DNA of 64,000 nucleotides from Limisphaerales bacterium (GTDB lineage Bacteria > Verrucomicrobiota > Verrucomicrobiia > Limisphaerales > SXTU01). Each line of letters opens with the position of its first letter. Position 1 is the first letter of the stretch. The stretch lies in assembly GCA_009773355.1 (NCBI GenBank), contig WRPG01000002.1, positions 64,391-128,390 of the forward strand, read 5' to 3'. A program made the translations under genes and the position numbers. This document shows positions 1 to 64,000 of the stretch, piece after piece. Below the pieces are notes generated by a model. That model ran no database searches, was not told the origin of the DNA, and worked only from the letters and a program-made list of their open reading frames with translations.

Positions 1-1
1 T

Positions 2-2254
2 ACCGGCCTGCCGCCGGCGCCGGAGCAGGTGGCGGCGTTTCTTGCGGACACACGCGCCGACGCCTTTGAGCGCGTGGTGGATGAACTGCTCGCGTCGCCG
101 CGTCACGGCGAGCGCTGGGCGCAGCACTGGCTGGACGTGGTGCGCTACGCGGACACGCACGGCTTCGAGGTCAACACGGAGCGGCCGAACGCCTGGCCTT
201 ACCGCGACTACGTGATCGCCGCCTTCAACCACGACACGCCTTACGACCGGTTCATCCGCGAGCAGATTGTCGGCGACGCGTTGGGGCAGGACGCGGCCAC
301 GGGTTTTCTCGTCACGGCCTCCGTGCTGCTGCCGGGGCAGATCGGCGCGGATGAGCCGTCCAAGCGCCTTGCGCGGCAGGACTCGCTGGACGAGATCGTG
401 ATGAACATCGGGCAGACGTTTCTCGGTTTGAGCGTCGGCTGCGCGCGGTGCCACGACCACAAGTTCGACCCCATCTCGCAGCGCGATTACTACGCGATGC
501 AGGCTTTCGTCGCCGGCGTCGAGTATGGCGACCGCGACTTGCGCACGCCCGAGGCGGAGGCGGCACGCGCGGAGGAGAAGCGGCTCACGGCGCGGGCGGC
601 GGAAGTCGAGCGACAGCTCGCGCGCTTCGTGCCGCTGGCGAAGGCCGGCGGCGAACGTCCGTCCGTGAACGCCCGGATGAACACCGACCGCTTCGCTCCG
701 GTGACGGCCAGGCGCGTGCGCTTCACGGTCAAGGCGACGAACAGCCTAGAGCCGTGCATTGACGAGCTGGAGGTCTTCGACACTGCGGGGACGAACATCG
801 CGCTCGCCAGCGCCGGCGCGACGGTCACGGCCTCCGGCAGCAACGTCTCGGCGAACCGCCACGAGCTGCGCTTCGTCAACGATGGCAGCTACGGGAACTC
901 GCGCAGTTGGATGTCGAACGAGAAGGGCAGGGGATGGGTGGTGGTCGAGTTTCCGCGTGAGCACACGATTGAACGCGTGGTGTGGGGACGCGACCGCGAG
1001 GAGAAGTTCACGGATCGGCTCGCCACGAACTACGTGATTGAGGTGGCCGGCGCGGCGGGCGAGTGGCGGGTCGTGGCGGACGCGACTGACCGCGCGAAGT
1101 TCGAGCCGGGCAAGGTCAAGCCGCCGGTCTTCTCCACGGCGGGCCTGAGTGCGGCGGACGCGGCGGAGGCGACGCGCTTGCAGCAGGAGCGCAAATCCCT
1201 TGAGGCGAAGATCAAATCGCTTGAAGCCGGACAGAAGGCCTTCGCCGGAAAGTTCCGCGCGCCCGACAACATCCGCCTGCTGTATCGTGGCGACCCGGAG
1301 CAGCCCAAGGATGAAGTCGCGCCAGCCGTTCTCAGCACGCTCGGCAAACTTCAACTCCCGAAGGACGCCGCCGAGCAGGCACGACGCGCGGCGCTCGCCG
1401 ACTGGATTGCCAGCCCGCAGAACCCGCTTACCGCGCGCGTGATGGTGAACCGCATCTGGCAGGGGCACTTCGGCACCGGCCTCGTGGAGACGCCTAGCGA
1501 CTTCGGGCGGAACGGCGCGCGACCCTCGCACCCCGAACTGCTCGACTGGCTCGCGTCGGAGTTTTTGCGCTCGGGCTGGTCGGTGAAGCATCTGCACCGG
1601 CTCATTGTGCTGTCGGCGACGTATCGGCAGGGCAGCTCGACTTTCCAAAGTCGAGACTCAGGGGGGCGGGGGAAACTCGACTTTGGAAAGTCGAGCTACG
1701 CGATTGACGCCGACGTGCGCCTGCTCTGGCGCTTCCCCTCACGCCGCTTGGAAGCCGAGACCATCCGAGACGCAATGCTCGCCGTGAGCGGACGGCTGGA
1801 CACGAAGATGTTCGGGCGCGGCTTCAATCTCTTCGCCCAGCGCGGCGGCCTGAGCGGCTTCACGCCGGTTGAGTCTTACAGCGGCGAGGGTCTGCGCCGA
1901 ATGATTTACGCGCACAAGGTCCGTCGCGAGCGCGAGGCGGTGTTCGGCTCCTTCGACTGTCCTGACGCCGGGCAAAGCACCGCGCGCCGTCGCGAGAGCA
2001 CGACGCCCATCCAGGCGCTGAACCTGTTCAACAGCCGGTTCACCCTCGATGAATCCACCGCACTCGCCGCGCGCGTGAAGCAAGATGCCGGCGACGACTT
2101 GGCGAGGCAAATCACCCGCGCCTATCAGCTCGCACTGGGCCGAGCGCCCAACGCCGGCGAGCTGGCCGACGCCGCGCCCGCCGTGCGTGAGCACGGGCTG
2201 GCCACGCTTTGCCGAGCGTTGTTCAACTCGAACGAATTCCTCTTCCTGCCGTGA
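2..2254 (+). CDS. DUF1549/DUF1553 (PSD1-type) protein with central discoidin-like modules; the 5' end runs off the window
   Basis: The frame is open from base 2. DUF1549 signatures: [23 protein letters not shown] and [21 protein letters not shown]1553 signature: [36 protein letters not shown]. Discoidin-like segments: [21 protein letters not shown] and [21 protein letters not shown]. Confidence 0.85.
1634..1697. repeat. REP/MITE-like double palindrome inserted in frame inside the DUF1553 CDS
   Basis: AGCTCGACTTTCCAAAGTCGAGAC (1634-1657) and AACTCGACTTTGGAAAGTCGAGCT (1675-1697). The 20-nt cores are exact reverse complements. The same architecture recurs intergenically at 44464-44539. Confidence 0.7.
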
Positions 2255-3723
2255 GCCACAACGCCGAACGCCTTTCGCCCGCAGGCCGACACCTGCTCGA
2301 CCGCCGGAGTTTCCTCGGCCAGTCCGGCACCGCGCTGGGTTCCATCGCGCTGGCGAATTTGCTCGGACGGGATGGCTTGCTTGCTGTGCAATCTCCGGTG
2401 ATCGACCCCGCGCGTCCGTTCGCGCCGCGCCTGTCGCACTTCCCGGCGAAGGCGAAAAATGTGGTCATGATCTTCTGCGCGGGTGCGGTGAGCCAGTTGG
2501 AGACGTGGGATTACAAGCCCGAGCTGATCAAGCGCCACGACCAGCCGTTGGCGGGCGGCCCGGCGGTGACGTTCCAAGGGCCGGCGGGCAACCTCGCGCG
2601 GCCGCAGTATGAGTTCCGCCCGCGTGGCCAGACCGGCAAGTGGGTCTCGGACATGATCCCGTATCTTGCCGGGCTGACGGACGAAATCGCCTTCATCCAC
2701 TCGCTTACGAGCAACAGCAACACGCACGGGCCGGCGGAGAATTTCCTCTCCACGGGCAACGTGCTCGACGGCTTCCCCAGCGTCGGTTCATGGGTGAGCT
2801 ACGCGCTGGGCAGCGAGAGCCAGGACTTGCCGGCCTACATCGCCATTCCCGATCCGCGCGGCGTGCCGCAGGCCGGTTCGAACAACTGGGGGCCGGGTTT
2901 CCTCCCCGCCGTTTTCCAAGGCACGCCGATGAGCGCGAAGGAGCCGGTGCGCCATCTCACGCCGCCAGCGGGCGTCACGAAGGCCGGCGACGACGCGGCG
3001 CGCTCGCTCTTGCAGCGCATGAACGCGCGCCACCTCGCGCAGAACCCCGGCGACGGCAAGCTCGCCGCGCGCATCGCCAGTTATGAACTTGCCGCGCGGA
3101 TGCAGCTTTCCGTGCCGGAGATCAGCGACCTCTCCACCGAGCCGGCGCACATCCTGAAGCTCTACGGCGCGGACGACGCGACGAATCCGAACAAGGCCGG
3201 TTTCGCGCGCAACTGCATCCTGGCGCGGCGGATGATCGAGCGCGGCGTGCGCTTCGTGCAGCTTTTCAACGGTGCTTACGCCAGCGGCGGCGAGCTGAAC
3301 TGGGACGGCCACAGCAAGCTCAAGGAGCAATACGACAAGCACGCCGCCATCCTCGACCAACCCGCCGCCGCGCTCATCCGCGACCTGCGCCAGCGTGGGC
3401 TGCTGGAGGACACGCTGGTGGTCTGGTGCACGGAGTTTGGCCGGATGCCGTTCTTTCAAAAGGGCGCGCAGGGACGCGATCATAACCCCGACGGCTTCAC
3501 CTGCTGGCTCACGGGCGCGGGCGTGAAACCCGGCGTCAGCCACGGTGTCACGGACGAGCTGGGCCAGCGGGCCGTCGCAGACATCCACCCGCTCTACGAC
3601 TTCAACGCGACGATCCTCCACCTGCTCGGCCTGAACCACGAGCGCCTCACCTTCGAGCACAACGGCATCCAGCGCCGGCTGACGAACGTCGAGGGGAACG
3701 TGATCCGCGAAGTGCTGGCCTGA
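2251..3723 (+). CDS. DUF1501 domain protein (sulfatase-like, Tat-exported)
   Basis: Tat motif [18 protein letters not shown]1501 core motifs [10 protein letters not shown] and [12 protein letters not shown] at 2251 overlaps the upstream stop (GTGA); the track start at 2209 lies inside the upstream CDS. This is the classic DUF1553/DUF1501 pair. Confidence 0.85.
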
Positions 3724-3742
3724 GCAAGGAAGGAGGACGTTC

Positions 3743-5437
3743 TTACGGTGTCGGTGCCGCCCCATGCCTCAGCACGCGTCCAGGTCGCGCGCCGGTATGT
3801 CGGTTGCGGTCGAGGACGAGCTGGCCGTTGACGAGGACGTATTCGATGCCCTCGCTGTAGTGGAACGGCTCGGTGTAGGTGGCGCGGTCCTTCACCCGCG
3901 CCGGGTCAAAGATGGTGATGTCCGCCCGCCAGCCGGGCAGGAGCAGGCCACGGTCGCGCAGGCCGAGCTTGGCGGCGTTGAGCGAGGTCATCTTGCGCAC
4001 GGCGTCCTCCAGCCGGAGCAGCCCACGATCGCGGACATACTCGCCGAGCACGCGCGGGAAGGTGCCGAAGTTGCGCGGGTGCGGATGGCCGCGCCGGAGG
4101 AGTCCTTCGACGGCGAAGGCCGAACCATCAGAGCCGACCGAACACCACGGCTGGACGAGCGCGAGGTTCATGTCGGCCTCGGTGTGGTGCGCATAGACGG
4201 TGCTCACGGAACCGTCATGCTCGATGAGCAGGTCGAAGAGGAGATCGAGCGGGTCGGGCTTGGGCGTCTTGCCCTCGCTCCTGAGCGCGAGGACGCGATC
4301 CATGGTCATGCCCCGGTAGGCGTTGTTGGCGCTGACAAGCATCCGGCTCCAGTCGCCGCCGACGGCGGTGTAGTGATTATACCAGCCGCTCAAGCCTTGA
4401 GTGATGTCGCGCTTGAGGCGCTGGCGCTGGGCGGGGTCTTTGAGACGCGCGACGAGCTGCGAAGTGCCGCCCTCGTGCGCCCAGGGCGGGATGATGCTGG
4501 CGAGGTTGTTGTTGCCGCGCGTGTAGGGATAGACGTTGGCCTGCACATTCACGCCGCGCGTCCGCGCGGCTTCGATGAGCGCGATCACTTCGCGCATCCG
4601 GCCCCAGTATTTCTCGTCGGCAATCTTCAGGTGGATGATGTCCACGGGGAGGCCGGCGCGCTCGCCGATTTCGATGGCCTGCTTCACGGAGTCGAAGACG
4701 CCCAGCCCTTCGTCTCGGATGTGCGTGGAGTAAATCCCGCCGTGCTGCTTCACCACACGGCAGAGCTCGACCAGATCATCCGTCGTGGCGAGCGAACCCG
4801 GCGGCATCATCAGCGCGGTCGAAAGGCCGAACGCGCCGTCGGACATGGCCTCCGCCACGAGGTCCTTCATGCGCTGCAACTCGGCCGTGCTTGGCCGGTC
4901 GAACGCCGCGCCCATCACGCATTGCCAGATGTTGCCCGCGCCGACGTAGGACGCGACGTTCACCGACACGCCCGAGCTTTCGACCGCCCTGAAGTAGTCC
5001 CCGAGCGTGCGGATTTGCGTCGCCTGGTTCCGCACGGAGACGGGTCGCGCGGCGGCCTTGCCCTTGAACGGTCCCGCCGAGCCGCCTTCGCCCAGGACTT
5101 CGGTGGTGACGCCCTGCCGGATTTTTCCCTGTGCGTTGCCGTCTTCCAGCAGCAGCCAGTCCGAGTGCGAGTGGATGTCAATGAAGCCGGGAGCCACGAC
5201 CAGCCCGCGCGCGTCCAACTCGCGCTTCCCGCTACCGGCCACGGTGCCCACCGCCGTGATGCGGTCGCCGGTGATGGCAAGGTCGCCGAAGAACCACGGG
5301 TTGCCCGAGCCGTCGGTGATTTTCCCGTGGCGGATGACGAGGTCGTGCTGCGGTGTCGCCGCAGGGCAGGGGAGGGCGGGCGTGAGCGCGGCGAGGGCGA
5401 CGCACAGCAGGGAAACGAGGCTGGACGAACGCGGCAT
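3743..5437 (-). CDS. N-acyl-D-amino-acid deacylase (D-aminoacylase) family amidohydrolase, secreted
   Basis: Signal peptide MPRSSSLVSLLCVALAALTPALP. Metal-binding motif GFIDIHSHSD. Family-typical ITDGSGNPWF..GDLAITGDRI and a C-terminal ADITIFDP motif. ATG at 5437 is preferred over the GTG at 5461. Confidence 0.8.
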   Translation of the reverse strand: MPRSSSLVSLLCVALAALTPALPCPAATPQHDLVIRHGKITDGSGNPWFFGDLAITGDRITAVGTVAGSGKRELDARGLVVAPGFIDIHSHSDWLLLEDGNAQGKIRQGVTTEVLGEGGSAGPFKGKAAARPVSVRNQATQIRTLGDYFRAVESSGVSVNVASYVGAGNIWQCVMGAAFDRPSTAELQRMKDLVAEAMSDGAFGLSTALMMPPGSLATTDDLVELCRVVKQHGGIYSTHIRDEGLGVFDSVKQAIEIGERAGLPVDIIHLKIADEKYWGRMREVIALIEAARTRGVNVQANVYPYTRGNNNLASIIPPWAHEGGTSQLVARLKDPAQRQRLKRDITQGLSGWYNHYTAVGGDWSRMLVSANNAYRGMTMDRVLALRSEGKTPKPDPLDLLFDLLIEHDGSVSTVYAHHTEADMNLALVQPWCSVGSDGSAFAVEGLLRRGHPHPRNFGTFPRVLGEYVRDRGLLRLEDAVRKMTSLNAAKLGLRDRGLLLPGWRADITIFDPARVKDRATYTEPFHYSEGIEYVLVNGQLVLDRNRHTGARPGRVLRHGAAPTP

Positions 5438-5530
5438 GGGAAAGGGCTTGTGATTCCCCACAGGCTAGGCAAAGCCGTCCACGCCGCCAGCCTGAACTTG
5501 CACGTGCGGGCGCCGCCCCGCATCCGGCGG

Positions 5531-5746
5531 CTACTTCCGCAGCAGAACAGCCTTCTTGGCCTTCAGGTGCTTCGTCAGCACTTCCTTGTTTCCGAGCGAG
5601 GAAGGCCCCCGGACGGCGTCGCCCTTGAGGAGCTTGTAATTGACCAGCGTCTTGCCCACCTGCCCGATGTGACAGGTCACACCTTCCATCTGCCAGACTT
5701 GGCCGGCTTCAATGGCCGGTTGGGAAATACGCTTTTTAGGTTTCAT
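5531..5746 (-). CDS. hypothetical small basic protein
   Basis: ORF with an internal ATG (MKPKKRISQPAIEAGQVWQMEG..). No recognisable motif. Confidence 0.4.
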   Translation of the reverse strand: MKPKKRISQPAIEAGQVWQMEGVTCHIGQVGKTLVNYKLLKGDAVRGPSSLGNKEVLTKHLKAKKAVLLRK

Positions 5747-5836
5747 CGCGGTTTTTGACGGAGCACAGGGCCGGCTCTTCAATGCCCGATTGGCCGGGAC
5801 TTGTAAAGCCTGCGTCACCGCCTATCCTCGGGCCGA

Positions 5837-6175
5837 ATGAAATCAGACATCGCCAAGTTCGTCGCCCTCCGCAACTCCCTGCTCCAGGAACGCGCCCGTA
5901 TTCAAGCCCGCCTCGCCGAGATTGGCCGGGCGCTTGGCGCGAGCGCGCCCGCCGCCTCGGTGGCTGCCACACCGACGGGCAGGCGCACTTTCAGCGCCGC
6001 CACGAAGGCGAAGATGGCCGCTGCCCAAAAGGCGCGGTGGGCCAAGCGGAAAGGCGGAACCCCGGCTCCGGCCGCCGCTCCAAAGAAGGCCAAGCGCAAG
6101 TTGAGCGCCGCCGGCCGGGCCGCCATCGTCGCCGCTGCGAAGGCGCGGTGGGCGAAGGTCAAGGCCGGCAAGTAG
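5837..6175 (+). CDS. small basic coiled-coil protein with two ..AAxKARWAK.K repeats (candidate nucleoid-associated protein)
   Basis: 112 aa, Lys/Arg/Ala-rich. By eye it looks more than half identical to the island ORF at 12113-12472 (I did not compute an alignment). Shared blocks include ALRN.L..E.A.I.ARL, GRR.FS.ATKAKM.AAQ.ARWAK and GRAAI.AAAKARWAKVKA. Confidence 0.6.
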   Translation: MKSDIAKFVALRNSLLQERARIQARLAEIGRALGASAPAASVAATPTGRRTFSAATKAKMAAAQKARWAKRKGGTPAPAAAPKKAKRKLSAAGRAAIVAAAKARWAKVKAGK

Positions 6176-6217
6176 CCATCCGTTGGCTGTGCCGTGGTTG
6201 GCGGTGCTTCAGCCCGT

Positions 6218-7132
6218 TCAGGGCTGAACTCCTTGGATGACCACTTCAAGAAACTCCCGCGCGCGTTTCGCCAGCGCGTCCACCCCGGCCGGCTCCGTCG
6301 GGCGCGGCACCACCGGCGCGAAAATGTTTTCGCAGCAGAGCGGCATCCTGAGTCCCGTGAAGGCCACCGGCGCGAGCAGCTTGTAGTGGTCAATCTCCCC
6401 GAAGCCCGGGCCGCAGTCCTCGTCCTTGGGGAAGTTGCGGTGGTCCTTGATGCAGAAGCTGCGCACCTCGGACGCGCACAGCTTGATGTCGGGAATCGGG
6501 TCGAGGTCGAGGTAATCCATCACGTTCCCCGCGTCGTAGTTCACCTTCACGCCGGCGTCGTTGACTTCGCGGGTGATGGCCGCGCACGCCGCGCCGGTGC
6601 CGGTCTCGCCGCCGTGCTGCTTCACGACGAGCAGCACGCCGAGGTCGCGCGCGATGGGGCCGAGCTGCTTGAACCGTTCGACCCACAACTCCCGGTTGCC
6701 GCCCTTCGTGTGGCCGAACGTGAGCACCTGCGGCACGCGCGCCGCGCCCGACTGCCGCAGCCGTTGCGTGAGAACTTCCAGCGCGTTCGCCGCTTCCGGG
6801 TAAATCGTCGAGAACATCATCAGCGGTTCGAGGCCGAGGTCGCGGCAGCGCGCGGCGAGTTCCTTCGCGCGCTCGGGCGGCGCGTCCGGCGCGAGGACGG
6901 GCACGGGTTTGCCGCCGTCCTCCTTGTGCGTCGTGCCCCACGCGACGTGGCGGTAGCCGGCGGACTGGATGCCCGTGAGCGCGCGTTGCAACGGGAACTG
7001 CGACCACGGCAGCGTCATGCAGGCGATTTGGAACTCCGTCTTGCGCTGCGGCTCGGCGGCGGCCCCGGCCAGCGCGGGCAACGTCGCCAGGCAGGACGCG
7101 AGGAACTGGCGGCGGGGGATTCCGGTGTTCAT
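6218..7132 (-). CDS. sugar phosphate isomerase/epimerase (xylose-isomerase-like TIM barrel), Tat signal
   Basis: Start MNTGIPRRQFLASCLATLPALAGAAA (Tat). The TIM-barrel family pattern is present throughout. The track start at 7279 is an upstream extension. Confidence 0.75.
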   Translation of the reverse strand: MNTGIPRRQFLASCLATLPALAGAAAEPQRKTEFQIACMTLPWSQFPLQRALTGIQSAGYRHVAWGTTHKEDGGKPVPVLAPDAPPERAKELAARCRDLGLEPLMMFSTIYPEAANALEVLTQRLRQSGAARVPQVLTFGHTKGGNRELWVERFKQLGPIARDLGVLLVVKQHGGETGTGAACAAITREVNDAGVKVNYDAGNVMDYLDLDPIPDIKLCASEVRSFCIKDHRNFPKDEDCGPGFGEIDHYKLLAPVAFTGLRMPLCCENIFAPVVPRPTEPAGVDALAKRAREFLEVVIQGVQP

Positions 7133-7339
7133 GCCCTGACTTGCACCACAACCGCCCGGCAAACGCAAGCCGCCCAGCACGCCGCGCTGCTCGTCACTCT
7201 TCCCGATTCCACCTTCTACCCCGACCCGCAGCACAAATGGGACGGCGCGAGTCTTGACTAGCCGCCCGCAGCCACTCATCTTGCGACTGTCCCATCAAGC
7301 CAGCGACTCGCATCATCGCATCACTCACCCATTCCCTTT

Positions 7340-7792
7340 ATGGACTCCACCCCCGTCCCCACTCCGTCACCCTTCACCAAGTCGAACTTGAAGTTGGGCG
7401 CCATCCTAGCTCTGGTCGTCCTCATCATCGCGGTCGCCGTCCCCACGATTCTCCCGCCCCGCTGGAAACCTGATTTGGTGGTTAAGAACACGGGCACCAA
7501 CGCCGTGACGATTGCGTTCAAGGGCGGAACCTTCGTGACGCCGCCCGGCGAGAGCTGGCGCAACTTCTTCTTCGCGGGCGACACCCTCACCGTCCGCGTC
7601 GGGCAGGCGGCGGACGCCCCTGCGCAAACCCTCAAGCTGCCGGAGCGCAACCCCAAACCGTGGTCGCTCCACCCCATCGTGCAACGCTGGACCGCCGAGG
7701 TCAACGCGGACGACCCCAAGAACATCCGCTTCGAGAACCGCCGCTGGGAGGAAATCACGATCCCTCAGCGACCATCGCAGCCGTGGCCGTGA
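7340..7792 (+). CDS. hypothetical membrane-anchored protein
   Basis: N-terminal hydrophobic helix LGAILALVVLIIAVAVPTIL. GC-rich codon usage like the host. Confidence 0.5.
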   Translation: MDSTPVPTPSPFTKSNLKLGAILALVVLIIAVAVPTILPPRWKPDLVVKNTGTNAVTIAFKGGTFVTPPGESWRNFFFAGDTLTVRVGQAADAPAQTLKLPERNPKPWSLHPIVQRWTAEVNADDPKNIRFENRRWEEITIPQRPSQPWP

Positions 7793-7818
7793 GGTTTTGA
7801 GAACCCTTTGCCCCACCT

Positions 7819-8112
7819 ATGAGCATCGGACTACTGGTTCCCCTCAGCCTCGCAATACTGGGGATTGCCGTCGCCCTCATGCTGGCGACGCGCAGCCGGG
7901 TGACGCGCCTCTGCGCCGCGCTCGCGTTGGGCGGCGTCTTTCTGTTCTGCATTTTCGGGTTCATGGCCTCGTTCGAGCCAGCCGCGACCACACGATTGCC
8001 GTGGAAGGTGGGCTACGCTGCCCTTGGGTTCGGCTGCCTGACCGGAGCCGTTCTGCTCCTGCGGCAACCGTCGCAGAGTCATCAAGATGGCGAAGAGCCA
8101 CCGTCGAGTTGA
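7819..8112 (+). CDS. hypothetical small membrane protein (about 3 TM)
   Basis: Three hydrophobic segments. Host-like composition. Last host-like gene before the compositional break. Confidence 0.5.
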   Translation: MSIGLLVPLSLAILGIAVALMLATRSRVTRLCAALALGGVFLFCIFGFMASFEPAATTRLPWKVGYAALGFGCLTGAVLLLRQPSQSHQDGEEPPSS

Positions 8113-8334
8113 CCCCACCTCGGCCTGTGCCTCCAGGCGAGAGCCAAGCCCGGCCCGTGAACCCGCGTGCGGCTTCCCCACCGAGCACACGCACGGCTCC
8201 ACAAGCGGGCGGCGGAGCGCCTCCCCTCTCCCAGCGGGAGAGTAGCCCTGCTGGGTATTGCACAACGGCGCATTTGCATACAATTCAGCCATAAATTGAG
8301 CAGACGTAGCCAACCTAACTCGTTGCCAGAGAGC

Positions 8335-8547
8335 ATGCAATCAATGGCAGATTGGATTTCCGTCAAACGGCGGGAGCACAACTTGAGGCCCTGTGATCTG
8401 GCCGCGAAAATGGGTATTGCATCGGCCCTGATTCTTTCTTGGGAAAGTGGCAAAAGCCAGCCCGACCGCAAACAGCTTCAAGATTTGGAAAACTGTTTGG
8501 GATTGGGTTCACAAAACTGCTTAATCAACCCTCCCTCGCCGGAGTAA
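8335..8547 (+). CDS. XRE-family helix-turn-helix protein
   Basis: MQSMADWISVKRREHNLRPCDLAAKMGIASALILSWESGKSQP is a typical HTH_3 pattern. Internal ATG of track ORF 8167-8547. Confidence 0.6.
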   Translation: MQSMADWISVKRREHNLRPCDLAAKMGIASALILSWESGKSQPDRKQLQDLENCLGLGSQNCLINPPSPE

Positions 8548-8587
8548 CCGTGTCAAAATCCACTTGAGCGGTTCCTATTCCGCAGCC

Positions 8588-9103
8588 TTAGACCGGCTTT
8601 GCATTTTTCAGCCGGAGCACCAGCGCCAGCGCCACAGCGTCAAATATATCCATCTGGTAATGCTCGCTCATCCACGGTTTGCGTTTCGGTGGCAGACGGG
8701 AACCGAGTTCTTCGGGAAACCGCTGGGCGAGAATTTCTGCGATGGCGTGTTTGGTCCCCTGACCGTCGGCAAAAAAGGCCGCCCGCACCTGCTCTTGGGA
8801 AAATACTTTCACGCTGACCTTGTGCGTTGCGGCCAGAGCGATGATTTTCCGACTCAGCGCCTTGATGCGCGGAGCTCGCCGGGAATCCTTGGTTGAAGTG
8901 TCTTCCAGCACCAGCACTCCCGGCTGGTATTGAGTGATCAGCTCTTTCACCTTGGCGAGTGAATTGGCGTTCTTGTTCCCCGTGACCGACTTCACACCCC
9001 AATCCACCAGCGTGTCCCGTCCTTCAAGGACGGCAAATCCGACACCTTTCGTCGAGGGCGCAACGGCTAAAATGCGATGATGTTTTGATTGAGTTTCGTT
9101 CAT
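8588..9103 (-). CDS. RuvC-like (RNase H fold) protein
   Basis: RILAVAPSTKGVGFAVLEG..YQPGVLVLED..KVFSQEQVRAAF..GTKH..MDIFDAVALAL follows the RuvC motif order. The first catalytic Asp position reads Ala. Confidence 0.45.
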   Translation of the reverse strand: MNETQSKHHRILAVAPSTKGVGFAVLEGRDTLVDWGVKSVTGNKNANSLAKVKELITQYQPGVLVLEDTSTKDSRRAPRIKALSRKIIALAATHKVSVKVFSQEQVRAAFFADGQGTKHAIAEILAQRFPEELGSRLPPKRKPWMSEHYQMDIFDAVALALVLRLKNAKPV

Positions 9104-9105
9104 GG

Positions 9106-9429
9106 TTAGTTGAGCGATTTATTGGCAATGTTGTTAAAGATTTGGCGTTTGAGTGTTCCCTGATCCGTTCTCTCGGCCAGTGTCTTGGCCCGCTCCGTAA
9201 CTTCCTGTTCCACTTTCTGATAGAGGCCGCCAAATAGTTCACTGGTGGATCTCTGGAAAATCATCTCAAACGCCAGGGCGGTTTCCAGACTCGGTTCGCG
9301 GGCGAACCGCTCATACCGGCTCACCTTGGCACCGGACTGTGTGCCCAAAAGGAACGCCACCTCGTCTTGCGACAGGGACAGGCGTTTTCGATGGGATCGC
9401 AGATAATTTGGAAGTTGGGACGAAATCAT
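9106..9429 (-). CDS. XRE-family helix-turn-helix regulator
   Basis: LRSHRKRLSLSQDEVAFLLGTQSGAKVSRYERFAREPSLETALAFEMIF. It lies 3 nt upstream of the RuvC-like gene (operon). A GTG at 9444 is an alternative start. Confidence 0.65.
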   Translation of the reverse strand: MISSQLPNYLRSHRKRLSLSQDEVAFLLGTQSGAKVSRYERFAREPSLETALAFEMIFQRSTSELFGGLYQKVEQEVTERAKTLAERTDQGTLKRQIFNNIANKSLN

Positions 9430-9506
9430 GTGATTGAAGCGCACGAACTCCGGGCGAGTTCAGACTCACAGTATCGGAATGGGGAAATTGCCCAAGACGT
9501 GAACCT

Positions 9507-9522
9507 TTGCCGGAAGCGGCAA
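9507..9522. promoter_or_regulatory. TTGCCG-N4-CGGCAA palindrome (candidate operator) in a divergent intergenic region
   Basis: Perfect TTGCCGGAAGCGGCAA, 78 nt upstream of the ATG at 9429 (minus strand) and 157 nt upstream of 9679 (plus strand). Confidence 0.4.
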
Positions 9523-9678
9523 CTTTTCACTTAAAAACCGAGCCTCGAATGCTCGGTTGGAGTGGCGATATCAAAGCACACAATTCGTTCTTCGTCAAAT
9601 GCAGTGGCGGTGAACTTGCCGGATGGGGCAAACCTGCCCCTCTTTTTCCATCCCTCCTGCGCCGATAGAGTGGACGGC

Positions 9679-9849
9679 ATGAAAACACCAAACCAATTGA
9701 GCCGGGAGGCCATCGACGAGTTCAAAACCATTTACCAGGAGGAATTTGGCAAGTGTCTGACCGACGATGAAGTTCAGGAAATCGCCCTGCGCTTGCTGCG
9801 CTTCTTCGGGATTCTGAATGGGTCAATTCCCGACGAAACCGTGGATTAG
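9679..9849 (+). CDS. hypothetical small protein
   Basis: MKTPNQLSREAIDEFKTIYQEEFGKCLTDDEVQEIALRLLRFFGIL. Sits directly upstream of the recombinase gene. Confidence 0.4.
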   Translation: MKTPNQLSREAIDEFKTIYQEEFGKCLTDDEVQEIALRLLRFFGILNGSIPDETVD

Positions 9850-9943
9850 ACTGTCCGCGCCCACGTTGACGGGAAGTTTTTGGCGCGTTAACATGAGTCT
9901 GCAATCGGTTTCCCGTTTCCCCCCTCGTTAATCACCCCACTTC

Positions 9944-11794
9944 ATGCCTGGATATTTCATTTATTGCCGCAAATCATCCGAGGCCGAAGACCGGCAGGTT
10001 CTTTCCATTGAATCGCAAACCCGCGAGTTGGAGCAGCTCGCGGCCAAGTTGAATCTGCCCGTGACGGAAATTCTGACTGAATCCAAATCCGCCAAAGACC
10101 CAGGGCGTCCGGTGTTCAACAAAATGATGCAACGACTCTACCGAGGTGAAGCCGCCGGCATCATCTGCTGGAAGCTTGACCGTCTGGCGCGCAACCCGGT
10201 GGACGGCGGCTCCATCATCTGGGCCATCAAACAGCACGGCATCCGGGTGCTGACCCCGGCCCAGAGCTACGCCCGCGAGGACGACAACATCATCCTCATG
10301 TATATCGAGTTCGGTATGGCGCAAAAATACGTGGACGACTTGAGCAAGAACGTGAAGCGCGGGCTCAAGACCAAGATTGAAAATGGCTGGTATTCGGGGG
10401 TCGCCCCGGCGGGTTACCTGAACCACACCGACAAGCGGACGGGTGAAAACACCCTGGTCATCGACCCGGAGCGCTTCCCACTCATCCGGCGCATGTGGGA
10501 CTTGATGCTGACCGGCCTCCACACCCCGCCAAGGATTCTGGAAACCGCGAATCAGGAATGGGGCTTTCGCACCCGCCCGACCCGCAAGATGGGCGGCAAA
10601 CCTCTCGGTCGCAGCACCATTTACAAAATCTTCACCAAGCCGTTCTACTACGGTTGGTTTGAATACCCGAAAGACAGCGGCCAATGGTATCAGGGCAAGC
10701 ACGAGCCGATGATCACCGAGGCGGAGTATGACCGCGTGCAGGCGTTGCTGGGCCACAACGGGAATCCCCGGCCGCAGTCGCACCCCGAGTTTGCCTTCAC
10801 GGGGATCATCCGCTGCGGGGACTGCCGGCAAATGGTGACCGCCGAGGAGAAGCATCAGGTCATCTGCGGCTCCTGCCGGTTCAAGTTCGCCCACCGCCGG
10901 CACGAGGCCTGTCCGCGTTGTCAGACGTCGATGGAGAAGATGGTCAATCCGCACTTTCTCCGCTACACGTATTACCACTGTGCCAAAAGCAAACTACCCA
11001 GATGCCAACAAAAGAGCATCAGTGTCCAAAAGCTGGAACAGCAGATCGCGCAGAGTCTAGCCCGCATCCACATCTCCGAGAAGTTCAAAGGATATTGCCT
11101 CAAATACCTGCATGAGCTGCACGCGCAGGAGAGCGCCCCACGAACCGCCATCATTGAGGCCCGACAGAAGGCGCATCAGGAGTGCGCGCGGCAGATTGAC
11201 AGTCTGGTGAAGCTCAAAACCTCGGCTGGAAACATGGACGGCTGCTTGTTATCCGACGAAGAATACGCCCGGCAACGGAGCGGGCTGCTCAAGGAAAAAG
11301 CTACCTTGGGGCAGTTGCTCCAGAACGGCGGGGCTTGGGTGAAGCAGCAGTTGAAGCTCTCCGAGCAGACCTTTGCCTTCGCCAGCACCGCGCAGGCACG
11401 GTTTGCCAAAGGCGGTCCCAAGACCAAAAAGGAGATGTTGCTGACATTTGGATCGAACCTGACTTTGAAGGACAAAAAGCTCTGCATTGAAGCCAGGGAA
11501 CCGTTCGTCATCCTGCAAAAGTCATTGTCCGCTGACGATCCCGAAACCGACCACATCGAACCTGAAAATATCGGCTCGCCATATATGCAAAAAGAGGCTT
11601 TCGCCTCTCTTTGTCCACACCTGCGGGGAGGCTTGGACGATGTTCGCGCCTACGGCATGAAAGCGGAACGCGCAGCCGCGTTGATTTACACTCACTTCAA
11701 ACGTGAGTTGGCTCTCAACGCCAAACTGTCCACCAAGCAAGTTCGTCTAGACGCTACTGCTCACGCTGACTCCACCGGGCAATTTCCCGCGTAA
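9944..11794 (+). CDS. large serine recombinase (resolvase catalytic domain, recombinase domain, zinc ribbon, coiled coil)
   Basis: N-terminus YCRKSSEAEDRQVLSIESQ (catalytic Ser) and WKLDRLARN. Recombinase domain GWYSGVAPAGY. Cys cluster CGDCRQ..CGSC..CPRC. 616 aa. Confidence 0.9.
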   Translation: MPGYFIYCRKSSEAEDRQVLSIESQTRELEQLAAKLNLPVTEILTESKSAKDPGRPVFNKMMQRLYRGEAAGIICWKLDRLARNPVDGGSIIWAIKQHGIRVLTPAQSYAREDDNIILMYIEFGMAQKYVDDLSKNVKRGLKTKIENGWYSGVAPAGYLNHTDKRTGENTLVIDPERFPLIRRMWDLMLTGLHTPPRILETANQEWGFRTRPTRKMGGKPLGRSTIYKIFTKPFYYGWFEYPKDSGQWYQGKHEPMITEAEYDRVQALLGHNGNPRPQSHPEFAFTGIIRCGDCRQMVTAEEKHQVICGSCRFKFAHRRHEACPRCQTSMEKMVNPHFLRYTYYHCAKSKLPRCQQKSISVQKLEQQIAQSLARIHISEKFKGYCLKYLHELHAQESAPRTAIIEARQKAHQECARQIDSLVKLKTSAGNMDGCLLSDEEYARQRSGLLKEKATLGQLLQNGGAWVKQQLKLSEQTFAFASTAQARFAKGGPKTKKEMLLTFGSNLTLKDKKLCIEAREPFVILQKSLSADDPETDHIEPENIGSPYMQKEAFASLCPHLRGGLDDVRAYGMKAERAAALIYTHFKRELALNAKLSTKQVRLDATAHADSTGQFPA

Positions 11795-11969
11795 TGATCT
11801 CCACAGATTCATTCGTCTCTTGAAGCTGTTTAAGAATCCGTTTCCCCTGCTCGATGCAGACCCGATGGTGCAGCGTGAGCCGGCGGGCGAGCGGGCGCAC
11901 GACCCAGCGGGTAAAATCATACGGCTGCAGCGGACACGAACACTTCTTGGTGTGGTTTGATTTTGACAT
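11754..11969 (-). CDS. hypothetical small protein, convergent with the recombinase and overlapping its 3' end
   Basis: ATG at 11969 (MSKSNHTKKCSCPLQPYDF..). A degenerate TTGCCG-N4-CGGCAA site lies 47 nt upstream at 12016-12031. Confidence 0.35.
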   Translation of the reverse strand: MSKSNHTKKCSCPLQPYDFTRWVVRPLARRLTLHHRVCIEQGKRILKQLQETNESVEIITREIARWSQREQ

Positions 11970-12015
11970 GTCCACAGGATACCGGCGCGCAGTGGCAGAA
12001 CAAAGAAGCCGAACT

Positions 12016-12031
12016 TTGCCGGAGGCGGAAA
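12016..12031. promoter_or_regulatory. TTGCCG-N4-CGGAAA (one mismatch) candidate operator
   Basis: Lies in the divergent region between 11969 (minus) and 12113 (plus). On the minus strand the flanks resemble the 63-nt repeat: ccgcctccggcaaagtt..gcgcgccgg. Confidence 0.35.
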
Positions 12032-12112
12032 CATTCCATTGAATCGAAAAGACACCGCACATGAAAAGCCAGCTTGCCGAACTGCGATCTTTGACCTCAA
12101 TCTGTTCGCACT

Positions 12113-12472
12113 ATGGCAATCGACATCAAGAAATACCTCGCACTGCGAAACGCACTCGTCAACGAGAAGGCGAACATCGAAGCCCGATTGAAGCAAATCT
12201 CCCAGGTTACCGGCGATGCAGGACAGGTGCCCGCCTCTGCTCCGGCTTCACCCGGTGGTAGGCGGAAATTCAGCGAGGCCACCAAAGCGAAGATGCGCGC
12301 GGCACAGCAGGCTCGATGGGCGAAGGTGAAGGGCAAGGCCGGAAAAGCGGCGGCCAACGCACCAAAAGGTAAGCGGAAGATGAGCGCAGAGGGTCGGGCC
12401 GCTATTGCTGCTGCTGCCAAGGCGCGATGGGCCAAGGTGAAGGCCGCCGGCAAGACCACGCTGGCTGGCTGA
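12113..12472 (+). CDS. small basic coiled-coil protein with ..AAxKARWAK.K repeats; island paralog of 5837-6175
   Basis: 119 aa. Collinear with the chromosomal copy, including both ARWAKVK repeats. Confidence 0.6.
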   Translation: MAIDIKKYLALRNALVNEKANIEARLKQISQVTGDAGQVPASAPASPGGRRKFSEATKAKMRAAQQARWAKVKGKAGKAAANAPKGKRKMSAEGRAAIAAAAKARWAKVKAAGKTTLAG

Positions 12473-12746
12473 CTCGTCTTATCAGCAGTCTTTTCGCCTT
12501 CTCACGGAGGGGTTTGTCTCGTCCGCCTGCTAACAGTCCAGCGACAACTCGTAGCGCTTCGACGCTGTTACAAACTTTACATTTCCCATAGATGCTTTGC
12601 AAATGGGCATTAACCGTGAAGACACTCACATCAATCTGCTTGGCAATCTCTTTGCTTTCTATCCCTTGCGCCAGCCACTTCAATACTTCATTCTCACGCG
12701 CAGTCAGTTTCGGATACGCCGCCAAGCGGGGATTGGATTCCGTCAT
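12402..12746 (-). CDS. LuxR/GerE-type HTH domain protein; probable 5'-truncated NarL-family response regulator
   Basis: LTARENEVLKWLAQGIESKEIAKQIDVSVFTVNAHLQSIYGKCKV is a GerE HTH. A receiver-domain tail (AALRAGASGYATKP) sits upstream in another frame at about 12830-12873, with no further receiver sequence. Confidence 0.6.
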   Translation of the reverse strand: MTESNPRLAAYPKLTARENEVLKWLAQGIESKEIAKQIDVSVFTVNAHLQSIYGKCKVCNSVEALRVVAGLLAGGRDKPLREKAKRLLIRRVSQPAWSCRRPSPWPIAPWQQQQ

Positions 12747-13140
12747 CGCCGTCTGTATAAGCCGCAATCGGGTGGCCGCTAGCCATCGTCTCTTTTTTCA
12801 CCCCGGCCAGTATGGTCCGTTCGCAAGGCTTGGTAGCATACCCACTCGCGCCAGCTCGGAGTGCTGCTAACCGCTTTCTAGCGACTTATTTTGCAGTCAT
12901 CGCGAAGCTAATCCTTTTTAGTTAAGGAGAAGGTTGAGGCTTTTATTTTAGCTGTCCGGTGCCTCCGATCCTTTGGAGATGGATTCGGCTGAGGCTGAAG
13001 CCCGGATTCTGAAAGCTATCTTCCAACGCGTTTGAACACCTCGCTTGCGCCCTGGGCGGTCCTGTCAGTGTCCGAAATGACTTGCAGGTAGTCTGGCAGC
13101 GACGTATTCAAACGGCGACATTTCTCCCAACCCGACTATC

Positions 13141-13791
13141 ATGAGCGCACGCATCACCATCAGTCTGGTGGAAGACCATGAGGACACCCGTGAAGTCTTG
13201 CGGCGCTCGTTGGCGCGCCAGCCCGACTTTGCCGTGTTGGACGAATTCGCCGACGCCGAATCCGCCCTCAGCCGCGTGTCCGCCCGCCTTCCCCACATTG
13301 TCCTCGTGGACTGGCATCTCGGCGAAGGCCGCATGGACGGCCTCGAATTCATCCGCTGCATCAAGGCCCTGCATCCCGGCCTCTGCTGCCTGCTCATCAC
13401 CGCCTATGATCTTGAGCATCTGCCTATCGAGGCCGTCCGCTCCGGGGCGGATGGCTTCATCTACAAATCGGATTCCCTCGCCTCGCTTCCGAGGCGCATT
13501 CGCGCAGCCCATGCCGGCGAGTTTCCGTTCTCCCCCCGGGCGGCCGGGAAGGTTGTCTCCATCGTCCGCGAGGAAGCCGCCGCGGCCCGCGTCGCTCTGA
13601 AAAAGCTCACCGCGCGCGAACGCGAAATCCTGCTGTTCATGCGCGGAGGCCCGACCGAGAAGCAAGCAGCCGCCCACTTCGGTCTTTCCGCCAAGACCAT
13701 CCACAACCACCTCAACAGCGCCCACGGCAAACTCGGCGTCCACAACCGCGCTGAAGCCCTGGCGCTTTTGCGCGGGGACCGCATGGGATAA
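13141..13791 (+). CDS. NarL/FixJ-family response regulator (receiver plus LuxR HTH), orphan
   Basis: Receiver motifs SLVEDHEDTRE and VLVDWHLGEG (phospho-acceptor Asp). HTH motif LTAREREILLFMRGGPTEKQAAAHFGLSAKTIHNHL. No histidine kinase nearby. Confidence 0.85.
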   Translation: MSARITISLVEDHEDTREVLRRSLARQPDFAVLDEFADAESALSRVSARLPHIVLVDWHLGEGRMDGLEFIRCIKALHPGLCCLLITAYDLEHLPIEAVRSGADGFIYKSDSLASLPRRIRAAHAGEFPFSPRAAGKVVSIVREEAAAARVALKKLTAREREILLFMRGGPTEKQAAAHFGLSAKTIHNHLNSAHGKLGVHNRAEALALLRGDRMG

Positions 13792-13842
13792 ACAGCCTAT
13801 TGTCAAGCCGCCAATTCTTGCTAGAGTTGGCCCCGTTCCTGA

Positions 13843-14571
13843 ATGCATACCACAGAGGCCAACGCCAATCATGACGCGCCTGTCGCCTTGGCTGCACAGC
13901 TTTCTTCTGCACTCGCGGTGGTTTCTTCCTTCACCGCCGGAACTTCCTCGACCGCTGTGCAAACCTGTTCCGTCGCCGAGGAAGCTTCTCCTCCGTCATC
14001 GCGCAAGCCTGCCCGGTCGTTGGAGAAGGTTCCTCCGGCATCGAAGAAGTTTCTTCCGCTGCCACGCCAGCAATGGACCGCCTTCAAGAACAAGGCCCGC
14101 AATCGCACCGGCACGAGCATGGGTGCCTTCCCCGTGGCCCCGGCCACCGGCACCCCGCCCGCCGCCGTTCCGGCCGGCATCTTCAAGCGCACCGCCACCC
14201 TCGTCGCCCGCATCAAGAAACACTCCGGCTACACCGACGCCATCGGTCAGGCCCTCGACATCATCGGCGCGGAACAGGCCTTCGACCCCAACACCCTCAA
14301 GCCCATCCTCGCCACCGAACTGCGCGCCGGCCACCCCGCCGTGCTCTGGATCAAAGGCCAGGCCGACGCCCTGGAATTCTGGGTGGACCGCGACAACGGC
14401 ACCTTCGTCTTCTTCCTCGCCATAGACACCGTCCCCGACTACGGGGACACCTTCGCCCTGCCCGCTCCCGGCCAGACCGCCCTCTGGAAATACAAGGCCA
14501 TCTACCGCATTGGCGACGAGCAAGTCGGCCAGTGGAGCGATGTCGTGAGCCAGGCGGTGCAGGGAGCCTAA
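13843..14571 (+). CDS. hypothetical protein with a C-terminal beta-sandwich-like domain
   Basis: Ala/Pro/Ser-rich N-terminal half. C-terminus ..LWKYKAIYRIGDEQVGQWSDVVSQAV. GC-rich block inside the island. Confidence 0.5.
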   Translation: MHTTEANANHDAPVALAAQLSSALAVVSSFTAGTSSTAVQTCSVAEEASPPSSRKPARSLEKVPPASKKFLPLPRQQWTAFKNKARNRTGTSMGAFPVAPATGTPPAAVPAGIFKRTATLVARIKKHSGYTDAIGQALDIIGAEQAFDPNTLKPILATELRAGHPAVLWIKGQADALEFWVDRDNGTFVFFLAIDTVPDYGDTFALPAPGQTALWKYKAIYRIGDEQVGQWSDVVSQAVQGA

Positions 14572-14706
14572 CATGAAAGCGACGCCCAACAACCCGACCG
14601 TCACTCCGCAGTCTGGCAAGCGGTCCAAAGTCACCACCCAGCGCCGGCATGCGCAAGGAATTCCACTCGCCGCCCGCCAGCCATTCACAGGATAGTATGA
14701 GAATGA

Positions 14707-14805
14707 GCTCCTGCCCCTTCGCCCGCTCACTGGAAACCCAAGGCCATCTGCTCTCCCGCAGACAACAGGCACTTCGGCCAATGGAGCGATGTGGTGGAGC
14801 ATTAG
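14707..14805 (+). pseudogene. remnant (last 32 codons) of a paralog of 13843-14571
   Basis: APAPSPAHWKPKAICSPADNRHFGQWSDVVEH* aligns with LPAPGQTALWKYKAIYRIGDEQVGQWSDVVSQ. It follows an in-frame TGA and lies at the GC-rich to AT-rich junction. Confidence 0.6.
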
Positions 14806-14848
14806 GGCGCAGTGGTGTGCATTTTTTTATTAAACTCAACACTTCGAA

Positions 14849-15931
14849 ATGCTGACTAGAAATCGTAAATCCCGTCTTTATTGCGGCCCTCTGAATTGGC
14901 TCGCCTTGCTTATAGCCATCGCAATCACCCAGGTGGATGCGCAACCACAGGCTCCGAGAGTGGATTTGAATTCACCAGCCGAGCTGTTCAAATTGTTCAT
15001 TCAGTCTCCGCCAACGATTACAAACATGCAGTTCCGCATGTCGTGGCCAGGTCGGGAGGCGAAATTTCCGCCGCGTTTTTACCTCGCCGCTTGGCAGGAG
15101 AATGCATACTTCATTCAAGAATTTTCATCTCTAAGCGAATTACTTTCAACAGAAACGGGAACCAATGCCATCCAAATTACTGCCAAATATGGCAATAAGT
15201 TTTGGCAGATAAATGGTCGACACAGAGCTTTGTATCAATGGGAGGATCGCGGCATCCCGACTGAGCGGACCAACGCAAATGTCATTTCGCAATTGTCAGG
15301 ACGAGTGAAATTGCAACGCGCGCTGAACTTTGGAATTGAACACGCGGACCTTGCTTCGTTGCGGTGGAAGGGTGATGAATTTAGATATACTAACTATGAC
15401 GGGTCGCAAACCATCATAGGAACATTAAAGCGAGACGACAAAGATAGAGCTTCCCAATTAATCTTGTATTATGAAGCTAGGACTATTGACTTTGCAAAAC
15501 CGCGGACCTTCAACTGGATGCTCGAATACAACTACGCAACCAATTCGCTCCCCTCATATTTACCGGAGAGAATCGCGCGCTTTGCCTATGACCCAACTGG
15601 AAAAAAGGTGCTGCTCGACGAAATTACGTTCTTGAACATTGCATTAGGCAGTGCGCCGTTGCCGCCGACAGCATTTGATCCAGAAAGGTATTTGCTCCCA
15701 GGGTTGAGTAAGACATTTTCAGTATCTAATAATCTCGTCGTCTACAATGAATCCGGTCAAGTGAAAGAGCTGTTGAACCCGAAAGATCCAAGGATACTTC
15801 AAGTTAAACGAATGGAGCAGCGCGGAACCTATTACAAGATCATTGCATTACTAACCGCTATTCCAGTGATTCTTTTATTTATACGAATCAGAAGTCAAAA
15901 GAGAAAAACAAACCAAAAACCAGAAACATGA
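14849..15931 (+). CDS. hypothetical exported protein with a C-terminal TM anchor
   Basis: Signal-like WLALLIAIAITQVDAQ. C-terminal helix IIALLTAIPVILLFI followed by a basic tail RIRSQKRKTNQK. AT-rich cassette. Confidence 0.5.
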   Translation: MLTRNRKSRLYCGPLNWLALLIAIAITQVDAQPQAPRVDLNSPAELFKLFIQSPPTITNMQFRMSWPGREAKFPPRFYLAAWQENAYFIQEFSSLSELLSTETGTNAIQITAKYGNKFWQINGRHRALYQWEDRGIPTERTNANVISQLSGRVKLQRALNFGIEHADLASLRWKGDEFRYTNYDGSQTIIGTLKRDDKDRASQLILYYEARTIDFAKPRTFNWMLEYNYATNSLPSYLPERIARFAYDPTGKKVLLDEITFLNIALGSAPLPPTAFDPERYLLPGLSKTFSVSNNLVVYNESGQVKELLNPKDPRILQVKRMEQRGTYYKIIALLTAIPVILLFIRIRSQKRKTNQKPET

Positions 15932-16311
15932 AAAAACACATCGAAGTCAGCCTAAAAGTCAAGTCACAATATGTGGCTCTGATTACAGTGCTGCTAGCCA
16001 GCTTAACCACTGTGCTTGCAGCCTGCTACCAGACGCAGGATGCAGTTTGTGTAGCGGGACCATGTGAAACTACGAGCCCCAACTGTGGATCAACCAATTA
16101 CACCGGCGTTCCGATAATGAATGATTTCAGGACTATTGTCAGGAACACAGTCGGCGACGAATCTGGCTACACTACATATTTCTCAGGGGAGGAGTGGGAG
16201 TGCAGATGGTCATGTCGCATTACTGATTGCTACAATGTTGAGATCGATGTGCCTCAAAACTCAATGGTAACGGACGCATATCTCAGTGGTAACATCTGTC
16301 CAGAAGACTAA
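15928..16311 (+). CDS. Cys-rich putative lipoprotein
   Basis: Lipobox-like LAAC after a hydrophobic helix. 8 Cys in the mature part. 4-nt overlap with the upstream gene. Confidence 0.45.
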   Translation: MKKHIEVSLKVKSQYVALITVLLASLTTVLAACYQTQDAVCVAGPCETTSPNCGSTNYTGVPIMNDFRTIVRNTVGDESGYTTYFSGEEWECRWSCRITDCYNVEIDVPQNSMVTDAYLSGNICPED

Positions 16312-16368
16312 TCTTTGAATAAGCCGGTCGTGAATCACACAGCGATTCACGATCGGCCAATGTAAATA

Positions 16369-16827
16369 GTGAAATTAAGCTTCCCCCTATTATTTGTCCG
16401 ATCTTCCGTTGTTATACTCGCATCGATTGCGACTGCTAAAATCGTTTCCAGCTTTGGCAACTCGCCAATTCTTTTTCGCATTGATCCTTTACTCGGGATA
16501 CCCCTTCAAACGCTTTTTTTTGTTATTGGCACTGCTGAACTTTTGTCTGCGTTCGCCATCGTGCGCTTTGGATGTAAGTGGCAATCATACCTCTTGATCT
16601 CTCTATTAGGAGCGCAATTTCTAGCTTATCGATTCGCCCAATGGCATTTCAAGTTAGATGCTTCATGTCCTTGTTTAGGAACACTAACTTCTCGGTTTGG
16701 TTTAAATCCAGCCGCAGTAGACATGGGCCTTACATGGGTGGCGCTTTACATGTTTATTGGTGGTTCATTGCTGCTAGTGGCGTCTGAGAATGAAAAGAAA
16801 ACTGCTAACAGCACTGCTGCTTTATAA
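16369..16827 (+). CDS. four-TM membrane protein, MauE/DoxX-like
   Basis: Four hydrophobic helices and a SCPCLG motif at the start of the last helix, resembling the C-x-C motif of MauE-type proteins. GTG start. Confidence 0.35.
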   Translation: MKLSFPLLFVRSSVVILASIATAKIVSSFGNSPILFRIDPLLGIPLQTLFFVIGTAELLSAFAIVRFGCKWQSYLLISLLGAQFLAYRFAQWHFKLDASCPCLGTLTSRFGLNPAAVDMGLTWVALYMFIGGSLLLVASENEKKTANSTAAL

Positions 16828-17902
16828 AATAGTATTTTTCATCTTTGTCTTTCTGGCATTGGAATTGATTCCTATGCCAGAACAGCGAGGCTACATACCT
16901 ACCTACATGAAGTGGCGTAGCTTAGCCGAGCCGGGACCCGCGATGCACTTTGCGGCTTGGGACGGTGCGTTCTACTTGCACATTGAAGAATTCTGGTATC
17001 GAAAGGGTGCTGACACATGCGCCTTCTATCCCCTGCTGCCGGCGCTGATAAAAATCACTTCGCTCATCACTTTCGACAATTCTCTATTTGCTGGACTGTT
17101 GCTGACAAACACTTTTTCCGTTCTCGCTGCGCTAATGTTGTATGCGCTAGCGCTACAGCTGCATGGTGAGCGCGTTGCTATCATATCTGTTTTAATCCTC
17201 TTGTCTCATCCGGGTGCATTATTTCTCTCATTTATTTATACGGAGTCCCTGTTCCTATTTCTTAGCCTCAGTTTTTTCTTCTGCCTGTTTAACCGTCGTT
17301 TTGGTTGGGTTGCCATTCTCGGAGTTCTCTTGCCGCTAACGAAGGCAGTTGGTATTTTTTGCCTAGTGCCACTGGCATACAGCCTTTGGGAAAAGAAGGA
17401 AAACCTTAAACAATACTGGGTGCTCTTGACTCCGATTTTAGGTTATGCGATCTACTTGCTTATAATGTATTGTTCGACCGGCAATGCATTCGAGGGCTTC
17501 AAGGCACAACAAATGTTCCCTAGCAAACCGATGATAAGCAACATTTTTGACCTTCCAAAGGCAGTCAATGCTTTTTTAAGCCCTCTAGAATTGCATGGGA
17601 TGCTAAACTCCGCGTTGGATCGTGGCATGTTTATATTCTTTATAGCATCGTTATATTTGATGTTTAAACACAATAGGGCACTTTTTGTTTACGGCTTGGT
17701 CATCGGATTAGTCCCAGCGCTTGCAGCGACATTCATGTCATATTCAAGAAACGTGCTAATGTGCTTCCCGATGATTTTTGTCATTGCATTGTTTCTCAAA
17801 GATGAAGCGATGGCGGAAATACGTTGGTTTGTGATAGCTATCTTGTTGGCCATTCAAGCCTGTTTGCTAGTTCGTTACATCCATTTTGGCTGGGCCGGCT
17901 GA
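16790..17902 (+). CDS. GT-C fold membrane glycosyltransferase, PIG-V/mannosyltransferase-like
   Basis: About 9-10 TM segments. N-terminal loop [35 protein letters not shown] resembles the WD..Y..IA..GY...AFFPLYP signature of PIG-V-like enzymes. Confidence 0.55.
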
Positions 17903-17945
17903 TTGGGAAGTTGAAGCCAAAAATTTGATAATACCCTACAAATCT

Positions 17946-18638
17946 ATGAAATCTAATCGAAACGGATTCACTCTAATGGAGCTGCTTTTGGTTATTGCGA
18001 TCATTGGAGTTCTTGTGGCGCTTCTGCTCCCCGCTTTGCAAAGCGCCAAAGATAAAGCGCGGCAGTCGGTTTGCAAATCCAATCTTAAGCAACTGGGCAC
18101 TGCATTCTCACTCTATACGGATGCGCACCGTGGAGCTTTTCCAGCTTCAGGATCGACGTTTTATGGACCGCACCCCGAAGATTGGATTTGGTGGCAGACC
18201 AACAGGATTATTGAGAAGAGCGCAATTGCTGCATTTCTTTCGACAGCTTTGACCAAGAAGCTTCTGAGTTGTCCGTCGGATACGCTTGTAAGACAGACTC
18301 CGAGCAGCGTGAGCACTAACGGTTACTACCAATTCAGCTTCACGTTTAACAGTATCTGGCCGACAAATAACTCAGAAAATTTGGGAATGGCGACAATTAT
18401 AACGACAAATCGCACAGCTTTGCGATTCCGAATGGAGCAAATTAAATCTCCGGCAAACAAAATAATGTTGCTGGAGGAGGATCAGGCAACGATTACCAAT
18501 GGTCGATGGACACCAAGAGCAAACCCAGTAACTACTCGTCACGGAGGCAAAGGCGATGCGGTATTTGCCGATGGTCATGTTGAGGCGATTACGCCATCGA
18601 CTAGTCGCGACCCAGCATACTGCATTCCATCATTATGA
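17946..18638 (+). CDS. prepilin-type N-terminal cleavage/methylation protein, H-X9-DG (DUF1559) family
   Basis: [25 protein letters not shown] at the N-terminus. C-terminal [17 protein letters not shown]. Confidence 0.85.
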
Positions 18639-18704
18639 AAAAATGGCTTTATGTGTATCAACCTATGCCTTCCATCCGATACGTAGACACATCCTATAAT
18701 TTAA

Positions 18705-18941
18705 GAACGCTATTATCCATACAGGCAGGCCGGATGGCTCGGGCACGTCAATCCTTACTACATGATCGATTTCCCGAGTGATCGGCACAACCGGGCCGGC
18801 AATCTCTCGTTTGCCGACGGCCATGTCGAAACGCACGCCTGGGTTGAGGCAAGCACGCATCCAGCACATGCCACTCCACGCACCCATACCACGCAAGCGA
18901 CCGGGATGTGCGCTGGTTGCACCAACATGCAACCGAGATGA
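18705..18941 (+). pseudogene. remnant of the C-terminus of a second H-X9-DG pseudopilin-like gene
   Basis: The frame opens after a TAA. YMIDFPSDRHNRAGNLSFADGHVETHAWV is the H-X9-DG signature. No N-terminal part is present. Confidence 0.55.
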
Positions 18942-18942
18942 G

Positions 18943-19356
18943 ATGAATTGGCCGCTGCTGCATCAAGCGGTTCGATTTGGAGTCGTGGGCTTGATGGGGG
19001 TGGGGATTGACATGGGTTCTTTGGCGCTCCTGCAGAAGCTCGGCTGGATTGAAAGCCACTTGGTTGCCTGCAAAATCGCGGCTGCGGAATTGGCATTGCT
19101 GTTTAACTTTTTTTGGAACGAACACTGGGTGTTTCGGGAGATTAACCCTGCTGGGTTTTCGCGCGGTTGGGAAAAACGGCTGGTATGGTTTCAGGTTGTG
19201 TGCGGATTTGGCTTGGTAGGGTGCGCGTTGCTACTGCGATTGTTTCATCAGGGATGGGGCTGGAATCTCTGGCTGGCCAATCTTATCGCTATCATCATCG
19301 CTGCTGGCTGGAACTTCACGCTTGCGCGTATAGCGTGGGTCTTGCCGAAGCGGTGA
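18943..19356 (+). CDS. GtrA-family membrane protein
   Basis: MNWPLLHQAVRFGVVGLMGVGIDMGSLALL.. and ..LLFNFFWNEHWVF..AAGWNFTLARIAWV, with four TM helices. The track start at 18778 is an extension over the remnant. Confidence 0.75.
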   Translation: MNWPLLHQAVRFGVVGLMGVGIDMGSLALLQKLGWIESHLVACKIAAAELALLFNFFWNEHWVFREINPAGFSRGWEKRLVWFQVVCGFGLVGCALLLRLFHQGWGWNLWLANLIAIIIAAGWNFTLARIAWVLPKR

Positions 19357-19706
19357 ATTCTGCCAATTCCTCCACCTTTCGCCATCGCATTGACCCTGTC
19401 ACCGCCGCTTGCATGAGCACGATGACGATGTTCGGCCGGTGTGGCAACGGCAGGGCGAACCACGAATCGCCCTCGGTCAATATTACGAGCTTGCTTGGGT
19501 CTGCGGCGAGTTTTCTTGATGTATTCATCGACCTTAGATTGTGGCGGTGGCATTTTGGGCATAGGTTGGAGTGGATTTCGAGTGATGCTACGCATTTGAA
19601 CCCAAACGTCAATTCCGCTGTGATTTCTACGATCTACATACATGATATGTAGGGGCTACCGCCCGTCACCACCCCATTTCCACGGCTTAACCGCCGCCCA
19701 CTACCT

Positions 19707-19861
19707 CCCCCAACGTGTCGTCGGCTACCGCCCGACTTATCTCTTTCTCCCTCCGTTCCTCCGGGCTAGCCGGCTAAAGGACATCTACCCGTTGTCCTTT
19801 AGCAAAAAGAGATAAGTCGGGCGGCCACGAACTATCGTTCTAGCCTACGACACGTTGGGGG
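19707..19861. repeat. nested inverted repeat of about 155 bp (candidate oriT, recombination site or structured RNA)
   Basis: CCCCCAACGTGTCGT (19707-19721) pairs with ACGACACGTTGGGGG (19847-19861). CCGCCCGACTTATCTCTTT (19728-19746) pairs with AAAGAGATAAGTCGGGCGG (19806-19824). Inner hairpin AAAGGACA/TGTCCTTT (19776-19800). GGCTAGCC palindrome at 19764-19771. Confidence 0.6.
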
Positions 19862-20055
19862 ACGGGTTTTAGAAGAAGGCGCTATCGCACCAACCACCCG
19901 CCCGCTATCGCGACCGGCTCGCCCGAAGGCGGAATCACCACGGGTGTTACCGGGTGAACACGACCGTCCAGCCCCGCAAAATCCTCAGATTTAGGAGAAA
20001 GAGTCGCCCCGAATGGGGCAGTTGCGAAGAGCCGCGCCCACTGGCGCGTCCGTTT

Positions 20056-20071
20056 TTGCCTGAGTTGGCAA
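20056..20071. promoter_or_regulatory. TTGCCT-N4-TGGCAA variant of the island palindrome
   Basis: TTGCCTGAGTTGGCAA, 212 nt upstream of the ATPase ATG at 20283. Same 16-nt geometry as the other sites. Confidence 0.35.
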
Positions 20072-20282
20072 GTTTCCGCGTCTGGATGGGAATCCCGTCT
20101 CCGCATATCCTGTGAGCGAAAGCCTCCCCATTCGGATTTCAAAACCAGCCGCCATTACCTCACCGGCCTGTCCCCAAACACTCTGCCGGCGTTTGCGCAC
20201 TTCGACTACACGCCACCACGGAAGGAAGTTCAACGACACGGGCACTTCCTCCGTGACCGGAGTGGCGGCTGGTTTTGCAACC

Positions 20283-21617
20283 ATGAAAGACGAACCCCGT
20301 ATCACCATTGGCGAGCGCGAAGGCTGGGGGGAACTCCGGCTTTTTGACATTTCTGTCGCCGACCAGCGCCAGCATATTTACATCATCGGGAAAACGGGAT
20401 CGGGCAAGACGACTCTATTACGAAATCTCATCGTGCAGCACATCGCCCTGGGGCATGGCGTTGGATTGATTGACCCTCACGGGGATTTAGCCGAGGAACT
20501 GTTGCACCACATTCCGCCCAAGCGCGCTGACCATCTGGTGTATTTCAATCCTGGAGACATTGAGTTTCCCATCGGCCTAAACTTGCTCGCCAATGTCGCA
20601 CCCGAAGACCGGCACCTGGTGGCGTCCGGCATTGTGGGCGCGTTCAAGGGCATCTGGCGTGAGTCCTGGGGTCCGCGTTTGGAATACATCCTCTACAACG
20701 CCGTCTCGGCGCTCCTTGATTGCCGGAACGCCACTCTCTTGGGCGTCAACCGAATGCTCACCGATGACACCTTCCGGGCGAAGGTGGTTCGGCAAATCAA
20801 AGACCCGTTTATCCGGGCGTTTTGGGCGGAGGAATATGCGGGCTACGACGAGCGGTTCAAGCGCGAGGCCATCGCGCCGATTCAGAACAAGCTCGGCCAG
20901 TTCCTTTTGAATCCGGTGGCTCGGAACATTCTGGGCCAGGTGAAATGCAAGGTGAAGATTCCATTCATCATGGACAACGAGCGGCTGTTCATCGCCAACC
21001 TGTCGAAAGGCCGGCTTGGACATGACAAGGCGAACCTGCTCGGCTCGCTGCTCGTGACCCAATTTCAACTTGGCGCGATGGCGCGGACGAACCGGCCCGA
21101 AGAGGAACGCCGCGATTTCTACCTGTTCATCGACGAGTTCCAGAATTTTTCCACCGACGCCTTTGCCTCGATTCTGGCGGAAGCGCGCAAGTATCGCCTG
21201 TGCATTTCTCTCTCGCACCAATACATTGACCAGCTTCCGCTGCCCGTCCGGCAGGCGGTGTTCGGCAACGTGGGAACGCTGATTGCCTTTCGCATCGGCA
21301 ATACCGATGCCGAGGTGATGGAAAAGGAGTTTGGCAACGCAATCCCCGCGAGCGCGCTCGTTGATCTGAATCGTTACGAGGCGGTGGTGAAGCTGCTTGA
21401 AGACGGCAGCAATCGGGAACCGTTCCGCGCGAGGATGCTGCCACCGCTGGAAAACCGCATTGGCCGGAAGGACAAGCTCATTGCCCGGTCACGGGAGCGG
21501 TTTGCCATGACGCGCGCGAAGATTGAGGACAAGTTGAAGCGGTGGATGGTGTCGGCCGAGCCAAAAAAGAAGAGGCAAGCTAATTGGATGCACCTTAAGA
21601 AGTATCACATTTTGTGA
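20283..21617 (+). CDS. TraD/VirD4/HerA-type P-loop ATPase without TM domain (coupling-protein-like)
   Basis: Walker A IIGKTGSGKTT. Walker B LFIDEFQNF. ARKYRLCISLSHQYIDQL and VGTLIAFRIGNTDAEVMEKEF. Paralogous to the core of 39195-42275. ATG at 20283 is preferred, because the upstream extension is non-coding-like and highly structured. Confidence 0.8.
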   Translation: MKDEPRITIGEREGWGELRLFDISVADQRQHIYIIGKTGSGKTTLLRNLIVQHIALGHGVGLIDPHGDLAEELLHHIPPKRADHLVYFNPGDIEFPIGLNLLANVAPEDRHLVASGIVGAFKGIWRESWGPRLEYILYNAVSALLDCRNATLLGVNRMLTDDTFRAKVVRQIKDPFIRAFWAEEYAGYDERFKREAIAPIQNKLGQFLLNPVARNILGQVKCKVKIPFIMDNERLFIANLSKGRLGHDKANLLGSLLVTQFQLGAMARTNRPEEERRDFYLFIDEFQNFSTDAFASILAEARKYRLCISLSHQYIDQLPLPVRQAVFGNVGTLIAFRIGNTDAEVMEKEFGNAIPASALVDLNRYEAVVKLLEDGSNREPFRARMLPPLENRIGRKDKLIARSRERFAMTRAKIEDKLKRWMVSAEPKKKRQANWMHLKKYHIL

Positions 21618-21662
21618 CATTTCAAGCTTTATGTCGTATTTTTTCGATCTACAATCTCACGT

Positions 21663-23138
21663 ATGGCTTTCAAATACTCACTTTTAATCGGCGTGGAGAA
21701 GTTTATCGATCCAAAGATTCCCAACGTTGGCCACGCCCAAAAGGACGCGGAGGCTTTGGCCGCAGTCTTGACAAAGATTGGCTATTCGCAAAGCGAGCAG
21801 ACTATCTTGGTGAACGAAAAGGCAACATGCACAAACGTCAAATACAATTTGAAGCAGATACTACGTTGCGCGAAGCCAGAGGATAGCATCCTCATTTTCT
21901 TTTCGAGTCACGGCTATTCCAACGGCGGAAAAACGTATCTTGTGTGCTACGACACACGTCAAGGTGACATGATCGGAACTTCAGAATCCTTGGAAGAAGT
22001 CTTTGCGCTATTGCGGACGACAGAAAGTAAACAAGTGCTTCTTTTCTTGGATTGCTGCCACGCAGGTTTGCAGTTTCCAGAGGGTGAAAAGAGTCTGTTA
22101 GCAACAATGACTTATGATGAAGTTCAAGAGTTCTTTAGTCAAAGCGAATACCGCGCTGCCTTCGCTTCGTGTAAGGATTCAGAAAAGTCTTACTGGTCTG
22201 ACGTTCTTGAGCACGGTGTCTGGACACATGTTCTTATTCAGGCCCTGGAAGGCAAAGAAAAAAGGATCTTAGAGGAAAAACGATACCTTCGTGCTGCCAA
22301 TTTGCAGGACTATCTCGCAAAGGCCGTCCCGGAACAATTGCGAATAGTGTTCTCGGAAAGGCGAACGCAGACGCCAATTCTTTTCGGCTCACTGAACAAT
22401 AATTTTCTTGTTGCGGATTTAGGCCCGCTCTTGGCGAAAGAAATATCTGAAACCGGAAATCAGGATTTTCCAGTAAAAGATTCCACATTCCGTAATGTTG
22501 AACGTGGTTCCGTAAAAAACTTAAGCGGTTTCGTAAAAGGACACAAAGTCCTTCCATATAAAAGCGCCGCCACGGAATCTTTTGTTCAAAACATTGGAGC
22601 TCCTGATGTAGAAGAAAAGGCCAATGAGCTATATGATCGGATTAAGAGCACGTTCGCTTATATTCGCAAAGATGTTAGCGTCTCCACGTCGGGGGCAAGT
22701 GCAAGTATCCGGGCAAAAGATTTCAATGTGGACTTTGAGCTTAAACAGAGCGCATCTGATCCAACTGAATACGTTTTAACCACTGAAGTCTCACACTTTT
22801 CGAGCCCCGCGATTGTTCATGCGGACACATTTAATGAAGTTTTCCAAGGAAATGTATCAACCCTCCGTATTGAGTTTCAGAACTCGCGAAATGTTGCGGA
22901 GTTTATTGATAAGATTGAAGAAACGCAAAACGAGGCGATTACGATCAATTCTTACCCGCCCGATAATTCTTTTTGTAAGTTCACAGTGGAGGGCGTATCG
23001 GCATCATTCGTTTTACACGCCAAACATTTGGATGTTAAACTGCCAGGAAAGCCTCCACGAGACATGGTTGAAGCACTGATTCAAGCAGGCAAAGTGTTGC
23101 TTCTGGATGACACAACGCCGAAGTTACTGACGCCGTGA
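21663..23138 (+). CDS. caspase-fold (peptidase C14-like) protease with an uncharacterised C-terminal domain of about 270 aa
   Basis: LLIGVEKF..AQKDAEALAAVL. His motif ILIFFSSHGY (H83). Cys motif LLFLDCCHAG (C131/C132). Markedly AT-richer than both neighbours. Confidence 0.7.
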   Translation: MAFKYSLLIGVEKFIDPKIPNVGHAQKDAEALAAVLTKIGYSQSEQTILVNEKATCTNVKYNLKQILRCAKPEDSILIFFSSHGYSNGGKTYLVCYDTRQGDMIGTSESLEEVFALLRTTESKQVLLFLDCCHAGLQFPEGEKSLLATMTYDEVQEFFSQSEYRAAFASCKDSEKSYWSDVLEHGVWTHVLIQALEGKEKRILEEKRYLRAANLQDYLAKAVPEQLRIVFSERRTQTPILFGSLNNNFLVADLGPLLAKEISETGNQDFPVKDSTFRNVERGSVKNLSGFVKGHKVLPYKSAATESFVQNIGAPDVEEKANELYDRIKSTFAYIRKDVSVSTSGASASIRAKDFNVDFELKQSASDPTEYVLTTEVSHFSSPAIVHADTFNEVFQGNVSTLRIEFQNSRNVAEFIDKIEETQNEAITINSYPPDNSFCKFTVEGVSASFVLHAKHLDVKLPGKPPRDMVEALIQAGKVLLLDDTTPKLLTP

Positions 23139-23241
23139 GTGCTATGATTTAACAGCAGCCGTGAGAACTTCCAGCAAACTTGCCCAAAAGCGCAAACCCT
23201 GACGCCTTCTTTGCCAGCCTGACTTTCGGCAAAGTGGAGGG

Positions 23242-24144
23242 ATGGAATCCCGCCTTCCCCGGTTCAAGCGTGTCCACACGGTAGTTCCCATCGAACTAAC
23301 CGACCGCGACCACCACATCATCCGGCTCGTCCGCCGGTATCGCTTTCTGCGTTCCAAACAAATCTCGGCTCTTGTGGGCGGCAGTCCGCAGCAGCTTTTG
23401 CGACGATTGAAGCTGCTCTACCACCACGGCTTTTTAGAACGCCCCCGCTGCCAGATTGATTATTACCACCAGCCCGGCTCCCGCAGCATCGCCTACGGGT
23501 TAGGGAATAAAGGAGGAGCGTTGTTGAAGCAGGAACTCCGCATTGCCGTGCGTCCCGCTTCTTGGGGTGAGAAGAACCGCGCAGTTGGCCGGATGTTCCT
23601 TGAGCACGCGCTTTTGGTTTCCGACGTGATGGTGACAATTGAACTGGCCTGCCGTAAACGAGGGATTCGACTCGTCACCGAGAGAGAACTTGCGCTTCCC
23701 GGCCAGCGCCAACCGTTCCAATGGAGGGTGAACATACACAGTCGGTTGAAACTTGGCGTCATCCCGGATCGCGTGTTCGCCCTGGAATTTCCCGACACCA
23801 GCGGCCAGACCCAGCGCGTGCATTTCTTCCTCGAAGCCGACCGGGGCACCATGCCGGTGACACGCCGCAATCTTTCCCAGACTTCGTTCCGCCGCAAGCT
23901 CCTCGCGTATGAGGCGACCTGGACACAAAACCTGCATCATACCCGTTTTGGTTTCCATCGCTTCCGGGTGCTCACGGTCACCACGAGTGCCGCGCGGGTG
24001 AAATCGCTGGTAGCAGCGTGTTCACAATTGGAGCGTGGACACGGCCTCTTTCTGTTTGCCGACCGAACAATTTTGTCGGGCGATATATTTTCTTCGACCT
24101 GGCAGACCGGCAAGCCGGGTGAGGCAGGCAGTTTGCTCGATTAG
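23242..24144 (+). CDS. replication-relaxation (Replic_Relax) family protein
   Basis: LTDRDHHIIRLVRRYRFLRSKQISALVGGSPQQLLRRLKLLYHHGFLERP is a winged-helix N-terminus typical of the family. ..FFLEADRGTM.. Context with a TraD-like ATPase. Confidence 0.7.
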   Translation: MESRLPRFKRVHTVVPIELTDRDHHIIRLVRRYRFLRSKQISALVGGSPQQLLRRLKLLYHHGFLERPRCQIDYYHQPGSRSIAYGLGNKGGALLKQELRIAVRPASWGEKNRAVGRMFLEHALLVSDVMVTIELACRKRGIRLVTERELALPGQRQPFQWRVNIHSRLKLGVIPDRVFALEFPDTSGQTQRVHFFLEADRGTMPVTRRNLSQTSFRRKLLAYEATWTQNLHHTRFGFHRFRVLTVTTSAARVKSLVAACSQLERGHGLFLFADRTILSGDIFSSTWQTGKPGEAGSLLD

Positions 24145-24149
24145 GCTGC

Positions 24150-24165
24150 TTGCCCGGAACGGCAA
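24150..24165. promoter_or_regulatory. TTGCCC-N4-CGGCAA variant of the island palindrome
   Basis: TTGCCCGGAACGGCAA, 106 nt upstream of the primase ATG. The downstream flank resembles the 63-nt repeat. Confidence 0.35.
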
Positions 24166-24270
24166 ACCTTCCCCTCTGGTGGGTTTGAGCCGGGGCGGTA
24201 GGATGCTCGGTGGAGTCGGTTCAATTCTTGAGCCGCACAGTTCATCACAACCCAAAACCACAGGAGCACT

Positions 24271-25305
24271 ATGTCGAAATCAAAGTTCGTTGACTTCAGG
24301 GCCGTCAAAGCGGCCATCACCATGGAACAGGTGCTTGAGCACTACGGCCTGCTTTCCAAGTTCAAACGGAGCGGAGACAGCTTGAGCGGTCCCTGTCCGA
24401 TTCACAAAGGCAACAACCCGACACAGTTCCGGGTGAGCACCAGCAAGAACGTCTGGAACTGCTTTTCGGAATGCAAACACGGTGGCAACACCCTGGACTT
24501 CATTGCCCGGATGGACGACGTGAGCATTCTCGCGGCGGCCAACAAGGCCATTGAATGGTTTCAGCTCGATCCCGAAGCCATGTCAGGGGATTCCGAAGCC
24601 GAAGGCAGGGAGCCGAGTGAAGCGCCGAAGGCCGGGGATGTTCCCCGACCGAAGCCAGCCGCAAAACCGGCATCGGTTCAAGAGAACGGAACGCCCAACA
24701 AGCCGTTGCAGTTCCGGCTCGACAAGCTTGAGCGCACGCATCCCTACCTGACCGAGCGCGGCCTCACGCCGGAAACCATCGTGGACTTTGGCGTCGGCTT
24801 TTGTGCCAAGGGCATGATGGCCAATCTCATTGCCATTCCGATACACAACGTCGAGGGCAAGGTCGTGGCGTATGCCGGACGCTGGCCGGGTGAACCCGCC
24901 GAGGACAACCCGAAATACAAACTCCCACCCGGTTTCCGAAAATCGTTGGAGTTGTTCAATCTTGACCGGGCCTGCAAGGAATCACCCGACAAGCCGCTCG
25001 TCATCGTCGAAAGATTCTTCGGCGCGATGAAATTGCATCAGCACGGCTACCGTAAGGTGGTGGCCCTCATGGGCAGCACCCTGTCCGCCGCGCAGGAGGA
25101 GTTGATTCGCCGACACACCGACAGCAACAGCCAGGTCATCGTCATGCTCGACGAGGACGAGGCGGGCCACGCGGGGCGAGAGGACATCGCCGTGCGCTTG
25201 TCCCAGTTCGTCTTCGTGAAGGTTCACGCGTTCGAGAAGGAAGGAATGCAGCCGGAGCACCTGAGCGCCGAGGAAGTGCAGCAACTCATCGGAGGTGTCC
25301 TGTGA
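24271..25305 (+). CDS. DNA primase-like protein (CHC2 zinc finger plus Toprim)
   Basis: CPIHKGNNPTQFRVSTSKNVWNCFSECKHGGNTLDFI is a CHC2 finger. Toprim motifs: VIVERFFGAMKL .. VALMGSTLS .. VIVMLDEDEAGHAG. Confidence 0.8.
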   Translation: MSKSKFVDFRAVKAAITMEQVLEHYGLLSKFKRSGDSLSGPCPIHKGNNPTQFRVSTSKNVWNCFSECKHGGNTLDFIARMDDVSILAAANKAIEWFQLDPEAMSGDSEAEGREPSEAPKAGDVPRPKPAAKPASVQENGTPNKPLQFRLDKLERTHPYLTERGLTPETIVDFGVGFCAKGMMANLIAIPIHNVEGKVVAYAGRWPGEPAEDNPKYKLPPGFRKSLELFNLDRACKESPDKPLVIVERFFGAMKLHQHGYRKVVALMGSTLSAAQEELIRRHTDSNSQVIVMLDEDEAGHAGREDIAVRLSQFVFVKVHAFEKEGMQPEHLSAEEVQQLIGGVL

Positions 25306-25628
25306 AGCGGTATGAAGGACGCCGCGAAGGGTTTGCCGTCATCGTCACGGTGGATGGCCGCCGGCTTAATCCCCGGCGCGACCTATGGAATCACAGTCCG
25401 AGCGGATTCGAGTGGGGCTATTGCGGCAGTGGCCCGGCCCAACTGGCCCTGGCGCTCCTGGCCGACCATTGCGGCAACGACGAGCAGGCGTTGAACTTCT
25501 ACCAGCGCTTCAAATGGGCGGTGGTCGTTGAATTGCCGGTGCGTCACTGGTCCTTGACCAGCGCGGGGATCGAGCTCGTGCTGCAAAGCTTGCGGGCGGC
25601 GGAACCGCTGCTGGAGGGCGTGCCATGA
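25302..25628 (+). CDS. DUF6166-like small protein
   Basis: SPSGFEWGYCGSGPAQLALALLADHCG motif. 4-nt overlap with the primase gene. Confidence 0.55.
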   Translation: MKRYEGRREGFAVIVTVDGRRLNPRRDLWNHSPSGFEWGYCGSGPAQLALALLADHCGNDEQALNFYQRFKWAVVVELPVRHWSLTSAGIELVLQSLRAAEPLLEGVP

Positions 25629-25921
25629 GCACACGGAAGCCACCCCGCGGTTTCGTTGACCCGAATCAAACTGAGTTCGGCATCCTCTGGCAGCCCTTGA
25701 GTCATCCGTTCCGGCTGCGGGCCGGGGACTTCATCCGGTTCAACGGCCGGCTCTGCTACGTGGTTCGCGTCAACGAGTGCGCGGCGGTGGTCATCATGAA
25801 CCGGCCGGTGCGTGATTTCAAAACACGCTTTGACAAGCCGGTTCGTTTCCAACCGCCGCCAAAGTTGTTCCGCATCTCACCGCAATCCGAAGTCCAAATC
25901 CTTAACCGCAAGGTAAAGTAA
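25625..25921 (+). CDS. hypothetical protein
   Basis: ATGA overlap with the upstream gene. Followed by a terminator-like hairpin. Confidence 0.45.
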   Translation: MSTRKPPRGFVDPNQTEFGILWQPLSHPFRLRAGDFIRFNGRLCYVVRVNECAAVVIMNRPVRDFKTRFDKPVRFQPPPKLFRISPQSEVQILNRKVK

Positions 25922-25929
25922 TCACACAA

Positions 25930-25959
25930 GGGCGATCCATCACGGTTCGCTCTTTTTTT
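25930..25959 (+). terminator. imperfect hairpin plus T-tract
   Basis: GGGCGATCC-atcac-GGTTCGCTC followed by TTTTTTT. Confidence 0.5.
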
Positions 25960-25966
25960 CTTGCCT

Positions 25967-26029
25967 GCCGCCTCCGGCAAAGCTGCCCGTCTTCATCGAA
26001 ACGGCGCGGGGACCTACGCTTCAAGGTGG
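25967..26029 (+). promoter_or_regulatory. copy 1 of a 63-nt repeated promoter/leader element
   Basis: GCCGCCTCCGGCAAAGCTGCCCGTCTTCATCGAAACGGCGCGGGGACCTACGCTTCAAGGTGG. 40 nt upstream of the ATG at 26070. Confidence 0.6.
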
Positions 26030-26069
26030 ATAGTTCTTCACAAACCAACCACCAACAGAAAGGAAAAAC

Positions 26070-27143
26070 ATGAGTGCAGTTATGGCAGCACCAGAGCGGG
26101 TCAGTTTGTATTACCGCGAAGGATCATCGGACAAGGTGTATCAGGCCGCGATTGAACCGGCAGGTGAATTGTTCGTTGTCAACTTCGCCTACGGTCGGCG
26201 TGGCTCGACGCTCACGACCGGGACGAAGACGGCTTCACCCGTGGATTACGGCACGGCGAAGCGGATCTTCACCAAACTGGTCAACGAAAAGAAAGCCAAG
26301 GGTTACACCGAAGGCGAGAACGGCACGCCGTATCAGCACACCGACAAGCAAGCGTCGGGGATATTGCCCCAGTTGCTCAATCCCATCGAGGAAGCCGGCG
26401 TGGAGAGGCTGCTGCATGATGATGATTATTGCGCGCAGGAGAAATTCGACGGGCGGCATCTCCTCGTCCGCAAGCAGGACGAGCACCTCGAAGGCATCAA
26501 CAAGAAGGGATTGCTCATCGGATTGCCGGAGACCGTGTCAAACGACCTCCGCAAGCTGCCCGGCAGTTTCATTCCCGATGGTGAATCCGTCGGTGATGAT
26601 TATCACGTCTTCGACCTGCTTGAACTGAACGGTGAAAACGTGCGGCCATTGCCGTATCGGACCCGGCTCGCGCGGCTGGTGAACCTGTTTTCGTTCCGCA
26701 CGCAGCATCCTCATGTCCGATTGGTCGAGACCGCGTTCACGACCGAGCGGAAGACCGCACTGTGGCAGCGGTTGCGGCGGGAGAACCGCGAGGGCATCGT
26801 CTTCAAACGCTTGGATGCGCCCTACACGCCGGGCAAGCCTAGCAGCGGCGGAGCGCAGTTGAAATTCAAGTTCGTCGCCACGCTGTCGGCGATTGTTGCC
26901 AAGGTGAACACCCGGCGCAGCGTGGAAATCAGCCTGCTCCAAGGCAGAAACCTGATTTCGTGCGGCAACGTCACCATCCCGGCCAATCACGACATTCCCA
27001 AAGTCGGTGCGGTCGTGGAAGTGCGCTTTCTCTACGCCCATCGCGAGAGTCACGCCCTCTATCAGCCGGTGTATCTCGGGCCGCGTGATGATGTGGAAGC
27101 CGGTGAGTGTCTGGCCGCTCAGCTCAAATACAAGGCAGAGTAA
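26070..27143 (+). CDS. WGR-domain / ATP-dependent DNA ligase fusion
   Basis: WGR: VSLYYREGSSDKVYQAAIEPAGELFVVNFAYGRRGS..AKRIFTKLVNEKKAKGYTE. Ligase motif I EKFDGRH. EGIVFKRLDAPYTPGK..LKFK (motifs IV/V). OB-like C-terminus. Confidence 0.8.
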   Translation: MSAVMAAPERVSLYYREGSSDKVYQAAIEPAGELFVVNFAYGRRGSTLTTGTKTASPVDYGTAKRIFTKLVNEKKAKGYTEGENGTPYQHTDKQASGILPQLLNPIEEAGVERLLHDDDYCAQEKFDGRHLLVRKQDEHLEGINKKGLLIGLPETVSNDLRKLPGSFIPDGESVGDDYHVFDLLELNGENVRPLPYRTRLARLVNLFSFRTQHPHVRLVETAFTTERKTALWQRLRRENREGIVFKRLDAPYTPGKPSSGGAQLKFKFVATLSAIVAKVNTRRSVEISLLQGRNLISCGNVTIPANHDIPKVGAVVEVRFLYAHRESHALYQPVYLGPRDDVEAGECLAAQLKYKAE

Positions 27144-27151
27144 CAACACAA

Positions 27152-27179
27152 GGGCGATCCAATTGGATCGCCCTTTTTT
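27152..27179 (+). terminator. rho-independent terminator
   Basis: Perfect GGGCGATCCAATTGGATCGCCC followed by TTTTTT. Confidence 0.75.
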
Positions 27180-27183
27180 GTTT

Positions 27184-27246
27184 GCCGCCTCCGGCAAAGC
27201 TGCCCGTCTTCATCGAAACGGCGCGGGGACATACGATTCAGGGTGG
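27184..27246 (+). promoter_or_regulatory. copy 2 of the 63-nt repeated element
   Basis: Identical to copy 3 and 3 mismatches from copy 1. Perfect TTGCCGCCTCCGGCAA at 27182-27197. 51 nt upstream of the ATG at 27298. Confidence 0.6.
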
Positions 27247-27297
27247 AATCACAGGGTTCTTTTCACATCATTACCACCCACAAAAAGGAGATTCAGT

Positions 27298-27627
27298 ATG
27301 GATGTTCATTGTTCAACCTGCGGGGAACCGTGGGACACATATCACCTCTGGCATGAGGCCGTGTTTGAAACGGGCTTGAGCCACGAGGAAGCCACGGCGT
27401 GGCGTTCACTGCCCCGCGCCGAGAAGCTCACCGAGCGTTACCGGCAGGAGTTCCGCGCCACTGGTTGGGAATTCGGCCAAGGCGTCATCAATGTCATTCG
27501 TTGCCCGGGCTGTCCCAAGGACGCACAACCCAACGTGGCTCGCGTTCACACCAAAGCCGCCTTGGAAGAACTCTTGGGTGACGACGAGGACGGACTGGCC
27601 GCCACCTTCGAGGACTACCGGTTATGA
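27298..27627 (+). CDS. hypothetical Zn-ribbon-like protein
   Basis: CSTCGEPW ... CPGCPKD Cys pairs. AAGGAG RBS 8 nt upstream. ATGA overlap with the next gene. Confidence 0.55.
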   Translation: MDVHCSTCGEPWDTYHLWHEAVFETGLSHEEATAWRSLPRAEKLTERYRQEFRATGWEFGQGVINVIRCPGCPKDAQPNVARVHTKAALEELLGDDEDGLAATFEDYRL

Positions 27628-28367
27628 TCCCCAAGAAACCGCCGCCCGGCGATTTCCGAAAAATCCTTGGACGCCTTTCCCATCGGCACAGCACCCGGCA
27701 AGTCTTCGACGCCTTCCTTTGCTTCGCAGCCTGTGCGCTCGCCGCCCAGACCCGCGAGGCGGAATACGTCGAAGAAGCCAAGCGCTGGGAAAAGCCGGAC
27801 TTGGAATTGTTCGCGGAAGCGTTCGCCGCGCTCGTCAGCGAAATGGAGTCCCGGCCCTTTGAAGACCTCATCGGCGGATACTACCTGGAGTTCGCCCTGT
27901 CCCAAAAGGGGCAGCAGTGGAACGGCGAGTTCCATACTCCCAAACCCATCTGCGACCTCATGGCCCGGATGACACTGGGCGATCTGGAATCATTGCCGGC
28001 GGAAGGCCCGATCACCGTTTGTGAACCGGCCTGTGGCGCGGGTGCGATGATTCTGTCGCTGGCCGAAGTCTGCCCGCCCGAGGTCCGCCGCCGTCTGCGC
28101 GTGACCGCCGTGGACATCAACCGCACCGCCTGCAACATGGCGTTCATCAACACGACCCTCTGGGGCATCCCCACGCGAGTCATCCACGGCAACTCGTTGT
28201 CCCTGGAATGTTGGGCCGCCTGGTCGAACATCCATTACCTCGCGCCGTGGTTGCCGCTGACGCTTCGCATCCAAACGCCCGAGGCGTTAGAACAAGGCCA
28301 GCCGCCGCAACCGGCTGAAATGGAGCGCATCAAGGCTTCCCTCGTTCAGCAGGAGCTGGTGTTTTGA
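27624..28367 (+). CDS. N6-adenine-methyltransferase-like SAM-binding protein lacking the catalytic (N/D)PP(Y/F) motif
   Basis: GEFHTPKPICDLMARM (motif X), VCEPACGAGAMIL (motif I), TAVDIN, IHGNSL. No NPPY/DPPY-type tetrapeptide anywhere and no target-recognition region. 247 aa. Confidence 0.65.
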   Translation: MIPKKPPPGDFRKILGRLSHRHSTRQVFDAFLCFAACALAAQTREAEYVEEAKRWEKPDLELFAEAFAALVSEMESRPFEDLIGGYYLEFALSQKGQQWNGEFHTPKPICDLMARMTLGDLESLPAEGPITVCEPACGAGAMILSLAEVCPPEVRRRLRVTAVDINRTACNMAFINTTLWGIPTRVIHGNSLSLECWAAWSNIHYLAPWLPLTLRIQTPEALEQGQPPQPAEMERIKASLVQQELVF

Positions 28368-28374
28368 TTCATCA

Positions 28375-28403
28375 CCCCTTTCGTTTTAACGGAAGGGGTT
28401 TTT
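28375..28403 (+). terminator. hairpin plus T-tract
   Basis: CCCCTTTCG-ttttaa-CGGAAGGGG followed by TTTTT. Confidence 0.6.
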
Positions 28404-28411
28404 CTATGCCT

Positions 28412-28474
28412 GCCGCCTCCGGCAAAGCTGCCCGTCTTCATCGAAACGGCGCGGGGACATACGATTCAGGGTGG
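28412..28474 (+). promoter_or_regulatory. copy 3 of the 63-nt repeated element
   Basis: Same 63-nt sequence as copy 2. 38 nt upstream of the ATG at 28513. Confidence 0.6.
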
Positions 28475-28512
28475 TTAGTTCTTCCACAAATCAACCACCA
28501 CAGGAGCATCAC

Positions 28513-29829
28513 ATGAAAAATCAGACATCGTATGATCGTATCACCGACCGTATCACCGCCTTGCTTACGCAAGGCACCGTTCCCTGGCACAAGCCGTGGA
28601 AAGCAAAGACCGGGCTGCCTCGGAACTTCGTCAGTCAAAAACCGTATCGCGGCATCAACGTCTTCTTGTTGATTGCCATGAGCTATGAATCACCGTTCTG
28701 GCTCACGTTCCGCCAGGCAGCACAGCTTGGCGCCTGCGTCCGCAAGGGCGAGAAGGCGTGCCCCGTCGTGTTCTGGAAACAGTGGCAGATTGAAGACAAG
28801 GACTCCGGCGAGCAGAAGAAGATTCCGCTGCTTCGCTTTCACCACGTCTTCAACGTCACCCAATGCGACGGGCTGAACATCGGCACCGAGCCGGTGCCAG
28901 CATCTGTCAATGGGATCTCCAAGCCAGAAGATATTGTGGCGCAGATGCCCCAGCCACCCGTCGTGAAGCACGGCATGTCCCGCGCCTATTATTCCCCTCA
29001 CGAAGATTGCGTGGGCTTGCCGACACGGGAACGGTTCGACACCCCGGAAGGCTACTACGCCACCTTGTTCCATGAGCTGGTCCATTCCACCGGCCACGAG
29101 AAGCGGTTGAAACGAGCCGCCCTCACGGAGTCCGCCGGCTTCGGTTCCAATCCCTACTGCAAAGAGGAATTGATTGCCGAAATGGGCGCGGCGTTTCTGT
29201 GCGGGCATGCTGAAATATCGGAGCGGGTGATTGACAACTCGGCGGCGTATCTCAACGGCTGGCTGGAGCAGTTGCAGAACGACAAAACTCTGATTGTGCA
29301 GGCGGCCGCACAGGCGCAGAAGGCCTGTGACTTCATCCTCGATGTCCGGCCCGAAGACGAAGGGCCGGCACCACAGCAGCCGAAGGAGTTCAAAGTCGTC
29401 GCGCTGCGGGAGTGCCCGACGCCTGAAGAAATGCAACTCTGCGACACGCCCCAGAGCGCCGCCGACTACTGGCGGGCGCACATCACCACGCACCCGTATT
29501 TCAACCCGGAGTGCGAATGCTTCGTGGTGTTGCACTTGAACACGAGGCGGCGCATCCGAGGCCACAACCTGGTTTCGACCGGCACGATGGACACGATTCT
29601 TGTCCATGCACGCGAGGTGTTCCGCACCGCCATCGCGAGCGGTGCGAGCGCCATTGTGCTCATGCACAACCATCCCAGCGGGGAGCCGGCACCGAGCGAA
29701 GCGGACATCAAAGTGACGCGCGACCTCATCCGGGCCGGGCAACTCCTAAAAATGGAGGTGCTGGACCACATTGTGGTCGGGAACCCAACGCATGCTAGTC
29801 TGCGGGAACTGGGATACTTCTTTCAGTGA
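28513..29829 (+). CDS. ArdC-like antirestriction protein (ssDNA-binding N-domain plus HExxH metalloprotease) fused to a RadC-like JAB/JAMM domain
   Basis: ArdC-N: GTVPWHKPW..PYRGINVFLL..PFWLTFRQAAQLGACVRKGEKA. Protease: TLFHELVHSTGHEKRL. RadC/JAMM: ASAIVLMHNHPSGEPAPSEADIKVTRDL. The track start at 28471 lies inside the repeat element. Confidence 0.8.
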   Translation: MKNQTSYDRITDRITALLTQGTVPWHKPWKAKTGLPRNFVSQKPYRGINVFLLIAMSYESPFWLTFRQAAQLGACVRKGEKACPVVFWKQWQIEDKDSGEQKKIPLLRFHHVFNVTQCDGLNIGTEPVPASVNGISKPEDIVAQMPQPPVVKHGMSRAYYSPHEDCVGLPTRERFDTPEGYYATLFHELVHSTGHEKRLKRAALTESAGFGSNPYCKEELIAEMGAAFLCGHAEISERVIDNSAAYLNGWLEQLQNDKTLIVQAAAQAQKACDFILDVRPEDEGPAPQQPKEFKVVALRECPTPEEMQLCDTPQSAADYWRAHITTHPYFNPECECFVVLHLNTRRRIRGHNLVSTGTMDTILVHAREVFRTAIASGASAIVLMHNHPSGEPAPSEADIKVTRDLIRAGQLLKMEVLDHIVVGNPTHASLRELGYFFQ

Positions 29830-29833
29830 CCAC

Positions 29834-29862
29834 ACGCCCGACCTCATCCGTCGGGCGTTTTC
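29834..29862 (+). terminator. rho-independent terminator
   Basis: ACGCCCGAC-ctcatcc-GTCGGGCGT followed by TTTT. Confidence 0.7.
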
Positions 29863-30042
29863 CTTGGCTACGGTTCCGATTCTTCTGCTTTCAAGTATTC
29901 AAAAATGGCGCTTGACCGAAGTGCCAGCACGGATACGCTCTCAACTGGACTGGTGCCAATACAAGCACCCAACTTTCAGGCCGTGCGTCGTGAATTCCCC
30001 GACGATGCATGTGAAGGCGGAGGGGAAAATACGTTCTAGCGT

Positions 30043-33000
30043 GTGATGAAAGTGCCCAGTCCAACTTTTCAAGCTAAAGGTTCTCCCTCCTTTGGATTTT
30101 TGTTTCCACTTAATCCACAAGGTGATCCGGCCACTGTTGGCGAAACAGAAAGGACCGGAACAGGAGAAAAAACCTGCCGCCCGAGGAGGATTATTGATTG
30201 GAAGCATCTCCTCTTTCCATTCCTGTTTTTTGTCCTAATTGCGATTCAAGCAGCTCCCGGTGCATTTACAGTGATTTCACCGGGCAGCACTCCTGCTCCT
30301 GGGGCAATCCTTTCCTCGCGAGCTCCCACATTTCGTTGGAACGCCTCGGCCGGGGCCGCAAGTTATGAATTTTATGTCCGAGATGTGACTGACAGCCCTA
30401 CCGGTCAACTTTTCACCTATCCAGTTAGCGGCACTAACACAGTGTTTCAGCCATATCCGGGTCGGTCGTATAAATGGAACGTTGGCGCTTATAGCGGCCC
30501 CAATCAGACGGGGACCTTCACACAGGCCGCCAATTCGTTTTGGTTTATATCGGCCCAATGTGACCTCTTAGTTACCGGCTCGGTTTCTTTGAGTCCAAAC
30601 CCTGTTACTGCCGGAAACACAGTGACTGTCGGTTACACTGTTAAAAACAATGGTAATGGAGATTCCGTCTCCTCTTCAAACCGCATCCAGATCAAAACCG
30701 GGTCCAGCACGACTACTCTAGTTGAAGGGTATTTTTATTTGCCCGCGATTCTGGCAGGCGCTTCCACCAACCTTTCAGCTCAGTTGTCGATTCCAAGCGG
30801 CACCTCATCAGGCACGTATTCGGTCCACACAATTCTGGATTCGCTTGATTACAATGTTCAAAGCAACACTAACAACGACATTCATTCAGAATACGACATT
30901 CTGACCATCAGCGCAGCCCAACCGCAAAGTTTCTTCCTAACATTAGTAACCAATCCGGTGATTGGTGGCTCAATTACTGCCAGCCCTGCGCCAGGAGGCA
31001 ATGGTAAATACTCGGCCAGCACGCTTGTGAATCTAACGGTTGCCCCTGGGGCAGGATATGCTTTCACTGGTTGGCAATTCAATGCCGGTTCAGGTTCGAC
31101 AGTTTCCAGCGTGCCGAACATGACGGCAACCGTCGGTATGGATAGCGACAGGACCGTCACAGCAGTTTTTTCTCAAACCGATGCTTCGGCTCCGGCGTTA
31201 ACAATCGCAAACCCGAGTGATGGGCAAACTTTTGTAAACAGTAGTATCACTGTTTCTGGCACTTCTACCGACAACAATCTTGGAAATAATGGTGTATCTT
31301 CCGTGACAATAAATGGTGTCCGGGCGAGCGGCGACACAGCCAATGGGTCAGGCACCGCTACGTGGACTGGAAGTGTTACACTAAGTCAAGCAACCACCAC
31401 CATTACAGTAGTTGCTCGTGACAATACTGTGAGTCAAAATGCAGTAACCAAAGTCATCACGGTTAATTATCAGCCAACACCTCCACCCGCTCCCACGGCC
31501 AGTTTTTCCGCTTCCGACCTCCAACCCGTGACGGGCAAGGAGGTCATTTTTGATGCGTCCGGTTCTTCTGGCAGCACGAGTTTGATGTTTGCTTGGAGTT
31601 CCGATGACGGCCAGACAGTCCCTTACAACGCCTCCAGCGCCGCCCGTCTTTCGTTCGGCTCCACGGGCACCCGCACTGTCACCCTCCAGGTGAAAGACAG
31701 TTACGATCAGGTTACCTCCACTTCACGGCAAATCACCGTTCAATCCCGCAACATTGGTGGCTCAGGGGGAAGCGGACAAGCATTCACCCCAGACCCGGTT
31801 AACATCGCCACCGGCAACTACATTTACGAGCACACTGATCTCCGCCTGCCAGGCATCGGCTTCCCATTTGAATTCAAGCGGTTCTACAACAGCAAGTTTG
31901 CCAACCAAACGGGCCGCCCAATCGGATTCGGCTGGACCCATTCCTACAACATTTCGCTGATCAGCACGACCACCAACGCGCTCATCACATTCGGGGACGG
32001 TCACGTTGAGACCCACATCCTTCAACCCGACAGCAGTTACCTCCCGGAGGCTGGCGTTTACGACCGCCTTCAGAAGATTGGCGATGGAACTTGGACGCTT
32101 ATCAACAAGGCGCAGATCCAGCAGAACTTCAACGCGCAGGGCCGGCTGGATTCCATTGTGGACAAGAACGGCAATCGGCTCGGACTGATCTACACCACCA
32201 ACCAGTTGACCTCCATCACGAACACAGCAGGACGCAGCGTCACGTTCACCATCGATCCCAACAACGGGTGCATCAGCTCCCTTTTGGACTCCATCGGGCG
32301 CACCATCCGATACGAGTATGACACGCAGACTAATCTCGTTCGAGCCGTGGACGCCAACAACCGCACGAACACGTTTGACTACGACAGCCTTCACCAGCTC
32401 ACCGACGCCTACGATGCCAAAGGCACGCGCTACGTGCGCAACGTCTATGACGCGGCCACGAAAGTTGTGGTCTCACAACTCGATGCCTACGACAAGCCCA
32501 CCTACTTGCGGTATGATTTCACCAACCGGGTGACGTGGGTCACGAACGCCCTTTCCAAAGTCGCGGTCCACACCTTCGACGACCGATTGCTAGTCACGAA
32601 CATCGTGGACGAAGCTGGCCACACAAATTCCTTCAACTACGACACGAACCGCAACCTCATCTGGTCCAGGGACAAGAACAGGAACATCACCACGTATGGC
32701 TACGACCAGCGGGGAAACGTCACGAACAAGACCGATGCCTACAGCAGCATCACGACCATCGAATACGATGCAAAGAACAACCCCACGCGCCGGGTGGACG
32801 CGCTCACCAACATCACGGCATTCGTTTACGATGGCATCGGCAATTTGACGGCCACCACTAACGCCGAGGGACACAGCAATCTCATTGCTTATGATCCACG
32901 CGGACTACCGTGGATTCTCACCGACGCGCGAGGCAACCGCACAACGAATGTTTTCGACACGCAGGCAAACCTCGTGGCCGTTGTGAATGCAAAAGGATTC

Positions 33001-35649
33001 ACCAACCGCTTCGAGTATGACGGTGTCGGACGCAAAGTTCGGCAAATTGATCCGAACAACCGCACCAACACTGTCACCTACGACAACAACGACAACGTCG
33101 TTCTAACCGTCAATGCGCTTGGGTTCACCAACACTTTCACCTACGACGCGAACAACAATCGCACTTCGACCCGTGACCCTCGGAACGCGATCACGACGAA
33201 CATTTTTGACCTCAAAGACCGCCCCACCTTCGTCACCAACGCTCTCAACTTTAGCACCGCGAGCGAATACGACCCGCTCGACCGCGTGATTGCGACCACT
33301 GACCCGCGCACCAATCGCACGAGTTCCGCTTTTGACGACATCGGCAACCGTGTCGCCATCACCAATGCTCTCGGTGAAATCACGCGCTTCACGTTCGATC
33401 CGAATGGGAATCAGACCAGCATCATTGAGCCGGGTGAACGCCTCACCACAAACACTTTCGACGCCCTCAACCAGATCGTCCTCTCCATCAATGCCGCGAC
33501 TAACGTCACTAGCACAGCTTACGACCCACTGAGCCGCGTGATCGCGACGACGAACGGCATCGGCCAGGTCACGCTGTATCGGTATGACCGCATCGGCAGG
33601 CTCACCAATGTCGTAGCCGCCGTCACCAACTCGATTTCCTTTGCTTACGACGAAAATGGCAACCGCATTCGTTTCACCGACTCGAGAGGCAACACTTGGA
33701 CAAACGAGTTCAACGAACTAAATCAGCCCACTGCTCAGAGCGACCCCAAGGGAAACACGTTTAGGTTCTTCTACGACCCGGCGGGCAACCTCACCAATAC
33801 ATTGACACCGAACGGCACGAACATCAGTCGGGGCTATGATGCGGGCAATCAGTTGACCAACATCACGTATCCGACGGGTCCGCCCGTCACCTTCCGCTAC
33901 GACGAGGTGGGCAACCGGACGAACATGACCGACAGCGTGGGAACCACCACCTGGCGGTATGACCTGCTCAACCGCCTCGTGAGCGTCACAGACCCTTACG
34001 GCCAGACCGTGACGAACGGCTTTGACGCAGCGGGCAATCGCGTCGTGCTCGGGTATCCCGGTGACCTCATTACAGTTCGCTACAGCTACGACCAGTTGAA
34101 CCGCATGACAGCGCTTACCAACTGGCTAGGTGGCATCATCACCTACGGCTACAATGATAGGGGAAGCCTCATCAACACCACGAATGCCAACGGCACAAGC
34201 GCTATGTTTGCCTACGAAGCCGCCAACCGTATCGTGGGGCTGACCAATCTTCGCTCCGATACTTCTGTCATTGCGAGCTACGCGCTCAGCCTCGACGGCA
34301 TTGGCAACCATGTCCAGACGCCGCAGACACAGCCGCTGTATCCCATCCTTCCCAACCAGACCAATGCCCATGCCTACGATCTCGACAACCGACTGAGCAT
34401 CGTGGACGGCAAGGCAGTCACACACGACTACAACGGCAATCTCACCGGCATCGGCAGCGAGACGTTCAGCTACGATTTCGAGAACCGGCTTGTTCAGTTC
34501 ACGCTGACCAACTTCTCCGGTTCTTGCACGTATGACGGTGGCGGAACCCGTCTTTCGACCACGGCCAATGGCCTGTCACGCCGCTACGTTCTCGACCGAC
34601 TCGGCTCGCTTTCACAGGTGCTCGTGGAGACGGATACCAACGGGGTCGTCCTTGCCCACTACGTGTTCGGCTTGGGCCTTGCCCAGCGTATCACGCCGGA
34701 CGGGACCGTTAGCACCTACCACTTTGACATTCGGGGGAGCACGGTGGCGATGACAGACGCGGCAGCCAACCTCACGGATGGCTACGCCTACGACTCCTTC
34801 GGCGTGCTGGCGAATCGGGATGGGGATTCCCCACAGCCCTTCCGTTATTTAGGCAGGTATGGTATTCTGGACGACGGAAGCGGTCTTTACTTCGCCCGCG
34901 CCCGCCATTTCAGCCCGCAGTTGGGTCGCTTTCTAACCAAAGACCCGGTGACGGGAAAGGACAGCGACAGTCAGAGTCTGAATCGTTATGTGTATGCGCT
35001 GAATAGTCCGCTTAGACTCAACGATGCTTCTGGACTGTCTCCAGCCGAAGGTTCGTTTGTCAGTAACTACGGGTCCACAGACGCAAACCATGCTTACTTG
35101 CTGAGTGACAGGGAAAGACTTCTCCGATTGGCGCGACTTCAGGCTCAAGTTGCTCAGCAAAACTACATTTACGCTTTAGAGGAGGAGGATGCTTATTATC
35201 AAGCGGCGATAAACTTCTTTGGAGCGCTGAGTAAAATTGGGGAAGTGGCGGGTTACGCCGCCAATATATTGACCTTAGGAGAAAGTGCACTTGCCCAGAA
35301 AGCACTACAGACAGCCGCGTCGCGGATTGGTGCAACAGGAAAGATCGGCGAAACTGCACTCAGATCTCTTGGAGGTAAGCCACAAGTATATTTTAAGACC
35401 ACGCAAGGAGGCAGATACGTTGACCAGTTTGTTAACGGCATCGCAAACGAATCGAAGGTTGGTTACCAATCGCTGACCTCGACCATCAGCCGCCAGATTG
35501 CGAAGGACGTGGAATTAATCAATTCCGGTCAAATCCAAGGAGCAGCCTGGCATTTTTTCCAAAGTCCTGTAACGGGCGCAGGAGGTCCGTCTAGACCGTT
35601 GTTCAATATGCTGCAACATAGCGGGATTGACGTATTCATTCATCCCTGA
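30043..35649 (+). CDS. RHS/YD-repeat polymorphic toxin with N-terminal Ig/CARDB/PKD-like domains and a PD-(D/E)xK-like C-terminal toxin domain
   Basis: TM/signal anchor LLFPFLFFVLIAIQAAPG. PKD-like VIFDASGSSG..TVTLQVKD. RHS shell start DPVNIATGNYIYEHTDLRLPG. More than 40 YD repeats. Core end PFRYLGRYGILDDGSGLYFARARHFSPQLGRFLTKDP..NRYVYALNSPLRLNDASGL. 203-aa C-terminal domain with RYVDQF..ANESK. Confidence 0.9.
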   Translation: MMKVPSPTFQAKGSPSFGFLFPLNPQGDPATVGETERTGTGEKTCRPRRIIDWKHLLFPFLFFVLIAIQAAPGAFTVISPGSTPAPGAILSSRAPTFRWNASAGAASYEFYVRDVTDSPTGQLFTYPVSGTNTVFQPYPGRSYKWNVGAYSGPNQTGTFTQAANSFWFISAQCDLLVTGSVSLSPNPVTAGNTVTVGYTVKNNGNGDSVSSSNRIQIKTGSSTTTLVEGYFYLPAILAGASTNLSAQLSIPSGTSSGTYSVHTILDSLDYNVQSNTNNDIHSEYDILTISAAQPQSFFLTLVTNPVIGGSITASPAPGGNGKYSASTLVNLTVAPGAGYAFTGWQFNAGSGSTVSSVPNMTATVGMDSDRTVTAVFSQTDASAPALTIANPSDGQTFVNSSITVSGTSTDNNLGNNGVSSVTINGVRASGDTANGSGTATWTGSVTLSQATTTITVVARDNTVSQNAVTKVITVNYQPTPPPAPTASFSASDLQPVTGKEVIFDASGSSGSTSLMFAWSSDDGQTVPYNASSAARLSFGSTGTRTVTLQVKDSYDQVTSTSRQITVQSRNIGGSGGSGQAFTPDPVNIATGNYIYEHTDLRLPGIGFPFEFKRFYNSKFANQTGRPIGFGWTHSYNISLISTTTNALITFGDGHVETHILQPDSSYLPEAGVYDRLQKIGDGTWTLINKAQIQQNFNAQGRLDSIVDKNGNRLGLIYTTNQLTSITNTAGRSVTFTIDPNNGCISSLLDSIGRTIRYEYDTQTNLVRAVDANNRTNTFDYDSLHQLTDAYDAKGTRYVRNVYDAATKVVVSQLDAYDKPTYLRYDFTNRVTWVTNALSKVAVHTFDDRLLVTNIVDEAGHTNSFNYDTNRNLIWSRDKNRNITTYGYDQRGNVTNKTDAYSSITTIEYDAKNNPTRRVDALTNITAFVYDGIGNLTATTNAEGHSNLIAYDPRGLPWILTDARGNRTTNVFDTQANLVAVVNAKGFTNRFEYDGVGRKVRQIDPNNRTNTVTYDNNDNVVLTVNALGFTNTFTYDANNNRTSTRDPRNAITTNIFDLKDRPTFVTNALNFSTASEYDPLDRVIATTDPRTNRTSSAFDDIGNRVAITNALGEITRFTFDPNGNQTSIIEPGERLTTNTFDALNQIVLSINAATNVTSTAYDPLSRVIATTNGIGQVTLYRYDRIGRLTNVVAAVTNSISFAYDENGNRIRFTDSRGNTWTNEFNELNQPTAQSDPKGNTFRFFYDPAGNLTNTLTPNGTNISRGYDAGNQLTNITYPTGPPVTFRYDEVGNRTNMTDSVGTTTWRYDLLNRLVSVTDPYGQTVTNGFDAAGNRVVLGYPGDLITVRYSYDQLNRMTALTNWLGGIITYGYNDRGSLINTTNANGTSAMFAYEAANRIVGLTNLRSDTSVIASYALSLDGIGNHVQTPQTQPLYPILPNQTNAHAYDLDNRLSIVDGKAVTHDYNGNLTGIGSETFSYDFENRLVQFTLTNFSGSCTYDGGGTRLSTTANGLSRRYVLDRLGSLSQVLVETDTNGVVLAHYVFGLGLAQRITPDGTVSTYHFDIRGSTVAMTDAAANLTDGYAYDSFGVLANRDGDSPQPFRYLGRYGILDDGSGLYFARARHFSPQLGRFLTKDPVTGKDSDSQSLNRYVYALNSPLRLNDASGLSPAEGSFVSNYGSTDANHAYLLSDRERLLRLARLQAQVAQQNYIYALEEEDAYYQAAINFFGALSKIGEVAGYAANILTLGESALAQKALQTAASRIGATGKIGETALRSLGGKPQVYFKTTQGGRYVDQFVNGIANESKVGYQSLTSTISRQIAKDVELINSGQIQGAAWHFFQSPVTGAGGPSRPLFNMLQHSGIDVFIHP

Positions 35650-35651
35650 CA

Positions 35652-36230
35652 ATGCCTTACACCACTACACAACCGCCGTTCACGCTCAAGTTTCGAGAGA
35701 TGTCCAAACAAGAGCTCAGGGACTATTTTCGATGGTTCTTTGACATACTTCCGAAGAGAATATTCGAACTAACCGACGCAGTCAGGCAAACACCTGGATT
35801 TGAAATGTGGCAGCCTGACAAAACAGCCGATTCACTCGGCGGACTTGGAAAATGGTTCGCGGGTCAAGTCGAGACGCGCCAGCGGACATCGGAAGAGCTA
35901 CAAGAAATTACCGTCCAATCCGCATATCCAATCCAAATCCCTGATGAAGAGTTGACGAATCGGACATTTTCTCTCGCGATGGACGTGGGGATGTATTTCA
36001 GTCAAGTTCTCGTAAACAACCATCCGTCACTCCGATGGGAGCAACTGTTGAACGATAAGAAGTATGTAGACTACGGCCAGCCTGTGCTCGTTGGGTTTGG
36101 GTCAGTTCCTCTCAATCCAGTGCAAATTGCAATAACACTTGCGTATGGGTTAGTGAGCAAAAAGCAAAGCGAGAAGCGATTGCGAGAACTTTACGATTAT
36201 TGGTCAAGGCAGGCCCATTCGAATATCTGA
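35652..36230 (+). CDS. putative cognate immunity protein
   Basis: Starts 3 nt after the RHS stop. 192 aa, no signal peptide. Position is typical for an immunity gene. Confidence 0.6.
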   Translation: MPYTTTQPPFTLKFREMSKQELRDYFRWFFDILPKRIFELTDAVRQTPGFEMWQPDKTADSLGGLGKWFAGQVETRQRTSEELQEITVQSAYPIQIPDEELTNRTFSLAMDVGMYFSQVLVNNHPSLRWEQLLNDKKYVDYGQPVLVGFGSVPLNPVQIAITLAYGLVSKKQSEKRLRELYDYWSRQAHSNI

Positions 36231-36302
36231 ACCTCCAACGTTGCATAGCTTCAATTCAACTTTCAACATGGCAAGAATTTGAACACCAGCACTTAGCGAC
36301 TG

Positions 36303-38435
36303 ATGAAATTGCCAAGACAAACATTCGTGAGGATACTTGCATTCGCAGGCATCCTCACGATTCTTTGCCTTGGCCCATCCCTTTATGCCGTCACCAACAC
36401 CGTCACCTACGGCTACGACCCCCTTAACCGCCTTACAAACGCCGGATACTCTGACGGTTCCCGTGAGTCCTATTCCTACGATCCCGCTGGCAACCGCCTC
36501 ACTCGCATTACGCGTGGCCCAGCGATTCATAGTGACACGGTGCCTCCCTCCATTCCGTCTAATCTGACTGCTCAAGAAGTCTCCACGACACAGCTTCGGC
36601 TCCTTTGGAACCGTTCACCCGATACCGGCGGCTCCGGCCTTGGTGGCTATTCCATTTTCATAAACAACGTCCTTTACATCAACACCACGGCCACGAACCA
36701 ACTCGTGTCCGACCTCTCGCCCGGCAGCAATTACATCTTCACCGTCGCTGCATTCGACAGAGCAGCCAACACTTCCAGCGTCAGCCAATCTTTATCTCAC
36801 ACCGTGAGCAGTCCGCCAGCGATGACTGTGAATCCCACGAATCAGACCGCCTCAGTCGGTGACACCATCTCTTTCAGTGTCACCGCCACTGGAAATCCAA
36901 GCCCCAATTATCAATGGTGGTTCAACGGGAATACACCGATAAGCTGGGGAACGAACGCCACATTGATTTTGACCAACGTGCAGCCAGTGGCTGCGGGTAG
37001 TTACCGCGTGGTGGTGACGAATGTGGCGGGAAGTGTGACAAGTTTAGTGGCCACCTTAACAGTAAATGCACCAGCTACTGGCACAGTATTGGCCTGGGGA
37101 AAGAATGACTTTGGTCAAACGAATGTGCCCGTGGGCTTGAGCGGAGTAACGGCGATTGCAGCGGGAGGTAATCACAGCCTAGCCTTGAAAAACGACAGCA
37201 CCATGGTGGCATGGGGCAACCACTACTTTGGTCAAACGAATGTGCCCGCGGGCTTGAGCGGAGTAACGGCGATTGCAGCGGGAAATGGTCACACTGCGGT
37301 CTTGAAATACGACGGGACGGTGGTGGTGTTTGGAGACAATAGCTATGGCCAGATAAATGTGCCCGTGGGCTTGAGCGGAGTAACGGCGATTGCAGCGGGT
37401 GATTATCACATACTCGCGCTGAGGAACGATCGAACAGTGGTGGCATGGGGAGGCAATCAATTCGGCCAAATTCTGGTGCCCGTTGGCTTGAGCGGAGTAA
37501 CGGCGATTGCAGCGGGAGGTTATCACAGCCTAGCCTTGAAGAGTGACGGGACCGTGGTGGCATGGGGAGAAAACAACTTTGGCGGAACAACAATACCTAC
37601 GACTCTTGCTAACGTAACAGCGATTGCTGGGGGAAATGGTTACAGCGTAGCCTTGAGGGGAGATGGCACCGTGGTGGCATGGGGAAATAACGGCAGTGGC
37701 CAAACGGCGGTGCCGGAATCCTTAAGGGGGGTGACGGCAATTGCGGCTGGATGGTTCCACACGGTAGCGTTGAAAGATGACGGCACTGTAGCGGCATGGG
37801 GAAATAATGACAATGGCCAAACGACGGTGCCAGAATCCTTAAGGGGGGTGACGGCAATTGCGGCTGGACATTATCACACCGTGGCGCTGGTCGGAACAGC
37901 ACAGGCGGTTGCTCCAGCCATCACTGCGCAACCAACGAATGTCCTGTTACTGCGCACGAGCTTGGTGAATGTTCTTCCGGCCACCTTCAGCGTCGTCGCT
38001 ACCGGAACCGCGCCACTTCTCTATCAATGGCGCTTCAATGGCAGCGCCCTTCCCGGCGCAACCAATCCGGCATTTAACCTCGCCAATGTGACGCGGGTTC
38101 ACAATGGCCTCTACAGCGTCGTGGTTACGAACACCGTGGGGACAGCCATCAGTTCAAATGCACTCCTGCGGGTGCGCGTGCCGCAACGACTGGCCTTGCC
38201 GGAGCGGCTGGCCGACGGGCGGATGCGGCTGGGTTTTATTGATGACCTCGGTGGATTGCCAACCACTTTTGATGCCCCTTTCATTGAGGTGCAATTCGCG
38301 ACCAATCTGACAGCGAGCAACATTTTCTGGTTGCCGCTGACCAACGCCGTAACGGTCACGAACGGGATGCTGGTGGTGGACGAGGCGCCTGGCACGGTTG
38401 GCCCACACCGCTTCTACCGCGTGATCGAACGATGA
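36303..38435 (+). CDS. secreted multidomain protein: two YD repeats, FN3, Ig-like domain, eight RCC1-like propeller repeats, Ig-like domain
   Basis: Signal peptide ILAFAGILTILCLGPSLYA. VTYGYDPLNRLTNAGYSDGSRESYSYDPAGNRL. FN3 (LRLLWNRSPDTGGSGLGGY). Repeating WG.N.FGQT.VP..L.GVTAIAAG..H..AL. Ig-like ..YQWWFNG.. and ..YQWRFNG.. Confidence 0.8.
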   Translation: MKLPRQTFVRILAFAGILTILCLGPSLYAVTNTVTYGYDPLNRLTNAGYSDGSRESYSYDPAGNRLTRITRGPAIHSDTVPPSIPSNLTAQEVSTTQLRLLWNRSPDTGGSGLGGYSIFINNVLYINTTATNQLVSDLSPGSNYIFTVAAFDRAANTSSVSQSLSHTVSSPPAMTVNPTNQTASVGDTISFSVTATGNPSPNYQWWFNGNTPISWGTNATLILTNVQPVAAGSYRVVVTNVAGSVTSLVATLTVNAPATGTVLAWGKNDFGQTNVPVGLSGVTAIAAGGNHSLALKNDSTMVAWGNHYFGQTNVPAGLSGVTAIAAGNGHTAVLKYDGTVVVFGDNSYGQINVPVGLSGVTAIAAGDYHILALRNDRTVVAWGGNQFGQILVPVGLSGVTAIAAGGYHSLALKSDGTVVAWGENNFGGTTIPTTLANVTAIAGGNGYSVALRGDGTVVAWGNNGSGQTAVPESLRGVTAIAAGWFHTVALKDDGTVAAWGNNDNGQTTVPESLRGVTAIAAGHYHTVALVGTAQAVAPAITAQPTNVLLLRTSLVNVLPATFSVVATGTAPLLYQWRFNGSALPGATNPAFNLANVTRVHNGLYSVVVTNTVGTAISSNALLRVRVPQRLALPERLADGRMRLGFIDDLGGLPTTFDAPFIEVQFATNLTASNIFWLPLTNAVTVTNGMLVVDEAPGTVGPHRFYRVIER
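37125..37880 (+). repeat. tandem coding repeats of 117-120 nt (RCC1-like blades) with long identical DNA stretches
   Basis: GGCTTGAGCGGAGTAACGGCGATTGCAGCGGG recurs four times with about 117-120 nt period. CCTTAAGGGGGGTGACGGCAATTGCGGCTGGA recurs twice. Confidence 0.8.
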
Positions 38436-38483
38436 GCCGTTGCCGAGCTCCCAACTCCGAAACCAACAAAGGCTAAGGCGAAC

Positions 38484-39188
38484 ATGTTCAACTTCTTCAA
38501 GAAAAAGGCCGACGTCATCGAGCACTGGATTGGCTTCGCCGAAAACTTTCAATTTCCTTCCGCCGACTTCTACGAAGCCGTTGAGAAGGAACTCGAAGCC
38601 CGCAAAGTGCCCGGCTTGGAAAAGTCCCGTGTCGAGTTCGCCGAAGGGGGCCTGCTCTCCGACCAGCGGGTGTATCTGCGAATGTTGCGCGAGCGGCTGG
38701 TGTTCGACGTGTGCGCCGCACCGTTCGGCACCCGCTTCTTTTTCTCCTGCCGCATGGCGGAGATTCCGGCCGTGATTCAACTTTGGCAGCTCGCTGTCGT
38801 GCTTCTCGGCTTGGGCATTTTTGCCGCGATCTTCTGGAAAATCTTCGGCTTCTTCTGGGGCAGCGTCGCGATGGTCACGGCCCTGCTTGTCAGCGTGTAT
38901 CTGCTCCGCAACGCCGTGGCGATGGGGCTCACAGACCTCGATGCTGCCCTCATCAAATCGCCCGTCCTTGGCCCCATCTACGAATGCTTCTTTCGCAAGG
39001 AAACATACTACCGCGTGGACACCCGCCTCATGTATCTCGACACCGTGTCGAACGTGGTGAAGAAGCTGGCCGAGGAAGTGACCGGAGCCAAGGGCGTGAA
39101 GCTCGTGCGCCAATACGAGCAATCGCCCATCTTGGGCGAACTCTACCGCCCCGTGTTGCCCCGTGTGGAGACGGAGCGCAAGCCGTAG
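38484..39188 (+). CDS. hypothetical membrane protein (two or three central TM helices)
   Basis: Soluble N-terminal domain of about 95 aa, then AVIQLWQLAVVLLGLGIFAAIFWKIFGFFWGSVAMVTALLVSVYLL. Ends 7 nt before the large ATPase gene. Confidence 0.55.
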   Translation: MFNFFKKKADVIEHWIGFAENFQFPSADFYEAVEKELEARKVPGLEKSRVEFAEGGLLSDQRVYLRMLRERLVFDVCAAPFGTRFFFSCRMAEIPAVIQLWQLAVVLLGLGIFAAIFWKIFGFFWGSVAMVTALLVSVYLLRNAVAMGLTDLDAALIKSPVLGPIYECFFRKETYYRVDTRLMYLDTVSNVVKKLAEEVTGAKGVKLVRQYEQSPILGELYRPVLPRVETERKP

Positions 39189-39194
39189 CGCGTC

Positions 39195-42100
39195 ATGGCC
39201 TGGGTTGACGAACAACTTTCCGCGCAGTTCCGAAAATGGGAACAGCGCGGACGGGGTTGGCGCGTCTGGCCGGAGCCAGTGGTTCCAGAACCACCCTTCC
39301 AAGTCTTCCCCGGCCACTACCTGCCCGCCGCTCCAATTGCCGACGACGGACGGCGACCGACCGCGCTCAGTTCCTTCGTGCAACGACTCTCCCGCACGTT
39401 GAAGCCGGAACCGCCACCGTTGCCACCCGAACCCGTTGAAGAAGAGGAACCGGAGCCAACCTCACTTACTCGCGATTCACTGATTGAATTTCAGGCATCG
39501 CTCCCCGACAAGCTTGATGTCTCCAAGGAAGCCTTCGAGCAGTTCCTTTTGAATCTTTCACTGTGCCGTGAACCGATTGCTTTTGAACTGCTCGGCGTCC
39601 ACAAGAAAGTCACCGCACAATTTGCCGCTGCCAAAGGCGATGCCCCATTGCTCCGCCGCCAGTTGCAGGCGTATTTCCCCGAAGCCGTCTTTGTCCCGCG
39701 CGAAGGCGCATTGGCGCAGGCGTGGGAAAAGTCCGCCGGCGATGAAGTGCTGGCGGTTGAATTCGGCCTGGCGCACGAATTCATGCTGCCACTCGCGAGC
39801 GGTAGAACCGATCCGTTCATCGGCCTCATCGGCGCTCTGGCGGAATTGCAGCCGGGCGAGCTTGGCCTGTTTCAAGTCTTGTTCCAGCCCGCGCACGAGC
39901 CCTGGCCGGAAAGCATCGTGCGCTCCGTCATCGATGCGGACGGCAAACCTTTCTTCGTTAATTCGCCCGAACTGACACATGCGGCGAAGCACAAAATCGC
40001 CCGCCCCCTGTTCGCCGCCGTGGTCCGCATTCTGGTTCGTTCCAACGAATTTGAACGATTACTGCAACTGGCGCGCGACCTTGCCGGAGCCTTGCGCGTG
40101 TTTGCCCACCCAAACGGCAACGAACTCATTCCGCTTCACAACGACGGTTACCCGTTCGAGGAACACATTGAAGATGTGCTGCGGCGTCAGACCCGGCGCA
40201 CGGGAATGTTGTTGAACAGTGACGAGCTGATGGGCTTCGTGCATATCCCGACGAGTGCTGTCCGCTCGTCCGTCTTTCAAAGGCAGTCCGTCAAATCCAA
40301 GGCGGCCCCGGCCATCGTCGGCCATGACAACGGCCTGCTGCTTGGCGAGAACGATCATGCCGGCCTGACGGTTCCAGTCAGGTTGTCAGCCGAACAGCGC
40401 ACCCGCCACACCCACATCATCGGTGCGTCCGGCACCGGTAAAAGCACGCTGCTTTTCAACCTCATCCGAGAGGACATTCAAAATGGCGAAGGCGTGGCCG
40501 TGCTCGACCCGCACGGCGATTTGATTGATCGCATTCTGGGCATCATTCCGTCGGAGCGGATTGCGGACGTGGTTTTGGTTGATCCGTCCGACGGAGAGTA
40601 TTCCGTCGGCTTCAACATCCTCTCGGCGCACAGCGAACTGGAGAAGAACCTACTGGCTTCTGACCTGGTGGCCGTGTTCCAGCGCCTCTCGACTTCCTGG
40701 GGCGACCAGATGAACAGCGTGTTGCAAAACGCGATTCTCGCCTTTCTCGAAAGCGACCGGCGCGGGACCATCGCCGACTTGCGCCGCTTCCTGATTGAAA
40801 CTCCCTTTCGGAATGAATTCCTGAAATCAGTCCGGGATTCCGAAGTTGTATATTACTGGCAGAAAAGTTTTCCGCTTCTGTCCGGCAACAAATCCATCGG
40901 TTCCATCCTCACCCGACTGGACACCTTCCTAGCCCAGAAGCCCGTCCGTCACATGGTCTCGCAACCCGAGAACCGGCTGGACTTCGCCCACCTCATGGAC
41001 ACTGGCAAAATCTTTCTGGCGAAATTGCCGGAAGGGTTGTTGGGCCGGGAAAATTCGCACCTGCTCGGCACGCTCCTAGTGTCCAAGTTCCAGCAGATCG
41101 CCATGAGCCGGCAGGCGCAGCAGATCACCGCTCGCCGGGACTACTGGCTCTACATCGACGAGTTCGCCAATTTCATCACGCCGAGCATGGCGGAAATTTT
41201 GAGCGGGGCGCGCAAGTATCGCATCGGCCTGACCCTGGCGCATCACGAGTTGCACCAGTTAGAGCGCAATCCCGAAGTGGCGAGCGCCGTGATGACGCAT
41301 CCCCATACGCGGATTGTGTTCCGGGTCGGCGACAGTGATGCCAAAAAATTGGCCGAGGGCTTTTCGTATTTCGAGGCGAAAGATTTGCGGAACCTGGAGG
41401 CCGGACAGGCCATTGCCCGCGTGGAGCGCAGCGACTTTGATTTTAATTTGTCCGTTCCGCTGCCCGCTCCACTCGACGTTAACGTAGTCGCAGCACGACG
41501 GCAGGAAGTCATTACGGCTTCGAGAGAAAAGTATGGCACCGCACGAGCGAACGTGGAGGCGATGCTGGCAAAGTCGCGTGAAGCGGTGGCGTCGCAGCCC
41601 ACAATTGCAACCAAGCCCACCCCGGTTGCGGAACCGCCGAAAGCCCTCGAAGTTCCGAAGGCTGTCGTAACGCCGCCGGTGGTTGAAATTCAGCCGCCAG
41701 TGGTTACGGAAATTCCGAAGTCGAAGGTAGAAACGCCAGCCATCAAACACGAACCGCCCAAGGATTTAGGCCGGGGTGGGGCGCAGCACCAAGCCATTCA
41801 GAAACGCGTCAAAGAGGCGGCGGAAGCTCTTGGCTTCCGCAGCGTGATTGAAAAGCCGGTGCTCGACGGACAAGGCAGCGTGGATTTGTGGCTGGAGCGT
41901 GCCGACCAAAGCATCGCGTGTGAAATTTCCATCAGCACCACGATTGACCACGAGGTTGGCAATGTCGCCAAGTGCTTGAAGGCGGGTGTTCCGAAAGTGG
42001 CGGTGATTTGCCTGGACGAGGAACGCCTGCGGAAGATCGGCAGCGCCGTTTCCGGCAGTCTCGGCGCGGAATTGGCGGCACGGGTGGAATATTTCCAGCC

Positions 42101-42275
42101 CGACCCGTTCATCGCCCATTTGAAGGCGTTGAAGCCGACCGCGACACAGCCAGCCGAAACGGAATATGGCGGTTACAAAATCAAGCGTTCCATCCCGAAA
42201 CTTTCCGCGCAGGAACAGAAGCAAAAAGGAAACCTCGCCAACCGCATCATGGCCGAGGCCATGCGCCGGAAATGA
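39195..42275 (+). CDS. large TraD/HerA-type P-loop ATPase with an unknown N-terminal domain of about 390 aa, a Pro/Val-rich linker and a PD-(D/E)xK-like C-terminal domain
   Basis: Walker A IIGASGTGKST (aa 408-418). Walker B LYIDEFANF. ARKYRIGLTLAHHELHQL. RIVFRVGDSDAKKLAEGF, collinear with 20283-21617. C-terminus: GGAQHQAIQKRVKEAAEALGF..DGQGSVDLWLERADQSIACEISIS..NVAKCLKAGVPKVAVI. Confidence 0.75.
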   Translation: MAWVDEQLSAQFRKWEQRGRGWRVWPEPVVPEPPFQVFPGHYLPAAPIADDGRRPTALSSFVQRLSRTLKPEPPPLPPEPVEEEEPEPTSLTRDSLIEFQASLPDKLDVSKEAFEQFLLNLSLCREPIAFELLGVHKKVTAQFAAAKGDAPLLRRQLQAYFPEAVFVPREGALAQAWEKSAGDEVLAVEFGLAHEFMLPLASGRTDPFIGLIGALAELQPGELGLFQVLFQPAHEPWPESIVRSVIDADGKPFFVNSPELTHAAKHKIARPLFAAVVRILVRSNEFERLLQLARDLAGALRVFAHPNGNELIPLHNDGYPFEEHIEDVLRRQTRRTGMLLNSDELMGFVHIPTSAVRSSVFQRQSVKSKAAPAIVGHDNGLLLGENDHAGLTVPVRLSAEQRTRHTHIIGASGTGKSTLLFNLIREDIQNGEGVAVLDPHGDLIDRILGIIPSERIADVVLVDPSDGEYSVGFNILSAHSELEKNLLASDLVAVFQRLSTSWGDQMNSVLQNAILAFLESDRRGTIADLRRFLIETPFRNEFLKSVRDSEVVYYWQKSFPLLSGNKSIGSILTRLDTFLAQKPVRHMVSQPENRLDFAHLMDTGKIFLAKLPEGLLGRENSHLLGTLLVSKFQQIAMSRQAQQITARRDYWLYIDEFANFITPSMAEILSGARKYRIGLTLAHHELHQLERNPEVASAVMTHPHTRIVFRVGDSDAKKLAEGFSYFEAKDLRNLEAGQAIARVERSDFDFNLSVPLPAPLDVNVVAARRQEVITASREKYGTARANVEAMLAKSREAVASQPTIATKPTPVAEPPKALEVPKAVVTPPVVEIQPPVVTEIPKSKVETPAIKHEPPKDLGRGGAQHQAIQKRVKEAAEALGFRSVIEKPVLDGQGSVDLWLERADQSIACEISISTTIDHEVGNVAKCLKAGVPKVAVICLDEERLRKIGSAVSGSLGAELAARVEYFQPDPFIAHLKALKPTATQPAETEYGGYKIKRSIPKLSAQEQKQKGNLANRIMAEAMRRK

Positions 42276-42287
42276 TTCCGAGCCGCG

Positions 42288-42524
42288 TCATTTCCTTTTC
42301 AGATGAAAGACCGGGCCGACAACTTTGTAAGGCGAGCAAGCTTCGATCATGCGGATGCGAAGGCCGGTCAAACTCAATTCCGGTCGCTCTTCCGCGTTGA
42401 ACACCGACGGTGCCGAGACACGGAGTTTGCGAGCCACCTCCGCTTTGGATTCGCCGCAAGCTTCACGGAATTGCTTGGCCAGGGCCGCCAGTTGCTTTTC
42501 TTTAACGGTTGTTTTGACGCGCAT
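42288..42524 (-). CDS. small helix-turn-helix protein
   Basis: LAKQFREACGESKAEVARKLRVSAPSVFNAEERPE. Divergent from the second recombinase gene. Confidence 0.5.
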   Translation of the reverse strand: MRVKTTVKEKQLAALAKQFREACGESKAEVARKLRVSAPSVFNAEERPELSLTGLRIRMIEACSPYKVVGPVFHLKRK

Positions 42525-42606
42525 GATTGAACCAGGCCAGAAAATAGCTGCTTTGGCTATCTTTTATCTTGCTCTGCCCCGGTGATTTTTGATATGAAGT
42601 AGTGCC

Positions 42607-44097
42607 ATGAAGGACCATAGCGTCTTGAACAAACCGGTTGGCATCTGGATTCGGGTTTCCACCGAGGATCAAGCCAAGGGCGAAAGCCCGGAACACCACG
42701 AGGAACGTGCCCGAAGCTACGCCAAAAGCCGTGGCTGGCAGGTCAAGGAAGTCTATGACCTTGCCGGGCAAAGTGGCAAAGCCGTGATGCAGCACCCGGA
42801 GGCCAAGCGCATGATGAAGGACGTGGAACGCGGCCACATCAACGGCCTGGTGTTTTCCAAGCTGGCCCGCCTGTCCCGGAACCGCCGCGAACTGGAGGAT
42901 TTTTCCGATTTCTTCAACAGCCATCAGGCCGACCTCATTTCTTTGAGCGAGGCGATTGACACCAGCACCGCCGGAGGCCGGATGTTCTTTCATCTGCTTG
43001 GAGTCTTTGCACAGTGGGAACGCGAAGAAATAACGGAGCGCGTGAATGCGTCGGTGTTGACCCGTGCCAAACTTGGCAAATCCATCAACGGCAGCGCCCC
43101 GTATGGCTACCAGTGGAAGGAGCGCAAGCTGGTCATCCAACCAGAGGAAGCCGCCATTCGTCGCAAAACTTACGAGCTTTTTTTGCAGTGCCGTCGCAAA
43201 GGTCAGGTTGCCCGCGAATTGAACGCCGCCGGCTACCGCACTCGCAACGGCAACCTGTGGCGCGACACCTCGATTCTGCGGCTTCTGGACGAATCCAGCG
43301 CCAAGGGCGTCTATGTGTTCAACACCGTGCGCCAAACGGGAGACTGGCGCACCGAACCCAAACCAGAGAGCGAATGGGGCAAGGCCGAGTGCGAACCCAT
43401 CATTTCCGAAGACCACTGGAACCAGGTCAACCAGATCATCGAGGAGCAGTTGAAATCGTGGAAGAAGCCGGGCAAGCCGCCGGTGCATCTGTTCAGCGGC
43501 CTGGCCTTTTGTGCCTGCGGCAACAAGATGTATGTGGCGGCCAACAGCCCCAAATACTTCTGCCGGAAGTGCTCGAATCGCATTCCCATCACGGACTTGG
43601 AAAACATCGTCCGACAGGAGTTGAAGGTCTTTTTCGGCCAGCCGGAACGCATCGCCGGCCATTTGCAAGAAGCCGGCCGAAACCTGGCCGAAAAGTCCGC
43701 ATTGCTCGATGCGCACCAAAAGGAAATCCAGAAAGTGCGCGATGAGATGACGCGAACACATCGGCTCTACATCCAGGAACAAATCACCGCGCAGGGCTTC
43801 GGCGACTTCTACAAGCCCGCCGAAGCCCGGTTAAACCAGCTCTTGGCTGAACTGCCCAAACTCGAATCCGAGGTGGACTTCTTGAAAGTCAACAAGCTGT
43901 CTGCCGCTGATGTCCTCCATGAGGCCAGTTCACTCTACGACCGCTGGCCCGCATTGCCGCCTGCGGACAAACGGAAAGTGGTTGAAGCGCTCATTGAAAA
44001 ACTGGTGATTGGAAACGGCGAAATTGACATAACCTTCTCACATCTCCCATGTTCTGAAGAATTGTGCAAAAACCAACAGGGGTTAGGGCTAGGGTGA
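42607..44097 (+). CDS. large serine recombinase
   Basis: VGIWIRVSTEDQAKGESPEHH (catalytic Ser), VFSKLARLSRN, recombinase domain APYGYQW, Cys cluster CACGNK..CRKCSNR, C-terminal coiled coil. 496 aa. Confidence 0.9.
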   Translation: MKDHSVLNKPVGIWIRVSTEDQAKGESPEHHEERARSYAKSRGWQVKEVYDLAGQSGKAVMQHPEAKRMMKDVERGHINGLVFSKLARLSRNRRELEDFSDFFNSHQADLISLSEAIDTSTAGGRMFFHLLGVFAQWEREEITERVNASVLTRAKLGKSINGSAPYGYQWKERKLVIQPEEAAIRRKTYELFLQCRRKGQVARELNAAGYRTRNGNLWRDTSILRLLDESSAKGVYVFNTVRQTGDWRTEPKPESEWGKAECEPIISEDHWNQVNQIIEEQLKSWKKPGKPPVHLFSGLAFCACGNKMYVAANSPKYFCRKCSNRIPITDLENIVRQELKVFFGQPERIAGHLQEAGRNLAEKSALLDAHQKEIQKVRDEMTRTHRLYIQEQITAQGFGDFYKPAEARLNQLLAELPKLESEVDFLKVNKLSAADVLHEASSLYDRWPALPPADKRKVVEALIEKLVIGNGEIDITFSHLPCSEELCKNQQGLGLG

Positions 44098-44297
44098 GGG
44101 AGAGCGGCAACAGCAATCCAGAAGTTAAATCCCAAAGAGATTGTGCAACTGAGCGCAAGGTTGGCTTGGCACCGCGACGCCCATCTTGAGCCATGCGTCA
44201 GGAGAATTCCGTATCCTGTTTGGCTTCTGACCAACTGTGCTTTGATGGTGCGCCACAATGGCGCTATTTTCACTAAAACTTCAACTTTGTGCGCCAC

Positions 44298-44369
44298 ACG
44301 CGTCACTATGTTCGGCTCACGCGTCAGTCTGTAGTTTTTACGCGTTACTTTATGCGGCTTGCGCGTGAC
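44298..44369. repeat. four direct ACGCGTNAC repeats with exact 21-bp phasing
   Basis: ACGCGTCAC at 44298, ACGCGTCAG at 44319, ACGCGTTAC at 44340 and GCGCGTGAC at 44361. The array starts 200 bp downstream of the recombinase stop. Confidence 0.65.
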
Positions 44370-44463
44370 TGTTTTCAGTAAGCTCGTAGGTCTGTTGAGA
44401 GGGCGGTTAAGTCAGTTTTGAGGCATTTCGAGACTCGTGCATCAGAGTGCAAGCGGCGAACCT

Positions 44464-44539
44464 GTAGCTCGACATTCCAATGTCGAGACCAGCCCGTCCA
44501 TCCCGCGCCGCCGCACTCGACATTGGAATGTCGAGCTAC
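44464..44539. repeat. REP/MITE-like double palindrome, same family as 1634-1697
   Basis: GTAGCTCGACATTCCAATGTCGAGAC ... CACTCGACATTGGAATGTCGAGCTAC. Confidence 0.7.
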
Positions 44540-44658
44540 CTTGGCGGTGTCACCCGGCTACACGAGCCGCAGTCATCAGCGTGCGGTTAGACCCCGGCAA
44601 GGCTGACTGAATCCGAGCGGCTGGACATGGCCCACGGCTGACTGCGTTTCCAAGAACG

Positions 44659-44730
44659 CGGTAGGGCTGCGCTGCGCGCGGCCTCGTGGCTCTAAACGGA
44701 TTCACAAGGCCGACCACAGGTCGGCCCTAC
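44659..44730. repeat. palindromic intergenic element
   Basis: GGTAGGGC (44659-44666) pairs with GCCCTACC (44723-44730). Inner hairpin GGCCGACC-aca-GGTCGGCC (44707-44725). Confidence 0.55.
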
Positions 44731-44879
44731 CATGCGGTTGCGGCCCCTGAACCGGGGAGCTATGCCGCCATAAATCTTTTTCACGCACAGCGATTTGACA
44801 GGCGCGCGACTTGTGCAACTTTCTTCCCAAGCCCGCAACTCACTCGTTCATCAACATGACCGTTTAACCCATCACTACC

Positions 44880-45869
44880 ATGCCTATCACCGGACCAGGA
44901 TCGTTTGTGCCCTGTCTAAACCTCTTCCTGCCTCACTATGAGCAGGTCAACACCACGCTCGGTGCGGGCGGGCCGCTCGTGCTGCGCAACCCGAACGGCC
45001 CCGTGCCGCCCACGCTCAACCGCGCGAATCTCGAGACGTGGCGCAATGATCTCCAGACCCAGCACACGGCCATCGAGGGCCAGATCAATGATTGGGAAAT
45101 CGCCGGGGCGGACCTCATGGACATGAAGGTGGCGCTGCACCTGCGCGCGGGGCAGTTCAATGAGAAGGTGCGCAGCCAACTGGCCGGGACGCATTTCGAG
45201 CGGGCCTTGCCGGTGCTGCCTTCGCCCACGGACGGGCAGGCGCTGTTCATGAAGCCGATGGATGACATCAGCACGCTCTGGGCAAAGATCAACGCGGCGG
45301 TGGGCATCCCCGGCTTCACCGCGCCGCTGCTGTTGATGGGCGGCTACACGCTCGCGGAGTTCGACACGGCGCTGGGCTTGTTGCGCGGGCAGTTCCCCAC
45401 CACGACGCGCGCGGAGTTCCTGGTGAGTTACAAAATCGAGGAGCGCAACGCGATTCAGAAGCTGGTGTATCCCACGCTCAAGGCGTATCGCCTCGCGGTG
45501 CCCACGTTCTTCGCCGCGGACAGCCCGCTGGTGCTCACGCTCCCCAAACTAACCCCCGATCCCGGCTCGACGCCTGACCCGGTGAACGCGACGGGCATCT
45601 GGAACGCCCCGACGACGCAGGCGAAAATCACCTGGACGCTCTCGCCCGCCGCCGACCTGGAGAAGTATGAGATTCGCTGGAGTCCGGGCAGCACGTATCA
45701 GTCGGAGAACGAGGTGGTCATCGGGACGGTGGCGGCGGGCGGCACACTGGAGTTCTTCACGGCGCAAGGGCTGGGGCAGGTCGGGGCGGTGAGTGTCTTC
45801 AAGGTGTATGTGCTCACCACCACCGGCAACGAGCGCGGCTCGAACGTGGTGAAGATTACGAGGCCGTAA
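44880..45869 (+). CDS. hypothetical protein with a C-terminal FN3-like domain
   Basis: Host-like GC. C-terminus ..KITWTLSPAADLEKYEIRWSPGSTYQSENEVVIG..VFKVYVLTTTGNERGS. Confidence 0.55.
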   Translation: MPITGPGSFVPCLNLFLPHYEQVNTTLGAGGPLVLRNPNGPVPPTLNRANLETWRNDLQTQHTAIEGQINDWEIAGADLMDMKVALHLRAGQFNEKVRSQLAGTHFERALPVLPSPTDGQALFMKPMDDISTLWAKINAAVGIPGFTAPLLLMGGYTLAEFDTALGLLRGQFPTTTRAEFLVSYKIEERNAIQKLVYPTLKAYRLAVPTFFAADSPLVLTLPKLTPDPGSTPDPVNATGIWNAPTTQAKITWTLSPAADLEKYEIRWSPGSTYQSENEVVIGTVAAGGTLEFFTAQGLGQVGAVSVFKVYVLTTTGNERGSNVVKITRP

Positions 45870-45890
45870 TCCACGGTGGACTTTTCGCCT

Positions 45891-46136
45891 CCCTCTCCCT
45901 TCATCGGATGAGGGGAGAGGGCCGGGGTGAGGGGTTGCGTCGGCTGGCGTTCGCGGCCGCACCCCTCATCCGGCCTTCGGCCACCTTCTCCCCTCGCTCC
46001 GCGAAGGGAGAAGGCTCGCGTTCGCGGCTGGTCGTTCAGTTCGCACGGCTTCTCTTGCTCTTAATCTTACTCGTAATCCTGCTCTCTTGCAGGGACGCAG
46101 GGGACTTGGAGCAGGATTAAGATTAAGATTACGAGC
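45891..46136. repeat. cluster of palindromic elements between convergent genes (probable bidirectional terminator or REP)
   Basis: CCCTCTCCCTTCATC/GATGAGGGGAGAGGG (45891-45921). Imperfect inverted repeat built of TAATCYT units (46059-46085 against 46109-46136). Confidence 0.55.
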
Positions 46137-46150
46137 AGGCGGGACGAGCG

Positions 46151-47452
46151 TCAGATGAACTTCGTCACGCCCGGCACGGCGATGGGGGAGGGCGGGGGCT
46201 TGGCGTCCCAGGTGTAGCCGTCGGGGGAGAGGTTTTCCTTGGAGTTGAGGGCTTGTTCCCAGGTGATTTGCTGACCGGTGTAGGTGGCCATGCGGCCCAT
46301 GATGGCCATGAGCGTGCTCCGGCACATGTAGTCGCCGTTGTTGATGGGCTGGCCCCGGCGGATGCTGGCGAAGAGTTCGTCATGCTCGGTCTGGTAGATG
46401 TTGTTCTTCACCCCGTCGTAGGTCCACTTGTCGGCGGTTTCGAGGACGAGGCCGCGGTCGCGCTCGGCGAGGCGGGCGATGCCTTTCTCGCCGGCGACGT
46501 GGACGGAGATGTCGCCGCGAAGTCCGCTCTGCTGGCGGCAGTAGGCGTGCAGGCGCGGGCCGCTGGCGAATTCGTAGATGACGGAGTGGTGGTCGTAGAT
46601 GTTGCCGAATTCCTCGCCGGTGCGCTGGGCGCGTCCGCCCAGGCCCATCGCGGTGGCGGGATACTCGCCGTTCATCACCCACGCGCAGACGTCGAGCATG
46701 TGGACGTGCTGCTCGACGTTGAAGTCGCCGGAGAGCCAGGTGAAGTAATACCAGTTGCGCAGGTGATACTCCATGTCGGTCTGGCCGGGCTGGCGGGGCT
46801 TGACCCAGATGGGGCCGCGAAAGTCGTTGGCCTGGAGGGTGCGCAGCTTGCCGAGCGCGCCAGTGTGGATGCGCTTGATGATTTCCTGGAAGCCGTGGGA
46901 GTAACGGATGCAGAGGCCGCTGACGACGGCGAGTTTCTTGCGCCGCGCCTCCTCGCAAGTGGCGAGCACGGAGCGCACGCCGGGCGCGTCCACGGCCACG
47001 GGCTTCTCGGCGAAGACGTGCTTGCCAGCGTCAATCGCGGCCTTGATGTGGATGGGGCGGAAGTGGGGCGGAGTCGTGAGCAGCACCACGTCCACGCCGC
47101 TGGCGATGACTTTCTGGTAGGCGTCGAGGCCGACGAAGCGGCGCGTCTCCGGCACATCAATCTTGTCGGCGATTTCTTTCTGCTTGCCGAGCGTTTCGAG
47201 GCTGAGGTCAAGGCGGTCGCGGAAGGCGTCGCCCACGGCGACGAGCTTGACGTTCGAGTCGGCGGCAAGCGCTTGCGACGCCGCGCCGGTGCCGCGTCCG
47301 CCGCAGCCGATGAGGCCGATGCGGAGGAGGCTGCTGTTGGCAACGGGCGCGTTCTGCGCGGACAAGTCGCGCGCGGCGAGCGTGCCGGCGGCAGCGGCGG
47401 CGCTGGAGGACTGGAGGAACTGGCGGCGGGAGAGGTCGGCGGGGGTTTTCAT
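46151..47452 (-). CDS. Gfo/Idh/MocA-family oxidoreductase, Tat signal
   Basis: MKTPADLSRRQFLQSSSAAAAAGTL. Rossmann motif IGLIGCGGRGTGAA. EKPVAVD. ATG at 47452. Confidence 0.85.
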   Translation of the reverse strand: MKTPADLSRRQFLQSSSAAAAAGTLAARDLSAQNAPVANSSLLRIGLIGCGGRGTGAASQALAADSNVKLVAVGDAFRDRLDLSLETLGKQKEIADKIDVPETRRFVGLDAYQKVIASGVDVVLLTTPPHFRPIHIKAAIDAGKHVFAEKPVAVDAPGVRSVLATCEEARRKKLAVVSGLCIRYSHGFQEIIKRIHTGALGKLRTLQANDFRGPIWVKPRQPGQTDMEYHLRNWYYFTWLSGDFNVEQHVHMLDVCAWVMNGEYPATAMGLGGRAQRTGEEFGNIYDHHSVIYEFASGPRLHAYCRQQSGLRGDISVHVAGEKGIARLAERDRGLVLETADKWTYDGVKNNIYQTEHDELFASIRRGQPINNGDYMCRSTLMAIMGRMATYTGQQITWEQALNSKENLSPDGYTWDAKPPPSPIAVPGVTKFI

Positions 47453-47644
47453 GCGCGGGTGTGTGTGGCGATGGTGGAGAGTCTGTGTTGGTTGACGCTG
47501 GCTGGGCCAGTGCATTCGGCTGCGGGTGGCGGCTGGGCGGTTGACGGCGGCCACGGTCAACTCAACACTGTCCGCGTGAACCCGAATTTGCTTCGCACCG
47601 AACTCGCTACTGCGAGGCGACGGATCGTTCGCTGAACTTCAGCC

Positions 47645-48940
47645 ATGAAAATTGCCACCGGCACCACGCTCATCACCAACGGCCAGCTCATTGACGGCAC
47701 GGGCAAGGTGCCGGTGCCAAACGCGTCGCTGGTCATCCGAGACGGGCGTATCGCCTACGCCGGCGCGGCGGTGGACGCGCCCGCGCTGCCGCCTGACACG
47801 GAGAAGATTGACGCGCGCGGTGGCACCATCATGCCGGGGCTGGTCGAGGCGCACTTCCACGCGACGTATTTCAACATCGCCGCGCTCGAAGACCTCGACA
47901 TCAAGTATCCCGTCGAATACGTCTCGCTGCTCTCCTCGGTCAACACGCGGCTCGCGCTGGAATGCGGCTACACGGCGGCGCGCTCGGGTGGCTGTTTGTT
48001 CAACGTGGACGTGTGGCTCAAGAAGGCCATCGAGGAGGATCTCATCGCCGGGCCGCGCCTGGCCACAAGCGGGCGGGAGATTTGCTCCGCCGGCGGCTTG
48101 ATGGACTGGAACCCGGAGTTTCGAAAGATAGGAATGGAGGGATTGGTGTTCATCATCAACGGTGTGGAGGACGCGCGGAAGGCCGTGCGGGCATTGGTCA
48201 AGGACGGCATCGAGTGGGTGAAGACCTACCCCACCGGCGACGCGGCCTCGCCCGACCTCAACGACCATCACACGCTCTGCATGACCTTCGAGGAGATGCA
48301 CGCGGTCGTCGCCACGGCGCACAACCACAAGCTCAAGGTCACCGGCCACTGCCGCGCCACGCAAGGCATCAAGAACGCGTTGCGTGCCGGTTACGACACC
48401 ATCGAGCACGGGACGTTCATTGACGACGAGGGGTTGGAGATGCTGCTCGAGCGCGACGTGCCGTGCATCCCCGCGCTCTACTTCGAGAAGGCCAGCATCG
48501 AGCGCGGGCCGGAGTTCGGTTTGCCGCAGGCGGTGATTGACGGGCATCAGGAGACGCTCGACGGCGGCGCGGAAAGCGCCCGGCGCATCCTGCGCGCGGG
48601 CGGGCGGCTCGGCATGGGCGGCGACTACGGCTTTGGCTGGAACCCGCATGGCGACTACGCGCGCGAGTTGACCTTCTTCGTGAAGGATGTGGGCCTCACG
48701 CCGCTGGAGGTCATCACCTGCGCCACCAAGACCGGCGCGGAAATCATGGGACGCGGCCACGAGTTCGGCACGCTGGAGCCGGGCAAGCTCGCCGACGTGC
48801 TCATCGTGGACGGCGACGTGGCGGCGAACATTGCATTGCTCGAAGACCGCAAGAAGTTCATCGCCGTGATGCAAGGCGGTGTCATCAAGGCCGGGCAACT
48901 GGCGAAGCCCTTTCCCACTGTGGTGAAGCGGGAGAAGTAG
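47645..48940 (+). CDS. amidohydrolase-family metal-dependent hydrolase
   Basis: LVIRDGRIAYAG, PGLVEAHFH, HCRA, IEHG, and C-terminal KLADVLIVDGD. Confidence 0.8.
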   Translation: MKIATGTTLITNGQLIDGTGKVPVPNASLVIRDGRIAYAGAAVDAPALPPDTEKIDARGGTIMPGLVEAHFHATYFNIAALEDLDIKYPVEYVSLLSSVNTRLALECGYTAARSGGCLFNVDVWLKKAIEEDLIAGPRLATSGREICSAGGLMDWNPEFRKIGMEGLVFIINGVEDARKAVRALVKDGIEWVKTYPTGDAASPDLNDHHTLCMTFEEMHAVVATAHNHKLKVTGHCRATQGIKNALRAGYDTIEHGTFIDDEGLEMLLERDVPCIPALYFEKASIERGPEFGLPQAVIDGHQETLDGGAESARRILRAGGRLGMGGDYGFGWNPHGDYARELTFFVKDVGLTPLEVITCATKTGAEIMGRGHEFGTLEPGKLADVLIVDGDVAANIALLEDRKKFIAVMQGGVIKAGQLAKPFPTVVKREK

Positions 48941-48960
48941 TTTTCACAACCCTCCCCCTT

Positions 48961-49503
48961 ATGAAGAAACGCGTCCTGTGCCTTCTGTTCCCCGGCTTCG
49001 AGGAAATCGAAACCGTCGCACCCGTGGACTTGCTGCGCCGCGCGGGTGTCGAGGTTGTGGTGGCCTCGCTCACCGGCGAGATGCTCGTGACCGGTCGCTG
49101 TCAGATCACCGTGCAGGCCGACGCGGCACTGGCCGACGTGGCCGATCAGGACTTCGACCTGCTGCTCATTCCCGGCGGTCCCGGCATCAAGGCCGTGCGC
49201 GCCGACGGACGCGCCGCGAAGCTCGCGCAGGTTTACGCGCAGATGGGCAAGCCCGTCGCCGCCATCTGCGCCGCGCCCACGGTGCTGCTCGACGCCGGTC
49301 TGCTCGCGGGCAAACGCTTCACCTCGCACGCGGGCGTGCTCGCGGAACTTCCCGCCTCGCAAGTGCAGGAGCGCGTGGTCGAAGATGGCAGCCTCATCAC
49401 CTCGCGCGGCGCGGCGACCTCGGTGGAATTCGGCCTCGCACTGGTGCGCCGCCTCTGCGGCGACGCCGCCGTGGCCGAAGTGGCGAAGGGCATCATGGCC
49501 TGA
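48961..49503 (+). CDS. DJ-1/PfpI-family protein
   Basis: LLFPGFEEIETVAPVDLLRRAG, LLIPGGPG, and nucleophile elbow AAICAAP. Confidence 0.85.
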   Translation: MKKRVLCLLFPGFEEIETVAPVDLLRRAGVEVVVASLTGEMLVTGRCQITVQADAALADVADQDFDLLLIPGGPGIKAVRADGRAAKLAQVYAQMGKPVAAICAAPTVLLDAGLLAGKRFTSHAGVLAELPASQVQERVVEDGSLITSRGAATSVEFGLALVRRLCGDAAVAEVAKGIMA

Positions 49504-49588
49504 CCTTGGGTTGGTCCCGGTGTCTCTAACCGGCCCCGCAGCTTGCCCCCGTGAACCAAACGTGGTGGTTTCGCGTCTCTCCCACTGC

Positions 49589-52063
49589 ATGCACCGGCTG
49601 AACCTCGCTCAAACCGCTCGCCTTCGTTCCCAGCGTGTGCGCGAGTTTGGCTGGCGACTGGTGATGGCGGCGTTGGTGAGTGCCTGGCCGGGGACGTTGG
49701 GAACCGAGGCCGCTGGTGCGGCGGCGGACCGGCAGCATCAGGACTTGGTGCGACCGTTTCTCGAACGCCACTGCAAGGAATGCCACAGCGGCGCGAAGCC
49801 CAAAGGCGACTGGCGGCTGGACCAGCTCACGACCGATTTCACAGACAAGGCCGCGCGTGGTCGCTGGGAGAAAGTCTTGGAGCAGCTCCAGACCGGCGAG
49901 ATGCCACCGAAGAAACAGCCGCGTCCGCCGGAATCGGAAGTGCGTGCTGTGACCGGGTGGATTGCCGCGCAAGTCTCGCAGTCGGTCGTTGCGCAGCGCG
50001 CGGCACAGGGCCGTGTCGTTCTGCGTCGCCTCAATCGCACCGAATACGAGAACACTGTGCGCGACCTGCTCGGAGTGCAGACGCCGCTGAAGGATTTGCT
50101 GCCGCAGGATTCTTCTGCCGACGGCTTCGACAATATCGGCGAGGCGCTGCACACGTCGTCCTTCCTGCTCGATAAGTATCTCGAAGCTGCCGACACCGCG
50201 CTGAACCAGGCCATCGCGAACCGTCCGCAGCCCAAGTCCACCAGGACGCGCTACCTGCTCACCGAGTCGCATCAGGTTCGCTCGACGACGGAGAAGGTGT
50301 TCCGCAAGTCCGAGGAAGGCAGCTTGACGCTCTTGAGTTCATCGGCGTGGCAGCAGGTGGGCGTGACGAAGTTTTACCCGCAGGAGCGCGGGCGCTATCG
50401 TTTCACGATGTCGGTGTCAGCCGTGCAGAGTTCCAACCAGCCGGTCGTCTTCCGCGTGTGGTCCGGTTCCGGCGGCATGGGCGGGGCGAAGGGACACCTG
50501 GTGAACTACTTCGACGCGCCGCCGGGCAAGCCGACCATCCTCGAGTTCGTGGACTACATGGAGCCGCGCACCTCGATTTCGATTCTGCCCTACGGCCTCG
50601 CTTCTTCGCAGACGGTCAACAAGGTCGGCGCGGACGCATGGGAAGGGCCGGGGCTGGCGATTGACTGGGTCGAGGTGGAGGGGCCGCTGAACGAGACGTG
50701 GCCGCCGGAAAGCCATCGCCGTCTCTTCGGCGATCTGAAGCAAGACCCCGCGCCCATCTACAACCAGCGCGACCGCGTGGACGTCATCTCCAGCGAACCG
50801 CTCGCGGACGCCGACCGCATCCTGCGGCAGTTTGCCCGACGGGCCTTCCGTCGCAGCGTGACCGACGCCGACGTGAAGCCGTTTGTCGCGCTCGTCGAGG
50901 CGAAGCTGGCGGAGCAGCGCACCTTCGAGCAGGCCGTGCGCGCCGCGCTGTCCGCTGTGCTCGTCTCGCCGGAGTTTCTCTTCCTGCGCGAGCAGCCCGG
51001 GAAGCTGGACGATTTCGCGCTGGCATCGCGACTGAGTTACTTCCTCTGGAGCACGCTTCCAGATGAGGAGCTGCTTGCGCTCGCCGAGCAGAAGAAGCTC
51101 ACGCAGCCGGCGACGTTGCGCGCGCAGGTCGAGCGGCTGCTGAACCACCCGAAGGCCAGGGCCTTCACCGAGAACTTCACCGGCCAGTGGCTTGGGCTGC
51201 GGGACATTGATTTCACGATGCCCAGCCACCTTCACTACCCGGAGTTCGACGACATGCTCAAGGTCTCGATGGTGCGCGAAACCGAACTCTTCTTCACCGA
51301 AGTCCTGCGGCACGACCTGAGCCTCACGAACTTCGTCGCGTCGGACTTCACCATGCTCAATGGCCGGCTCGCGAAGCACTACGGCATCCCGGGCGTGAGC
51401 GGCTTCGAGTTTCGCAGGGTGAAGCTGCCGCCCGACAGCCATCGCGGCGGCGTTCTGACGATGGCCAGCGTGCTCAAGGTCACGGCCAACGGCACGACCA
51501 CTTCGCCCGTGCTGCGTGGCGCGTGGGTGCTCGACCGCATCCTCGGCACGCCGCCGCCCAAACCGCCCGACAACGTCGGCACGCTCGAACCCGACACGCG
51601 CGGCACCCGGAACATCCGTGAGCAGCTCGCCAAACACCGGCAACTGGAGTCGTGCGCGAACTGTCATGTGAAGATGGACCCGCCGGGCTTCGCGCTGGAG
51701 AGCTTCGATGTGATTGGCGGCTGGCGGGAGTTCTACCGCACGAGCGGCAACGGCAAGCCGGTGACGATTGATGGCCGCCGGATGCCCTATCTCCACGGCC
51801 CGAGGGTGGACCCCTCCGACATGTTGGCCGATGGCCGCGCCTTCCGGGACGTTGACGACTTGAAGCGGCTGCTCCTGACGGACAAGGACCAAATTGCCCG
51901 CGCGCTGACCAGGAAGTTGCTGACCTACGCCACCGGCCACGGACTGGAACCCGCCGACTCGCCCGCTGTGGAGGCCATCGTTCGGCAGGTGAAGGAGAGG
52001 AACCACGGATTCAGGTCGCTGGTTGCGGGAGTGGTGGCGAGCGAGCTGTTTCAGAGCAAGTGA
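49589..52063 (+). CDS. DUF1587/DUF1592/DUF1595/DUF1588/DUF1585-type protein with an N-terminal cytochrome-c-like CxxCH
   Basis: FLERHCKECHSG. GEMPPKK. RLNRTEYENTVRDLLG. FLFLRE. FTENFTGQWLGLRD. CANCHVKMDPPGFALESFDVIGGWR. Confidence 0.85.
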   Translation: MHRLNLAQTARLRSQRVREFGWRLVMAALVSAWPGTLGTEAAGAAADRQHQDLVRPFLERHCKECHSGAKPKGDWRLDQLTTDFTDKAARGRWEKVLEQLQTGEMPPKKQPRPPESEVRAVTGWIAAQVSQSVVAQRAAQGRVVLRRLNRTEYENTVRDLLGVQTPLKDLLPQDSSADGFDNIGEALHTSSFLLDKYLEAADTALNQAIANRPQPKSTRTRYLLTESHQVRSTTEKVFRKSEEGSLTLLSSSAWQQVGVTKFYPQERGRYRFTMSVSAVQSSNQPVVFRVWSGSGGMGGAKGHLVNYFDAPPGKPTILEFVDYMEPRTSISILPYGLASSQTVNKVGADAWEGPGLAIDWVEVEGPLNETWPPESHRRLFGDLKQDPAPIYNQRDRVDVISSEPLADADRILRQFARRAFRRSVTDADVKPFVALVEAKLAEQRTFEQAVRAALSAVLVSPEFLFLREQPGKLDDFALASRLSYFLWSTLPDEELLALAEQKKLTQPATLRAQVERLLNHPKARAFTENFTGQWLGLRDIDFTMPSHLHYPEFDDMLKVSMVRETELFFTEVLRHDLSLTNFVASDFTMLNGRLAKHYGIPGVSGFEFRRVKLPPDSHRGGVLTMASVLKVTANGTTTSPVLRGAWVLDRILGTPPPKPPDNVGTLEPDTRGTRNIREQLAKHRQLESCANCHVKMDPPGFALESFDVIGGWREFYRTSGNGKPVTIDGRRMPYLHGPRVDPSDMLADGRAFRDVDDLKRLLLTDKDQIARALTRKLLTYATGHGLEPADSPAVEAIVRQVKERNHGFRSLVAGVVASELFQSK

Positions 52064-52183
52064 GGGAGGCCGGAGGGCGAGGGGCCGGCAGCGGCTCGCG
52101 CGACTGCCCGGACTTTTCTGTGTTCAAGCTTGCTGCCGCCACTGGCATTCCCGAAACTTGCCGCGTTGCACCCCGCTTCATCA

Positions 52184-53161
52184 ATGCGTCTCGCCTCGGT
52201 TCTCACGCCGTTGAACGACTATCACCTCGCGCTGGCGGCGCAGTGCGGCGTGGAGGACATCACGGTGCGCTATCCCGGCCCTGACCCGGAGAACCTCCTG
52301 CGACAACAGCGGCAGATCGAGGCGCACGGGCTGAGGCTCGCCATCGTGGAGGGCTGCCTGCCCATCGAGCGCCTCAAGCTCGGGCGTGACGACGGCTCCG
52401 AGCTGGCCGCTATGAAGTCGCTCATCCGCCAGATGGGCCGGCTTGGCATACCCATTCTTTGCTACAACTTCATGGCCGGCACCGACTGGGTGCGGACGCG
52501 GCTGGACGCGCCGGAGCGCGGCGGCGCGCGCGTGACGGAGTTCGACCTCGCGGCGGCGGAACGCGCGGTGTCCCTGAGCGCCACGGCCAGCACCATTGGC
52601 AACGACCGCATCGCGGCGGAGGAACTTTGGGCGAACCTGGAGCGGCTGCTGCGCGAGCTGGTGCCTGTCGCCGAAGAATGCGGCGTGTTCCTCGCGATGC
52701 ACCCGGACGACCCGCCGTTGCCCGAGTTCCAGGGCAAGGCGCGCATCATGAACTCGGTCGAGAACTTCGAGCGCCTCGTGCGGCTCGTGCCCAGCGCGCA
52801 CAACGGCATTTGCTTCTGCCAGGGCACCTTCGCCGCGATGGGCGTGGACATTCCTGCCACCATCCGCCGGCTCGGCCCGCACATCCGCTACGTCCACTTC
52901 CGCGACGTGCGCGCGACCGGCCCCGGCCACTTCGTCGAGACCTTCCACGACAACGGCCCGACCGACATGGTCGCCGCAATGGCCGCGTATCGTGAAGCGG
53001 GCTTCGCCGGCCCGATGCGGCCCGACCACGTTCCGCAGCTCGTCGGCGAGGAGAACGGTGAGCCGGGCTACACGATGCTGGGCCGCCTCTTCGCCTACGG
53101 CTACATGAGAGGACTGATGCAATCGGCGGAGAAGTTCGTCCGAGTTCCCAGCCAATCCTAG
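52184..53161 (+). CDS. uxuA: mannonate dehydratase-like TIM-barrel enzyme
   Basis: ILCYNFMAGTDWVRT resembles the UxuA YNFMPV.DWTRT motif. IRYVHFRDV. An MFS hexuronate-type transporter lies downstream. Confidence 0.65.
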   Translation: MRLASVLTPLNDYHLALAAQCGVEDITVRYPGPDPENLLRQQRQIEAHGLRLAIVEGCLPIERLKLGRDDGSELAAMKSLIRQMGRLGIPILCYNFMAGTDWVRTRLDAPERGGARVTEFDLAAAERAVSLSATASTIGNDRIAAEELWANLERLLRELVPVAEECGVFLAMHPDDPPLPEFQGKARIMNSVENFERLVRLVPSAHNGICFCQGTFAAMGVDIPATIRRLGPHIRYVHFRDVRATGPGHFVETFHDNGPTDMVAAMAAYREAGFAGPMRPDHVPQLVGEENGEPGYTMLGRLFAYGYMRGLMQSAEKFVRVPSQS

Positions 53162-53187
53162 AACGCGCGCGCCCGCCCCACTCTTTC

Positions 53188-54486
53188 ATGTCCGCCTCCG
53201 CCCCCACCAACATCCGCCACCGCATCATCGCCGTCAGCATGTTGATGGCGTTCATCCTTTATCTCGACCGCATCTGTCTCGCCGAGATCGTGAAGTCGGC
53301 ATCGTTCAAGACCGACCTGCCGCTCACGAAGGAGGAGATTGGCCGCATTCTCGGCGCGTTCTTCTTCTCCTACGCCATCTTTCAGGTTCCCACCGGCTGG
53401 GCCAGCGACCGCTTCGGCGCGCGCAAGATGCTCACCGCCTACATCGTGCTTTGGTCGCTCTTCACCGGCCTTACTGGCTTCATGTCCAGCTTTGCCGGGC
53501 TGCTCGTCATGCGGCTGCTGTGCGGCGCGGCGGAGGCCGGCGCGTATCCGACCAGCGGCGCGATCATCCGGCGCTGGATTCCGTTGCAGTCCCGCGCCCG
53601 TTCCAGCGCGCTGGTGGCGTTCGGCGGGCGCATCGGCGGCACCCTCGCCCCCTTCATCACGGCGTGGATGGTGATCGAGCTTGGGCACTGGCGGCGGCCG
53701 CTGTGGATTGACGGGGCCGTGGGGCTGGTCATCGCCGTCATCTACTGGCGCGTGGTGCGCGACCGGCCCGAGGAGCACCCCGATTGCAACGAGGCCGAGC
53801 GCGCAATCATCGGCCAGCCCCCCGTCGAGCCGCCCGTTCCCACCCGTGAATTCATCGCCATGCTCGGCGCGTTCTGCCGCAGCCGCAGCCTCTGGCTCAA
53901 CTCGGTCGGGCAGCTCTTCACCAACATCGGCTGGGCCTTCCTCATCACCTGGCTGCCCACGTATCTTAAGGAGCAGAAGGGCGTCGAGGACATCGCCGGC
54001 GGGCGGATGGTCACGCTGGTGCTGGCGTTCGGCATGATCGGCCAGCTCGTGGGCGGCTGGCTCGCGGACTTGAGCGTGCGGCGCTTCGGCCTGCGCTGGG
54101 GCCGCGTCCTCCCGATGTTTGCCGGCGGCTGCCTGGGCGGCTCCGCCTACTTGGTGTGCCTCACGCAAGACTCGGCGTGGGGCGTCATTGCCTGCTGTTG
54201 CATGGTGTCGTTCGCCGTGGACATGGGCAATCCAGCCACCTGGGCCTTCATGCAGGACGTGGGCGGACGCGCGACCGCCGCCGCGTTCGGCTGGGGCAAC
54301 ATGTGGGGCAACTTCGGCGCGTCCGCGATCTCCATGCTCGTCCCGCTGCTGCTCGAGCTGGGCAAGAGCGGCGGGACCGGCCAGCGCAACGTCTTCCTCC
54401 TCTGCGCCGGATCGCTCTTCCTCTACGGCTTCATTGCCCTCGGCATGGACGCCACGAAATCCGTGCTGAAGCCGGCGACGACCTGA
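53188..54486 (+). CDS. MFS transporter (ACS/hexuronate-type)
   Basis: 12 TM pattern. GWASDRFGARKM (MFS motif A). LLCGAAEAGAYP. Confidence 0.85.
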   Translation: MSASAPTNIRHRIIAVSMLMAFILYLDRICLAEIVKSASFKTDLPLTKEEIGRILGAFFFSYAIFQVPTGWASDRFGARKMLTAYIVLWSLFTGLTGFMSSFAGLLVMRLLCGAAEAGAYPTSGAIIRRWIPLQSRARSSALVAFGGRIGGTLAPFITAWMVIELGHWRRPLWIDGAVGLVIAVIYWRVVRDRPEEHPDCNEAERAIIGQPPVEPPVPTREFIAMLGAFCRSRSLWLNSVGQLFTNIGWAFLITWLPTYLKEQKGVEDIAGGRMVTLVLAFGMIGQLVGGWLADLSVRRFGLRWGRVLPMFAGGCLGGSAYLVCLTQDSAWGVIACCCMVSFAVDMGNPATWAFMQDVGGRATAAAFGWGNMWGNFGASAISMLVPLLLELGKSGGTGQRNVFLLCAGSLFLYGFIALGMDATKSVLKPATT

Positions 54487-54671
54487 GCGGAATCGCCGCG
54501 TTCTCGCCGGCTGTTTGACAGGTGGTCACGCGGGGAAGGAGGTTCCAACTCCGGTTTCACCAGCCGCCATGTGCGCTCACAGAAGGCCGGCTTCTGGCGC
54601 GGTGCAAGCGCCATGATACTTTGCCGCCCGACTGGATCAGGCTGACGGGAGGCGTAGCGTTGCATTGGGAT

Positions 54672-55610
54672 ATGAAAGCTCGAGGCACATCGGCTGGACC
54701 CAAAGGCGGCGGTGGGTGGGGAGCGAGCAAGGGGAAGGGCACGCACCGCAGCGCAGTCCGGGCCGCGTTTCTGATGGCGGTTTTGCTGGCCGTTGCGAGC
54801 CTGCCGGCCCAGACCAACTTTCCGGTCGTCACCAATTATGCGGAACCGGTCCGGCCAACCTCGCTGCCACCTCAGCCCATGTTGCCGGTGCAGCCGATGC
54901 TGCCACCGCAACCGGTCCTGCCGCCGCCGGCCATCCTGCCGCCATCGCCGGTTTTGCCATCGCCGCTGATGCTGCCGCCACAACCCGTCCTGCCGTCGCC
55001 GCCGATGCTTCCCGCCGCCGCCATCCTGCCAATGCAAACGATGCTGCCGGCCCAACTGATGCTTCCGCCGGTGCCCTTGCTGTCCGTTCAACCCCTGCTG
55101 CCGCCGCAACCGATGCTGGCACCCCAACCCATCCTTCCGGCGCAGCCGATGTTGCCCGCTCCGGCGATCCTGCCAGCGCAGCCAGTCCTTCCCGAACCGC
55201 CGATGCTCCCGCCGCCGCCGGCGTTGCCCTCCGCAGCGGTGAAAACGGTCCAGCCCGGACCGCCCGCTGCCAAGCAGCCGGCTCGCGTCACGAACGCCAC
55301 CGCTCAGTCCAAAATCCGGCAGCCAGCCAGCCGCCCGCCTACAGCCACCGCCAGCCAGCCAGTGCGTCCGAATCGTCAGCCGCCCGCCGTGCTGGTCCAA
55401 CCCGCGCGACCGCCTAATCGTCCGGCGACACCCGCCGTTGTCACTCAGGCTCCCCGCGTGAATCGCCCGCCGACGGTCGTGGTCGGCCAGCCGGTGCGGG
55501 TGAACTGCCCGCCAGCGGTAATCAACCAGCCGGCGCGGGCGATCCCCACGCCGCCCGTCAGCCCGAGCCAGCCAGCCCGAGTGAACCAGCCGCCGGGGTT
55601 GAGGAAATGA
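54672..55610 (+). CDS. secreted proline-rich repeat protein
   Basis: Signal AAFLMAVLLAVASLPAQT. About 20 tandem hexapeptides P-x-P-[MVIL]-L-P, then QPARVN.PP-type repeats. Confidence 0.6.
   Translation: MKARGTSAGPKGGGGWGASKGKGTHRSAVRAAFLMAVLLAVASLPAQTNFPVVTNYAEPVRPTSLPPQPMLPVQPMLPPQPVLPPPAILPPSPVLPSPLMLPPQPVLPSPPMLPAAAILPMQTMLPAQLMLPPVPLLSVQPLLPPQPMLAPQPILPAQPMLPAPAILPAQPVLPEPPMLPPPPALPSAAVKTVQPGPPAAKQPARVTNATAQSKIRQPASRPPTATASQPVRPNRQPPAVLVQPARPPNRPATPAVVTQAPRVNRPPTVVVGQPVRVNCPPAVINQPARAIPTPPVSPSQPARVNQPPGLRK
54863..55230 (+). repeat. 18-nt tandem coding repeat (CCG CAA CCG ATG CTG CCG-like)
   Basis: The periodic hexapeptide LPPQPM/LPVQPM/LPPQPV... reads directly from the sequence. Confidence 0.8.
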
Positions 55611-55896
55611 GGTAAAAGGGAACGCCCCGCCGAAACCGCTAGCCAGCGCGGATCAAGCCGTCGCTGGCATCGCGCGACGATGGCAGGCTGGCAGTGAACC
55701 ATGTGCCGCTCCCAGCCGTCCGGCCGGTTCACGACGCCTTGTGGAGTAGAGGGGAGAGATTTCACGCGCCGCCAAGTTTCGCGGTTTCAGCCCCTGAACC
55801 GGAGCGCAGGAGTCCATCCTGCGCGTTCCTGTTCAGCCCCCCTCGCGCAGGTTGGACACCTGCGCTCCGCCCGGTTCACGGATGCTTAAGCGGACC

Positions 55897-56913
55897 TCAC
55901 AGCCGGTTGAACCGGTGCACGCGCCCATAGACGTTGTATTCGGCCACGAAGATGTCGCCGGCGGCGTTGAAGGCCACGCCATGCGGCGCGGTGACAAAGC
56001 CGGTGCGCCAGACTTCCGGCTTGGTCTGGTTGTTCTTCACCTCGGCCTTCTCGGTGTTCAGACCCAGCCGGGCGACGAGCTTGCCTTCCTTGTCGAGCAC
56101 GCTGACCGCGCCGCCGATTTCCCCGACGAGCGCGTAGTCGCCCTGCACGGTGATGGCGGCGGGAGCGAGGAGATCCTTGGCCACGACGCCGAGCAGTTCG
56201 CCGTCCAAGGACAGGTGGACGACCCGGAGAGCTTCACGGTCACAGCAGATGATGCGGTTGGGGGTGAAGCGGGTGTCCACGGCGATCTTATGGAGCGTGG
56301 TGAAGTTGTAGGGAGCCTTTTTGCCGCCAAAAGACTTCTGATACTTCCCGCTCTTGTCGAAGCGGTGGACGTAGCTCGAGGAGTAGCCGTCGGTGACGAA
56401 CCAGTCGCCATTGGGCGCGATGTCCATGCCGGTGAGGCGGACGAAGGACTTGCCCTCGTTGGGATCCTTGATGATCTCGCCCTTGTCGTTCTTCTTCTTG
56501 CTCGGGCCGGTCTTGTTCTTGAACTCATCCGGGATGGCGGAGGCGGGGATTTCAAGCACCTTCTTCCCTTCGAGCGTGAGCTTGAGGATGGTCTGGCCAC
56601 CGAGGCGCGGGCCGTAGATGAACTCGCCATCGGCCTGCTTCTTGATGACGAAGCCGTGGAAATCGGCGGGCGCGTCGGGGAGGTTGCGGAGCCACTTGCC
56701 GTCGGGGGCATAGACCTGCACGCCAGCTTTCGGGTCCATGGTGCTGACATAAACCTCGCCCTTGGAGCTGACGGCGATGTCGCCGTGCATGTTGCCGAGG
56801 GTGGGGCGGCCGGCGGGGAGCTTGAGCCAGTCGGCGGTGGCCTTCCAGTCGGCGGCGCGGGCGGGCAGCAACAGGGCGGTGAGAGTGAGGGTGGCAAGCA
56901 GTGAATGGCGCAT
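55897..56913 (-). CDS. NHL-repeat beta-propeller protein, secreted
   Basis: Signal MRHSLLATLTLTALLLPARA. Repeated ..G.FV.PHGVAF...GDIFVAE.. style NHL blades. Confidence 0.7.
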   Translation of the reverse strand: MRHSLLATLTLTALLLPARAADWKATADWLKLPAGRPTLGNMHGDIAVSSKGEVYVSTMDPKAGVQVYAPDGKWLRNLPDAPADFHGFVIKKQADGEFIYGPRLGGQTILKLTLEGKKVLEIPASAIPDEFKNKTGPSKKKNDKGEIIKDPNEGKSFVRLTGMDIAPNGDWFVTDGYSSSYVHRFDKSGKYQKSFGGKKAPYNFTTLHKIAVDTRFTPNRIICCDREALRVVHLSLDGELLGVVAKDLLAPAAITVQGDYALVGEIGGAVSVLDKEGKLVARLGLNTEKAEVKNNQTKPEVWRTGFVTAPHGVAFNAAGDIFVAEYNVYGRVHRFNRL

Positions 56914-57016
56914 GGTGATGTGTGTCTGTTCTGTGGGCGGACGCGGAAACGGGACAACAAATTCGCGCGCGCTGTCAACGCTGCGGTTTGATGCCAGGCC
57001 GGAAGCCAAGGATTCC

Positions 57017-57727
57017 CTACGCCGCCAGCGCCGCCGGCTTCTGCCCCAGCGCGTGGATCATGCTCTCGAAGATCAGCCGGCCGTCAGTGCTGCCCAGCAG
57101 CGGCTCACAGGCCCGCTCCGGGTGCGGCATGAGGCCGGCCACGTTGCGGCGCTCGTTGCAGACGCCGGCAATGCCCTCCAGCGCACCGTTGGGGTTGGCA
57201 TCGTCGGTGACGTCGCCTTGCGCGTTGCAATACTGCCAGAGGATTTGGCGGTTCGCCTTCATCTGCGCCAGCGTGTCGGCGTCGGCGAAGTAGCAGCCCT
57301 CGCCGTGCGCGATGGGCACCCGCAACAGCTTGCCGGCGGGAATCTGAGACGTGAACGGCGAGTCATGCGCCACGGTCTTGAGGAAGACGTGCTCGCAGCG
57401 GAACTGAAGTGAGCGGTTGCGGATGAGCGCGCCGGGCAGCAGGTGCGCCTCGCAGAGCACTTGGAAGCCGTTGCAGATGCCGATGACCAGGCCGCCGTTG
57501 TCGGCGAACTGCTTCACCGCCTGCATCACCGGGCTGAACCGCGCGATGGCCCCGCAGCGCAAATAATCCCCGTAGCTGAAGCCGCCGGGCACGATGACCG
57601 CGTCGGCGTCGCCGAGGGAACTGTCCTTGTGCCAGACCAGCCGGGCGGAATGGCCGAGCACGCGCATGGCGTGGACGGCGTCCTGGTCGCAGTTGGAGGC
57701 GGGAAATTGGAGGACGGCGAAGTTCAT
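57017..57727 (-). CDS. purQ: phosphoribosylformylglycinamidine synthase subunit PurQ (glutaminase)
   Basis: [37 protein letters not shown] (catalytic Cys), PHPER. Confidence 0.9.
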
Positions 57728-57732
57728 GGGGG

Positions 57733-57818
57733 AAGTGGCAGGTGGCAAGTGGCAGGTGACACGGGCCGGGGCCGAACACGCGACGACCTGTCACATGTCA
57801 CTTGCCACGTGTCACCCT
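57733..57818. repeat. GTGACA/GGCAAGTG-rich palindromic intergenic element
   Basis: GTGGCAAGTGGCAGGTGACA on the left and TGTCACATGTCACTTGCCAC on the right, between purS and purQ. Confidence 0.5.
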
Positions 57819-57824
57819 TGGATT

Positions 57825-58067
57825 TCACTCAATTTCCAGTTTGTAATCTTCAATCACCGGGTTGCTCAGGAAGCGGTGGCACGCCTCGTTGATGGCCTGC
57901 TGCGCGGCGGCACGATCCGTGCCGGGCGCGAGGTCAATCTCCACATACTTGCCCACATGGACGCCCGCGACACCCGCGTAACCCATGTGCTCCAGCGCGC
58001 TCTGCACGGTCTTGCCCTGCGGATCGAGGACGGCCTTCTTCGGCGTGATGATGATTTTGGCTTTCAT
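57825..58067 (-). CDS. purS: phosphoribosylformylglycinamidine synthase subunit PurS
   Basis: 80 aa. KAVLDPQGKTVQSALEHMGY..V..VHVGKYVEI. Sits upstream of purQ. Confidence 0.9.
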   Translation of the reverse strand: MKAKIIITPKKAVLDPQGKTVQSALEHMGYAGVAGVHVGKYVEIDLAPGTDRAAAQQAINEACHRFLSNPVIEDYKLEIE

Positions 58068-58137
58068 TCAAATGCGGGTGCTCCCGCGAAAACGAGGCGG
58101 ATGGTGGGCAACGCCTCCCGGCGAGGCGAGTGTTTTC

Positions 58138-59034
58138 TCAACTTAACTCCGGCGCGCCCTGGCCCTGCTCCCGTCGCCGATACTCACTCGGCGCGTATTG
58201 GGTGAACTGCTTGAAGTCGCGGCTGAAGTAGAAGGCGTCGGCGTAGCCGCATTGCAGGGCGATTTCCTTCACGGCGTCGGTGGTCTCGGTGAGGCGGCGC
58301 TTGGCCTGGTTGATGCGCTCGCGGCGCAGCCAGTTGATGGGGCTGGTGCCCATGACGTGCTTGAAGGTCCGCGCGAAGTGCGACGGACTCATCCCGGCGA
58401 GTTGCGCCAGTTCGCTTACGCGGAGCGGCAGGTGGTAGTAGAGGCGCATCCGCTCCAGCGGGCGGCGGAGCAGTTCGGGGATGCTCGGCGCGGGTATGCC
58501 ACTCGGATCGGAGGCGATGCGTTGCTGGAAGAGCAGGGCGATCAGCCGCGCGACTTCGGCGTGCAGGCGCGCCTCGGCGTCGGGCTTCAACGATTCCATC
58601 TGCTGGAAAACCCGGCGAAAGACCGGGCCAAGGCTTTTCAACTCCGTGGTCATCGCCGGGAAACCGCCGCCGAACAAGTTCTGCTCCACCCGGTCCAGCC
58701 GCGGTCCGTCAATGCGCGCCCAATACACTTCCCACGGCGACGCCGCGTCCGCCCAGTAAGCGTGCGGGTGATGGCAGTTCACCCAGAGCAGTTGCCCGGC
58801 GCTGATGCTGCCCGCCTTGCCGCGCAAGCGCGCATGGCCCTTGCCGCGCAGGCAGAGAATCAACTCGTGGCCGGGGTAGTGGTCGCGCTCGATGCGGTGC
58901 TCCGGACCGGCCACCAGATGCCCCGCACGGACCGAGGTGTAAAACGCGTCGCGTGCGAGGTCGCTCGGCGTGTGATAGAGCGAAATTGGAAAGCGTGACT
59001 TGGCCGGCGGGCGGAGCACGGCGCGATTGTTCAT
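58138..59034 (-). CDS. AraC-family transcriptional regulator
   Basis: Cupin-like N-terminal domain. C-terminal HTH LAQLAGMSPSHFARTFKHVMGTSPINWL..IALQCGYADAFYFSRDFK. Confidence 0.85.
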   Translation of the reverse strand: MNNRAVLRPPAKSRFPISLYHTPSDLARDAFYTSVRAGHLVAGPEHRIERDHYPGHELILCLRGKGHARLRGKAGSISAGQLLWVNCHHPHAYWADAASPWEVYWARIDGPRLDRVEQNLFGGGFPAMTTELKSLGPVFRRVFQQMESLKPDAEARLHAEVARLIALLFQQRIASDPSGIPAPSIPELLRRPLERMRLYYHLPLRVSELAQLAGMSPSHFARTFKHVMGTSPINWLRRERINQAKRRLTETTDAVKEIALQCGYADAFYFSRDFKQFTQYAPSEYRRREQGQGAPELS

Positions 59035-59174
59035 GGCCGGTCGCGGAAAAGTCAATGGACGCGCCACTGCGATTCGTCAATGTTAGCGCAGAACTTGAAA
59101 CGAACTCCGCCCGTGCGGCTGCGCCTTGAAGCGGACGCGCTGGTGGGCCGGAGTTCACAGCGACACCGAAGCCT

Positions 59175-60548
59175 ATGTTGAACGTCACCGGACCCGGCTC
59201 CATCACCACCTGCGACGGCATCACGCGCCGCGACTTCCTCCAGGTCGGCACGCTCGGCGCGCTCGGCCTCTCGATGGCGGACTTTTCCGCCGCCCAGGCC
59301 GCCGGCAAGGTCGCGGACGGCAACGACGGGAAGTCGGTCATCATGATCTTCAACCTCGGCGCGCCGAGCCAGCAGGATCTCTTCGACCTGAAGCCCGACG
59401 CGCCCAGCGAGATTCGCGGGCCGTTCAAGCCCATTGCGACCAAGGGCGATTTCCAGCTCTCCGAGCTGCTCCCCGGCCACGCGAAGGTCGCGGACAAATT
59501 TTCGCTCGTGCGCTCCTGCTACCACACGGCGGCGGCGGTGCATGACACCGGCCACCAGATGATGCAGACGGGCCGGCTCTTCAGCGGCGGCATCGTCGTG
59601 CCGCACGCGGGCTGCGCGCTGGAGTTTCTGAAGGGCCGGCGCAGCGAGCTGCCCGCTCACGTCATCCTCCCCGAGCCGATGGGGCCGACCGGCGGCAATA
59701 TGCCGCACGGGCAGGACGCGGGCTTCCTCGGCAAGGCCTACGACCCCTTCGTGCTCAACGCCGACCCGTCGCAGAAGGAGTTCAAGGTGCCCGACCTGCT
59801 TCCGCCCAAGGAAATCGGCGAGGCCCGGCTCGCCCGGCGGCGCGAGCTGCGGCAGATCGTGGACGACACGGTGAAGAAGTTCGAGGCCAGCGAATCCGCG
59901 AAGCTGATGGACTCCAACTTCGCCGCCGCCTACCGGCTGATGACCAGCGAAAAGGCGCGCGAAGCCTTCGACTTGACGAAGGAGCCGCTCGCCGTCCGCG
60001 AACGCTACGGCATGACGCGCTTCGGCCAGTGCTGCCTGCTGGCGCGGCGGCTCGTCGAGCGCGGCGTGCGCTTTGTGACCGTCAACACCTTCATCACCGT
60101 CTTCGGCGAAATCACCTGGGACATCCACGGCTCGAAGCCCTTCACGAGCATCGCCGGGATGCGGGACATCGTCGCGCCGATGTATGACCAGGGCTACAGC
60201 GCGCTCATCGAAGATCTCGCGCAACGCGGCCTGCTGGGCAACACGATGGTCTGCAACCTCGCCGAGTTCGGGCGCACGCCGCGCATCAACCCCGCCGGGG
60301 GCCGCGATCACTGGCCGAACTGCTGGACGATGTATTTCGCCGGGGGCGGCGTGAAGGGCGGCCGCGTCGTGGGCCGCAGCGACGACATCGGCGCGTATCC
60401 CGCCGAGCGCCCCGTGAACCCCGGCGAAATCGTCGCCACCATCTACAAGAGCCTCGGCCTCGACCTCGACACGCATCTGCCCGGCCCGCAAGGGAGGCCG
60501 TTTGCGCTGGTGGACTTCGGGGTGAGAGAAGTGAAGGAGTTGTTTTGA
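59175..60548 (+). CDS. DUF1501 domain protein, Tat signal
   Basis: ITRRDFLQVGTLGALG, EFGRTPRIN, GRDHWPNCW. Confidence 0.85.
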   Translation: MLNVTGPGSITTCDGITRRDFLQVGTLGALGLSMADFSAAQAAGKVADGNDGKSVIMIFNLGAPSQQDLFDLKPDAPSEIRGPFKPIATKGDFQLSELLPGHAKVADKFSLVRSCYHTAAAVHDTGHQMMQTGRLFSGGIVVPHAGCALEFLKGRRSELPAHVILPEPMGPTGGNMPHGQDAGFLGKAYDPFVLNADPSQKEFKVPDLLPPKEIGEARLARRRELRQIVDDTVKKFEASESAKLMDSNFAAAYRLMTSEKAREAFDLTKEPLAVRERYGMTRFGQCCLLARRLVERGVRFVTVNTFITVFGEITWDIHGSKPFTSIAGMRDIVAPMYDQGYSALIEDLAQRGLLGNTMVCNLAEFGRTPRINPAGGRDHWPNCWTMYFAGGGVKGGRVVGRSDDIGAYPAERPVNPGEIVATIYKSLGLDLDTHLPGPQGRPFALVDFGVREVKELF

Positions 60549-60553
60549 ATTGA

Positions 60554-61246
60554 GTGAATCCAAGAACCCAATCGCAGAATGCGCGTGCAAAAGCCTTCAC
60601 GCTGGTTGAGTTGCTGGTGTCCTTGGCCATCATCGGCCTGCTTGCTGCGCTGCTTGCAGCCGCCCTTCCAGCGGCCATGAAAAGGGTGCGGATTCACTCT
60701 TGCTCAACCAATCTTCGCTCGCTCGCTGTTGGCTTGCTTAATTACTCCTCGGACCACAATGCGAGGGTGCCCGGTGCCAACCGGCCAAACTCAGGGTTGG
60801 CCAGCCTGTCCAATTATCTCAGCACCCCAAAGATTCTGGTTTGTTCATCTGACAACCAGATAATGGGAACCACCGACAAGGCACGAGGTGTTGCCACCCG
60901 CTTCTCGGGACTCCAGCTCACCAACGTCAGCTACTTCTACTCGGGGCATCGAGAGTATGGGAGCAGCGCCGTCTTGGCGGGAGATCGGAACTTTGGTGAA
61001 AGCTGGTCGGGGAGGACGCCCTACTATCCTCTCGCGCCGGGCATTCACACGATAGTGACAAACGCGCTCTACGGCTGGTATCGGTTCGTGCATGAGCAGA
61101 AAGGGAACTTCGCAATGGCAGATGGGAGCGTGCGATTGACCAAATCCGAGGAGGCGAATCTGACTTTCCGAAATCAACCTCTGTGGCCTGGCAACAAGGT
61201 GACCTTCATCGCTCCTGACCCGTCAACCTCGATCAGATGGCCGTAG
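60554..61246 (+). CDS. prepilin-type N-terminal cleavage/methylation protein (H-X9-DG-like)
   Basis: AFTLVELLVSLAIIGLLAALL, and C-terminal HEQKGNFAMADGSV. GTG start. Confidence 0.8.
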   Translation: MNPRTQSQNARAKAFTLVELLVSLAIIGLLAALLAAALPAAMKRVRIHSCSTNLRSLAVGLLNYSSDHNARVPGANRPNSGLASLSNYLSTPKILVCSSDNQIMGTTDKARGVATRFSGLQLTNVSYFYSGHREYGSSAVLAGDRNFGESWSGRTPYYPLAPGIHTIVTNALYGWYRFVHEQKGNFAMADGSVRLTKSEEANLTFRNQPLWPGNKVTFIAPDPSTSIRWP

Positions 61247-61391
61247 CAATGCATAAGGACCTTGGAACGCTGGTCACTCAGCCTCGTCCCGGAGGGACGC
61301 CTGAAGGTAGCCGGTGGAAAGCCCGCTCCGGCAGGCCAAACCACAATACCGAAGTTGTTTTCGTTGTGCTGACGCCCCATCTTCAACCGTG

Positions 61392-62024
61392 ATGAACGCG
61401 CTGCTCGAACCCATCCTGAAATCCCCGGCGCTGCCCAGCCACCTGGCCGAGTTGGAGCGGGCGATGGAGGCCGAGCGCGAGCGCCGCGAGGTCTTCTACG
61501 ACGAAATCACCGAGGACCACACCTGGGAGTTCATCAACGGACAAGTCATCATGCACTCACCCAGTCGCGCTGCGCATTCTGTCGTCGTGGACAACCTTCA
61601 CTTCGCCCTCCGCCAGCACATCCGGGCCCACAAGCTCGGCTGGATTGGCAGTGAAAAATCCCTCTGCGTCTTTCCCCGCAACGACTACGAGCCGGACATC
61701 GTCTTCTTCGGCCCCACCAAGGCGCGGCTAATCAAGCCGGACACCATGAAGTTCCCCGTGCCGGACTTCATCGTCGAGGTGCTCTCGCCCTCCACCGAGA
61801 AGAACGACCGGGGTGTGAAATGGGAGGACTACCAGACCAACGGCGTCGGCGAATTCTGGATTGTGGACCCGGACGCAAAGACCGTGGAGCAATACCTCCT
61901 CAAGGATGGCCGGTATCCCAAGCGCGCCACCGCGCGCTCGGCGGGCGTGCTGGAAAGCGTCGTCGTGCGCGGCTTCAAGCTGCCGGTGAAGGCCATCTTC
62001 GACACAGACACCGCACTCGCCTGA
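61392..62024 (+). CDS. Uma2-family (DUF820) PD-(D/E)xK endonuclease
   Basis: EFINGQVIMHSP, YEPDIVFF, VPDFIVEVLSPST, K..YQTNGVGEFWIVDP. Confidence 0.8.
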   Translation: MNALLEPILKSPALPSHLAELERAMEAERERREVFYDEITEDHTWEFINGQVIMHSPSRAAHSVVVDNLHFALRQHIRAHKLGWIGSEKSLCVFPRNDYEPDIVFFGPTKARLIKPDTMKFPVPDFIVEVLSPSTEKNDRGVKWEDYQTNGVGEFWIVDPDAKTVEQYLLKDGRYPKRATARSAGVLESVVVRGFKLPVKAIFDTDTALA

Positions 62025-62029
62025 TTTCA

Positions 62030-64000
62030 ATGAAGCTCCTGTTTTATTTTATTTCGCTGGCCTGTTTAACACTCGGCGTCCGGGCCGAATCCCTCACCCT
62101 CATTCCCGCCAAGTTCACTCTCGATGGCCCCGCCGCCGAGCAGCGGCTTGTGCTGGAACTCGCCGATGGCAAGATCTTGCTCGGCCAGGTCACGAACAGC
62201 GTCGCGTTCACCTCCAGCAATCCCAAGGTCGTCCGCATTGAGGACGGCATCGCGGTGGCCGTGGGCAATGGCACTGCCACGGTTACGGGCAAGTCCGGGC
62301 GCAGTTCCGCGAAGGCCGAGGTGCGCGTGGTGAACATGGACAAGCCCTTCGCGTGGAACTTCCGAAACCACGTCCAGCCGGTGCTCGCCAAGACCGGCTG
62401 CAGCATGGGCGCGTGCCACGGCGCGTTCGCGGGGCAGGGCGGGTTCAAGCTCTCGCTGCGCGGCTGGGATGACGAGGGTGATTTCCGCTCCATCACGCGC
62501 TCGGCGCTGGGCCGCCGCGTCACGGTCGCCGAGCCAGCGCACAGCCTCCTGCTCATCAAGCCCACCGCCGCCGTCCCGCACAAGGGCGGCGACCGGTTCG
62601 GCACGAACTCGCTCGACTACCGCATCCTGGCCGAGTGGGTCGCGAACGGCACGCCCGCCCCGCGGCCCGAGGACGCGCGCATCACCAGGCTCGAAGTGCT
62701 GCCGGAGCAGGTCTTCCTCAAGGCGGGCGTCCCGCAGCAAATCCTCGTGCGCGCCACCTTCTCGGACGGCGAGGTCCGCGACGTGACGCGCTGGGCGAAG
62801 TTCACCAGCGCCAACGGCTCCGTGTGCAGCATCGGCGAGGACGGCATGGTCACGGCCATCGGCCCCGGCGAAGGCCCCATCTCGGCGTGGTATCTCAGCC
62901 GCATCGCCATGGCGACCGTCACGGTGCCCTACCAGAACAAGCTCGCCGCGAGCACCTTCACCAAGGCTCCGAGGCGCAACTTCATTGATGAGCTGGTCAA
63001 CGAGAAGTTGAAGGCACTCAACGTCCCGCCCTCGCCGCGCTGCTCGGACTCGGAGTTCCTCCGGCGCGCGTTCCTCGACACCACCGGCATCTTGCCGACG
63101 GCGGCGGAGGTGCGTGAGTTCCTTGCCGACGCTTCCCCGAAGAAGCGCGACGCGCTCATCGAGCGCCTGCTCGCGCGGCCCGAGTTCGTGGACTACTGGA
63201 GCTACAAGTGGAGCGACCTGCTGCTGGTCAACGGCGCGAAGCTCCCGCAGCCCGCGATGTGGAGCTACTACCAGTGGATTCGCGGCCAGGTGGAGGCGAA
63301 CACGCCGTGGGACGAGTTCGTGCGCCAGCTCGTGACCGCGCGCGGCAGCACGCTGGACAACGGCGCGGCGAACTACTTCGTCCTCCACGACGATCCGACG
63401 CTCATGGCCGAGACGACGACCGTCGCCTTCATGGGCTTGGCCATCAACTGCGCCAAGTGCCACAACCACCCGATGGAGAAGTGGACCAACGACCAGTATT
63501 ACGAGTTCGCCAACCTCTTTGCTCGGGTCCGCACCAAGAACGGTTCCGGGGGCGAAGGTGACAAGGTCATCTTCGCCGCTGCGTCCGGCGACGTGCCCGC
63601 ACTGCTCTCCGGCAAGCCGCTCCCGCCGCGCCCGCTCGACGGCCAGGCCATCGCGATTGACGCGCCCGGCGACCGCCGCGAGGCGCTCGCCGCCTGGCTC
63701 ACGTCGCGCGACAATCCCTATTTCACGCGCGCCATCGCGAACCGCGTCTGGGCGAACTTCATGGGCGTCGGCCTCGTGGAAGCCGTGGACGATTTGCGCG
63801 TCACGAACCCGGCCAGCAACGAGAAACTGCTCTCCGCGCTCGCGAAATTCCTCGCCGACCAGCGCTATGACTTGAAGTCGCTCATGCGGCTCATTCTCCA
63901 GTCCGAGGCCTACCAGCGGGGCAGCGAGTCCGGGCCGGGCAACGCCGGCGACCAGCGCTACTACTCGCGCTATTACCCGCGCCGTCTGATGGCCGAGGCG
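62030..64000 (+). CDS. Ig-like (Big_2) / PSCyt / DUF1549 / DUF1553 protein; the 3' end runs off the window (not in the ORF track)
   Basis: I translated 657 codons from the ATG at 62030 with no stop. Signal MKLLFYFISLACLTLGVRA. GCSMGACHG. DSEFLRRAFLDTTGILPT. YWSYKWSDLL. CAKCHNHPMEKWTNDQYY. FTRAIANRVWANFMGVGLVE. Confidence 0.85.
   Translation, partial: MKLLFYFISLACLTLGVRAESLTLIPAKFTLDGPAAEQRLVLELADGKILLGQVTNSVAFTSSNPKVVRIEDGIAVAVGNGTATVTGKSGRSSAKAEVRVVNMDKPFAWNFRNHVQPVLAKTGCSMGACHGAFAGQGGFKLSLRGWDDEGDFRSITRSALGRRVTVAEPAHSLLLIKPTAAVPHKGGDRFGTNSLDYRILAEWVANGTPAPRPEDARITRLEVLPEQVFLKAGVPQQILVRATFSDGEVRDVTRWAKFTSANGSVCSIGEDGMVTAIGPGEGPISAWYLSRIAMATVTVPYQNKLAASTFTKAPRRNFIDELVNEKLKALNVPPSPRCSDSEFLRRAFLDTTGILPTAAEVREFLADASPKKRDALIERLLARPEFVDYWSYKWSDLLLVNGAKLPQPAMWSYYQWIRGQVEANTPWDEFVRQLVTARGSTLDNGAANYFVLHDDPTLMAETTTVAFMGLAINCAKCHNHPMEKWTNDQYYEFANLFARVRTKNGSGGEGDKVIFAAASGDVPALLSGKPLPPRPLDGQAIAIDAPGDRREALAAWLTSRDNPYFTRAIANRVWANFMGVGLVEAVDDLRVTNPASNEKLLSALAKFLADQRYDLKSLMRLILQSEAYQRGSESGPGNAGDQRYYSRYYPRRLMAEA

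Follow-up and report, generated by a model that had tools for sequence, protein, structure and literature searches.

A caspase-like protease with an uncharacterised C-terminal domain is single-gene cargo at a variable junction of a mobile element widespread in Verrucomicrobiota

Why does a gene for a caspase-like protease lie between the ATPase and relaxation genes of a mobile element, and does its product work with these neighbours or alone? The question is raised by a gene at 21663..23138 (+ strand, ATG start, 491 aa) in a 64,000-nt stretch of contig WRPG01000002.1 from a Limisphaerales bacterium, which we refer to as the window. To our knowledge, caspase-like proteases have been shown to act in bacterial immunity only recently, in gasdermin systems and in type IV Thoeris, each with a separate activator.

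The encoded protein has two domains, a C14 caspase-like protease and an uncharacterised C-terminal domain. Residues 6-246 (21678..22400, + strand) match the caspase/metacaspase/paracaspase-like family Peptidase_C14 (PF00656) at E=1.4e-15, their score of 58 bits lying above the Pfam cut-off of 21.4, which places them within the Peptidase C14 fold. The AF2 model of all 491 residues has a mean pLDDT of 82.8, and its pTM of 0.56 indicates that the inter-domain arrangement is uncertain. Foldseek searches with this model returned the MALT1 paracaspase (E=1.6e-12), Yca1 and GSU0716 (~1e-9), and metacaspases and caspases down to 1e-6. Metacaspases, paracaspases and bacterial orthocaspases (Yca1, MALT1, GSU0716) share with the protein the common fold, the His-Cys order, the D-x-C-H-x-G motif and acidic pocket residues. 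Identity with these three is only 10-18%, however, and the C-terminal partner differs, being an Ig3 domain in MALT1 and the p10 region in metacaspases. The genomic context, a cargo hotspot on a mobile element, also sets the protein apart from metacaspases and paracaspases. The original prediction had described 21663-23138 as a caspase-fold protease with its His and Cys in canonical order and a C-terminal domain matching nothing, and the evidence from Pfam, Foldseek and motifs bears this out. When the protein was compared with defence-system models, the PADLOC 'caspase' model matched (E=1.7e-16) over the caspase domain only, and no known defence-system model in PADLOC covered the full length; the PADLOC v2 models are older than type IV Thoeris.

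Within the protease domain, the motif FFSSHGY holds H83 (SSHG; codon 21909..21911, + strand) and LFLDCCHAG holds both C131 and C132 (codons 22053-22058). Profile alignment places H83 on the GHG motif of the yeast metacaspase Yca1, and C132 (D-C-C-H-A-G; codon 22056..22058, + strand), the predicted nucleophile, on that enzyme's catalytic Cys, which lies in the motif DSCHSG. The adjacent C131 (22053-22055) is Ser in two of nine close relatives (P0008 and P0009) and highly variable in the wider family, whereas C132 is invariant in the close-relative alignment. The residue to mutate is therefore C132, and not C131 as was first suggested. H83 and C132 are both kept in all nine close relatives, at 31-66% identity. 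Among 82 members of the wider family, 69 keep the His and 53 keep His and Cys together; the His and/or the Cys is missing in 29 (~35%), so that proteolysis is not the universal mechanism of the family. Homologues without the dyad, named at the outset as evidence that would speak against the prediction, are thus found in part of the wider family but not in the close clade. The acidic residues D97 and D130 are conserved at 90% or more across 82 diverse family members, and because of them the enzyme would probably cleave after Arg or Lys. Judged from its sequence, the N-terminal half of the 491-aa protein is a predicted C14 protease of the metacaspase/paracaspase-like kind, and its His83/Cys132 dyad is intact.

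For the remaining ~270 aa the original prediction had recognised no match, and our searches agreed, since the C-terminal ~240 aa gave no Pfam match at E<=0.01, no NCBIfam match and no PDB sequence match. Modelled alone with AF2, the C-terminal domain (aa 271-480; 22473..23102, + strand) reached a pLDDT of 87.8 and a pTM of 0.83, with a predicted secondary structure of beta-alpha-beta4-alpha occurring twice, mostly at pLDDT >90. The two predicted repeats (aa 271-394 and 400-480) follow the S1-H1-S2-S3-S4-S5-H2 order of the TBP-like fold and form one domain in the AF2 prediction. Foldseek gave weak matches to TBP and AdoMetDC (E ~2e-3, TM ~0.3) and further matches, at E 4e-5 to 2e-3, in which the targets were TBPs from giant viruses and the N-terminal domain of RnlA; the TBP-like matches have probabilities of 0.9-1.0, but a TM of ~0.3 and an rmsd of ~10 A. 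AdoMetDC has been placed in the TBP-like class (PMC7641849). The likeness to TBP-like proteins (TBP, AdoMet decarboxylase and the N-terminal domains of RnlA/LsoA) lies in the predicted double beta-alpha-beta4-alpha topology, whereas sequence identity is 6-12%, sequence profiles do not match, and we saw no sign of DNA binding in the C-terminal domain. An hhalign comparison of the two halves found no significant internal sequence repeat (probability 3.5%). Based on the model topology and the weak Foldseek matches, we predict for the conserved C-terminal domain of ~220 aa a fold made up of two TBP-like repeats. The structural check that the original prediction had called for therefore produced a candidate topology, but one whose matches are weak. 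We propose that this domain is a sensor module.

The surroundings of the gene show how it came to lie where it does. On its left is a TraD/VirD4/HerA-type P-loop ATPase of the element backbone (20112..21617, + strand; Pfam TrwB_AAD_bind and DUF87), for which the gene caller sets the start at 20283 and which is called as a 444-aa gene in an independent assembly (L012). On its right is the backbone Replic_Relax gene (23242..24144, + strand; PF13814, E=3.6e-20), with a DnaG-type primase downstream (24271-25305; Pfam primase domains). The element comprises a serine recombinase, Replic_Relax, primase and ArdC. As originally observed, only 45 nt separate the caspase gene from the ATPase stop codon (ORF end at 21617), and the gene is more AT-rich than its flanks: between 21.5 and 23.0 kb GC is 0.43-0.46 (~45%), compared with 0.58-0.60 on the upstream side and 0.55-0.59 on the downstream side (flanks ~58%). 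The blastn matches to 80 sister elements stop at 21548-21559 and resume at 23171-23176, and none overlaps the caspase gene. With the GC profile, these breaks define a variable cargo module (21560..23174, + strand) that consists of the last ~20 ATPase codons, the 45-nt spacer, the caspase gene as the only gene of the module, and ~36 nt downstream, confirming the earlier view of a cargo insertion into the mobilisation operon. The identical protein occurs in the same ATPase-caspase-Replic_Relax order in independent assemblies from other samples (L012 and L013), and the arrangement is therefore not an assembly artefact. A promoter and terminator scan near the gene gave weak consensus matches, close to shuffle expectation, and the promoter predicted in the 45-nt spacer is a 9/12 consensus match only. 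The caspase gene is thus cargo that was acquired horizontally, as one gene, by an integrative mobile element of a type widespread in Verrucomicrobiota.

Comparison with the sister elements shows that the insertion site is a recurrent one. Relatives of the ATPase are present at 276 loci in species-representative genomes, mostly Verrucomicrobiota MAGs, and the ATPase-relax-primase order is conserved among sister elements. The gap between the ATPase and the relaxation gene, measured in 58 of these, ranges from -168 to 7875 nt, and 17 of the 58 carry no insert (gap <=250 nt). Around 40 different inserts were seen at the junction, many of them without known function. They include a complete QatABCD (L075; E 1e-145 to 4e-44), IetS with IetA (an Ietron, L067) and a SIR2/STALD protein (L038), and other cargos are type II and IIG restriction-modification, TIR_2, a KAP NTPase, double-GTPase/GAP1, nSTAND and a PycC-like cyclase. 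On both counts, variable cargo and known defence systems in sister elements, the ATPase/Replic_Relax junction qualifies as a hotspot. Mobile-element hotspots for defence cargo are also found in P2/P4 and in the SXT ICE. Others lie in pipolins (PMC11551731) and Pseudomonas genomic islands (PMC12629846), which the present junction resembles in its conserved backbone flanks, in a site that ranges from empty to several kb and in its differing known defence systems. Here, however, both the element type and the host phylum (Verrucomicrobiota-type genomes) are different, and we found no description of an ATPase/Replic_Relax hotspot in the literature.

The family to which the protein belongs is large. 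A word-indexed homology search returned 8 full-length homologues at 31-66% identity, and the tiny family that this implied proved to be a sensitivity artefact, as an exhaustive profile search found 812 cluster representatives; the combination of caspase and C-terminal domain thus spans at least 812 clusters at 50% identity. Repeating the word-indexed search with an alignment of diverse family members as query found no further relatives. Both domains are encoded in one ORF in all 36 full-length metagenome loci. Of the short proteins that consist of the C-terminal domain only, one (L190) comes from a gene that has been disrupted, a pseudogene, of which it is a fragment, and two truly stand alone, one of which (L191) sits in a housekeeping context; a split-gene origin for such proteins was discarded, as none of 95 loci held a split version. 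Full-length relatives were absent from the viral contigs and the phage collection searched, and the family is not notably phage-borne. It is abundant across phyla, in defence hotspots and islands.

Family loci were retrieved by a pattern containing the Cys motif, so that all of them keep the Cys by construction. No neighbouring gene is conserved across 40 such loci. Mrr, DUF4145, DUF2779 and a toxin-antitoxin pair are among the neighbours, as are GmrSD, HEPN and integrase genes elsewhere, and pAgo, TIR-APAZ, SoFic and type I/II restriction-modification genes at other loci. An Agrobacterium plasmid island holds a family member together with AbiE, a restriction enzyme, a methylase and a Gabija-like pair, and in three loci DISARM-like DUF499/DUF1156 and helicase genes directly adjoin the caspase. 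A homologue from a cultured Agrobacterium strain is WP_173995036.1. Housekeeping genes are found among some of the neighbours. Family members often lie among defence genes, as judged from examples of this kind. To the question of whether the caspase travels with the ATPase or alone, which accompanied the original prediction, this survey answers that it travels alone.

How does the protein compare with known bacterial proteases of this kind? A precedent is type IV Thoeris, whose anti-phage effector joins a caspase-like protease to a C-terminal sensor domain of unknown type (Rousset et al., bioRxiv 10.1101/2024.10.24.620036, Science 2025). That system is a two-gene operon in which a short TIR protein makes N7-cADPR, and its effector, which works through abortive infection, occurs on mobile elements and close to defence genes (10.1101/2024.10.24.620036). 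The effector PsCaspase and the present protein are both bacterial C14-type proteases with a catalytic Cys near residue 130, but here neither a TIR nor any other partner is adjacent or recurrent, and the neighbours in the window are the ATPase and Replic_Relax instead of an operon partner. A protein from an Enterobacter plasmid (H17) that was considered as a type IV Thoeris effector was found to belong to a GASH/EAD1 system, and when the neighbours of 43 caspase-only loci were clustered in the search for such effectors, no small partner recurred. Caspases associated with EACC1 and with GAP1/GASH/EAD1 are likewise caspase effectors, in predicted conflict systems. The EACC1-associated caspase NF047832 is the best NCBIfam match of our caspase domain (E=8e-24), but the score of 84.3 bits lies below the 140-bit cut-off and thus outside membership; unlike the caspases of EACC1/GAP1/GASH/EAD1 systems, the protein has no EACC1 or EAD adaptor or partner that we could see, and its C-terminal domain differs. 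It also differs from gasdermin-activating protease systems, as a PADLOC scan found no gasdermin gene among its neighbours in the window, and none recurs across family loci.

The nearest candidate for a partner is the ATPase itself, which might scaffold or activate the protease in a two-gene system as in SIR2-HerA. The genes share a strand and are 45 nt apart, the ATPase has PADLOC matches to HerA and mad8 (both weak), and the swapped-in module includes the end of the ATPase reading frame. However, the ATPase with its 276 loci is a backbone gene, the caspase is absent from all 80 sister elements or ATPase loci that were fetched, and Replic_Relax follows the ATPase directly in the 17 sister elements with an empty site. 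Conversely, the 46 caspase-family loci compared (399 kb) hold no relative of either window ATPase, the relaxase or the primase, and the pair was seen only in identical copies of the same element. The conserved co-occurrence of ATPase and effector in SIR2-HerA and DUF4297-HerA therefore has no counterpart here, which refutes the new ATPase-plus-caspase pair of the original prediction and makes a joint system of this kind highly improbable. An orphan effector acting in the type IV Thoeris manner, with the C-terminal domain binding a nucleotide-derived messenger from a TIR or cyclase encoded elsewhere, would agree with the similar placement of the catalytic Cys (C129 in type IV Thoeris, C132 here). 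We think this unlikely, given that no partner recurs in the 40 family loci, that TIR_2 was present in only 2 of 105 family neighbours (in the same set PADLOC detects two TIR-APAZ proteins, of the pAgo-partner type), and that in the window neither a TIR nor a cyclase lies in the module or adjoins it.

Two further explanations draw on the wider family. The tight packing of some loci could mean that the caspase is a promiscuous accessory effector of DISARM-like or restriction-modification-like NTPase/helicase defence systems and depends on an upstream partner: a same-strand gene ends <=30 nt before the caspase start in 13/34 loci and starts <=30 nt past its end in 8/32, the coupled genes include DUF499 (DrmB-like), DUF1156 (DrmMI-like) and a DEAD/DEAH helicase, and caspase domains are also fused to DEAD/DEAH helicases on plasmids. 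Yet these partners are not homologous to one another, 21/34 loci have no gene so tightly coupled upstream, and the only adjacent NTPase in the window belongs to the element backbone. Independent genes are, moreover, commonly embedded inside defence operons, and we give such a dependent role little credence. The absence of the dyad from about a third of the wider family, the C-terminal-domain-only protein and some family members among housekeeping genes, and the relative that has decayed to a pseudogene would all be compatible with no immune role at all, the protein being instead an addiction or toxin gene product with a role in keeping the element stable, a protease acting in regulation or a scaffold that makes no catalytic use of its caspase-like fold. 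Against this stand the retention of the dyad throughout the clade of the window protein, the bona fide defence systems that occupy the same site in sister elements and the family contexts rich in defence genes, and it seems to us an improbable explanation.

The explanation that we favour, and regard as reasonably probable, is that the caspase cargo is a self-contained sensor-effector immune protein. The hotspot, the defence-rich neighbourhoods and the lack of a fixed partner all point towards a defence function, for which the gene is a good candidate. We suggest that the two-domain protein, taken to be cytoplasmic, would shield the host from phages or competing mobile DNA, and the element with it. 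Its C-terminal domain would recognise an infection cue (nucleic acids, small molecules and phage proteins are all candidates), whereupon the caspase domain would dimerise or oligomerise. Once switched on, the protease, with the P1 specificity suggested above, would cleave cellular or phage proteins, so that the infection is aborted. The stand-alone sensor-protease gene for abortive infection that was originally put forward is thus favoured by its context, while sensing and abortive infection belong to this proposed mechanism.

More tentatively, and with some doubt, the caspase plus TBP-like architecture may represent a widespread single-polypeptide immune receptor-protease, in which the double repeat would switch the caspase without an adaptor, TIR or NTPase, and the dead third of the family would serve as decoys or regulators. 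If true, a family whose protease carries its sensor in the same polypeptide would offer a minimal model of caspase switching, and the bacterial immune repertoire would gain a new sensor fold as a pattern-recognition module. The ATPase/Replic_Relax junction is itself a natural catalogue of cargo, which could serve as a source of new defence genes from a phylum that has received little study.

The caspase gene is an ORF at 21663-23138 (+) with an ATG start, and it encodes 491 aa; the P-loop ATPase ORF that precedes it ends at 21617, leaving a 45-nt spacer between the ATPase stop and the caspase start. Both motifs of the original prediction, FFSSHGY (with H83) and LFLDCCHAG (with C131 and C132), were found in the translation, and the caspase fold proposed for the N-terminal domain was borne out by Pfam, PADLOC and Foldseek matches. 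Residues 6-246 match Pfam Peptidase_C14 (E=1.4e-15, 58 bits against a cut-off of 21.4) and, over the same region, the PADLOC 'caspase' model (E=1.7e-16). An AlphaFold2 model of the full-length protein, with the nine-member family alignment as input, has a mean pLDDT of 82.8, and its N-terminal half matched MALT1 paracaspase in Foldseek (E=1.6e-12), further matches being yeast and Candida metacaspases, Geobacter GSU0716 and animal caspases. By fold and motifs the protein is a Peptidase C14 member, and it differs from EACC1-type caspases in falling short of their NCBIfam model (84 bits, below the 140-bit cut-off). Its N-terminus forms the first strand of the caspase fold in the AlphaFold2 model and inspection of the translated sequence revealed no signal peptide; the protein is predicted to be cytoplasmic.

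The predicted dyad is thus present, but its conserved cysteine is C132 and not C131, the residue originally named for mutation. C132 is invariant in the nine close family members, two of which have Ser at position 131, and C131 is highly variable among the 82 diverse members of the wider family. A profile alignment with Yca1 pairs C132 with the catalytic Cys in DSCHSG, so C132A, rather than C131A, is the informative mutant.

The C-terminal ~240 aa gave no Pfam, NCBIfam or PDB sequence match. Folded alone, this domain reached a pLDDT of 87.8 and a pTM of 0.83; in the full model (pTM 0.56) its orientation relative to the caspase domain is uncertain. The model runs through strand 271-283, helix 302-330, four strands over 338-377 and helix 382-394, and then through strand 400-405, helix 411-421, four strands over 426-459 and helix 465-480, a beta-alpha-beta4-alpha topology that occurs twice. 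The repeat of TATA-binding protein (TBP) has this same topology, S1-H1-S2-S3-S4-S5-H2. Foldseek returned TBP and AdoMet decarboxylase from the PDB (E ~2e-3, TM ~0.3) and giant-virus TBPs and the RnlA/LsoA N-terminal domain from BFVD (E 4e-5 to 2e-3). Given such weak scores, and no significance when the profiles of the two halves were compared (probability 3.5%), we treat the TBP-like double repeat as a structural hypothesis and not as a family assignment. AdoMet decarboxylase has itself been placed among TBP-like folds (PMC7641849).

A word-indexed search found only eight full-length relatives (31-66% identity); together with the window protein, all nine keep H83, G84, D130, C132, H133 and G135 and have the C-terminal domain in common. 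When the C-terminal domain served as sole query in an exhaustive profile search, 812 cluster representatives matched at E<=1e-3 (635 at E<=1e-10). Among the best 149 of the 812, 81 reach 400 aa or more and have the domain at approximately residues 270-490; all 81 align with the caspase-like N-terminus, and no swap of the caspase for another effector domain was seen in these long members. Pfam C14 is matched at E<=1e-3 by 66 of the 82 diverse members, the window protein included, and both His and Cys are kept in 53, the remaining motifs being clearly degenerate. The original prediction held that homologues without the dyad would speak against it: the nine close relatives all keep the dyad, in its favour, and 29 of the 82 same-architecture proteins lack His and/or Cys, which counts against it. 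In the latter D97, D130 and the C-terminal domain are still conserved (D97 and D130 at least 90% across the 82), and their sequences suggest possible pseudo-proteases, whose role would be non-catalytic.

Of the best 149 matches, 57 fall below 300 aa, most of them with an initial Met. One (P0017) is a fragment of a disrupted full-length gene amid broken integrases; P0027 and P0032 are genuinely stand-alone C-terminal-domain proteins of ~225 aa (at L191:1421-2092 and L189:278-961 in fetched loci). As such versions exist, one of them in a housekeeping setting with an OpuAC-type binding protein on one side and an oxidoreductase on the other, the C-terminal domain can function without a fused caspase. 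Both domains lie in one ORF in 36/36 full-length metagenome loci, and no full-length member was found in viral contigs or the phage collection. In nine plasmid matches (H4, H5, H8, H10-H13, H15 and H18) the caspase match lies inside genes annotated as DEAD/DEAH box helicases, which look like a caspase-helicase fusion, an architecture unlike that of the window protein. The caspase plus C-terminal-domain architecture was not described in the literature searched.

The ~37-kb island at roughly 8-45 kb of the window (~57% GC against a 67% GC backbone) is an integrative mobile element; no tRNA genes were found within the window. Two large serine recombinases (9944-11794 and 42607-44097) sit close to its GC boundaries at ~8 kb and ~45 kb, and the island may be composite or nested. 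It encodes a TraD/VirD4/HerA-type ATPase (20112-21617) and a paralogue of 1026 aa with a long N-terminal extension (39195-42275), the two being 32% identical over 432 aa, together with a Replic_Relax gene (23242-24144), a DnaG-type primase (24271-25305) and a DUF6166 gene. A 357-aa WGR plus ATP-dependent DNA/RNA ligase ORF (26070-27143), common to a minority of sister elements (80 fetched loci with a relative of the window ATPase), adjoins an N6-methylase (27624-28367). One 452-aa ORF (28471-29829) fuses an ArdC N-terminal domain, an MPTase-PolyVal metallopeptidase and a RadC-like JAB domain, an anti-restriction-type backbone gene present in some sister elements too. The stretch from an 1868-aa Rhs-repeat protein with CARDB, DUF6531 and Flg_new_2 domains (within 30043-36230), through a 710-aa RCC1/Ig/fn3 protein (36303-38435), to a 234-aa ORF without a Pfam match (38484-39188) is toxin-like cargo. 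Directly after the Rhs gene, also within 30043-36230, a 192-aa ORF without a Pfam match could be an immunity gene.

Positions 12500-19500, between a serine recombinase and the conserved backbone, are probably a second variable cargo region, because they were found in none of the 80 sister elements, in 3-5 of which the recombinase and the ATPase are no more than 8 kb apart. Here a 44% GC pocket at 15-18 kb holds four genes (14849-15931, 15928-16311, 16369-16827 and 16790-17902), with no Pfam match in the three scanned and no PADLOC match in any; a DUF1559/N-methyl pilin-like gene (17886-18638) and a GtrA-like gene (18778-19356) follow.

That the caspase gene is itself cargo, inserted between the ATPase and Replic_Relax genes and AT-richer than its flanks, is upheld by a drop in GC (0.43-0.46 in the gene against 0.58-0.60 immediately before it and 0.55-0.59 beyond it) and by sharp similarity breakpoints. 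DNA similarity to sister elements stops at 21548-21559, among the final ~20 ATPase codons, and resumes at 23171-23176, 67 nt upstream of the Replic_Relax ATG, with no HSPs to sister elements across the caspase gene. From these breakpoints the swapped-in module is ~21560-23174, and it holds a single gene, the remaining listed ORFs being shorter and inside the caspase ORF. The junctions are not chimeric, since independent assemblies of other samples (L012, L013) encode the identical protein in the same ATPase-caspase-Replic_Relax order.

The ATPase, Replic_Relax, primase order is conserved in sister elements. In the 58 loci with both genes, the distance from ATPase stop to Replic_Relax start ranges from ~0 to 7.9 kb; 17 have a gap of at most 250 nt and no insert, and 41 carry inserts, mostly lower in GC than their flanks. 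Among 96 proteins encoded by these inserts we found a complete QatABCD (L075; QatA 1.5e-145, QatB 3.9e-44, QatC 1.2e-107, QatD 3.4e-88), IetS (6.7e-54) with an IetA match (1e-77) in the same cargo set, which we attribute to the adjoining 387-aa gene and which would complete Ietron (L067), a 1051-aa SIR2/STALD protein (L038) and a type II restriction enzyme (L043). Others encode several type II and IIG methylases and restriction enzymes, TIR_2, a KAP NTPase, double-GTPase/GAP1/GASH genes, an nSTAND NTPase, HTH regulators, transposases and an integrase. The closest sister element (L014, ATPase 90% identical) has a 436-aa protein with an adenylate/guanylate-cyclase domain that weakly matches PycC, the Pycsar cyclase (L014:9632-10939), and no obvious effector gene beside it in the hotspot. 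The junction is a defence-cargo hotspot; mobile elements with such hotspots are already known (e.g. PMC11551731, PMC12629846), and no description of this one was found in the literature searched.

Two readings of the gene had been proposed, a stand-alone defence gene and one half of an ATPase-plus-caspase pair. Adjacency in the window favours the pair, and absence of co-occurrence in both directions refutes it. Relatives of the window ATPase occur at 276 loci in species-representative genomes, by record title overwhelmingly Verrucomicrobiota MAGs (Limisphaerales, Pedosphaera and similar), and none of the 80 fetched carries the caspase. Conversely, relatives of the two window ATPases, of the relaxase and of the primase are all absent from 46 caspase-family loci (399 kb). 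Nor did clustering of three genes each side in 40 loci yield a recurrent neighbour, near-duplicate contigs excepted. A same-strand gene ends within 30 nt before the caspase start in 13/34 loci and a same-strand gene starts within 30 nt downstream in 8/32, and these closely adjoining genes are unrelated to one another.

Three of the adjoining genes were identified: a DUF499 protein and a DUF1156 protein, which we take to be DrmB and the methylase DrmMI of DISARM, and a DEAD/DEAH helicase. The caspase gene directly follows (3-4 nt gap) the DUF499 gene in one locus (L004:2-1549) and the DUF1156 gene in another (L122:3353-6970), so both caspases are embedded in DISARM-like loci. In L004 the caspase takes the slot that the PLD nuclease DrmC usually has in DISARM operons. 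One further context has Mrr, DUF4145, a DUF2779/Cas4-like nuclease and a DUF433/DUF5615 toxin-antitoxin pair, and another GmrSD_N, HEPN and an integrase. Across 105 neighbours we found pAgo (3-4), TIR-APAZ (2), SoFic (2), type I, II and III restriction-modification, MADS components and Fic, along with some housekeeping enzymes. On Agrobacterium tumefaciens plasmid pAtK224b a 521-aa homologue annotated only as 'caspase family protein' (WP_173995036.1) neighbours an integrase, an N6-methylase, AbiEi/AbiEii, a restriction endonuclease and a pair resembling Gabija, made up of an ATP-binding protein and a UvrD helicase. The family's tie to defence genes is a qualitative association.

The best-supported reading is that the window protein is a self-contained sensor-protease, for which genomic context suggests an immune function. 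The C-terminal domain would sense an infection cue, and recognition of the cue may promote dimerisation of the caspase domain; caspase-fold enzymes generally need dimerisation for activity. Proteins of the host or the phage would in turn be cleaved at the predicted His83/Cys132 site, aborting the infection. The loss of the dyad in about a third of the wider family is the main fact that this reading does not account for. We take Asp97 and Asp130, from the Yca1 alignment, to be the acidic S1-pocket positions of metacaspases, and their conservation suggests cleavage after Arg or Lys. Cleavage at Arg/Lys has been reported for the type IV Thoeris caspase (10.1101/2024.10.24.620036). That effector, in which a caspase is joined to an uncharacterised C-terminal sensor domain, is the closest functional analogue; the TIR partner that defines type IV Thoeris is absent beside the window caspase. 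We rate the window gene, on its context, as a putative caspase-like immune effector carried as mobile-element cargo, and its family is abundant but uncharacterised.

Follow-up and report, generated by a model that had tools for sequence, protein, structure and literature searches.

The seven genes described here lie within a low-GC island of about 38 kb embedded in the window, by which we denote the whole 64-kb stretch of DNA that was analysed; between about 8 and 46 kb the GC content amounts to 45-60% compared to 65-68% in the flanks. The island encodes two large serine recombinases, a coupling protein, a MOBC-type relaxase (23242..24144, + strand; profile match to PF13814, Replic_Relax, the counterpart of the MobC profile of CONJscan (PMC5357655)) and a second large ATPase resembling TrwB/VirB4. 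Recombinase 1 together with a preceding 56-aa ORF is located at 9616..11794 (+ strand), and on the opposite strand a gene for an XRE-family HTH protein (9106-9444; HTH_3 match) is followed by a RuvC-like gene (8588-9103). The coupling-protein-like ATPase gene occupies 20112-21617 (+ strand), and the cassette itself (24271-29829) adjoins the coupling protein and relaxase genes on the downstream side. These neighbours, the low GC content and the two recombinases bear out the earlier assignment of the gene row to a mobile element. No mating-pore genes were recognised in the element and self-transfer is therefore only a possible reading.

The element family is very common in Verrucomicrobiota and previously undescribed. 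More than 3300 homologues of the relaxase were found, all 24 genome loci among them belonging to Verrucomicrobiota, and 419 relatives of the primase are present in metagenome contigs; a search of 72,556 plasmids returned only one relaxase homologue, which is distant.

Genes of the cassette

All seven ORFs are encoded co-directionally on the + strand, at the coordinates first given by the sequence-only reading, and the domain assignments made there were confirmed by profile searches. The first gene (24271..25305) codes for a DnaG-type primase with CHC2 zinc ribbon, DNAG_N and Toprim domains (Pfam, NCBIfam and PHROG matches). It overlaps by GTGA with the gene of a DUF6166 protein (25302..25628; PF19663, E 2.4e-30), which is predicted to be translationally coupled to it. 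Overlaps of the type ATGA link the DUF6166 gene to orf98 (25625..25921) as well as Znrib (27298..27627) to the HsdM-like gene downstream (27624..28367), and a ribosome-binding site (AGGA/GGAG) stands before every unit-leading gene.

The products of orf98, a small protein whose N-terminus is basic and whose core is rich in beta structure, and of Znrib, a unit leader of 109 aa with four invariant cysteines (C5, C8, C69, C72) and an acidic C-terminal tail, belong to no described family. Both had been called uncharacterised, and indeed neither the 887 homologues of orf98 nor the 877 of Znrib carry any Pfam domain, and structure and homology searches detected no fold relative of either. The AlphaFold model of orf98 is unusable (pLDDT 48), and that of Znrib (pLDDT 77) has no fold match in PDB or BFVD. 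Merely 157 orf98 clusters are present among 1.84 billion representatives. The homologues, gathered independently of relaxase and primase anchors, occupy this very slot in elements of the family described here rather than housekeeping surroundings. orf98 and Znrib are genuine, element-restricted protein families.

The fourth gene (26070..27143), which forms a unit of its own, encodes an ATP-dependent DNA ligase that contains a WGR domain and whose KFDG motif is intact; full-length relatives occur on 19 plasmids. The WGR domain also matches a candidate defence profile of PADLOC. The HsdM-like protein (N6_Mtase) is truncated, covering only positions 11-122 of the 311 of the profile. It retains the SAM-binding half with motif I (EPACGAG), and the catalytic (N/D)PP(F/Y/W) motif is absent from its sequence, so that its description as a crippled methyltransferase was correct. 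It matches phrog_5696 over its full length (E 1e-48), and phrog_23459 represents an HsdM-like domain joined to ArdC. Short methyltransferase-like homologues are present on 2066 plasmids, 1456 of which are conjugative. The last gene (28513..29829) encodes an ArdC-RadC fusion (Pfam-type domain matches to ArdcN, MPTase-PolyVal and RadC), the ArdC part being composed of an N domain for ssDNA binding and a zincin protease whose HExxH motif (HELVH) is intact, and the RadC-like JAB domain carrying HNHPSGEPAPSEAD; as in the ligase, the catalytic motifs of both parts are intact. Most relatives encode ArdC and RadC by two neighbouring genes. Among 36 called ArdC-family ORFs, five are longer than 400 aa, which suggests fusion; two of these five represent the present element (window and locus L001), and at least one of the others may be fused to a methyltransferase-like domain instead.

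Terminators and junction element

Four predicted terminators, each a hairpin with a T-run behind it, divide the row into four units. Terminator 1 (25928..25961; hairpin 25928-25954, followed by a T7 run) has a folding energy of -13.2 kcal/mol (z -5.9), terminator 2 (27150..27181) consists of a perfect 11-bp hairpin (27150-27175) with a T-run (-22.2 kcal/mol, z -6.6), and terminator 3 (28374..28405; hairpin 28374-28399) reaches -17.2 kcal/mol (z -4.9). Terminator 4 is situated at 29834..29858 (z -3.2). None of 200 shuffles yielded an equally stable fold.

Each of the first three terminators is followed by a copy of a repeat of about 86 nt, the copies being 79-92% identical. A 47-nt core is strictly identical at 25967, 27184 and 28412 and occurs nowhere else in the 64 kb (chance expectation 0). 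Copy 1 (25963..26069) comprises the palindrome CTGCC-N6-GGCAA (25965-25980), CGTCT, the core (25967-26013), the -10-like hexamer TACGCT (26015-26020), a 5' UTR and a ribosome-binding site. In copies 2 (27182..27297) and 3 (28410..28512) the palindromes are located at 27182-27197 and 28410-28425, the cores at 27184-27230 and 28412-28458 and the hexamers, both TACGAT, at 27232-27237 and 28460-28465. The complete junction spans about 165 nt and is made up of an intrinsic terminator, the palindrome TTGCC-N6-GGCAA, CGTCT, a -10-like TAnnnT, a 5' UTR, which is conserved, and a ribosome-binding site.

Regular-expression and nhmmer searches revealed a diverged copy in front of the primase gene as well (24150..24204; palindrome TTGCCCGGAACGGCAA at 24150-24165, TAGGAT at 24199-24204). 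Further copies directly precede the coupling protein gene (20056-20111) and, as a divergent copy, the 56-aa ORF and recombinase 1 (9616-9671). In addition, a degenerate copy is located 62 nt before the ATG of the relaxase gene (23180-23207), and the palindrome occurs in reverse orientation (9507-9522, - strand) in the XRE gene's own promoter. All nhmmer matches within the window are confined to the island. The four transcription units proposed earlier are, as predicted units, well supported by ORFs, hairpins (z -3.2 to -6.6) and repeats. The statement that the units after the first are closed by hairpins and re-opened by a shared repeat holds for these later units but needs correction, as unit 1 is likewise closed by a hairpin and preceded by the diverged copy. 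Likewise, the repeat does restart the units of the cassette but is not specific to it, since copies also stand before the coupling protein, relaxase, recombinase and XRE genes. It is, as its placement indicates, a putative element-wide regulon signal which also stands in front of transfer genes.

Conservation of the junction in related loci

Among related loci nhmmer identified 169 motif matches, 160 of them on the gene strand, and an ORF of 50 aa or more follows 167 of the matches at a distance of 58-200 nt. The genes behind the motif encode the primase (63), ArdC (31), the ligase (16), the relaxase (13), Znrib (11), family f21 (7), the coupling protein (6) and the XRE protein (3). In every class of copy that was read, the -10-like hexamer lies about 50-56 nt from the palindrome start, even though the search pattern did not demand TAnnnT. 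A T-run precedes the motif in front of ArdC (29/31), ligase (16/16) and Znrib genes (11/11), compared to 4 of 62 primase and none of 13 relaxase copies. The complete junction is conserved regardless of the gene downstream.

Junctions of one element share 71% identity, compared to 63% for junctions of different elements that have the same downstream gene (permutation p < 0.0005), which we regard as a modest signal of junction homogenisation. The nearest neighbour of a junction precedes a different gene in another locus in 18 of 47 cases and is found in the same locus in only seven. A reconstructed hybrid junction matched the junction of locus L002 no better than copy 1 did. The distant locus L010 possesses a different repeated terminator-promoter junction of its own.

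Mosaic composition of the slot

In 33 related Verrucomicrobiota loci the slot reaching from the primase to ArdC/RadC displays 31 distinct gene orders drawn from about 11 small families. The primase is the first gene in all 33 cassettes, and ArdC/RadC close the conserved row wherever ArdC is present (25/33); a SymE-like toxin gene may follow ArdC/RadC or lie between them, and orf98 comes after them in two loci. DUF6166 is encoded in 29 cassettes, orf98 in 22, Znrib in 19 and the ligase in 12, the latter with the motif in front every time. Taken together, the comparison shows the cassette to be a mosaic of predicted insulated expression units, each consisting of a junction of about 165 nt and one to three translationally coupled genes.

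An integron-like system, in which the junctions would act as site-specific recombination sites, could likewise produce repeated structured junctions around units of one or a few genes whose order varies between elements, yet we regard it as scarcely credible since there is no IntI-type tyrosine integrase, the recombinases being of the large serine type and located at the element ends, since the junctions, unlike attC, carry terminator, promoter and ribosome-binding site and are always co-oriented with the genes, and since all copies reside in a fixed slot.

A putative establishment regulon

We consider it probable, as one joint reading, that the host element is an integrated, mobilizable or conjugative element with its own coupling protein and MOBC-type relaxase and that the seven genes constitute an establishment module, expressed as one regulon upon entry into a repressor-free cell. 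The XRE protein would bind the palindrome, including that of its own promoter, and keep all motif promoters shut in the established element. Upon absence or inactivation of the repressor the promoters would fire together, in an induced donor and above all in a naive recipient once the DNA has become double-stranded, the latter amounting to zygotic induction or transcriptional overshoot. Priming of the complementary strand would then be the task of the primase, with DUF6166, and its sealing that of the nick-sensing WGR ligase, while ArdC with its RadC-type JAB domain would counter restriction. Accessory products of this burst would be Znrib, orf98 and the HsdM-like protein, the last being catalytically dead and perhaps acting as a decoy for subunits of type I R-M systems. 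Homologous recombination between near-identical junctions would insert, remove and exchange units among related elements; such an exchange may be the reason why almost every element has a different gene set.

With respect to the regulator, we infer that the palindrome is the operator of the XRE protein encoded at 9106-9444, which would thus be autoregulated. XRE gene and reversed motif are conserved in loci L007 and L022; the gene and the motif occur together in six of six sequences and are both missing in four of four loci with the same left-end module, these ten loci not being phylogenetically independent. In three of these four, L009, L016 and L019, a different HTH protein takes the place of the XRE gene.

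The promoter call rests on a weak -10-like hexamer, and the centre of the palindrome precedes the presumed start by about 55 nt, a location which suits an activator as well as a repressor. It is accordingly conceivable, if rather doubtful, that the motif is an activator-dependent or alternative-sigma promoter and not a repressor operator, with TTGCC as -35 and CGTCT as -10 element of an ECF-like factor or with the palindrome as upstream activator site, in which case an element or host factor would have to be made before expression. The absence of a canonical -35, the position of the palindrome upstream of the presumed core promoter and the distance of about 18 nt between TTGCC and CGTCT, read directly from the sequences, agree with this, as does the relaxase start codon which follows the -10-like hexamer by about 8 nt, so that a sigma-70 reading needs a leaderless mRNA. 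It is at odds, however, with the conservation of TAnnnT at a fixed offset outside the search pattern; the conserved backbone shows no sigma factor gene, a manual comparison found the spacing incompatible with sigma-54, and the regulators of the known analogues are all repressors (PMC3937220, PMC6294495).

The gene content invites a second explanation, which we deem unlikely, according to which the cassette mainly serves to replicate and process the DNA of the element once excised, and defence evasion is not its main purpose. Rolling-circle replication would be initiated by the relaxase, the lagging strand would be primed by primase and DUF6166 and closed by the ligase, and dealing with ssDNA would fall to ArdC/RadC. 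The primase, invariably first and adjoining the relaxase, the prevalence of DUF6166 (29/33), the intact ligase motif and a conserved long hairpin upstream, possibly a single-strand origin, are compatible with it, and DUF6166 is common on haloarchaeal plasmids not typed as mobilizable. Ligase, Znrib, orf98 and the methyltransferase-like gene, however, are each present in only 6 to 22 of the 33 cassettes and thus dispensable, which makes a core replication role of these genes unlikely. Furthermore, an anti-restriction role of ArdC has been demonstrated (PMC7213743), the methyltransferase-like family occurs predominantly on conjugative plasmids, where it lies in small-ORF arrays, and high gene turnover corresponds to the establishment/anti-defence pattern (PMC8708921).

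The sequence-only reading had regarded the genes as an anti-defence or establishment cassette of a conjugative leading region. Its first part stands insofar as the cassette contains a bona fide ArdC with intact HExxH and insulated operons with a shared regulatory sequence, but the other genes have no documented anti-defence role: within the cassette such a role is documented for ArdC only, in the form of anti-restriction, and primase and ligase are DNA-processing enzymes. A leading-region island, entering first and transcribed from the incoming single strand with the repeat as ssDNA promoter, is improbable, even though ArdC and the methyltransferase-like protein, as well as DUF1281 and SymE in relatives, resemble leading-region content (PMC11541004) and all genes and 160 of 169 motif copies point in one direction. 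Folding of both strands revealed no Frpo-like ssDNA promoter in the repeat; as ssDNA or RNA it folds only into short local hairpins (ssDNA -15 to -17 kcal/mol, z -0.9 to -1.7; RNA of the 83-nt core about -23 kcal/mol, z +0.3 to +0.5), with no stem able to rebuild a -35/-10 duplex. The same motif precedes coupling-protein, relaxase and recombinase genes, i.e. donor functions. In addition, the cassette lies downstream of the relaxase gene and, relative to the only strong oriT candidate, a hairpin, on the same side as that gene, which is usually the lagging side. MOBC elements were left out of the leading-region survey of Samuel et al. (2024) because they show no leading-region enrichment (PMC11541004).

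Relation to known systems

The proposed establishment regulon most resembles arrangements studied by experiment on the Bacillus plasmids p576 and pLS20 (EGeRS2/Reg576 and EGeRS1), where separate operons, one with ardC, each lie behind a conserved regulatory sequence and the gene content varies between related plasmids, is mostly of unknown function and includes methyltransferases (PMC6294495, PMC8708921). On p576 this sequence unites a strong promoter and the operator for a repressor which the plasmid itself encodes and which is autoregulated (PMC6294495); Reg576 represses four establishment promoters, that of ardC among them, plus its own (PMC6294495). In the pLS20 family the highly variable establishment genes form several operons behind repeated regulatory sequences (PMC8708921). 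In contrast, the present element is integrated, resides in Verrucomicrobiota and has a MOBC relaxase, with a candidate 16-bp palindrome instead of dual TTATCCC heptamers and a candidate XRE-type instead of a ribbon-helix-helix regulator. Moreover, its motif also covers transfer and recombination genes, and its junction, as read from sequence, is a full standard module including upstream terminator, UTR and ribosome-binding site.

ArdK of R388 (IncW) similarly represses its own promoter together with PardC, Pssb and three further maintenance/establishment promoters, which give rise to a transcriptional burst after conjugation (PMC3937220), and ArdC counters type I restriction within the recipient (PMC7213743). 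R388, however, uses separate regulators for establishment and transfer (ArdK, KorA, StbA) compared to the single motif found here, and neither sequences nor regulators are homologous. With the Frpo/ssi leading-region islands of F and ColIb-P9 the cassette shares co-directional small genes including anti-restriction, methyltransferase and toxin-antitoxin genes, and repeated regulatory elements before several of them (PMC11541004). It differs from these islands in having no Frpo-like long hairpin and in lying, probably, on that side of the candidate oriT which also holds the relaxase gene.

The mobilisation part of the element presumably resembles a CloDF13-type module consisting of the coupling protein MobB and the relaxase MobC. 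Common to both is an own coupling protein beside a relaxase of the MOBC family (PF13814 = MobC, PMC5357655). In contrast to such a module, the element described here is integrated, spans about 38 kb and contains a second large ATPase, serine recombinases and a putative dedicated establishment cassette.

The cassette and its gene products

The sequence-only reading had placed seven co-directional genes on the plus strand at 24271-29829 (the cassette), and all seven open reading frames are present with the domain assignments given to them. They form four units, namely primase, DUF6166 and the small orf98 (25625-25921); the WGR ligase; a second small ORF, Znrib (27298-27627), followed by a methyltransferase-like (HsdM-like) gene (27624-28367); and ArdC-RadC. 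Four-base overlaps (GTGA, ATGA, ATGA) join the genes inside a unit, and an AGGA/GGAG ribosome-binding site precedes every unit-leading gene. The proposed closure of the units by hairpins holds as well, there being four terminators which combine a hairpin with a T-run and which none of 200 shuffled sequences equals in folding.

The catalytic motifs of the ligase (KFDG), ArdC (HELVH) and RadC (HNHPSGEPAPSEAD) are intact. As to the anti-defence content suspected of the whole row, this part of the claim stands for ArdC. The protein contains the ssDNA-binding ArdcN domain (PF08401, E = 4e-33) and matches PF18818 (E = 2e-36), with HELVH, the zincin motif, at residue 187; in addition, it matches phrog_7245, an “anti-restriction protein” family (E = 2e-77). 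The combination of ArdcN with an HExxH metalloprotease domain qualifies it as a predicted ArdC-type protein. No other cassette gene matches a characterised anti-defence family. Membership of the cassette in a known defence system is rejected because a PADLOC search yielded domain-level matches only.

In PADLOC, the WGR domain of the ligase (26070-27143) hits the candidate profile WGR_XIII (E = 4e-26), while HEAT-ARM_XIII is hit by the C-terminal part of the protein (E = 3e-13). On a Mycolicibacterium plasmid (locus L108, 5620-8071) a WGR ligase of 50% identity adjoins a HEAT-repeat protein. WGR ligases may also be part of a candidate defence system. Homologues of the DUF6166 protein (25302-25628) occur on 109 plasmids, mostly haloarchaeal megaplasmids, which is unexpected for a protein translationally coupled here to a bacterial DnaG-type primase.

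Distribution of the repeated element

The element reported to re-open the units does recur; its 47-nt core is present in identical form at three sites and nowhere else in the 64 kb. Across related loci the motif consists of the palindrome TTGCC-N6-GGCAA, CGTCT 6-7 nt further on and a -10-like TAnnnT at about 50-56 from the palindrome start. With a profile derived from 116 copies, 169 instances of the motif are recovered from 106 related sequences; 160 of the 169 lie on the gene strand, and an ORF of at least 50 aa is present within 58-200 nt 3' of 167. The genes following the motif include those of the primase (63), ArdC (31), the ligase (16), the relaxase (13), Znrib (11), the family f21 of related cassettes (7), the coupling protein (6) and the XRE-family protein (3).

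Eight copies, three near-identical and five diverged, are present in the window, none of them outside the low-GC island surrounding the cassette. They are located at 9522 (minus strand) before the XRE gene, at 9616 before a 56-aa ORF and the first serine recombinase gene, at 20056 before the coupling-protein gene, at 23180 (a degenerate copy) before the relaxase gene, at 24150 before the primase gene and, inside the cassette, at 25965, 27182 and 28410. Since copies precede genes across the island, the repeat has to be regarded as the promoter/operator signal of the whole element and not, as had been supposed, as a restart signal private to the cassette. A conserved sequence standing before several operons, that of ardC included, resembles the situation of EGeRS2 of p576 and ArdK of R388.

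Evidence for promoter activity at the junctions comprises the -10-like TAnnnT at a fixed offset and the terminator directly upstream, while there is no canonical -35 box. Because a terminator lies directly upstream of the motif, transcription needs to be restarted at this point. A scan for the sigma-70 consensus identified no site at a junction, the sole nearby match (28508-28536, plus strand) straddling the ArdC start codon. In a manual reading, the spacing and order of GGCA/TTGC do not fit a sigma-54 (-24/-12) promoter. A Frpo/ssi-type ssDNA promoter, in which a long hairpin mimics a duplex -35/-10 region, is rejected since the intergenic elements form as ssDNA only local hairpins of 5 to 8 bp (z -0.9 to -1.7 on both strands, with similar values for RNA). 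The same holds for a structured RNA or riboswitch; at gathering thresholds no Rfam match is found in the whole window, so that the repeat does not represent a known RNA family, and its RNA folds no better than shuffled sequences (z +0.5 to -1.1). A small peptide MPAASGKAARLHRNGAGTY encoded by the repeat is an artefact of DNA conservation as its frame is not kept in the related loci L006 and L007.

The junction as a standard module

Inside the cassette the conserved block extends over about 165 nt, from the stop codon of the upstream gene to the ribosome-binding site. It contains, in this order, the terminator (GGGCGATCC...GGGTCGCCC plus T-run), the palindrome, CGTCT, CATACGCTTCA, the UTR block TGGGTTCACAGGGTTC and the ribosome-binding site, and is unchanged whichever gene comes next. 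A T-run just 5' of the motif is present at 29 of 31 ArdC, 16 of 16 ligase and 11 of 11 Znrib junctions, compared to only 4 of 62 primase and none of 13 relaxase promoters. A GGTGG...CCACC stem with differing loops is possible just 5' of the ribosome-binding site in all three cassette 5' UTRs (26030-26058, 27245-27285 and 28470-28500), and may constitute an mRNA-stabilising or translation-control hairpin.

Junctions within one element share 71% identity versus 63% for junctions preceding the same gene elsewhere (permutation p < 0.0005), and many nearest-neighbour junctions precede a different gene. The identical junction cores would be long enough for homologous exchange, for which the signal is modest. 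As a check on whether the unit of Znrib and the methyltransferase-like gene came or went through recombination between the identical cores, a hybrid of junctions 2 and 3 was compared with the single junction of the related locus L002; it matches at 72%, no better than junction 1 does. An integron gene-cassette array, which would comprise an IntI tyrosine integrase and attC sites, is rejected, as no tyrosine recombinase was found and the junctions are terminator-promoter modules.

An integrated mobile element

In the outer parts of the window (1-8 kb and 46-64 kb) the GC content amounts to 65-68%, compared to 45-60% for the island between them (about 8-46 kb). At its left end this island carries, on the minus strand, a RuvC-like gene together with the XRE-family HTH gene (8588-9444, the XRE gene itself at 9106-9444), followed by a large serine recombinase (9944-11794). 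Cargo genes, among them one for a DUF1559/N-methyl protein, separate the latter from a coupling-protein-like ATPase of the TrwB/TraG-D type (20112-21617). The relaxase (23242-24144) belongs to PF13814 (Replic_Relax), which is the CONJscan profile for MobC relaxases (PMC5357655, Table 1) and a family in which a PD-(D/E)XK nuclease fold is joined to an HTH domain (PMC3424549). On the 3' side of the cassette are an RHS toxin with a probable immunity gene (30043-36230), a gene for an RCC1/Ig-repeat protein (36303-38435), a 234-aa protein of no known family (38484-39188), a 1026-aa TrwB/DUF87-type ATPase (39195-42275; DUF8128, DUF87, TrwB_AAD_bind and TraG-D_C) and a second serine recombinase (42607-44097). 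The joint occurrence of relaxase, coupling protein and two large serine recombinases in one compositionally distinct island, as expected of a MOBC-type integrative element, marks it by gene content as an integrated mobilizable or conjugative element.

A search for a mating-pore set that would distinguish an ICE from an IME gave no match for VirB6, VirB8, VirB9 or VirB10, from which divergent genes could escape. Beyond relaxase and coupling protein, the transfer-related genes comprise only the 1026-aa ATPase and its 234-aa partner. In many loci these two form a conserved pair which closes the backbone before the second serine recombinase, and the pair may form the centre of a DNA-transfer machine not hitherto recognised. 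Island ends defined by a tRNA gene or att repeats were dropped from consideration, the window containing no tRNA genes and no convincing direct repeat flanking the island. Serine recombinases are compatible with the absence of a long flanking repeat.

Between the coupling-protein and relaxase genes lies the gene for a caspase-domain (Peptidase_C14) protein (21663-23138). Its match to the PADLOC “caspase” profile (E = 2e-16), together with its absence from the other related loci, makes it probable defence-type cargo. The RHS/YD-repeat toxin (1868 aa) and the 192-aa product of the downstream gene, its probable immunity protein, are inserted between the cassette and the 234-aa protein/ATPase pair, a position at which related elements hold other cargo. 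At least six 117-nt tandem repeats of 64-75% identity (37080-37898) within the RCC1/Ig gene encode RCC1 blades.

Candidate regulator

The XRE gene is conserved together with the RuvC-like gene next to it, and the two are preceded by a motif in reverse orientation; the XRE gene's own promoter contains the palindrome. Gene and motif occur together in all six sequences which contain the XRE gene. Four loci possess the same left-end module without it; the motif is absent from all four, and in three a different HTH protein is found instead. We infer from this correlation that the XRE protein is the cognate regulator of the motif, with both binding and the sign of regulation to be read as putative. 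One of the four XRE-less loci, L010, has its own, different repeated terminator-promoter junction, so that this distant relative appears to display the same architecture with a different regulatory sequence. At 11070-14305 of L010 three tandem primase paralogues are separated by a TGGTAGGAT-type junction, and the TTGCC motif is lacking.

A candidate oriT and the position of the cassette

A conserved non-coding hairpin of about 160 nt (19704-19864) is located about 250 nt 5' of the coupling-protein gene. In 28 related loci BLAST detects it in the corresponding position, with about 64-72% identity in the most distant ones. As ssDNA it folds with a dG of -72 kcal/mol (z -11.8); compensatory changes affect sixteen base pairs, and the sequence of the basal stem CCCAACGTGTCG/CGACACGTTGGG does not vary. 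A 19-nt palindrome, CTACATACATGATATGTAG, lies nearby at 19634-19652. We regard this hairpin, the only strong oriT candidate, as the most plausible site of oriT or a single-strand origin.

The leading region, which enters the recipient first, is normally the side of oriT facing away from the relaxase gene, and relaxase genes usually enter last. The candidate oriT is upstream of the coupling-protein and relaxase genes, and the cassette is found 4.4 kb from it on the relaxase side. The sequence-only reading was correct as to the type of locus, an establishment/anti-restriction module belonging to a transferable element, and imprecise in speaking of a leading region. [quoted passage not shown] Either polarity differs in this element family, or entry need not be early because a lack of repressor is what triggers expression.

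Related loci

More than 3300 relaxase homologues exist, sharing about 70-85% identity among those listed. Related loci were retrieved from genomes (24, all Verrucomicrobiota MAGs) and from metagenomes (80), and the primase is found in 419 loci; metagenomes from soil, peat and freshwater contain the element family in abundance. For the comparison of cassettes we used those 33 sequences in which the primase gene is followed by 4.5 kb or more, and clustered ORF families with start trimming and stricter coverage. These 33 cassettes exhibit 31 different gene orders. The most frequent families are DUF6166 (29 of 33), RadC (26), ArdC (25), orf98 (22), a 95-aa protein absent from the window (f12; 20) and Znrib (19), followed by the WGR ligase (12), a SymE-like toxin (7), the dead methyltransferase-like protein (6), f21 (5) and DUF1281 (4).

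The primase gene comes first in every cassette, and wherever ArdC occurs the conserved row ends with ArdC/RadC, after which SymE and, in two loci, orf98 can follow. Units are led by primase, Znrib, ligase, f21 or ArdC, behind which the other families ride. ArdC and RadC are mostly encoded by separate genes, the fusion seen in the window being the minority state.

Small ORFs and the methyltransferase-like protein

orf98 and Znrib each define a strongly conserved family with about 880 members, which all come from elements of this type. Context look-ups for both, started from their own homologues and not from relaxase or primase, arrive at the corresponding slot of this element family; orf98 and Znrib are therefore not chromosomal housekeeping genes, and on this point the earlier reading stands. 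Neither family offers a domain, an informative fusion or a structural neighbour. orf98 has no match in Pfam, NCBIfam, PHROG or PADLOC, its AlphaFold model is poor, and no homologues were found on plasmids; a profile search of 1.84 billion representatives returned 157 clusters, and ten longer family members contain no informative Pfam domain (one sub-threshold mucin-like match). Znrib possesses four invariant cysteines and an acidic tail. Its AlphaFold model is of moderate quality, with no structural neighbour of E < 0.1 in PDB or BFVD, and its one plasmid homologue is part of a small-ORF array of Ralstonia pB1903.

The methyltransferase, described from the sequence as crippled, indeed contains motif I (EPACGAG) and lacks motif IV, (N/D)PP(F/Y/W). 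It stops about 55 residues past motif III and matches only positions 11-122 of the 311 of the N6_Mtase profile. An active orphan N6-adenine DNA methyltransferase is rejected as this catalytic motif IV is missing. The protein belongs to a conserved family of about 250 aa, phrog_5696, and in one phage protein family, phrog_23459, a methyltransferase-like domain is fused to ArdC. Homologues are present on 2066 plasmids, 70% of them conjugative, and in pCAR1 the gene lies inside a long array of small co-directional ORFs. That the dead HsdM-like protein acts as a decoy against type I systems is speculation.

Proposed mechanism and implications

By analogy with Reg576 of p576 (PMC6294495), the pLS20 family (PMC8708921) and ArdK of R388 (PMC3937220), an established element would keep its promoters silent, and these would fire together when its DNA reaches a repressor-free cell. 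The primase, probably with DUF6166, would then prime the complementary strand, the WGR ligase would seal the DNA, ArdC, with the RadC-type JAB protein as partner, would protect it from restriction (PMC7213743), and the remaining cassette products would contribute accessory functions. Many small insulated operons, one repeated regulatory sequence and fast turnover of content are common to this locus and to the plasmid modules of Proteobacteria and Firmicutes.

A more far-reaching scheme, which we consider rather doubtful, is that MOBC elements of Verrucomicrobiota use the ~165-nt junction as an “expression socket” which provides both one-repressor control, with firing on entry, and homology for integrase-free gene swapping. 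The sockets would hold new anti-defence families, namely the acidic four-Cys protein Znrib, orf98, f12 and the dead HsdM-like protein, which may poison type I restriction complexes, and placement on the relaxase side would explain why published surveys find no leading-region enrichment for MOBC.

Dissection of establishment and anti-defence modules has so far been confined to a small number of plasmids from Proteobacteria and Firmicutes, and the same logic is encountered here in integrated Verrucomicrobiota elements. Of moderate interest overall, the locus stands out mainly for its standardised junction, for how abundant the element family is and for a set of conserved proteins without assigned function. 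TTGCC-N6-GGCAA-N6-7-CGTCT is a searchable DNA signature marking the element's regulon, while new functions in anti-restriction or establishment may be sought among Znrib, orf98, f12, f21 and the dead HsdM-like protein. Location of the cassette on the relaxase side might account for the failure of MOBC elements to follow the leading-region rule. The standard junction might also serve as a genetic-tool part in a phylum which has almost none, provided that regulator and operator act as proposed.

A related element (loci L111 and L113, 12-2702) contains, just 5' of its coupling-protein gene, a CBASS-like pair consisting of a SMODS/DncV-like cyclase and a TIR-STING effector; defence systems are therefore transported by these elements along with counter-defence genes.

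Follow-up and report, generated by a model that had tools for sequence, protein, structure and literature searches.

The 63-nt sequence that occurs three times in an integrated conjugative element of low GC content, from a bacterium of verrucomicrobial type, is probably a promoter. Each copy then covers positions -60 to +2, approximately, of a promoter of sigma70 type that has a dyad-symmetric operator, and the operons of the element are placed under one control. The element is an island that occupies about 8-46 kb of the window, i.e., of the whole stretch of 64,000 nucleotides analysed here, and at least eight of its operons are headed by the shared design. These encode an XRE-HTH protein with a RuvC-like protein, a small ORF with a serine recombinase, a 71-aa ORF, a T4CP-like protein, a primase, a ligase, a methylase, and ArdC. 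The sigma70-type activity and the start sites we infer from the sequence.

A degenerate form of the 63-mer has only three matches in the window, all of them exact and on the forward strand (25967-26029, 27184-27246, and 28412-28474), compared with 0 matches in 100 shuffles (0 expected by chance). Copies 2 and 3 are identical and copy 1 has three mismatches (A to C, A to C, and G to A), and the gaps to the start codons at 26070, 27298, and 28513 are 40, 51, and 38 nt, as the first-pass annotation had described. The hexamer pair TTCATC-17-TACGMT that it had noticed is also found in the copies. Its placement of a terminator hairpin ahead of each copy holds for copies 2 and 3, where hairpins with T-runs (27150-27175 and 28374-28399) were called by the scan, but ahead of copy 1 there is an imperfect hairpin (25930-25952) followed by seven T, which the scan did not call. 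Orthologous terminators (GGGCGATCC...GGATCGCCC-T6) lie upstream of the promoter in related loci. Similarly, the palindrome TTGCCG-N4-CGGCAA, ascribed to every copy, has its full form in copy 2, but reads CTGCCG in copies 1 and 3.

The copies resemble one another outside the 63 nt as well, on the upstream side into the terminator and on the downstream side across a CA-rich leader as far as the ribosome binding site (RBS). The three copies in the window are 94-98% identical, paralogues in related elements are 66-92% identical, and each copy is 79-87% identical to its orthologue. From the fact that the window copies are more alike than paralogues elsewhere and than their own orthologues, it follows that they were recently homogenised within the element, so that their strict conservation, from which function had been argued, reflects this process rather than selection alone. 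Orthologous promoters are conserved to about the same degree as coding DNA (79-87% versus 78-88%).

The layout of the promoter is as follows. A 16-bp palindrome, TTGCCG-N4-CGGCAA, is followed by an 11-nt linker that usually ends in CGTC, a -35 hexamer TTnnnn, a spacer of 16 or 17 nt, and a -10 hexamer TAnnnT. The predicted start lies about 7 nt past the -10 hexamer, and the transcript would then begin with an unstructured CA-rich leader and an RBS. When the window is scanned for this geometry (palindrome with at most two mismatches, then 11 nt, 6 nt, 16 or 17 nt, and TAnnnT), there are nine matches, compared with 0.16 in shuffles (maximum 2), and eight of the nine are intergenic, lie within the island, and face a gene. 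These eight promoters, in all of which the palindrome is placed exactly 11 nt upstream of the -35 hexamer, are the three copies and five further, diverged members, which begin at 9522 and 12031 on the reverse strand and at 9616, 20056, and 24150 on the forward strand (Table 1).

Related elements in Limisphaerales and Verrucomicrobiae contain the same spacing, with 46 distinct instances of the design among them. Conserved over these instances are the palindrome, the CGTC, the TT of the -35 hexamer, and the TA...T of the -10 hexamer, and the spacers are unrelated between promoter types. As the palindrome and CGTCTT were preset in the search pattern, their conservation is partly built into the matches that derive from it, but the matches found by nhmmer or by geometry, as well as the -10 hexamer, are free of such bias. 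Chance matches to the pattern in coding DNA provide a control, and none of eight has the -10 geometry. All intergenic instances are oriented toward a gene. In relatives, the copies sit ahead of the same ligase, ArdC, DUF1281, and 109-aa genes, and one element may have several of them (three for L002, three for L003, and four for L025). Two related loci, L034 and L036, have a perfect palindrome without the standard -10 geometry, which means that not every palindrome is part of such a promoter. The motif is confined to this element family among 186,000 species genomes and a metagenome set, as searched with a pattern in which the adjacent CGTCTT was obligatory too. No match to the terminator-promoter-leader unit was found by blastn with 11-nt words in a collection of 72,556 plasmids, and hence no similarity to CUP repeats or IncN leading regions in that search. 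A single match among viral contigs was set aside; its displayed bases are identical to those of a chance match in coding DNA (L007).

Four gene families that are unrelated to each other (small56, small71, HicA-like, and a second XRE) have their ATG 6-7 nt past the -10 hexamer, so that the mRNAs are predicted to be leaderless and the predicted transcription start is fixed independently, if indirectly. The portable regulated promoter, one of the options that had been put forward, is thus favoured by a -35/-10 geometry that is kept over 46 instances in spite of unrelated spacers, by the leaderless genes, and by a palindrome at a fixed distance of 11 nt from the -35 hexamer, where an operator could lie. 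The -35 hexamers themselves are poor (TTCATC, TGGATG, TGGTGG), and a scan of the window with the E. coli consensus does not call the 63-mer because too few of the 12 positions match. We know of no experimentally established promoter rules for Verrucomicrobiota, a phylum whose promoters have hardly been studied. A sigma54 or ECF-type reading of the sequence (GGCA...TGC, GAAAC...CGAT) was rejected, as the distances are wrong for it and relatives do not conserve the GAAAC block.

Table 1. Positions in the window of the three copies, their surroundings, and the diverged promoters of the same design. Promoters, operators, and start sites are predictions; L numbers denote related loci.
Feature	Position	Strand	Description	Orthologous promoters
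XRE-family HTH protein	9106-9429	-	107 aa; Pfam HTH_3 match; predicted DNA binding	
Diverged promoter	9468-9522	-	Perfect palindrome 9522-9507; -35 TTGGGC; 16-nt spacer; -10 TACTGT 9473-9468	L001, L014, L015, L019, L024, L034-L037
Genes after promoter 9468-9522	9429-9106; 9103-8588	-	XRE-HTH; RuvC-like	
Diverged promoter	9616-9671	+	Palindrome TTGCCG-GATG-GGGCAA; -35 TTTTTC; -10 TAGAGT 9666-9671; ATG 9679, predicted leaderless	L014, L024, L036
Genes after promoter 9616-9671	9944-11794 (recombinase)	+	56-aa ORF; serine recombinase 1	
Diverged promoter	11976-12031	-	Palindrome TTTCCG-CCTC-CGGCAA; -35 TTTGTT; -10 TATCCT 11981-11976; ATG 11969, predicted leaderless; serves 71-aa ORF	
Diverged promoter	20056-20111	+	Palindrome TTGCCT-GAGT-TGGCAA; linker ending in CGTC; -10 TATCCT 20106-20111; ahead of T4CP-like and caspase-domain genes	L020, L031
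Diverged promoter	24150-24204	+	Palindrome TTGCCC-GGAA-CGGCAA; -10 TAGGAT 24199-24204; leader like that of the three copies	L002, L020, L031, L011
Genes after promoter 24150-24204	24271-25305 (primase)	+	Primase; DUF6166; hyp98	
Terminator before copy 1	25930-25959	+	Imperfect hairpin and T7, read from sequence; ends primase-DUF6166-hyp98 unit	
Putative operator, copy 1	25965-25980	+	CTGCCG-CCTC-CGGCAA; about -62 to -47	
Predicted core promoter, copy 1	25992-26020	+	-35 TTCATC 25992-25997; 17-nt spacer; -10 TACGCT 26015-26020; predicted start about 26027-26028	
Leader and RBS, copy 1	26029-26069	+	CA-rich; semi-conserved, without consensus structure	
Gene downstream of copy 1	26070-27143	+	WGR/ATP-dependent ligase	
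Terminator 3' of ligase gene	27150-27181	+	11-bp stem, T-run (scan)	
Putative operator, copy 2	27182-27197	+	TTGCCG-CCTC-CGGCAA, perfect	
Predicted core promoter, copy 2	27209-27237	+	-35 TTCATC 27209-27214; -10 TACGAT 27232-27237; predicted start about 27244-27245	
Leader and RBS, copy 2	27246-27297	+	CA-rich; semi-conserved, without consensus structure	
Genes downstream of copy 2	27298-27627; 27624-28367	+	109-aa ORF; N6 methylase	
Terminator 3' of methylase gene	28374-28409	+	Scan	
Putative operator, copy 3	28410-28425	+	CTGCCG-CCTC-CGGCAA	
Predicted core promoter, copy 3	28437-28465	+	-35 TTCATC 28437-28442; -10 TACGAT 28460-28465; predicted start about 28472-28473	
Leader and RBS, copy 3	28474-28512	+	CA-rich; semi-conserved, without consensus structure	
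Gene downstream of copy 3	28513-29829	+	ArdC-PolyVal-RadC	

The palindrome is most likely the operator of a dimeric regulator encoded by the element. Its sequence is nearly invariant and the variants of it are mostly asymmetric, a pattern more in keeping with a protein site than with a hairpin. Its centre is near -54.5, clear of the core promoter, and for simple repression an operator that does not overlap the core promoter is unusual. Foremost among the candidates to bind it is the XRE-HTH protein, which would then be autoregulated: a perfect palindrome lies upstream of every XRE gene with its 5' flank covered, and in two other elements the XRE gene and the three-copy type of promoter occur on one contig (L009 with L032, and P0037 with L002). 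Its nearest solved relatives are the P22 C2 repressor and ImmR of ICEBs1, its homologues in public data number 890, and its AlphaFold2 model, made from an alignment of 30 sequences, is poor (pLDDT 54, pTM 0.34). Even in more distant elements the palindrome stays constant, down to 58% identity in ArdC and 70% in XRE, so that a search there for altered palindromes that co-vary with XRE had no power.

The promoter may be real and the palindrome nevertheless be bound by a host regulator or by some protein of the element that is not XRE, in which case the element would answer to a host signal instead of to an immunity-type regulator of its own. The 16-bp layout with half-sites one turn apart is common to many dimer families, and the island has further genes for a LuxR-type response regulator, a solo GerE HTH, another small HTH, and several unknown small proteins; small or HTH proteins are encoded nearby at 8335-8547, 9679-9849, 11754-11969, 12402-12767, and 13141-13791. 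We consider such a regulator unlikely, however, since the motif is limited to this element family in the genomes and metagenomes searched with the CGTCTT-requiring pattern, and since LuxR-type genes are absent from the related loci examined, where XRE and RuvC-like genes recur. A different role for the palindrome follows if the 63-mer, like Frpo or ssi, folds on the entering strand, so that RNA polymerase or the DnaG-type primase of the element (24271-25305) starts before the complementary strand is made. The ArdC, methylase, and ligase genes are typical early establishment genes, the element has its own primase, and the palindrome would form a hairpin in single-strand DNA with a probability of 0.7-1.0; as the palindrome is symmetric, a hairpin is compatible with either orientation and orientation is no argument against it. 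Yet the fold energies of both strands, calculated for the 63-mer and for the whole unit, lie within the spread seen in shuffles (z of -1.75 to +1.8; for DNA folds -0.4 to -1.75). In Frpo, duplex mimicry extends across the -35 and -10 hexamers (PMC11541004), but here the pairing probability of the -35 hexamer is at or below background (17 instances, both strands) and the -10 hexamer is paired only in the ArdC copies. The stem is just 5-7 bp, most variants break pairing rather than compensate, the constant 11-nt spacing to -35 and -10 hexamers of duplex type points to a function in double-strand DNA, and nothing similar occurs in the plasmid collection. A short analogue of single-strand promoters, one of the options in the first-pass annotation, is therefore highly improbable. 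Somewhat less so, but still very unlikely, is that the palindrome is a single-strand hairpin that serves as a minimal loading or priming signal on an otherwise ordinary promoter, or else the site of an unrecognised activator at about -54.5. The former would give a single-strand start signal much shorter than Frpo, and the latter would place weak, partly leaderless promoters throughout the element under a new master-activator system in Verrucomicrobiota.

A structured RNA that regulates all three genes in cis, as a 5' leader or as a small RNA, is extremely improbable, even though the stretch from the 63-mer to the RBS is semi-conserved and a GGTGG...CCACC stem is possible in all three window copies. 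With the predicted start, no more than the final 2-3 nt of the 63-mer would enter the transcript, which speaks against the idea that the 63-mer itself is a shared leader; RNAalifold finds zero consensus pairs in 19 leaders, the RNA fold z-scores are -0.9 to +1.8, and nothing in the whole window reaches the Rfam gathering score. The second hairpin that had been pointed out, CCGT...ACGG around the -35 hexamer, can be read in the sequence, but its structure is not conserved, since it is 75% paired, has no double changes, and is at or below shuffles; compensatory register shifts in it were suggested by three sequences and disappeared with 18. A MicX match (Rfam, region search with E-values up to 1) scores 24 bits where the threshold is 75; it lies partly over the terminator and is regarded as a chance match. 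A tRNA scan of the window found none. As improbable as a structured RNA is a selfish or neutral repeat of REP or MITE type with no role in expression. The 63-mer is indeed a short intergenic repeat with a palindrome, nearly identical in its three window copies, but instead of being scattered without orientation, as a plain REP would be, all copies in the window are in the island, with 0 in about 26 kb of host flank, and each lies at promoter distance from a gene that it faces. Furthermore, their placement is orthologous in related elements whose proteins are now 70-88% identical, and the palindromic repeat of host type at 1634-1700 and 44466-44542 is different and wholly unlike the 63-mer.

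With the 63-mer as a promoter with an operator, control of the element could work in the following way. A dimeric regulator encoded by the element, most likely the autoregulated XRE-HTH protein (9106-9429), would bind the palindrome, and the terminator upstream of each unit would insulate it, so that the ligase gene, the 109-aa ORF with the methylase gene, and the ArdC gene would be separate transcription units under common control. These three units, together with at least five more operons of the same element, would make up an element-wide regulon. Repression is the favoured sign, as it would give a burst of expression in a naive recipient, where the regulator is missing, like that of Reg576 of p576 and ArdK/CUP, and a burst after entry would suit anti-restriction and establishment genes. 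Alternatively, the regulator may activate from its fixed upstream position, as SetCD does. The near-identical repeats could also be sites for cassette exchange.

The analysis yields a model of promoter and operator in Verrucomicrobiota (Limisphaerales) that can be put to the test, TTGCCGcttcCGGCAAag.T.ccCGTC-TTnnnn-N16/17-TAnnnT, with leaderless starts included, and it defines a putative regulon for a widespread family of integrated conjugative elements, as judged from the 890 XRE homologues. Each gene for establishment or anti-restriction comes with its own terminator and its predicted operator, promoter, and leader as an insulated cassette, and the cassettes appear to be exchanged between elements. 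The value of the analysis is that a known principle, rather than a new mechanism, is extended to a new phylum, with parts and targets for experiments.

Among the closest parallels is the Reg576 regulon of Bacillus pumilus plasmid p576, where several promoters of establishment genes, including ardC, share a short operator directly upstream of the -35 hexamer, and where the gene for Reg576 has the operator as well, is autoregulated, and takes part in a burst of expression after transfer (PMC6294495). In both cases several separate promoters have one short operator in a fixed place, here as predicted from the sequence. The operator of Reg576 is a direct repeat of TTATCCC that binds two ribbon-helix-helix dimers (PMC6294495), whereas the putative operator here has the form of a 6-N4-6 inverted repeat, ends 11 bp before the -35 hexamer, and has an XRE helix-turn-helix protein as candidate regulator; operons for transfer, primase, and recombinase follow the present design too, and the sequences are not similar. 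The CUP elements of the IncN plasmids pKM101 and R46 are repeated conserved sequences upstream of the leading-region genes ardB, ardK, and repA with the site of an autoregulated repressor (Delver and Belogurov 1997, as cited in PMC6289460). They resemble the present case in that conserved sequences are repeated ahead of genes, here with a putative regulator site, and differ in that there is no sequence similarity, that the host phylum is another, that the element here is integrated, and that its regulator is a candidate. In plasmid leading regions, Frpo and ssi sequences precede genes for anti-defence and establishment, frequently with more than one copy, and form a long hairpin (PMC11541004); the 63-mer likewise stands ahead of such genes in several copies, but has neither such a fold nor similarity to plasmid sequences. 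In SXT/R391 and the IncA/C plasmids, SetCD or AcaCD boxes serve one master regulator encoded by the element, are placed at a fixed position beside poor -35 hexamers, head about ten operons throughout the element that include recombination and transfer, and stand back-to-back at divergent promoters (PMC4344509, PMC4207636). A fixed-position box beside poorly conserved -35 hexamers also heads many operons across the present element, divergent pairs included. The SetCD box, 19 bp long, touches or overlaps the -35 hexamer (class II activation) and binds an activator of FlhCD type (PMC4344509), whereas here the box is a 16-bp palindrome centred at about -54.5, and no FlhCD homologue is seen. Regulation through a shared operator, as already known from p576, IncN, RK2, and SXT, is a familiar kind of control in mobile elements.

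The 63-nt repeat is real and functional-looking. Its three copies lie where the first-pass annotation had placed them, copies 2 and 3 being identical and copy 1 deviating from them by three substitutions, and a degenerate search for the 63-mer gave no further match in the window and 0 in 100 shuffles. The start codons at 26070, 27298 and 28513 follow at 40, 51 and 38 nt, in agreement with the distances of 38–51 nt first reported. Other parts of the initial description need adjustment. Of the terminators said to precede every copy, strong ones were called by the scan for copies 2 and 3, and copy 1 has an imperfect hairpin with a T7 run. The palindrome TTGCCG-N4-CGGCAA had been ascribed to the 63-mer as such, but the full TTGCCG half-site is present in copy 2 only and absent from copies 1 and 3. 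The extent of 63 nt is too short, for the likeness continues 5' into the terminator and 3' through a CA-rich leader up to the RBS.

Repeat copies, transcription units with the common promoter design, genes with ATG 6–7 nt after the −10 hexamer, and gene order of the island
Feature	Position or locus	Strand	Remark
Copy 1	25967-26029	+	degenerate 63-mer match
Copy 2	27184-27246	+	degenerate 63-mer match
Copy 3	28412-28474	+	degenerate 63-mer match
XRE-HTH + RuvC-like			unit under design
56-aa ORF + serine recombinase 1			unit under design
71-aa ORF			unit under design
T4CP-like + caspase-domain protein			unit under design
Primase + DUF6166 + hyp98			unit under design
Ligase			unit under design
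109-aa ORF + methylase			unit under design
ArdC			unit under design
56-aa ORF	window, L014, L024, L036		ATG 6–7 nt after −10
71-aa ORF	window		ATG 6–7 nt after −10
HicA-like genes	L023, L032, L034		ATG 6–7 nt after −10
Second XRE gene	L028		ATG 6–7 nt after −10
Two large serine recombinases	9944-11794, 42607-44097		island, first
T4CP-like ATPase, caspase-domain protein			island, next
Replic_Relax relaxase, DnaG-type primase, DUF6166			island, next
WGR/ATP-dependent ligase; 109-aa ORF + N6 methylase; ArdC-PolyVal-RadC fusion			island, repeat-headed units
RHS/RCC1 cargo, TrwB-like ATPase			island, last

The copies reside in a low-GC island at ~8–46 kb of the window (GC 0.45–0.61 vs about 0.61–0.68 in the flanks), which has the appearance of an integrated conjugative or mobilisable element. 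A complete set of type IV secretion genes was not recognised in it (8000–46000). The caspase-domain (Peptidase_C14) protein (21663–23138) lies directly 3' of the T4CP-like ATPase and has the same promoter type. The product of 28513–29829 is a 438-aa fusion of an ArdC N-terminal domain, a PolyVal zincin metallopeptidase and a RadC/JAB domain, of which tblastn matches in related loci span only about 280 aa. Coding tandem repeats occur at 37080–37898 (117-nt period, the RCC1 repeats of a 710-aa cargo protein) and at 54864–55241 (18-nt period, proline-rich, in an ORF of the host flank). A 119-aa island protein (12113–12472, +) with a repeated AAxKARWAKVKG motif matched no Pfam family; its 35-nt repeat family (D5) has further occurrences at 6019 and 6130 in the host flank (ORF 5755–6240, +), and these shared repeats suggest that element and host have small basic proteins related to each other. 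A composite palindromic repeat, with two inverted units GTAGCTCGAC(A/T)TTCCAA(A/T)GTCGAGAC around a GC-rich spacer, is found in the left host flank (1634–1700) and just right of serine recombinase 2 (44466–44542). It may be a REP-type element of the host and may also mark where the island ends on the right.

A diverged 5' part of the 63-mer was found again at 9522 and 12031, both on the minus strand, and palindromes with one or two mismatches at 9616, 20056 and 24150. All eight members share a common geometry, in which the palindrome is followed by 11 nt, a 6-nt −35, 16 or 17 nt and TAnnnT. Scanning the window for this geometry gave 9 matches, compared with 0.16 (maximum 2) in composition-preserving shuffles; eight of the nine are intergenic, lie within the island and face a gene, and the remaining match, which falls within the RHS gene (34022), is probably due to chance. 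In four unrelated gene families ATG comes 6–7 nt past the −10 hexamer, i.e., at the expected +1 position, from which leaderless mRNAs are predicted, and these are an independent argument for TAnnnT as a true −10. The same spacing, applied to copies 1–3, predicts starts near 26027, 27244 and 28472, so that the 63-mer would span about −60 to +2.

A pattern scan returned 3 genome loci and 29 metagenome loci, about 20 of them real; a viral match has shown bases identical to those of L007, itself a chance match in coding DNA. Related loci share synteny with the window, their proteins being 58–88% identical, and the genome matches all come from Limisphaerales/Verrucomicrobiae MAGs. The loci together contain 46 distinct instances with the consensus TTGCCGcttcCGGCAAag.T.ccCGTC-TT..t.-N16/17-TAcgcT, the spacer being 17 nt in 33 and 16 nt in 13; spacer sequences of different promoter types are unrelated. 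Eight matches that the search pattern made by chance within coding DNA all lacked the −10 geometry.

A profile of the promoter type of copies 1–3 found it three times each in L002 and L003, four times in L025 and twice in L029, ahead of ligase, ArdC, DUF1281/Api92-like and 109-aa protein genes. Orthologous promoters of different elements are 79–87% identical, and the adjacent coding DNA 78–88%. The window copies are mutually 94–98% identical, as against 66–92% for paralogues in L002, L003 and L025, and were therefore homogenised recently, either through gene conversion or through a recent duplication. Between the repeats, gene content varies by element: a DUF1281/Api92-like cassette (MPNWCNNKL…; L002 3510–3947) with the same promoter type is present in L002, L003, L009 and L025 and absent from the window, which instead has the cassette of the 109-aa Cys-rich ORF and methylase. 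This pattern fits cassette exchange at the repeats.

The palindrome is nearly invariant, and its variants are mostly asymmetric (TTGCCC..CGGCAA, TTGCCG..AGGCAA, TTGCCG..GGGCAA, TTGCTG.., TTGACC..); only two are symmetric, both TTGCCA..TGGCAA. Invariance and asymmetric variants are less expected of a stem than of a putative site for sequence-specific binding of a dimer. The half-sites are one helical turn apart, and the distance to the −35 is constant at 11 nt while leader and spacer lengths vary. Perfect palindromes also occur beside serine recombinase and HicAB genes at L034 7496–7511 and L036 7611–7626, the latter between convergent genes, with the standard −10 geometry absent; some palindromes may serve the regulator outside promoters of this design.

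A candidate binder is the 107-aa XRE protein, which matches Pfam HTH_3 and has P22 C2 and ICEBs1 ImmR as closest solved relatives. Its own gene has a perfect palindrome in the promoter in every case where the 5' flank was available, the XRE and RuvC-like pair is found again at the edge of related elements, and XRE shares contigs with the three-copy promoter type in two other elements. As the palindrome is unchanged within the family, a test of protein/operator co-variation has no power, and the quality of the structure model is too poor for use. The RuvC-like (RNase H fold) gene is always 3' of the XRE gene (window 8588–9429, −; L001, L014, L015, L019, L034–L037), and the two genes lie at the extreme edge of the element, adjoining host genes. 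A second small HTH-like ORF (8335–8547, +; …ADWISVKRREHNLRPCDLAAKMGIASALILSWESGKSQP…), located at the island's left edge and convergent with the RuvC-like gene, possibly encodes another regulator candidate.

The repeat had also been proposed to act as a shared leader RNA or as a single-strand promoter, the latter defined, for Frpo, by folding into a mimic of duplex −35 and −10 (PMC11541004). Fold energies of the 63-mer and of the entire unit, for RNA and DNA and on both strands, are within the shuffle range; hairpin 2, which brackets the −35, has 75% of cells paired, zero compensatory changes and is no better than shuffles; the leaders have no consensus base pairs, Rfam gave no match above threshold, and the plasmid collection contained no sequence similar to the unit. 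In single-strand DNA the palindrome is predicted to form a hairpin (P 0.7–1.0), but pairing of the −35 does not exceed background, and that of the −10 is limited to the ArdC copies, with probability 0.8–0.97. These null results therefore leave both readings unsupported. In ArdC promoters only (window 28460–28467 with 28526–28540; L002, L003, L025), CATACG of the −10 region complements conserved CGTATG codons early in ardC, probably a coincidence owed to conserved YDRI codons.

For a palindrome-bound regulator we lean towards repression rather than activation. XRE proteins encoded by mobile elements usually act as repressors, and anti-restriction genes must fire in a naive cell, ahead of any element protein; both points count for repression. 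Activation from the palindrome would accord with the poor −35 hexamers, with a palindrome that does not overlap the core promoter, and with a phasing as strict as at SetCD-dependent promoters (PMC4344509). For repression there is the precedent of Reg576, which represses four establishment promoters, including that of ardC, from sites at a fixed position directly 5' of the −35, with a burst of expression after transfer as the consequence (PMC6294495).

The repeat is best explained as a shared operator-promoter at the head of insulated transcription units, which would together form a regulon spanning the element. It is of use for modelling promoters and regulons in Verrucomicrobiota more than as a new mechanism. 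The same kind of control is exerted by KorA/KorB of RK2. It is also seen with SetCD/AcaCD, with Reg576 of p576 (PMC6294495) and with CUP/ArdK of IncN plasmids (PMC6289460). The kind of control is already known, and the novelty lies in sequence, phylum and presumed regulator.
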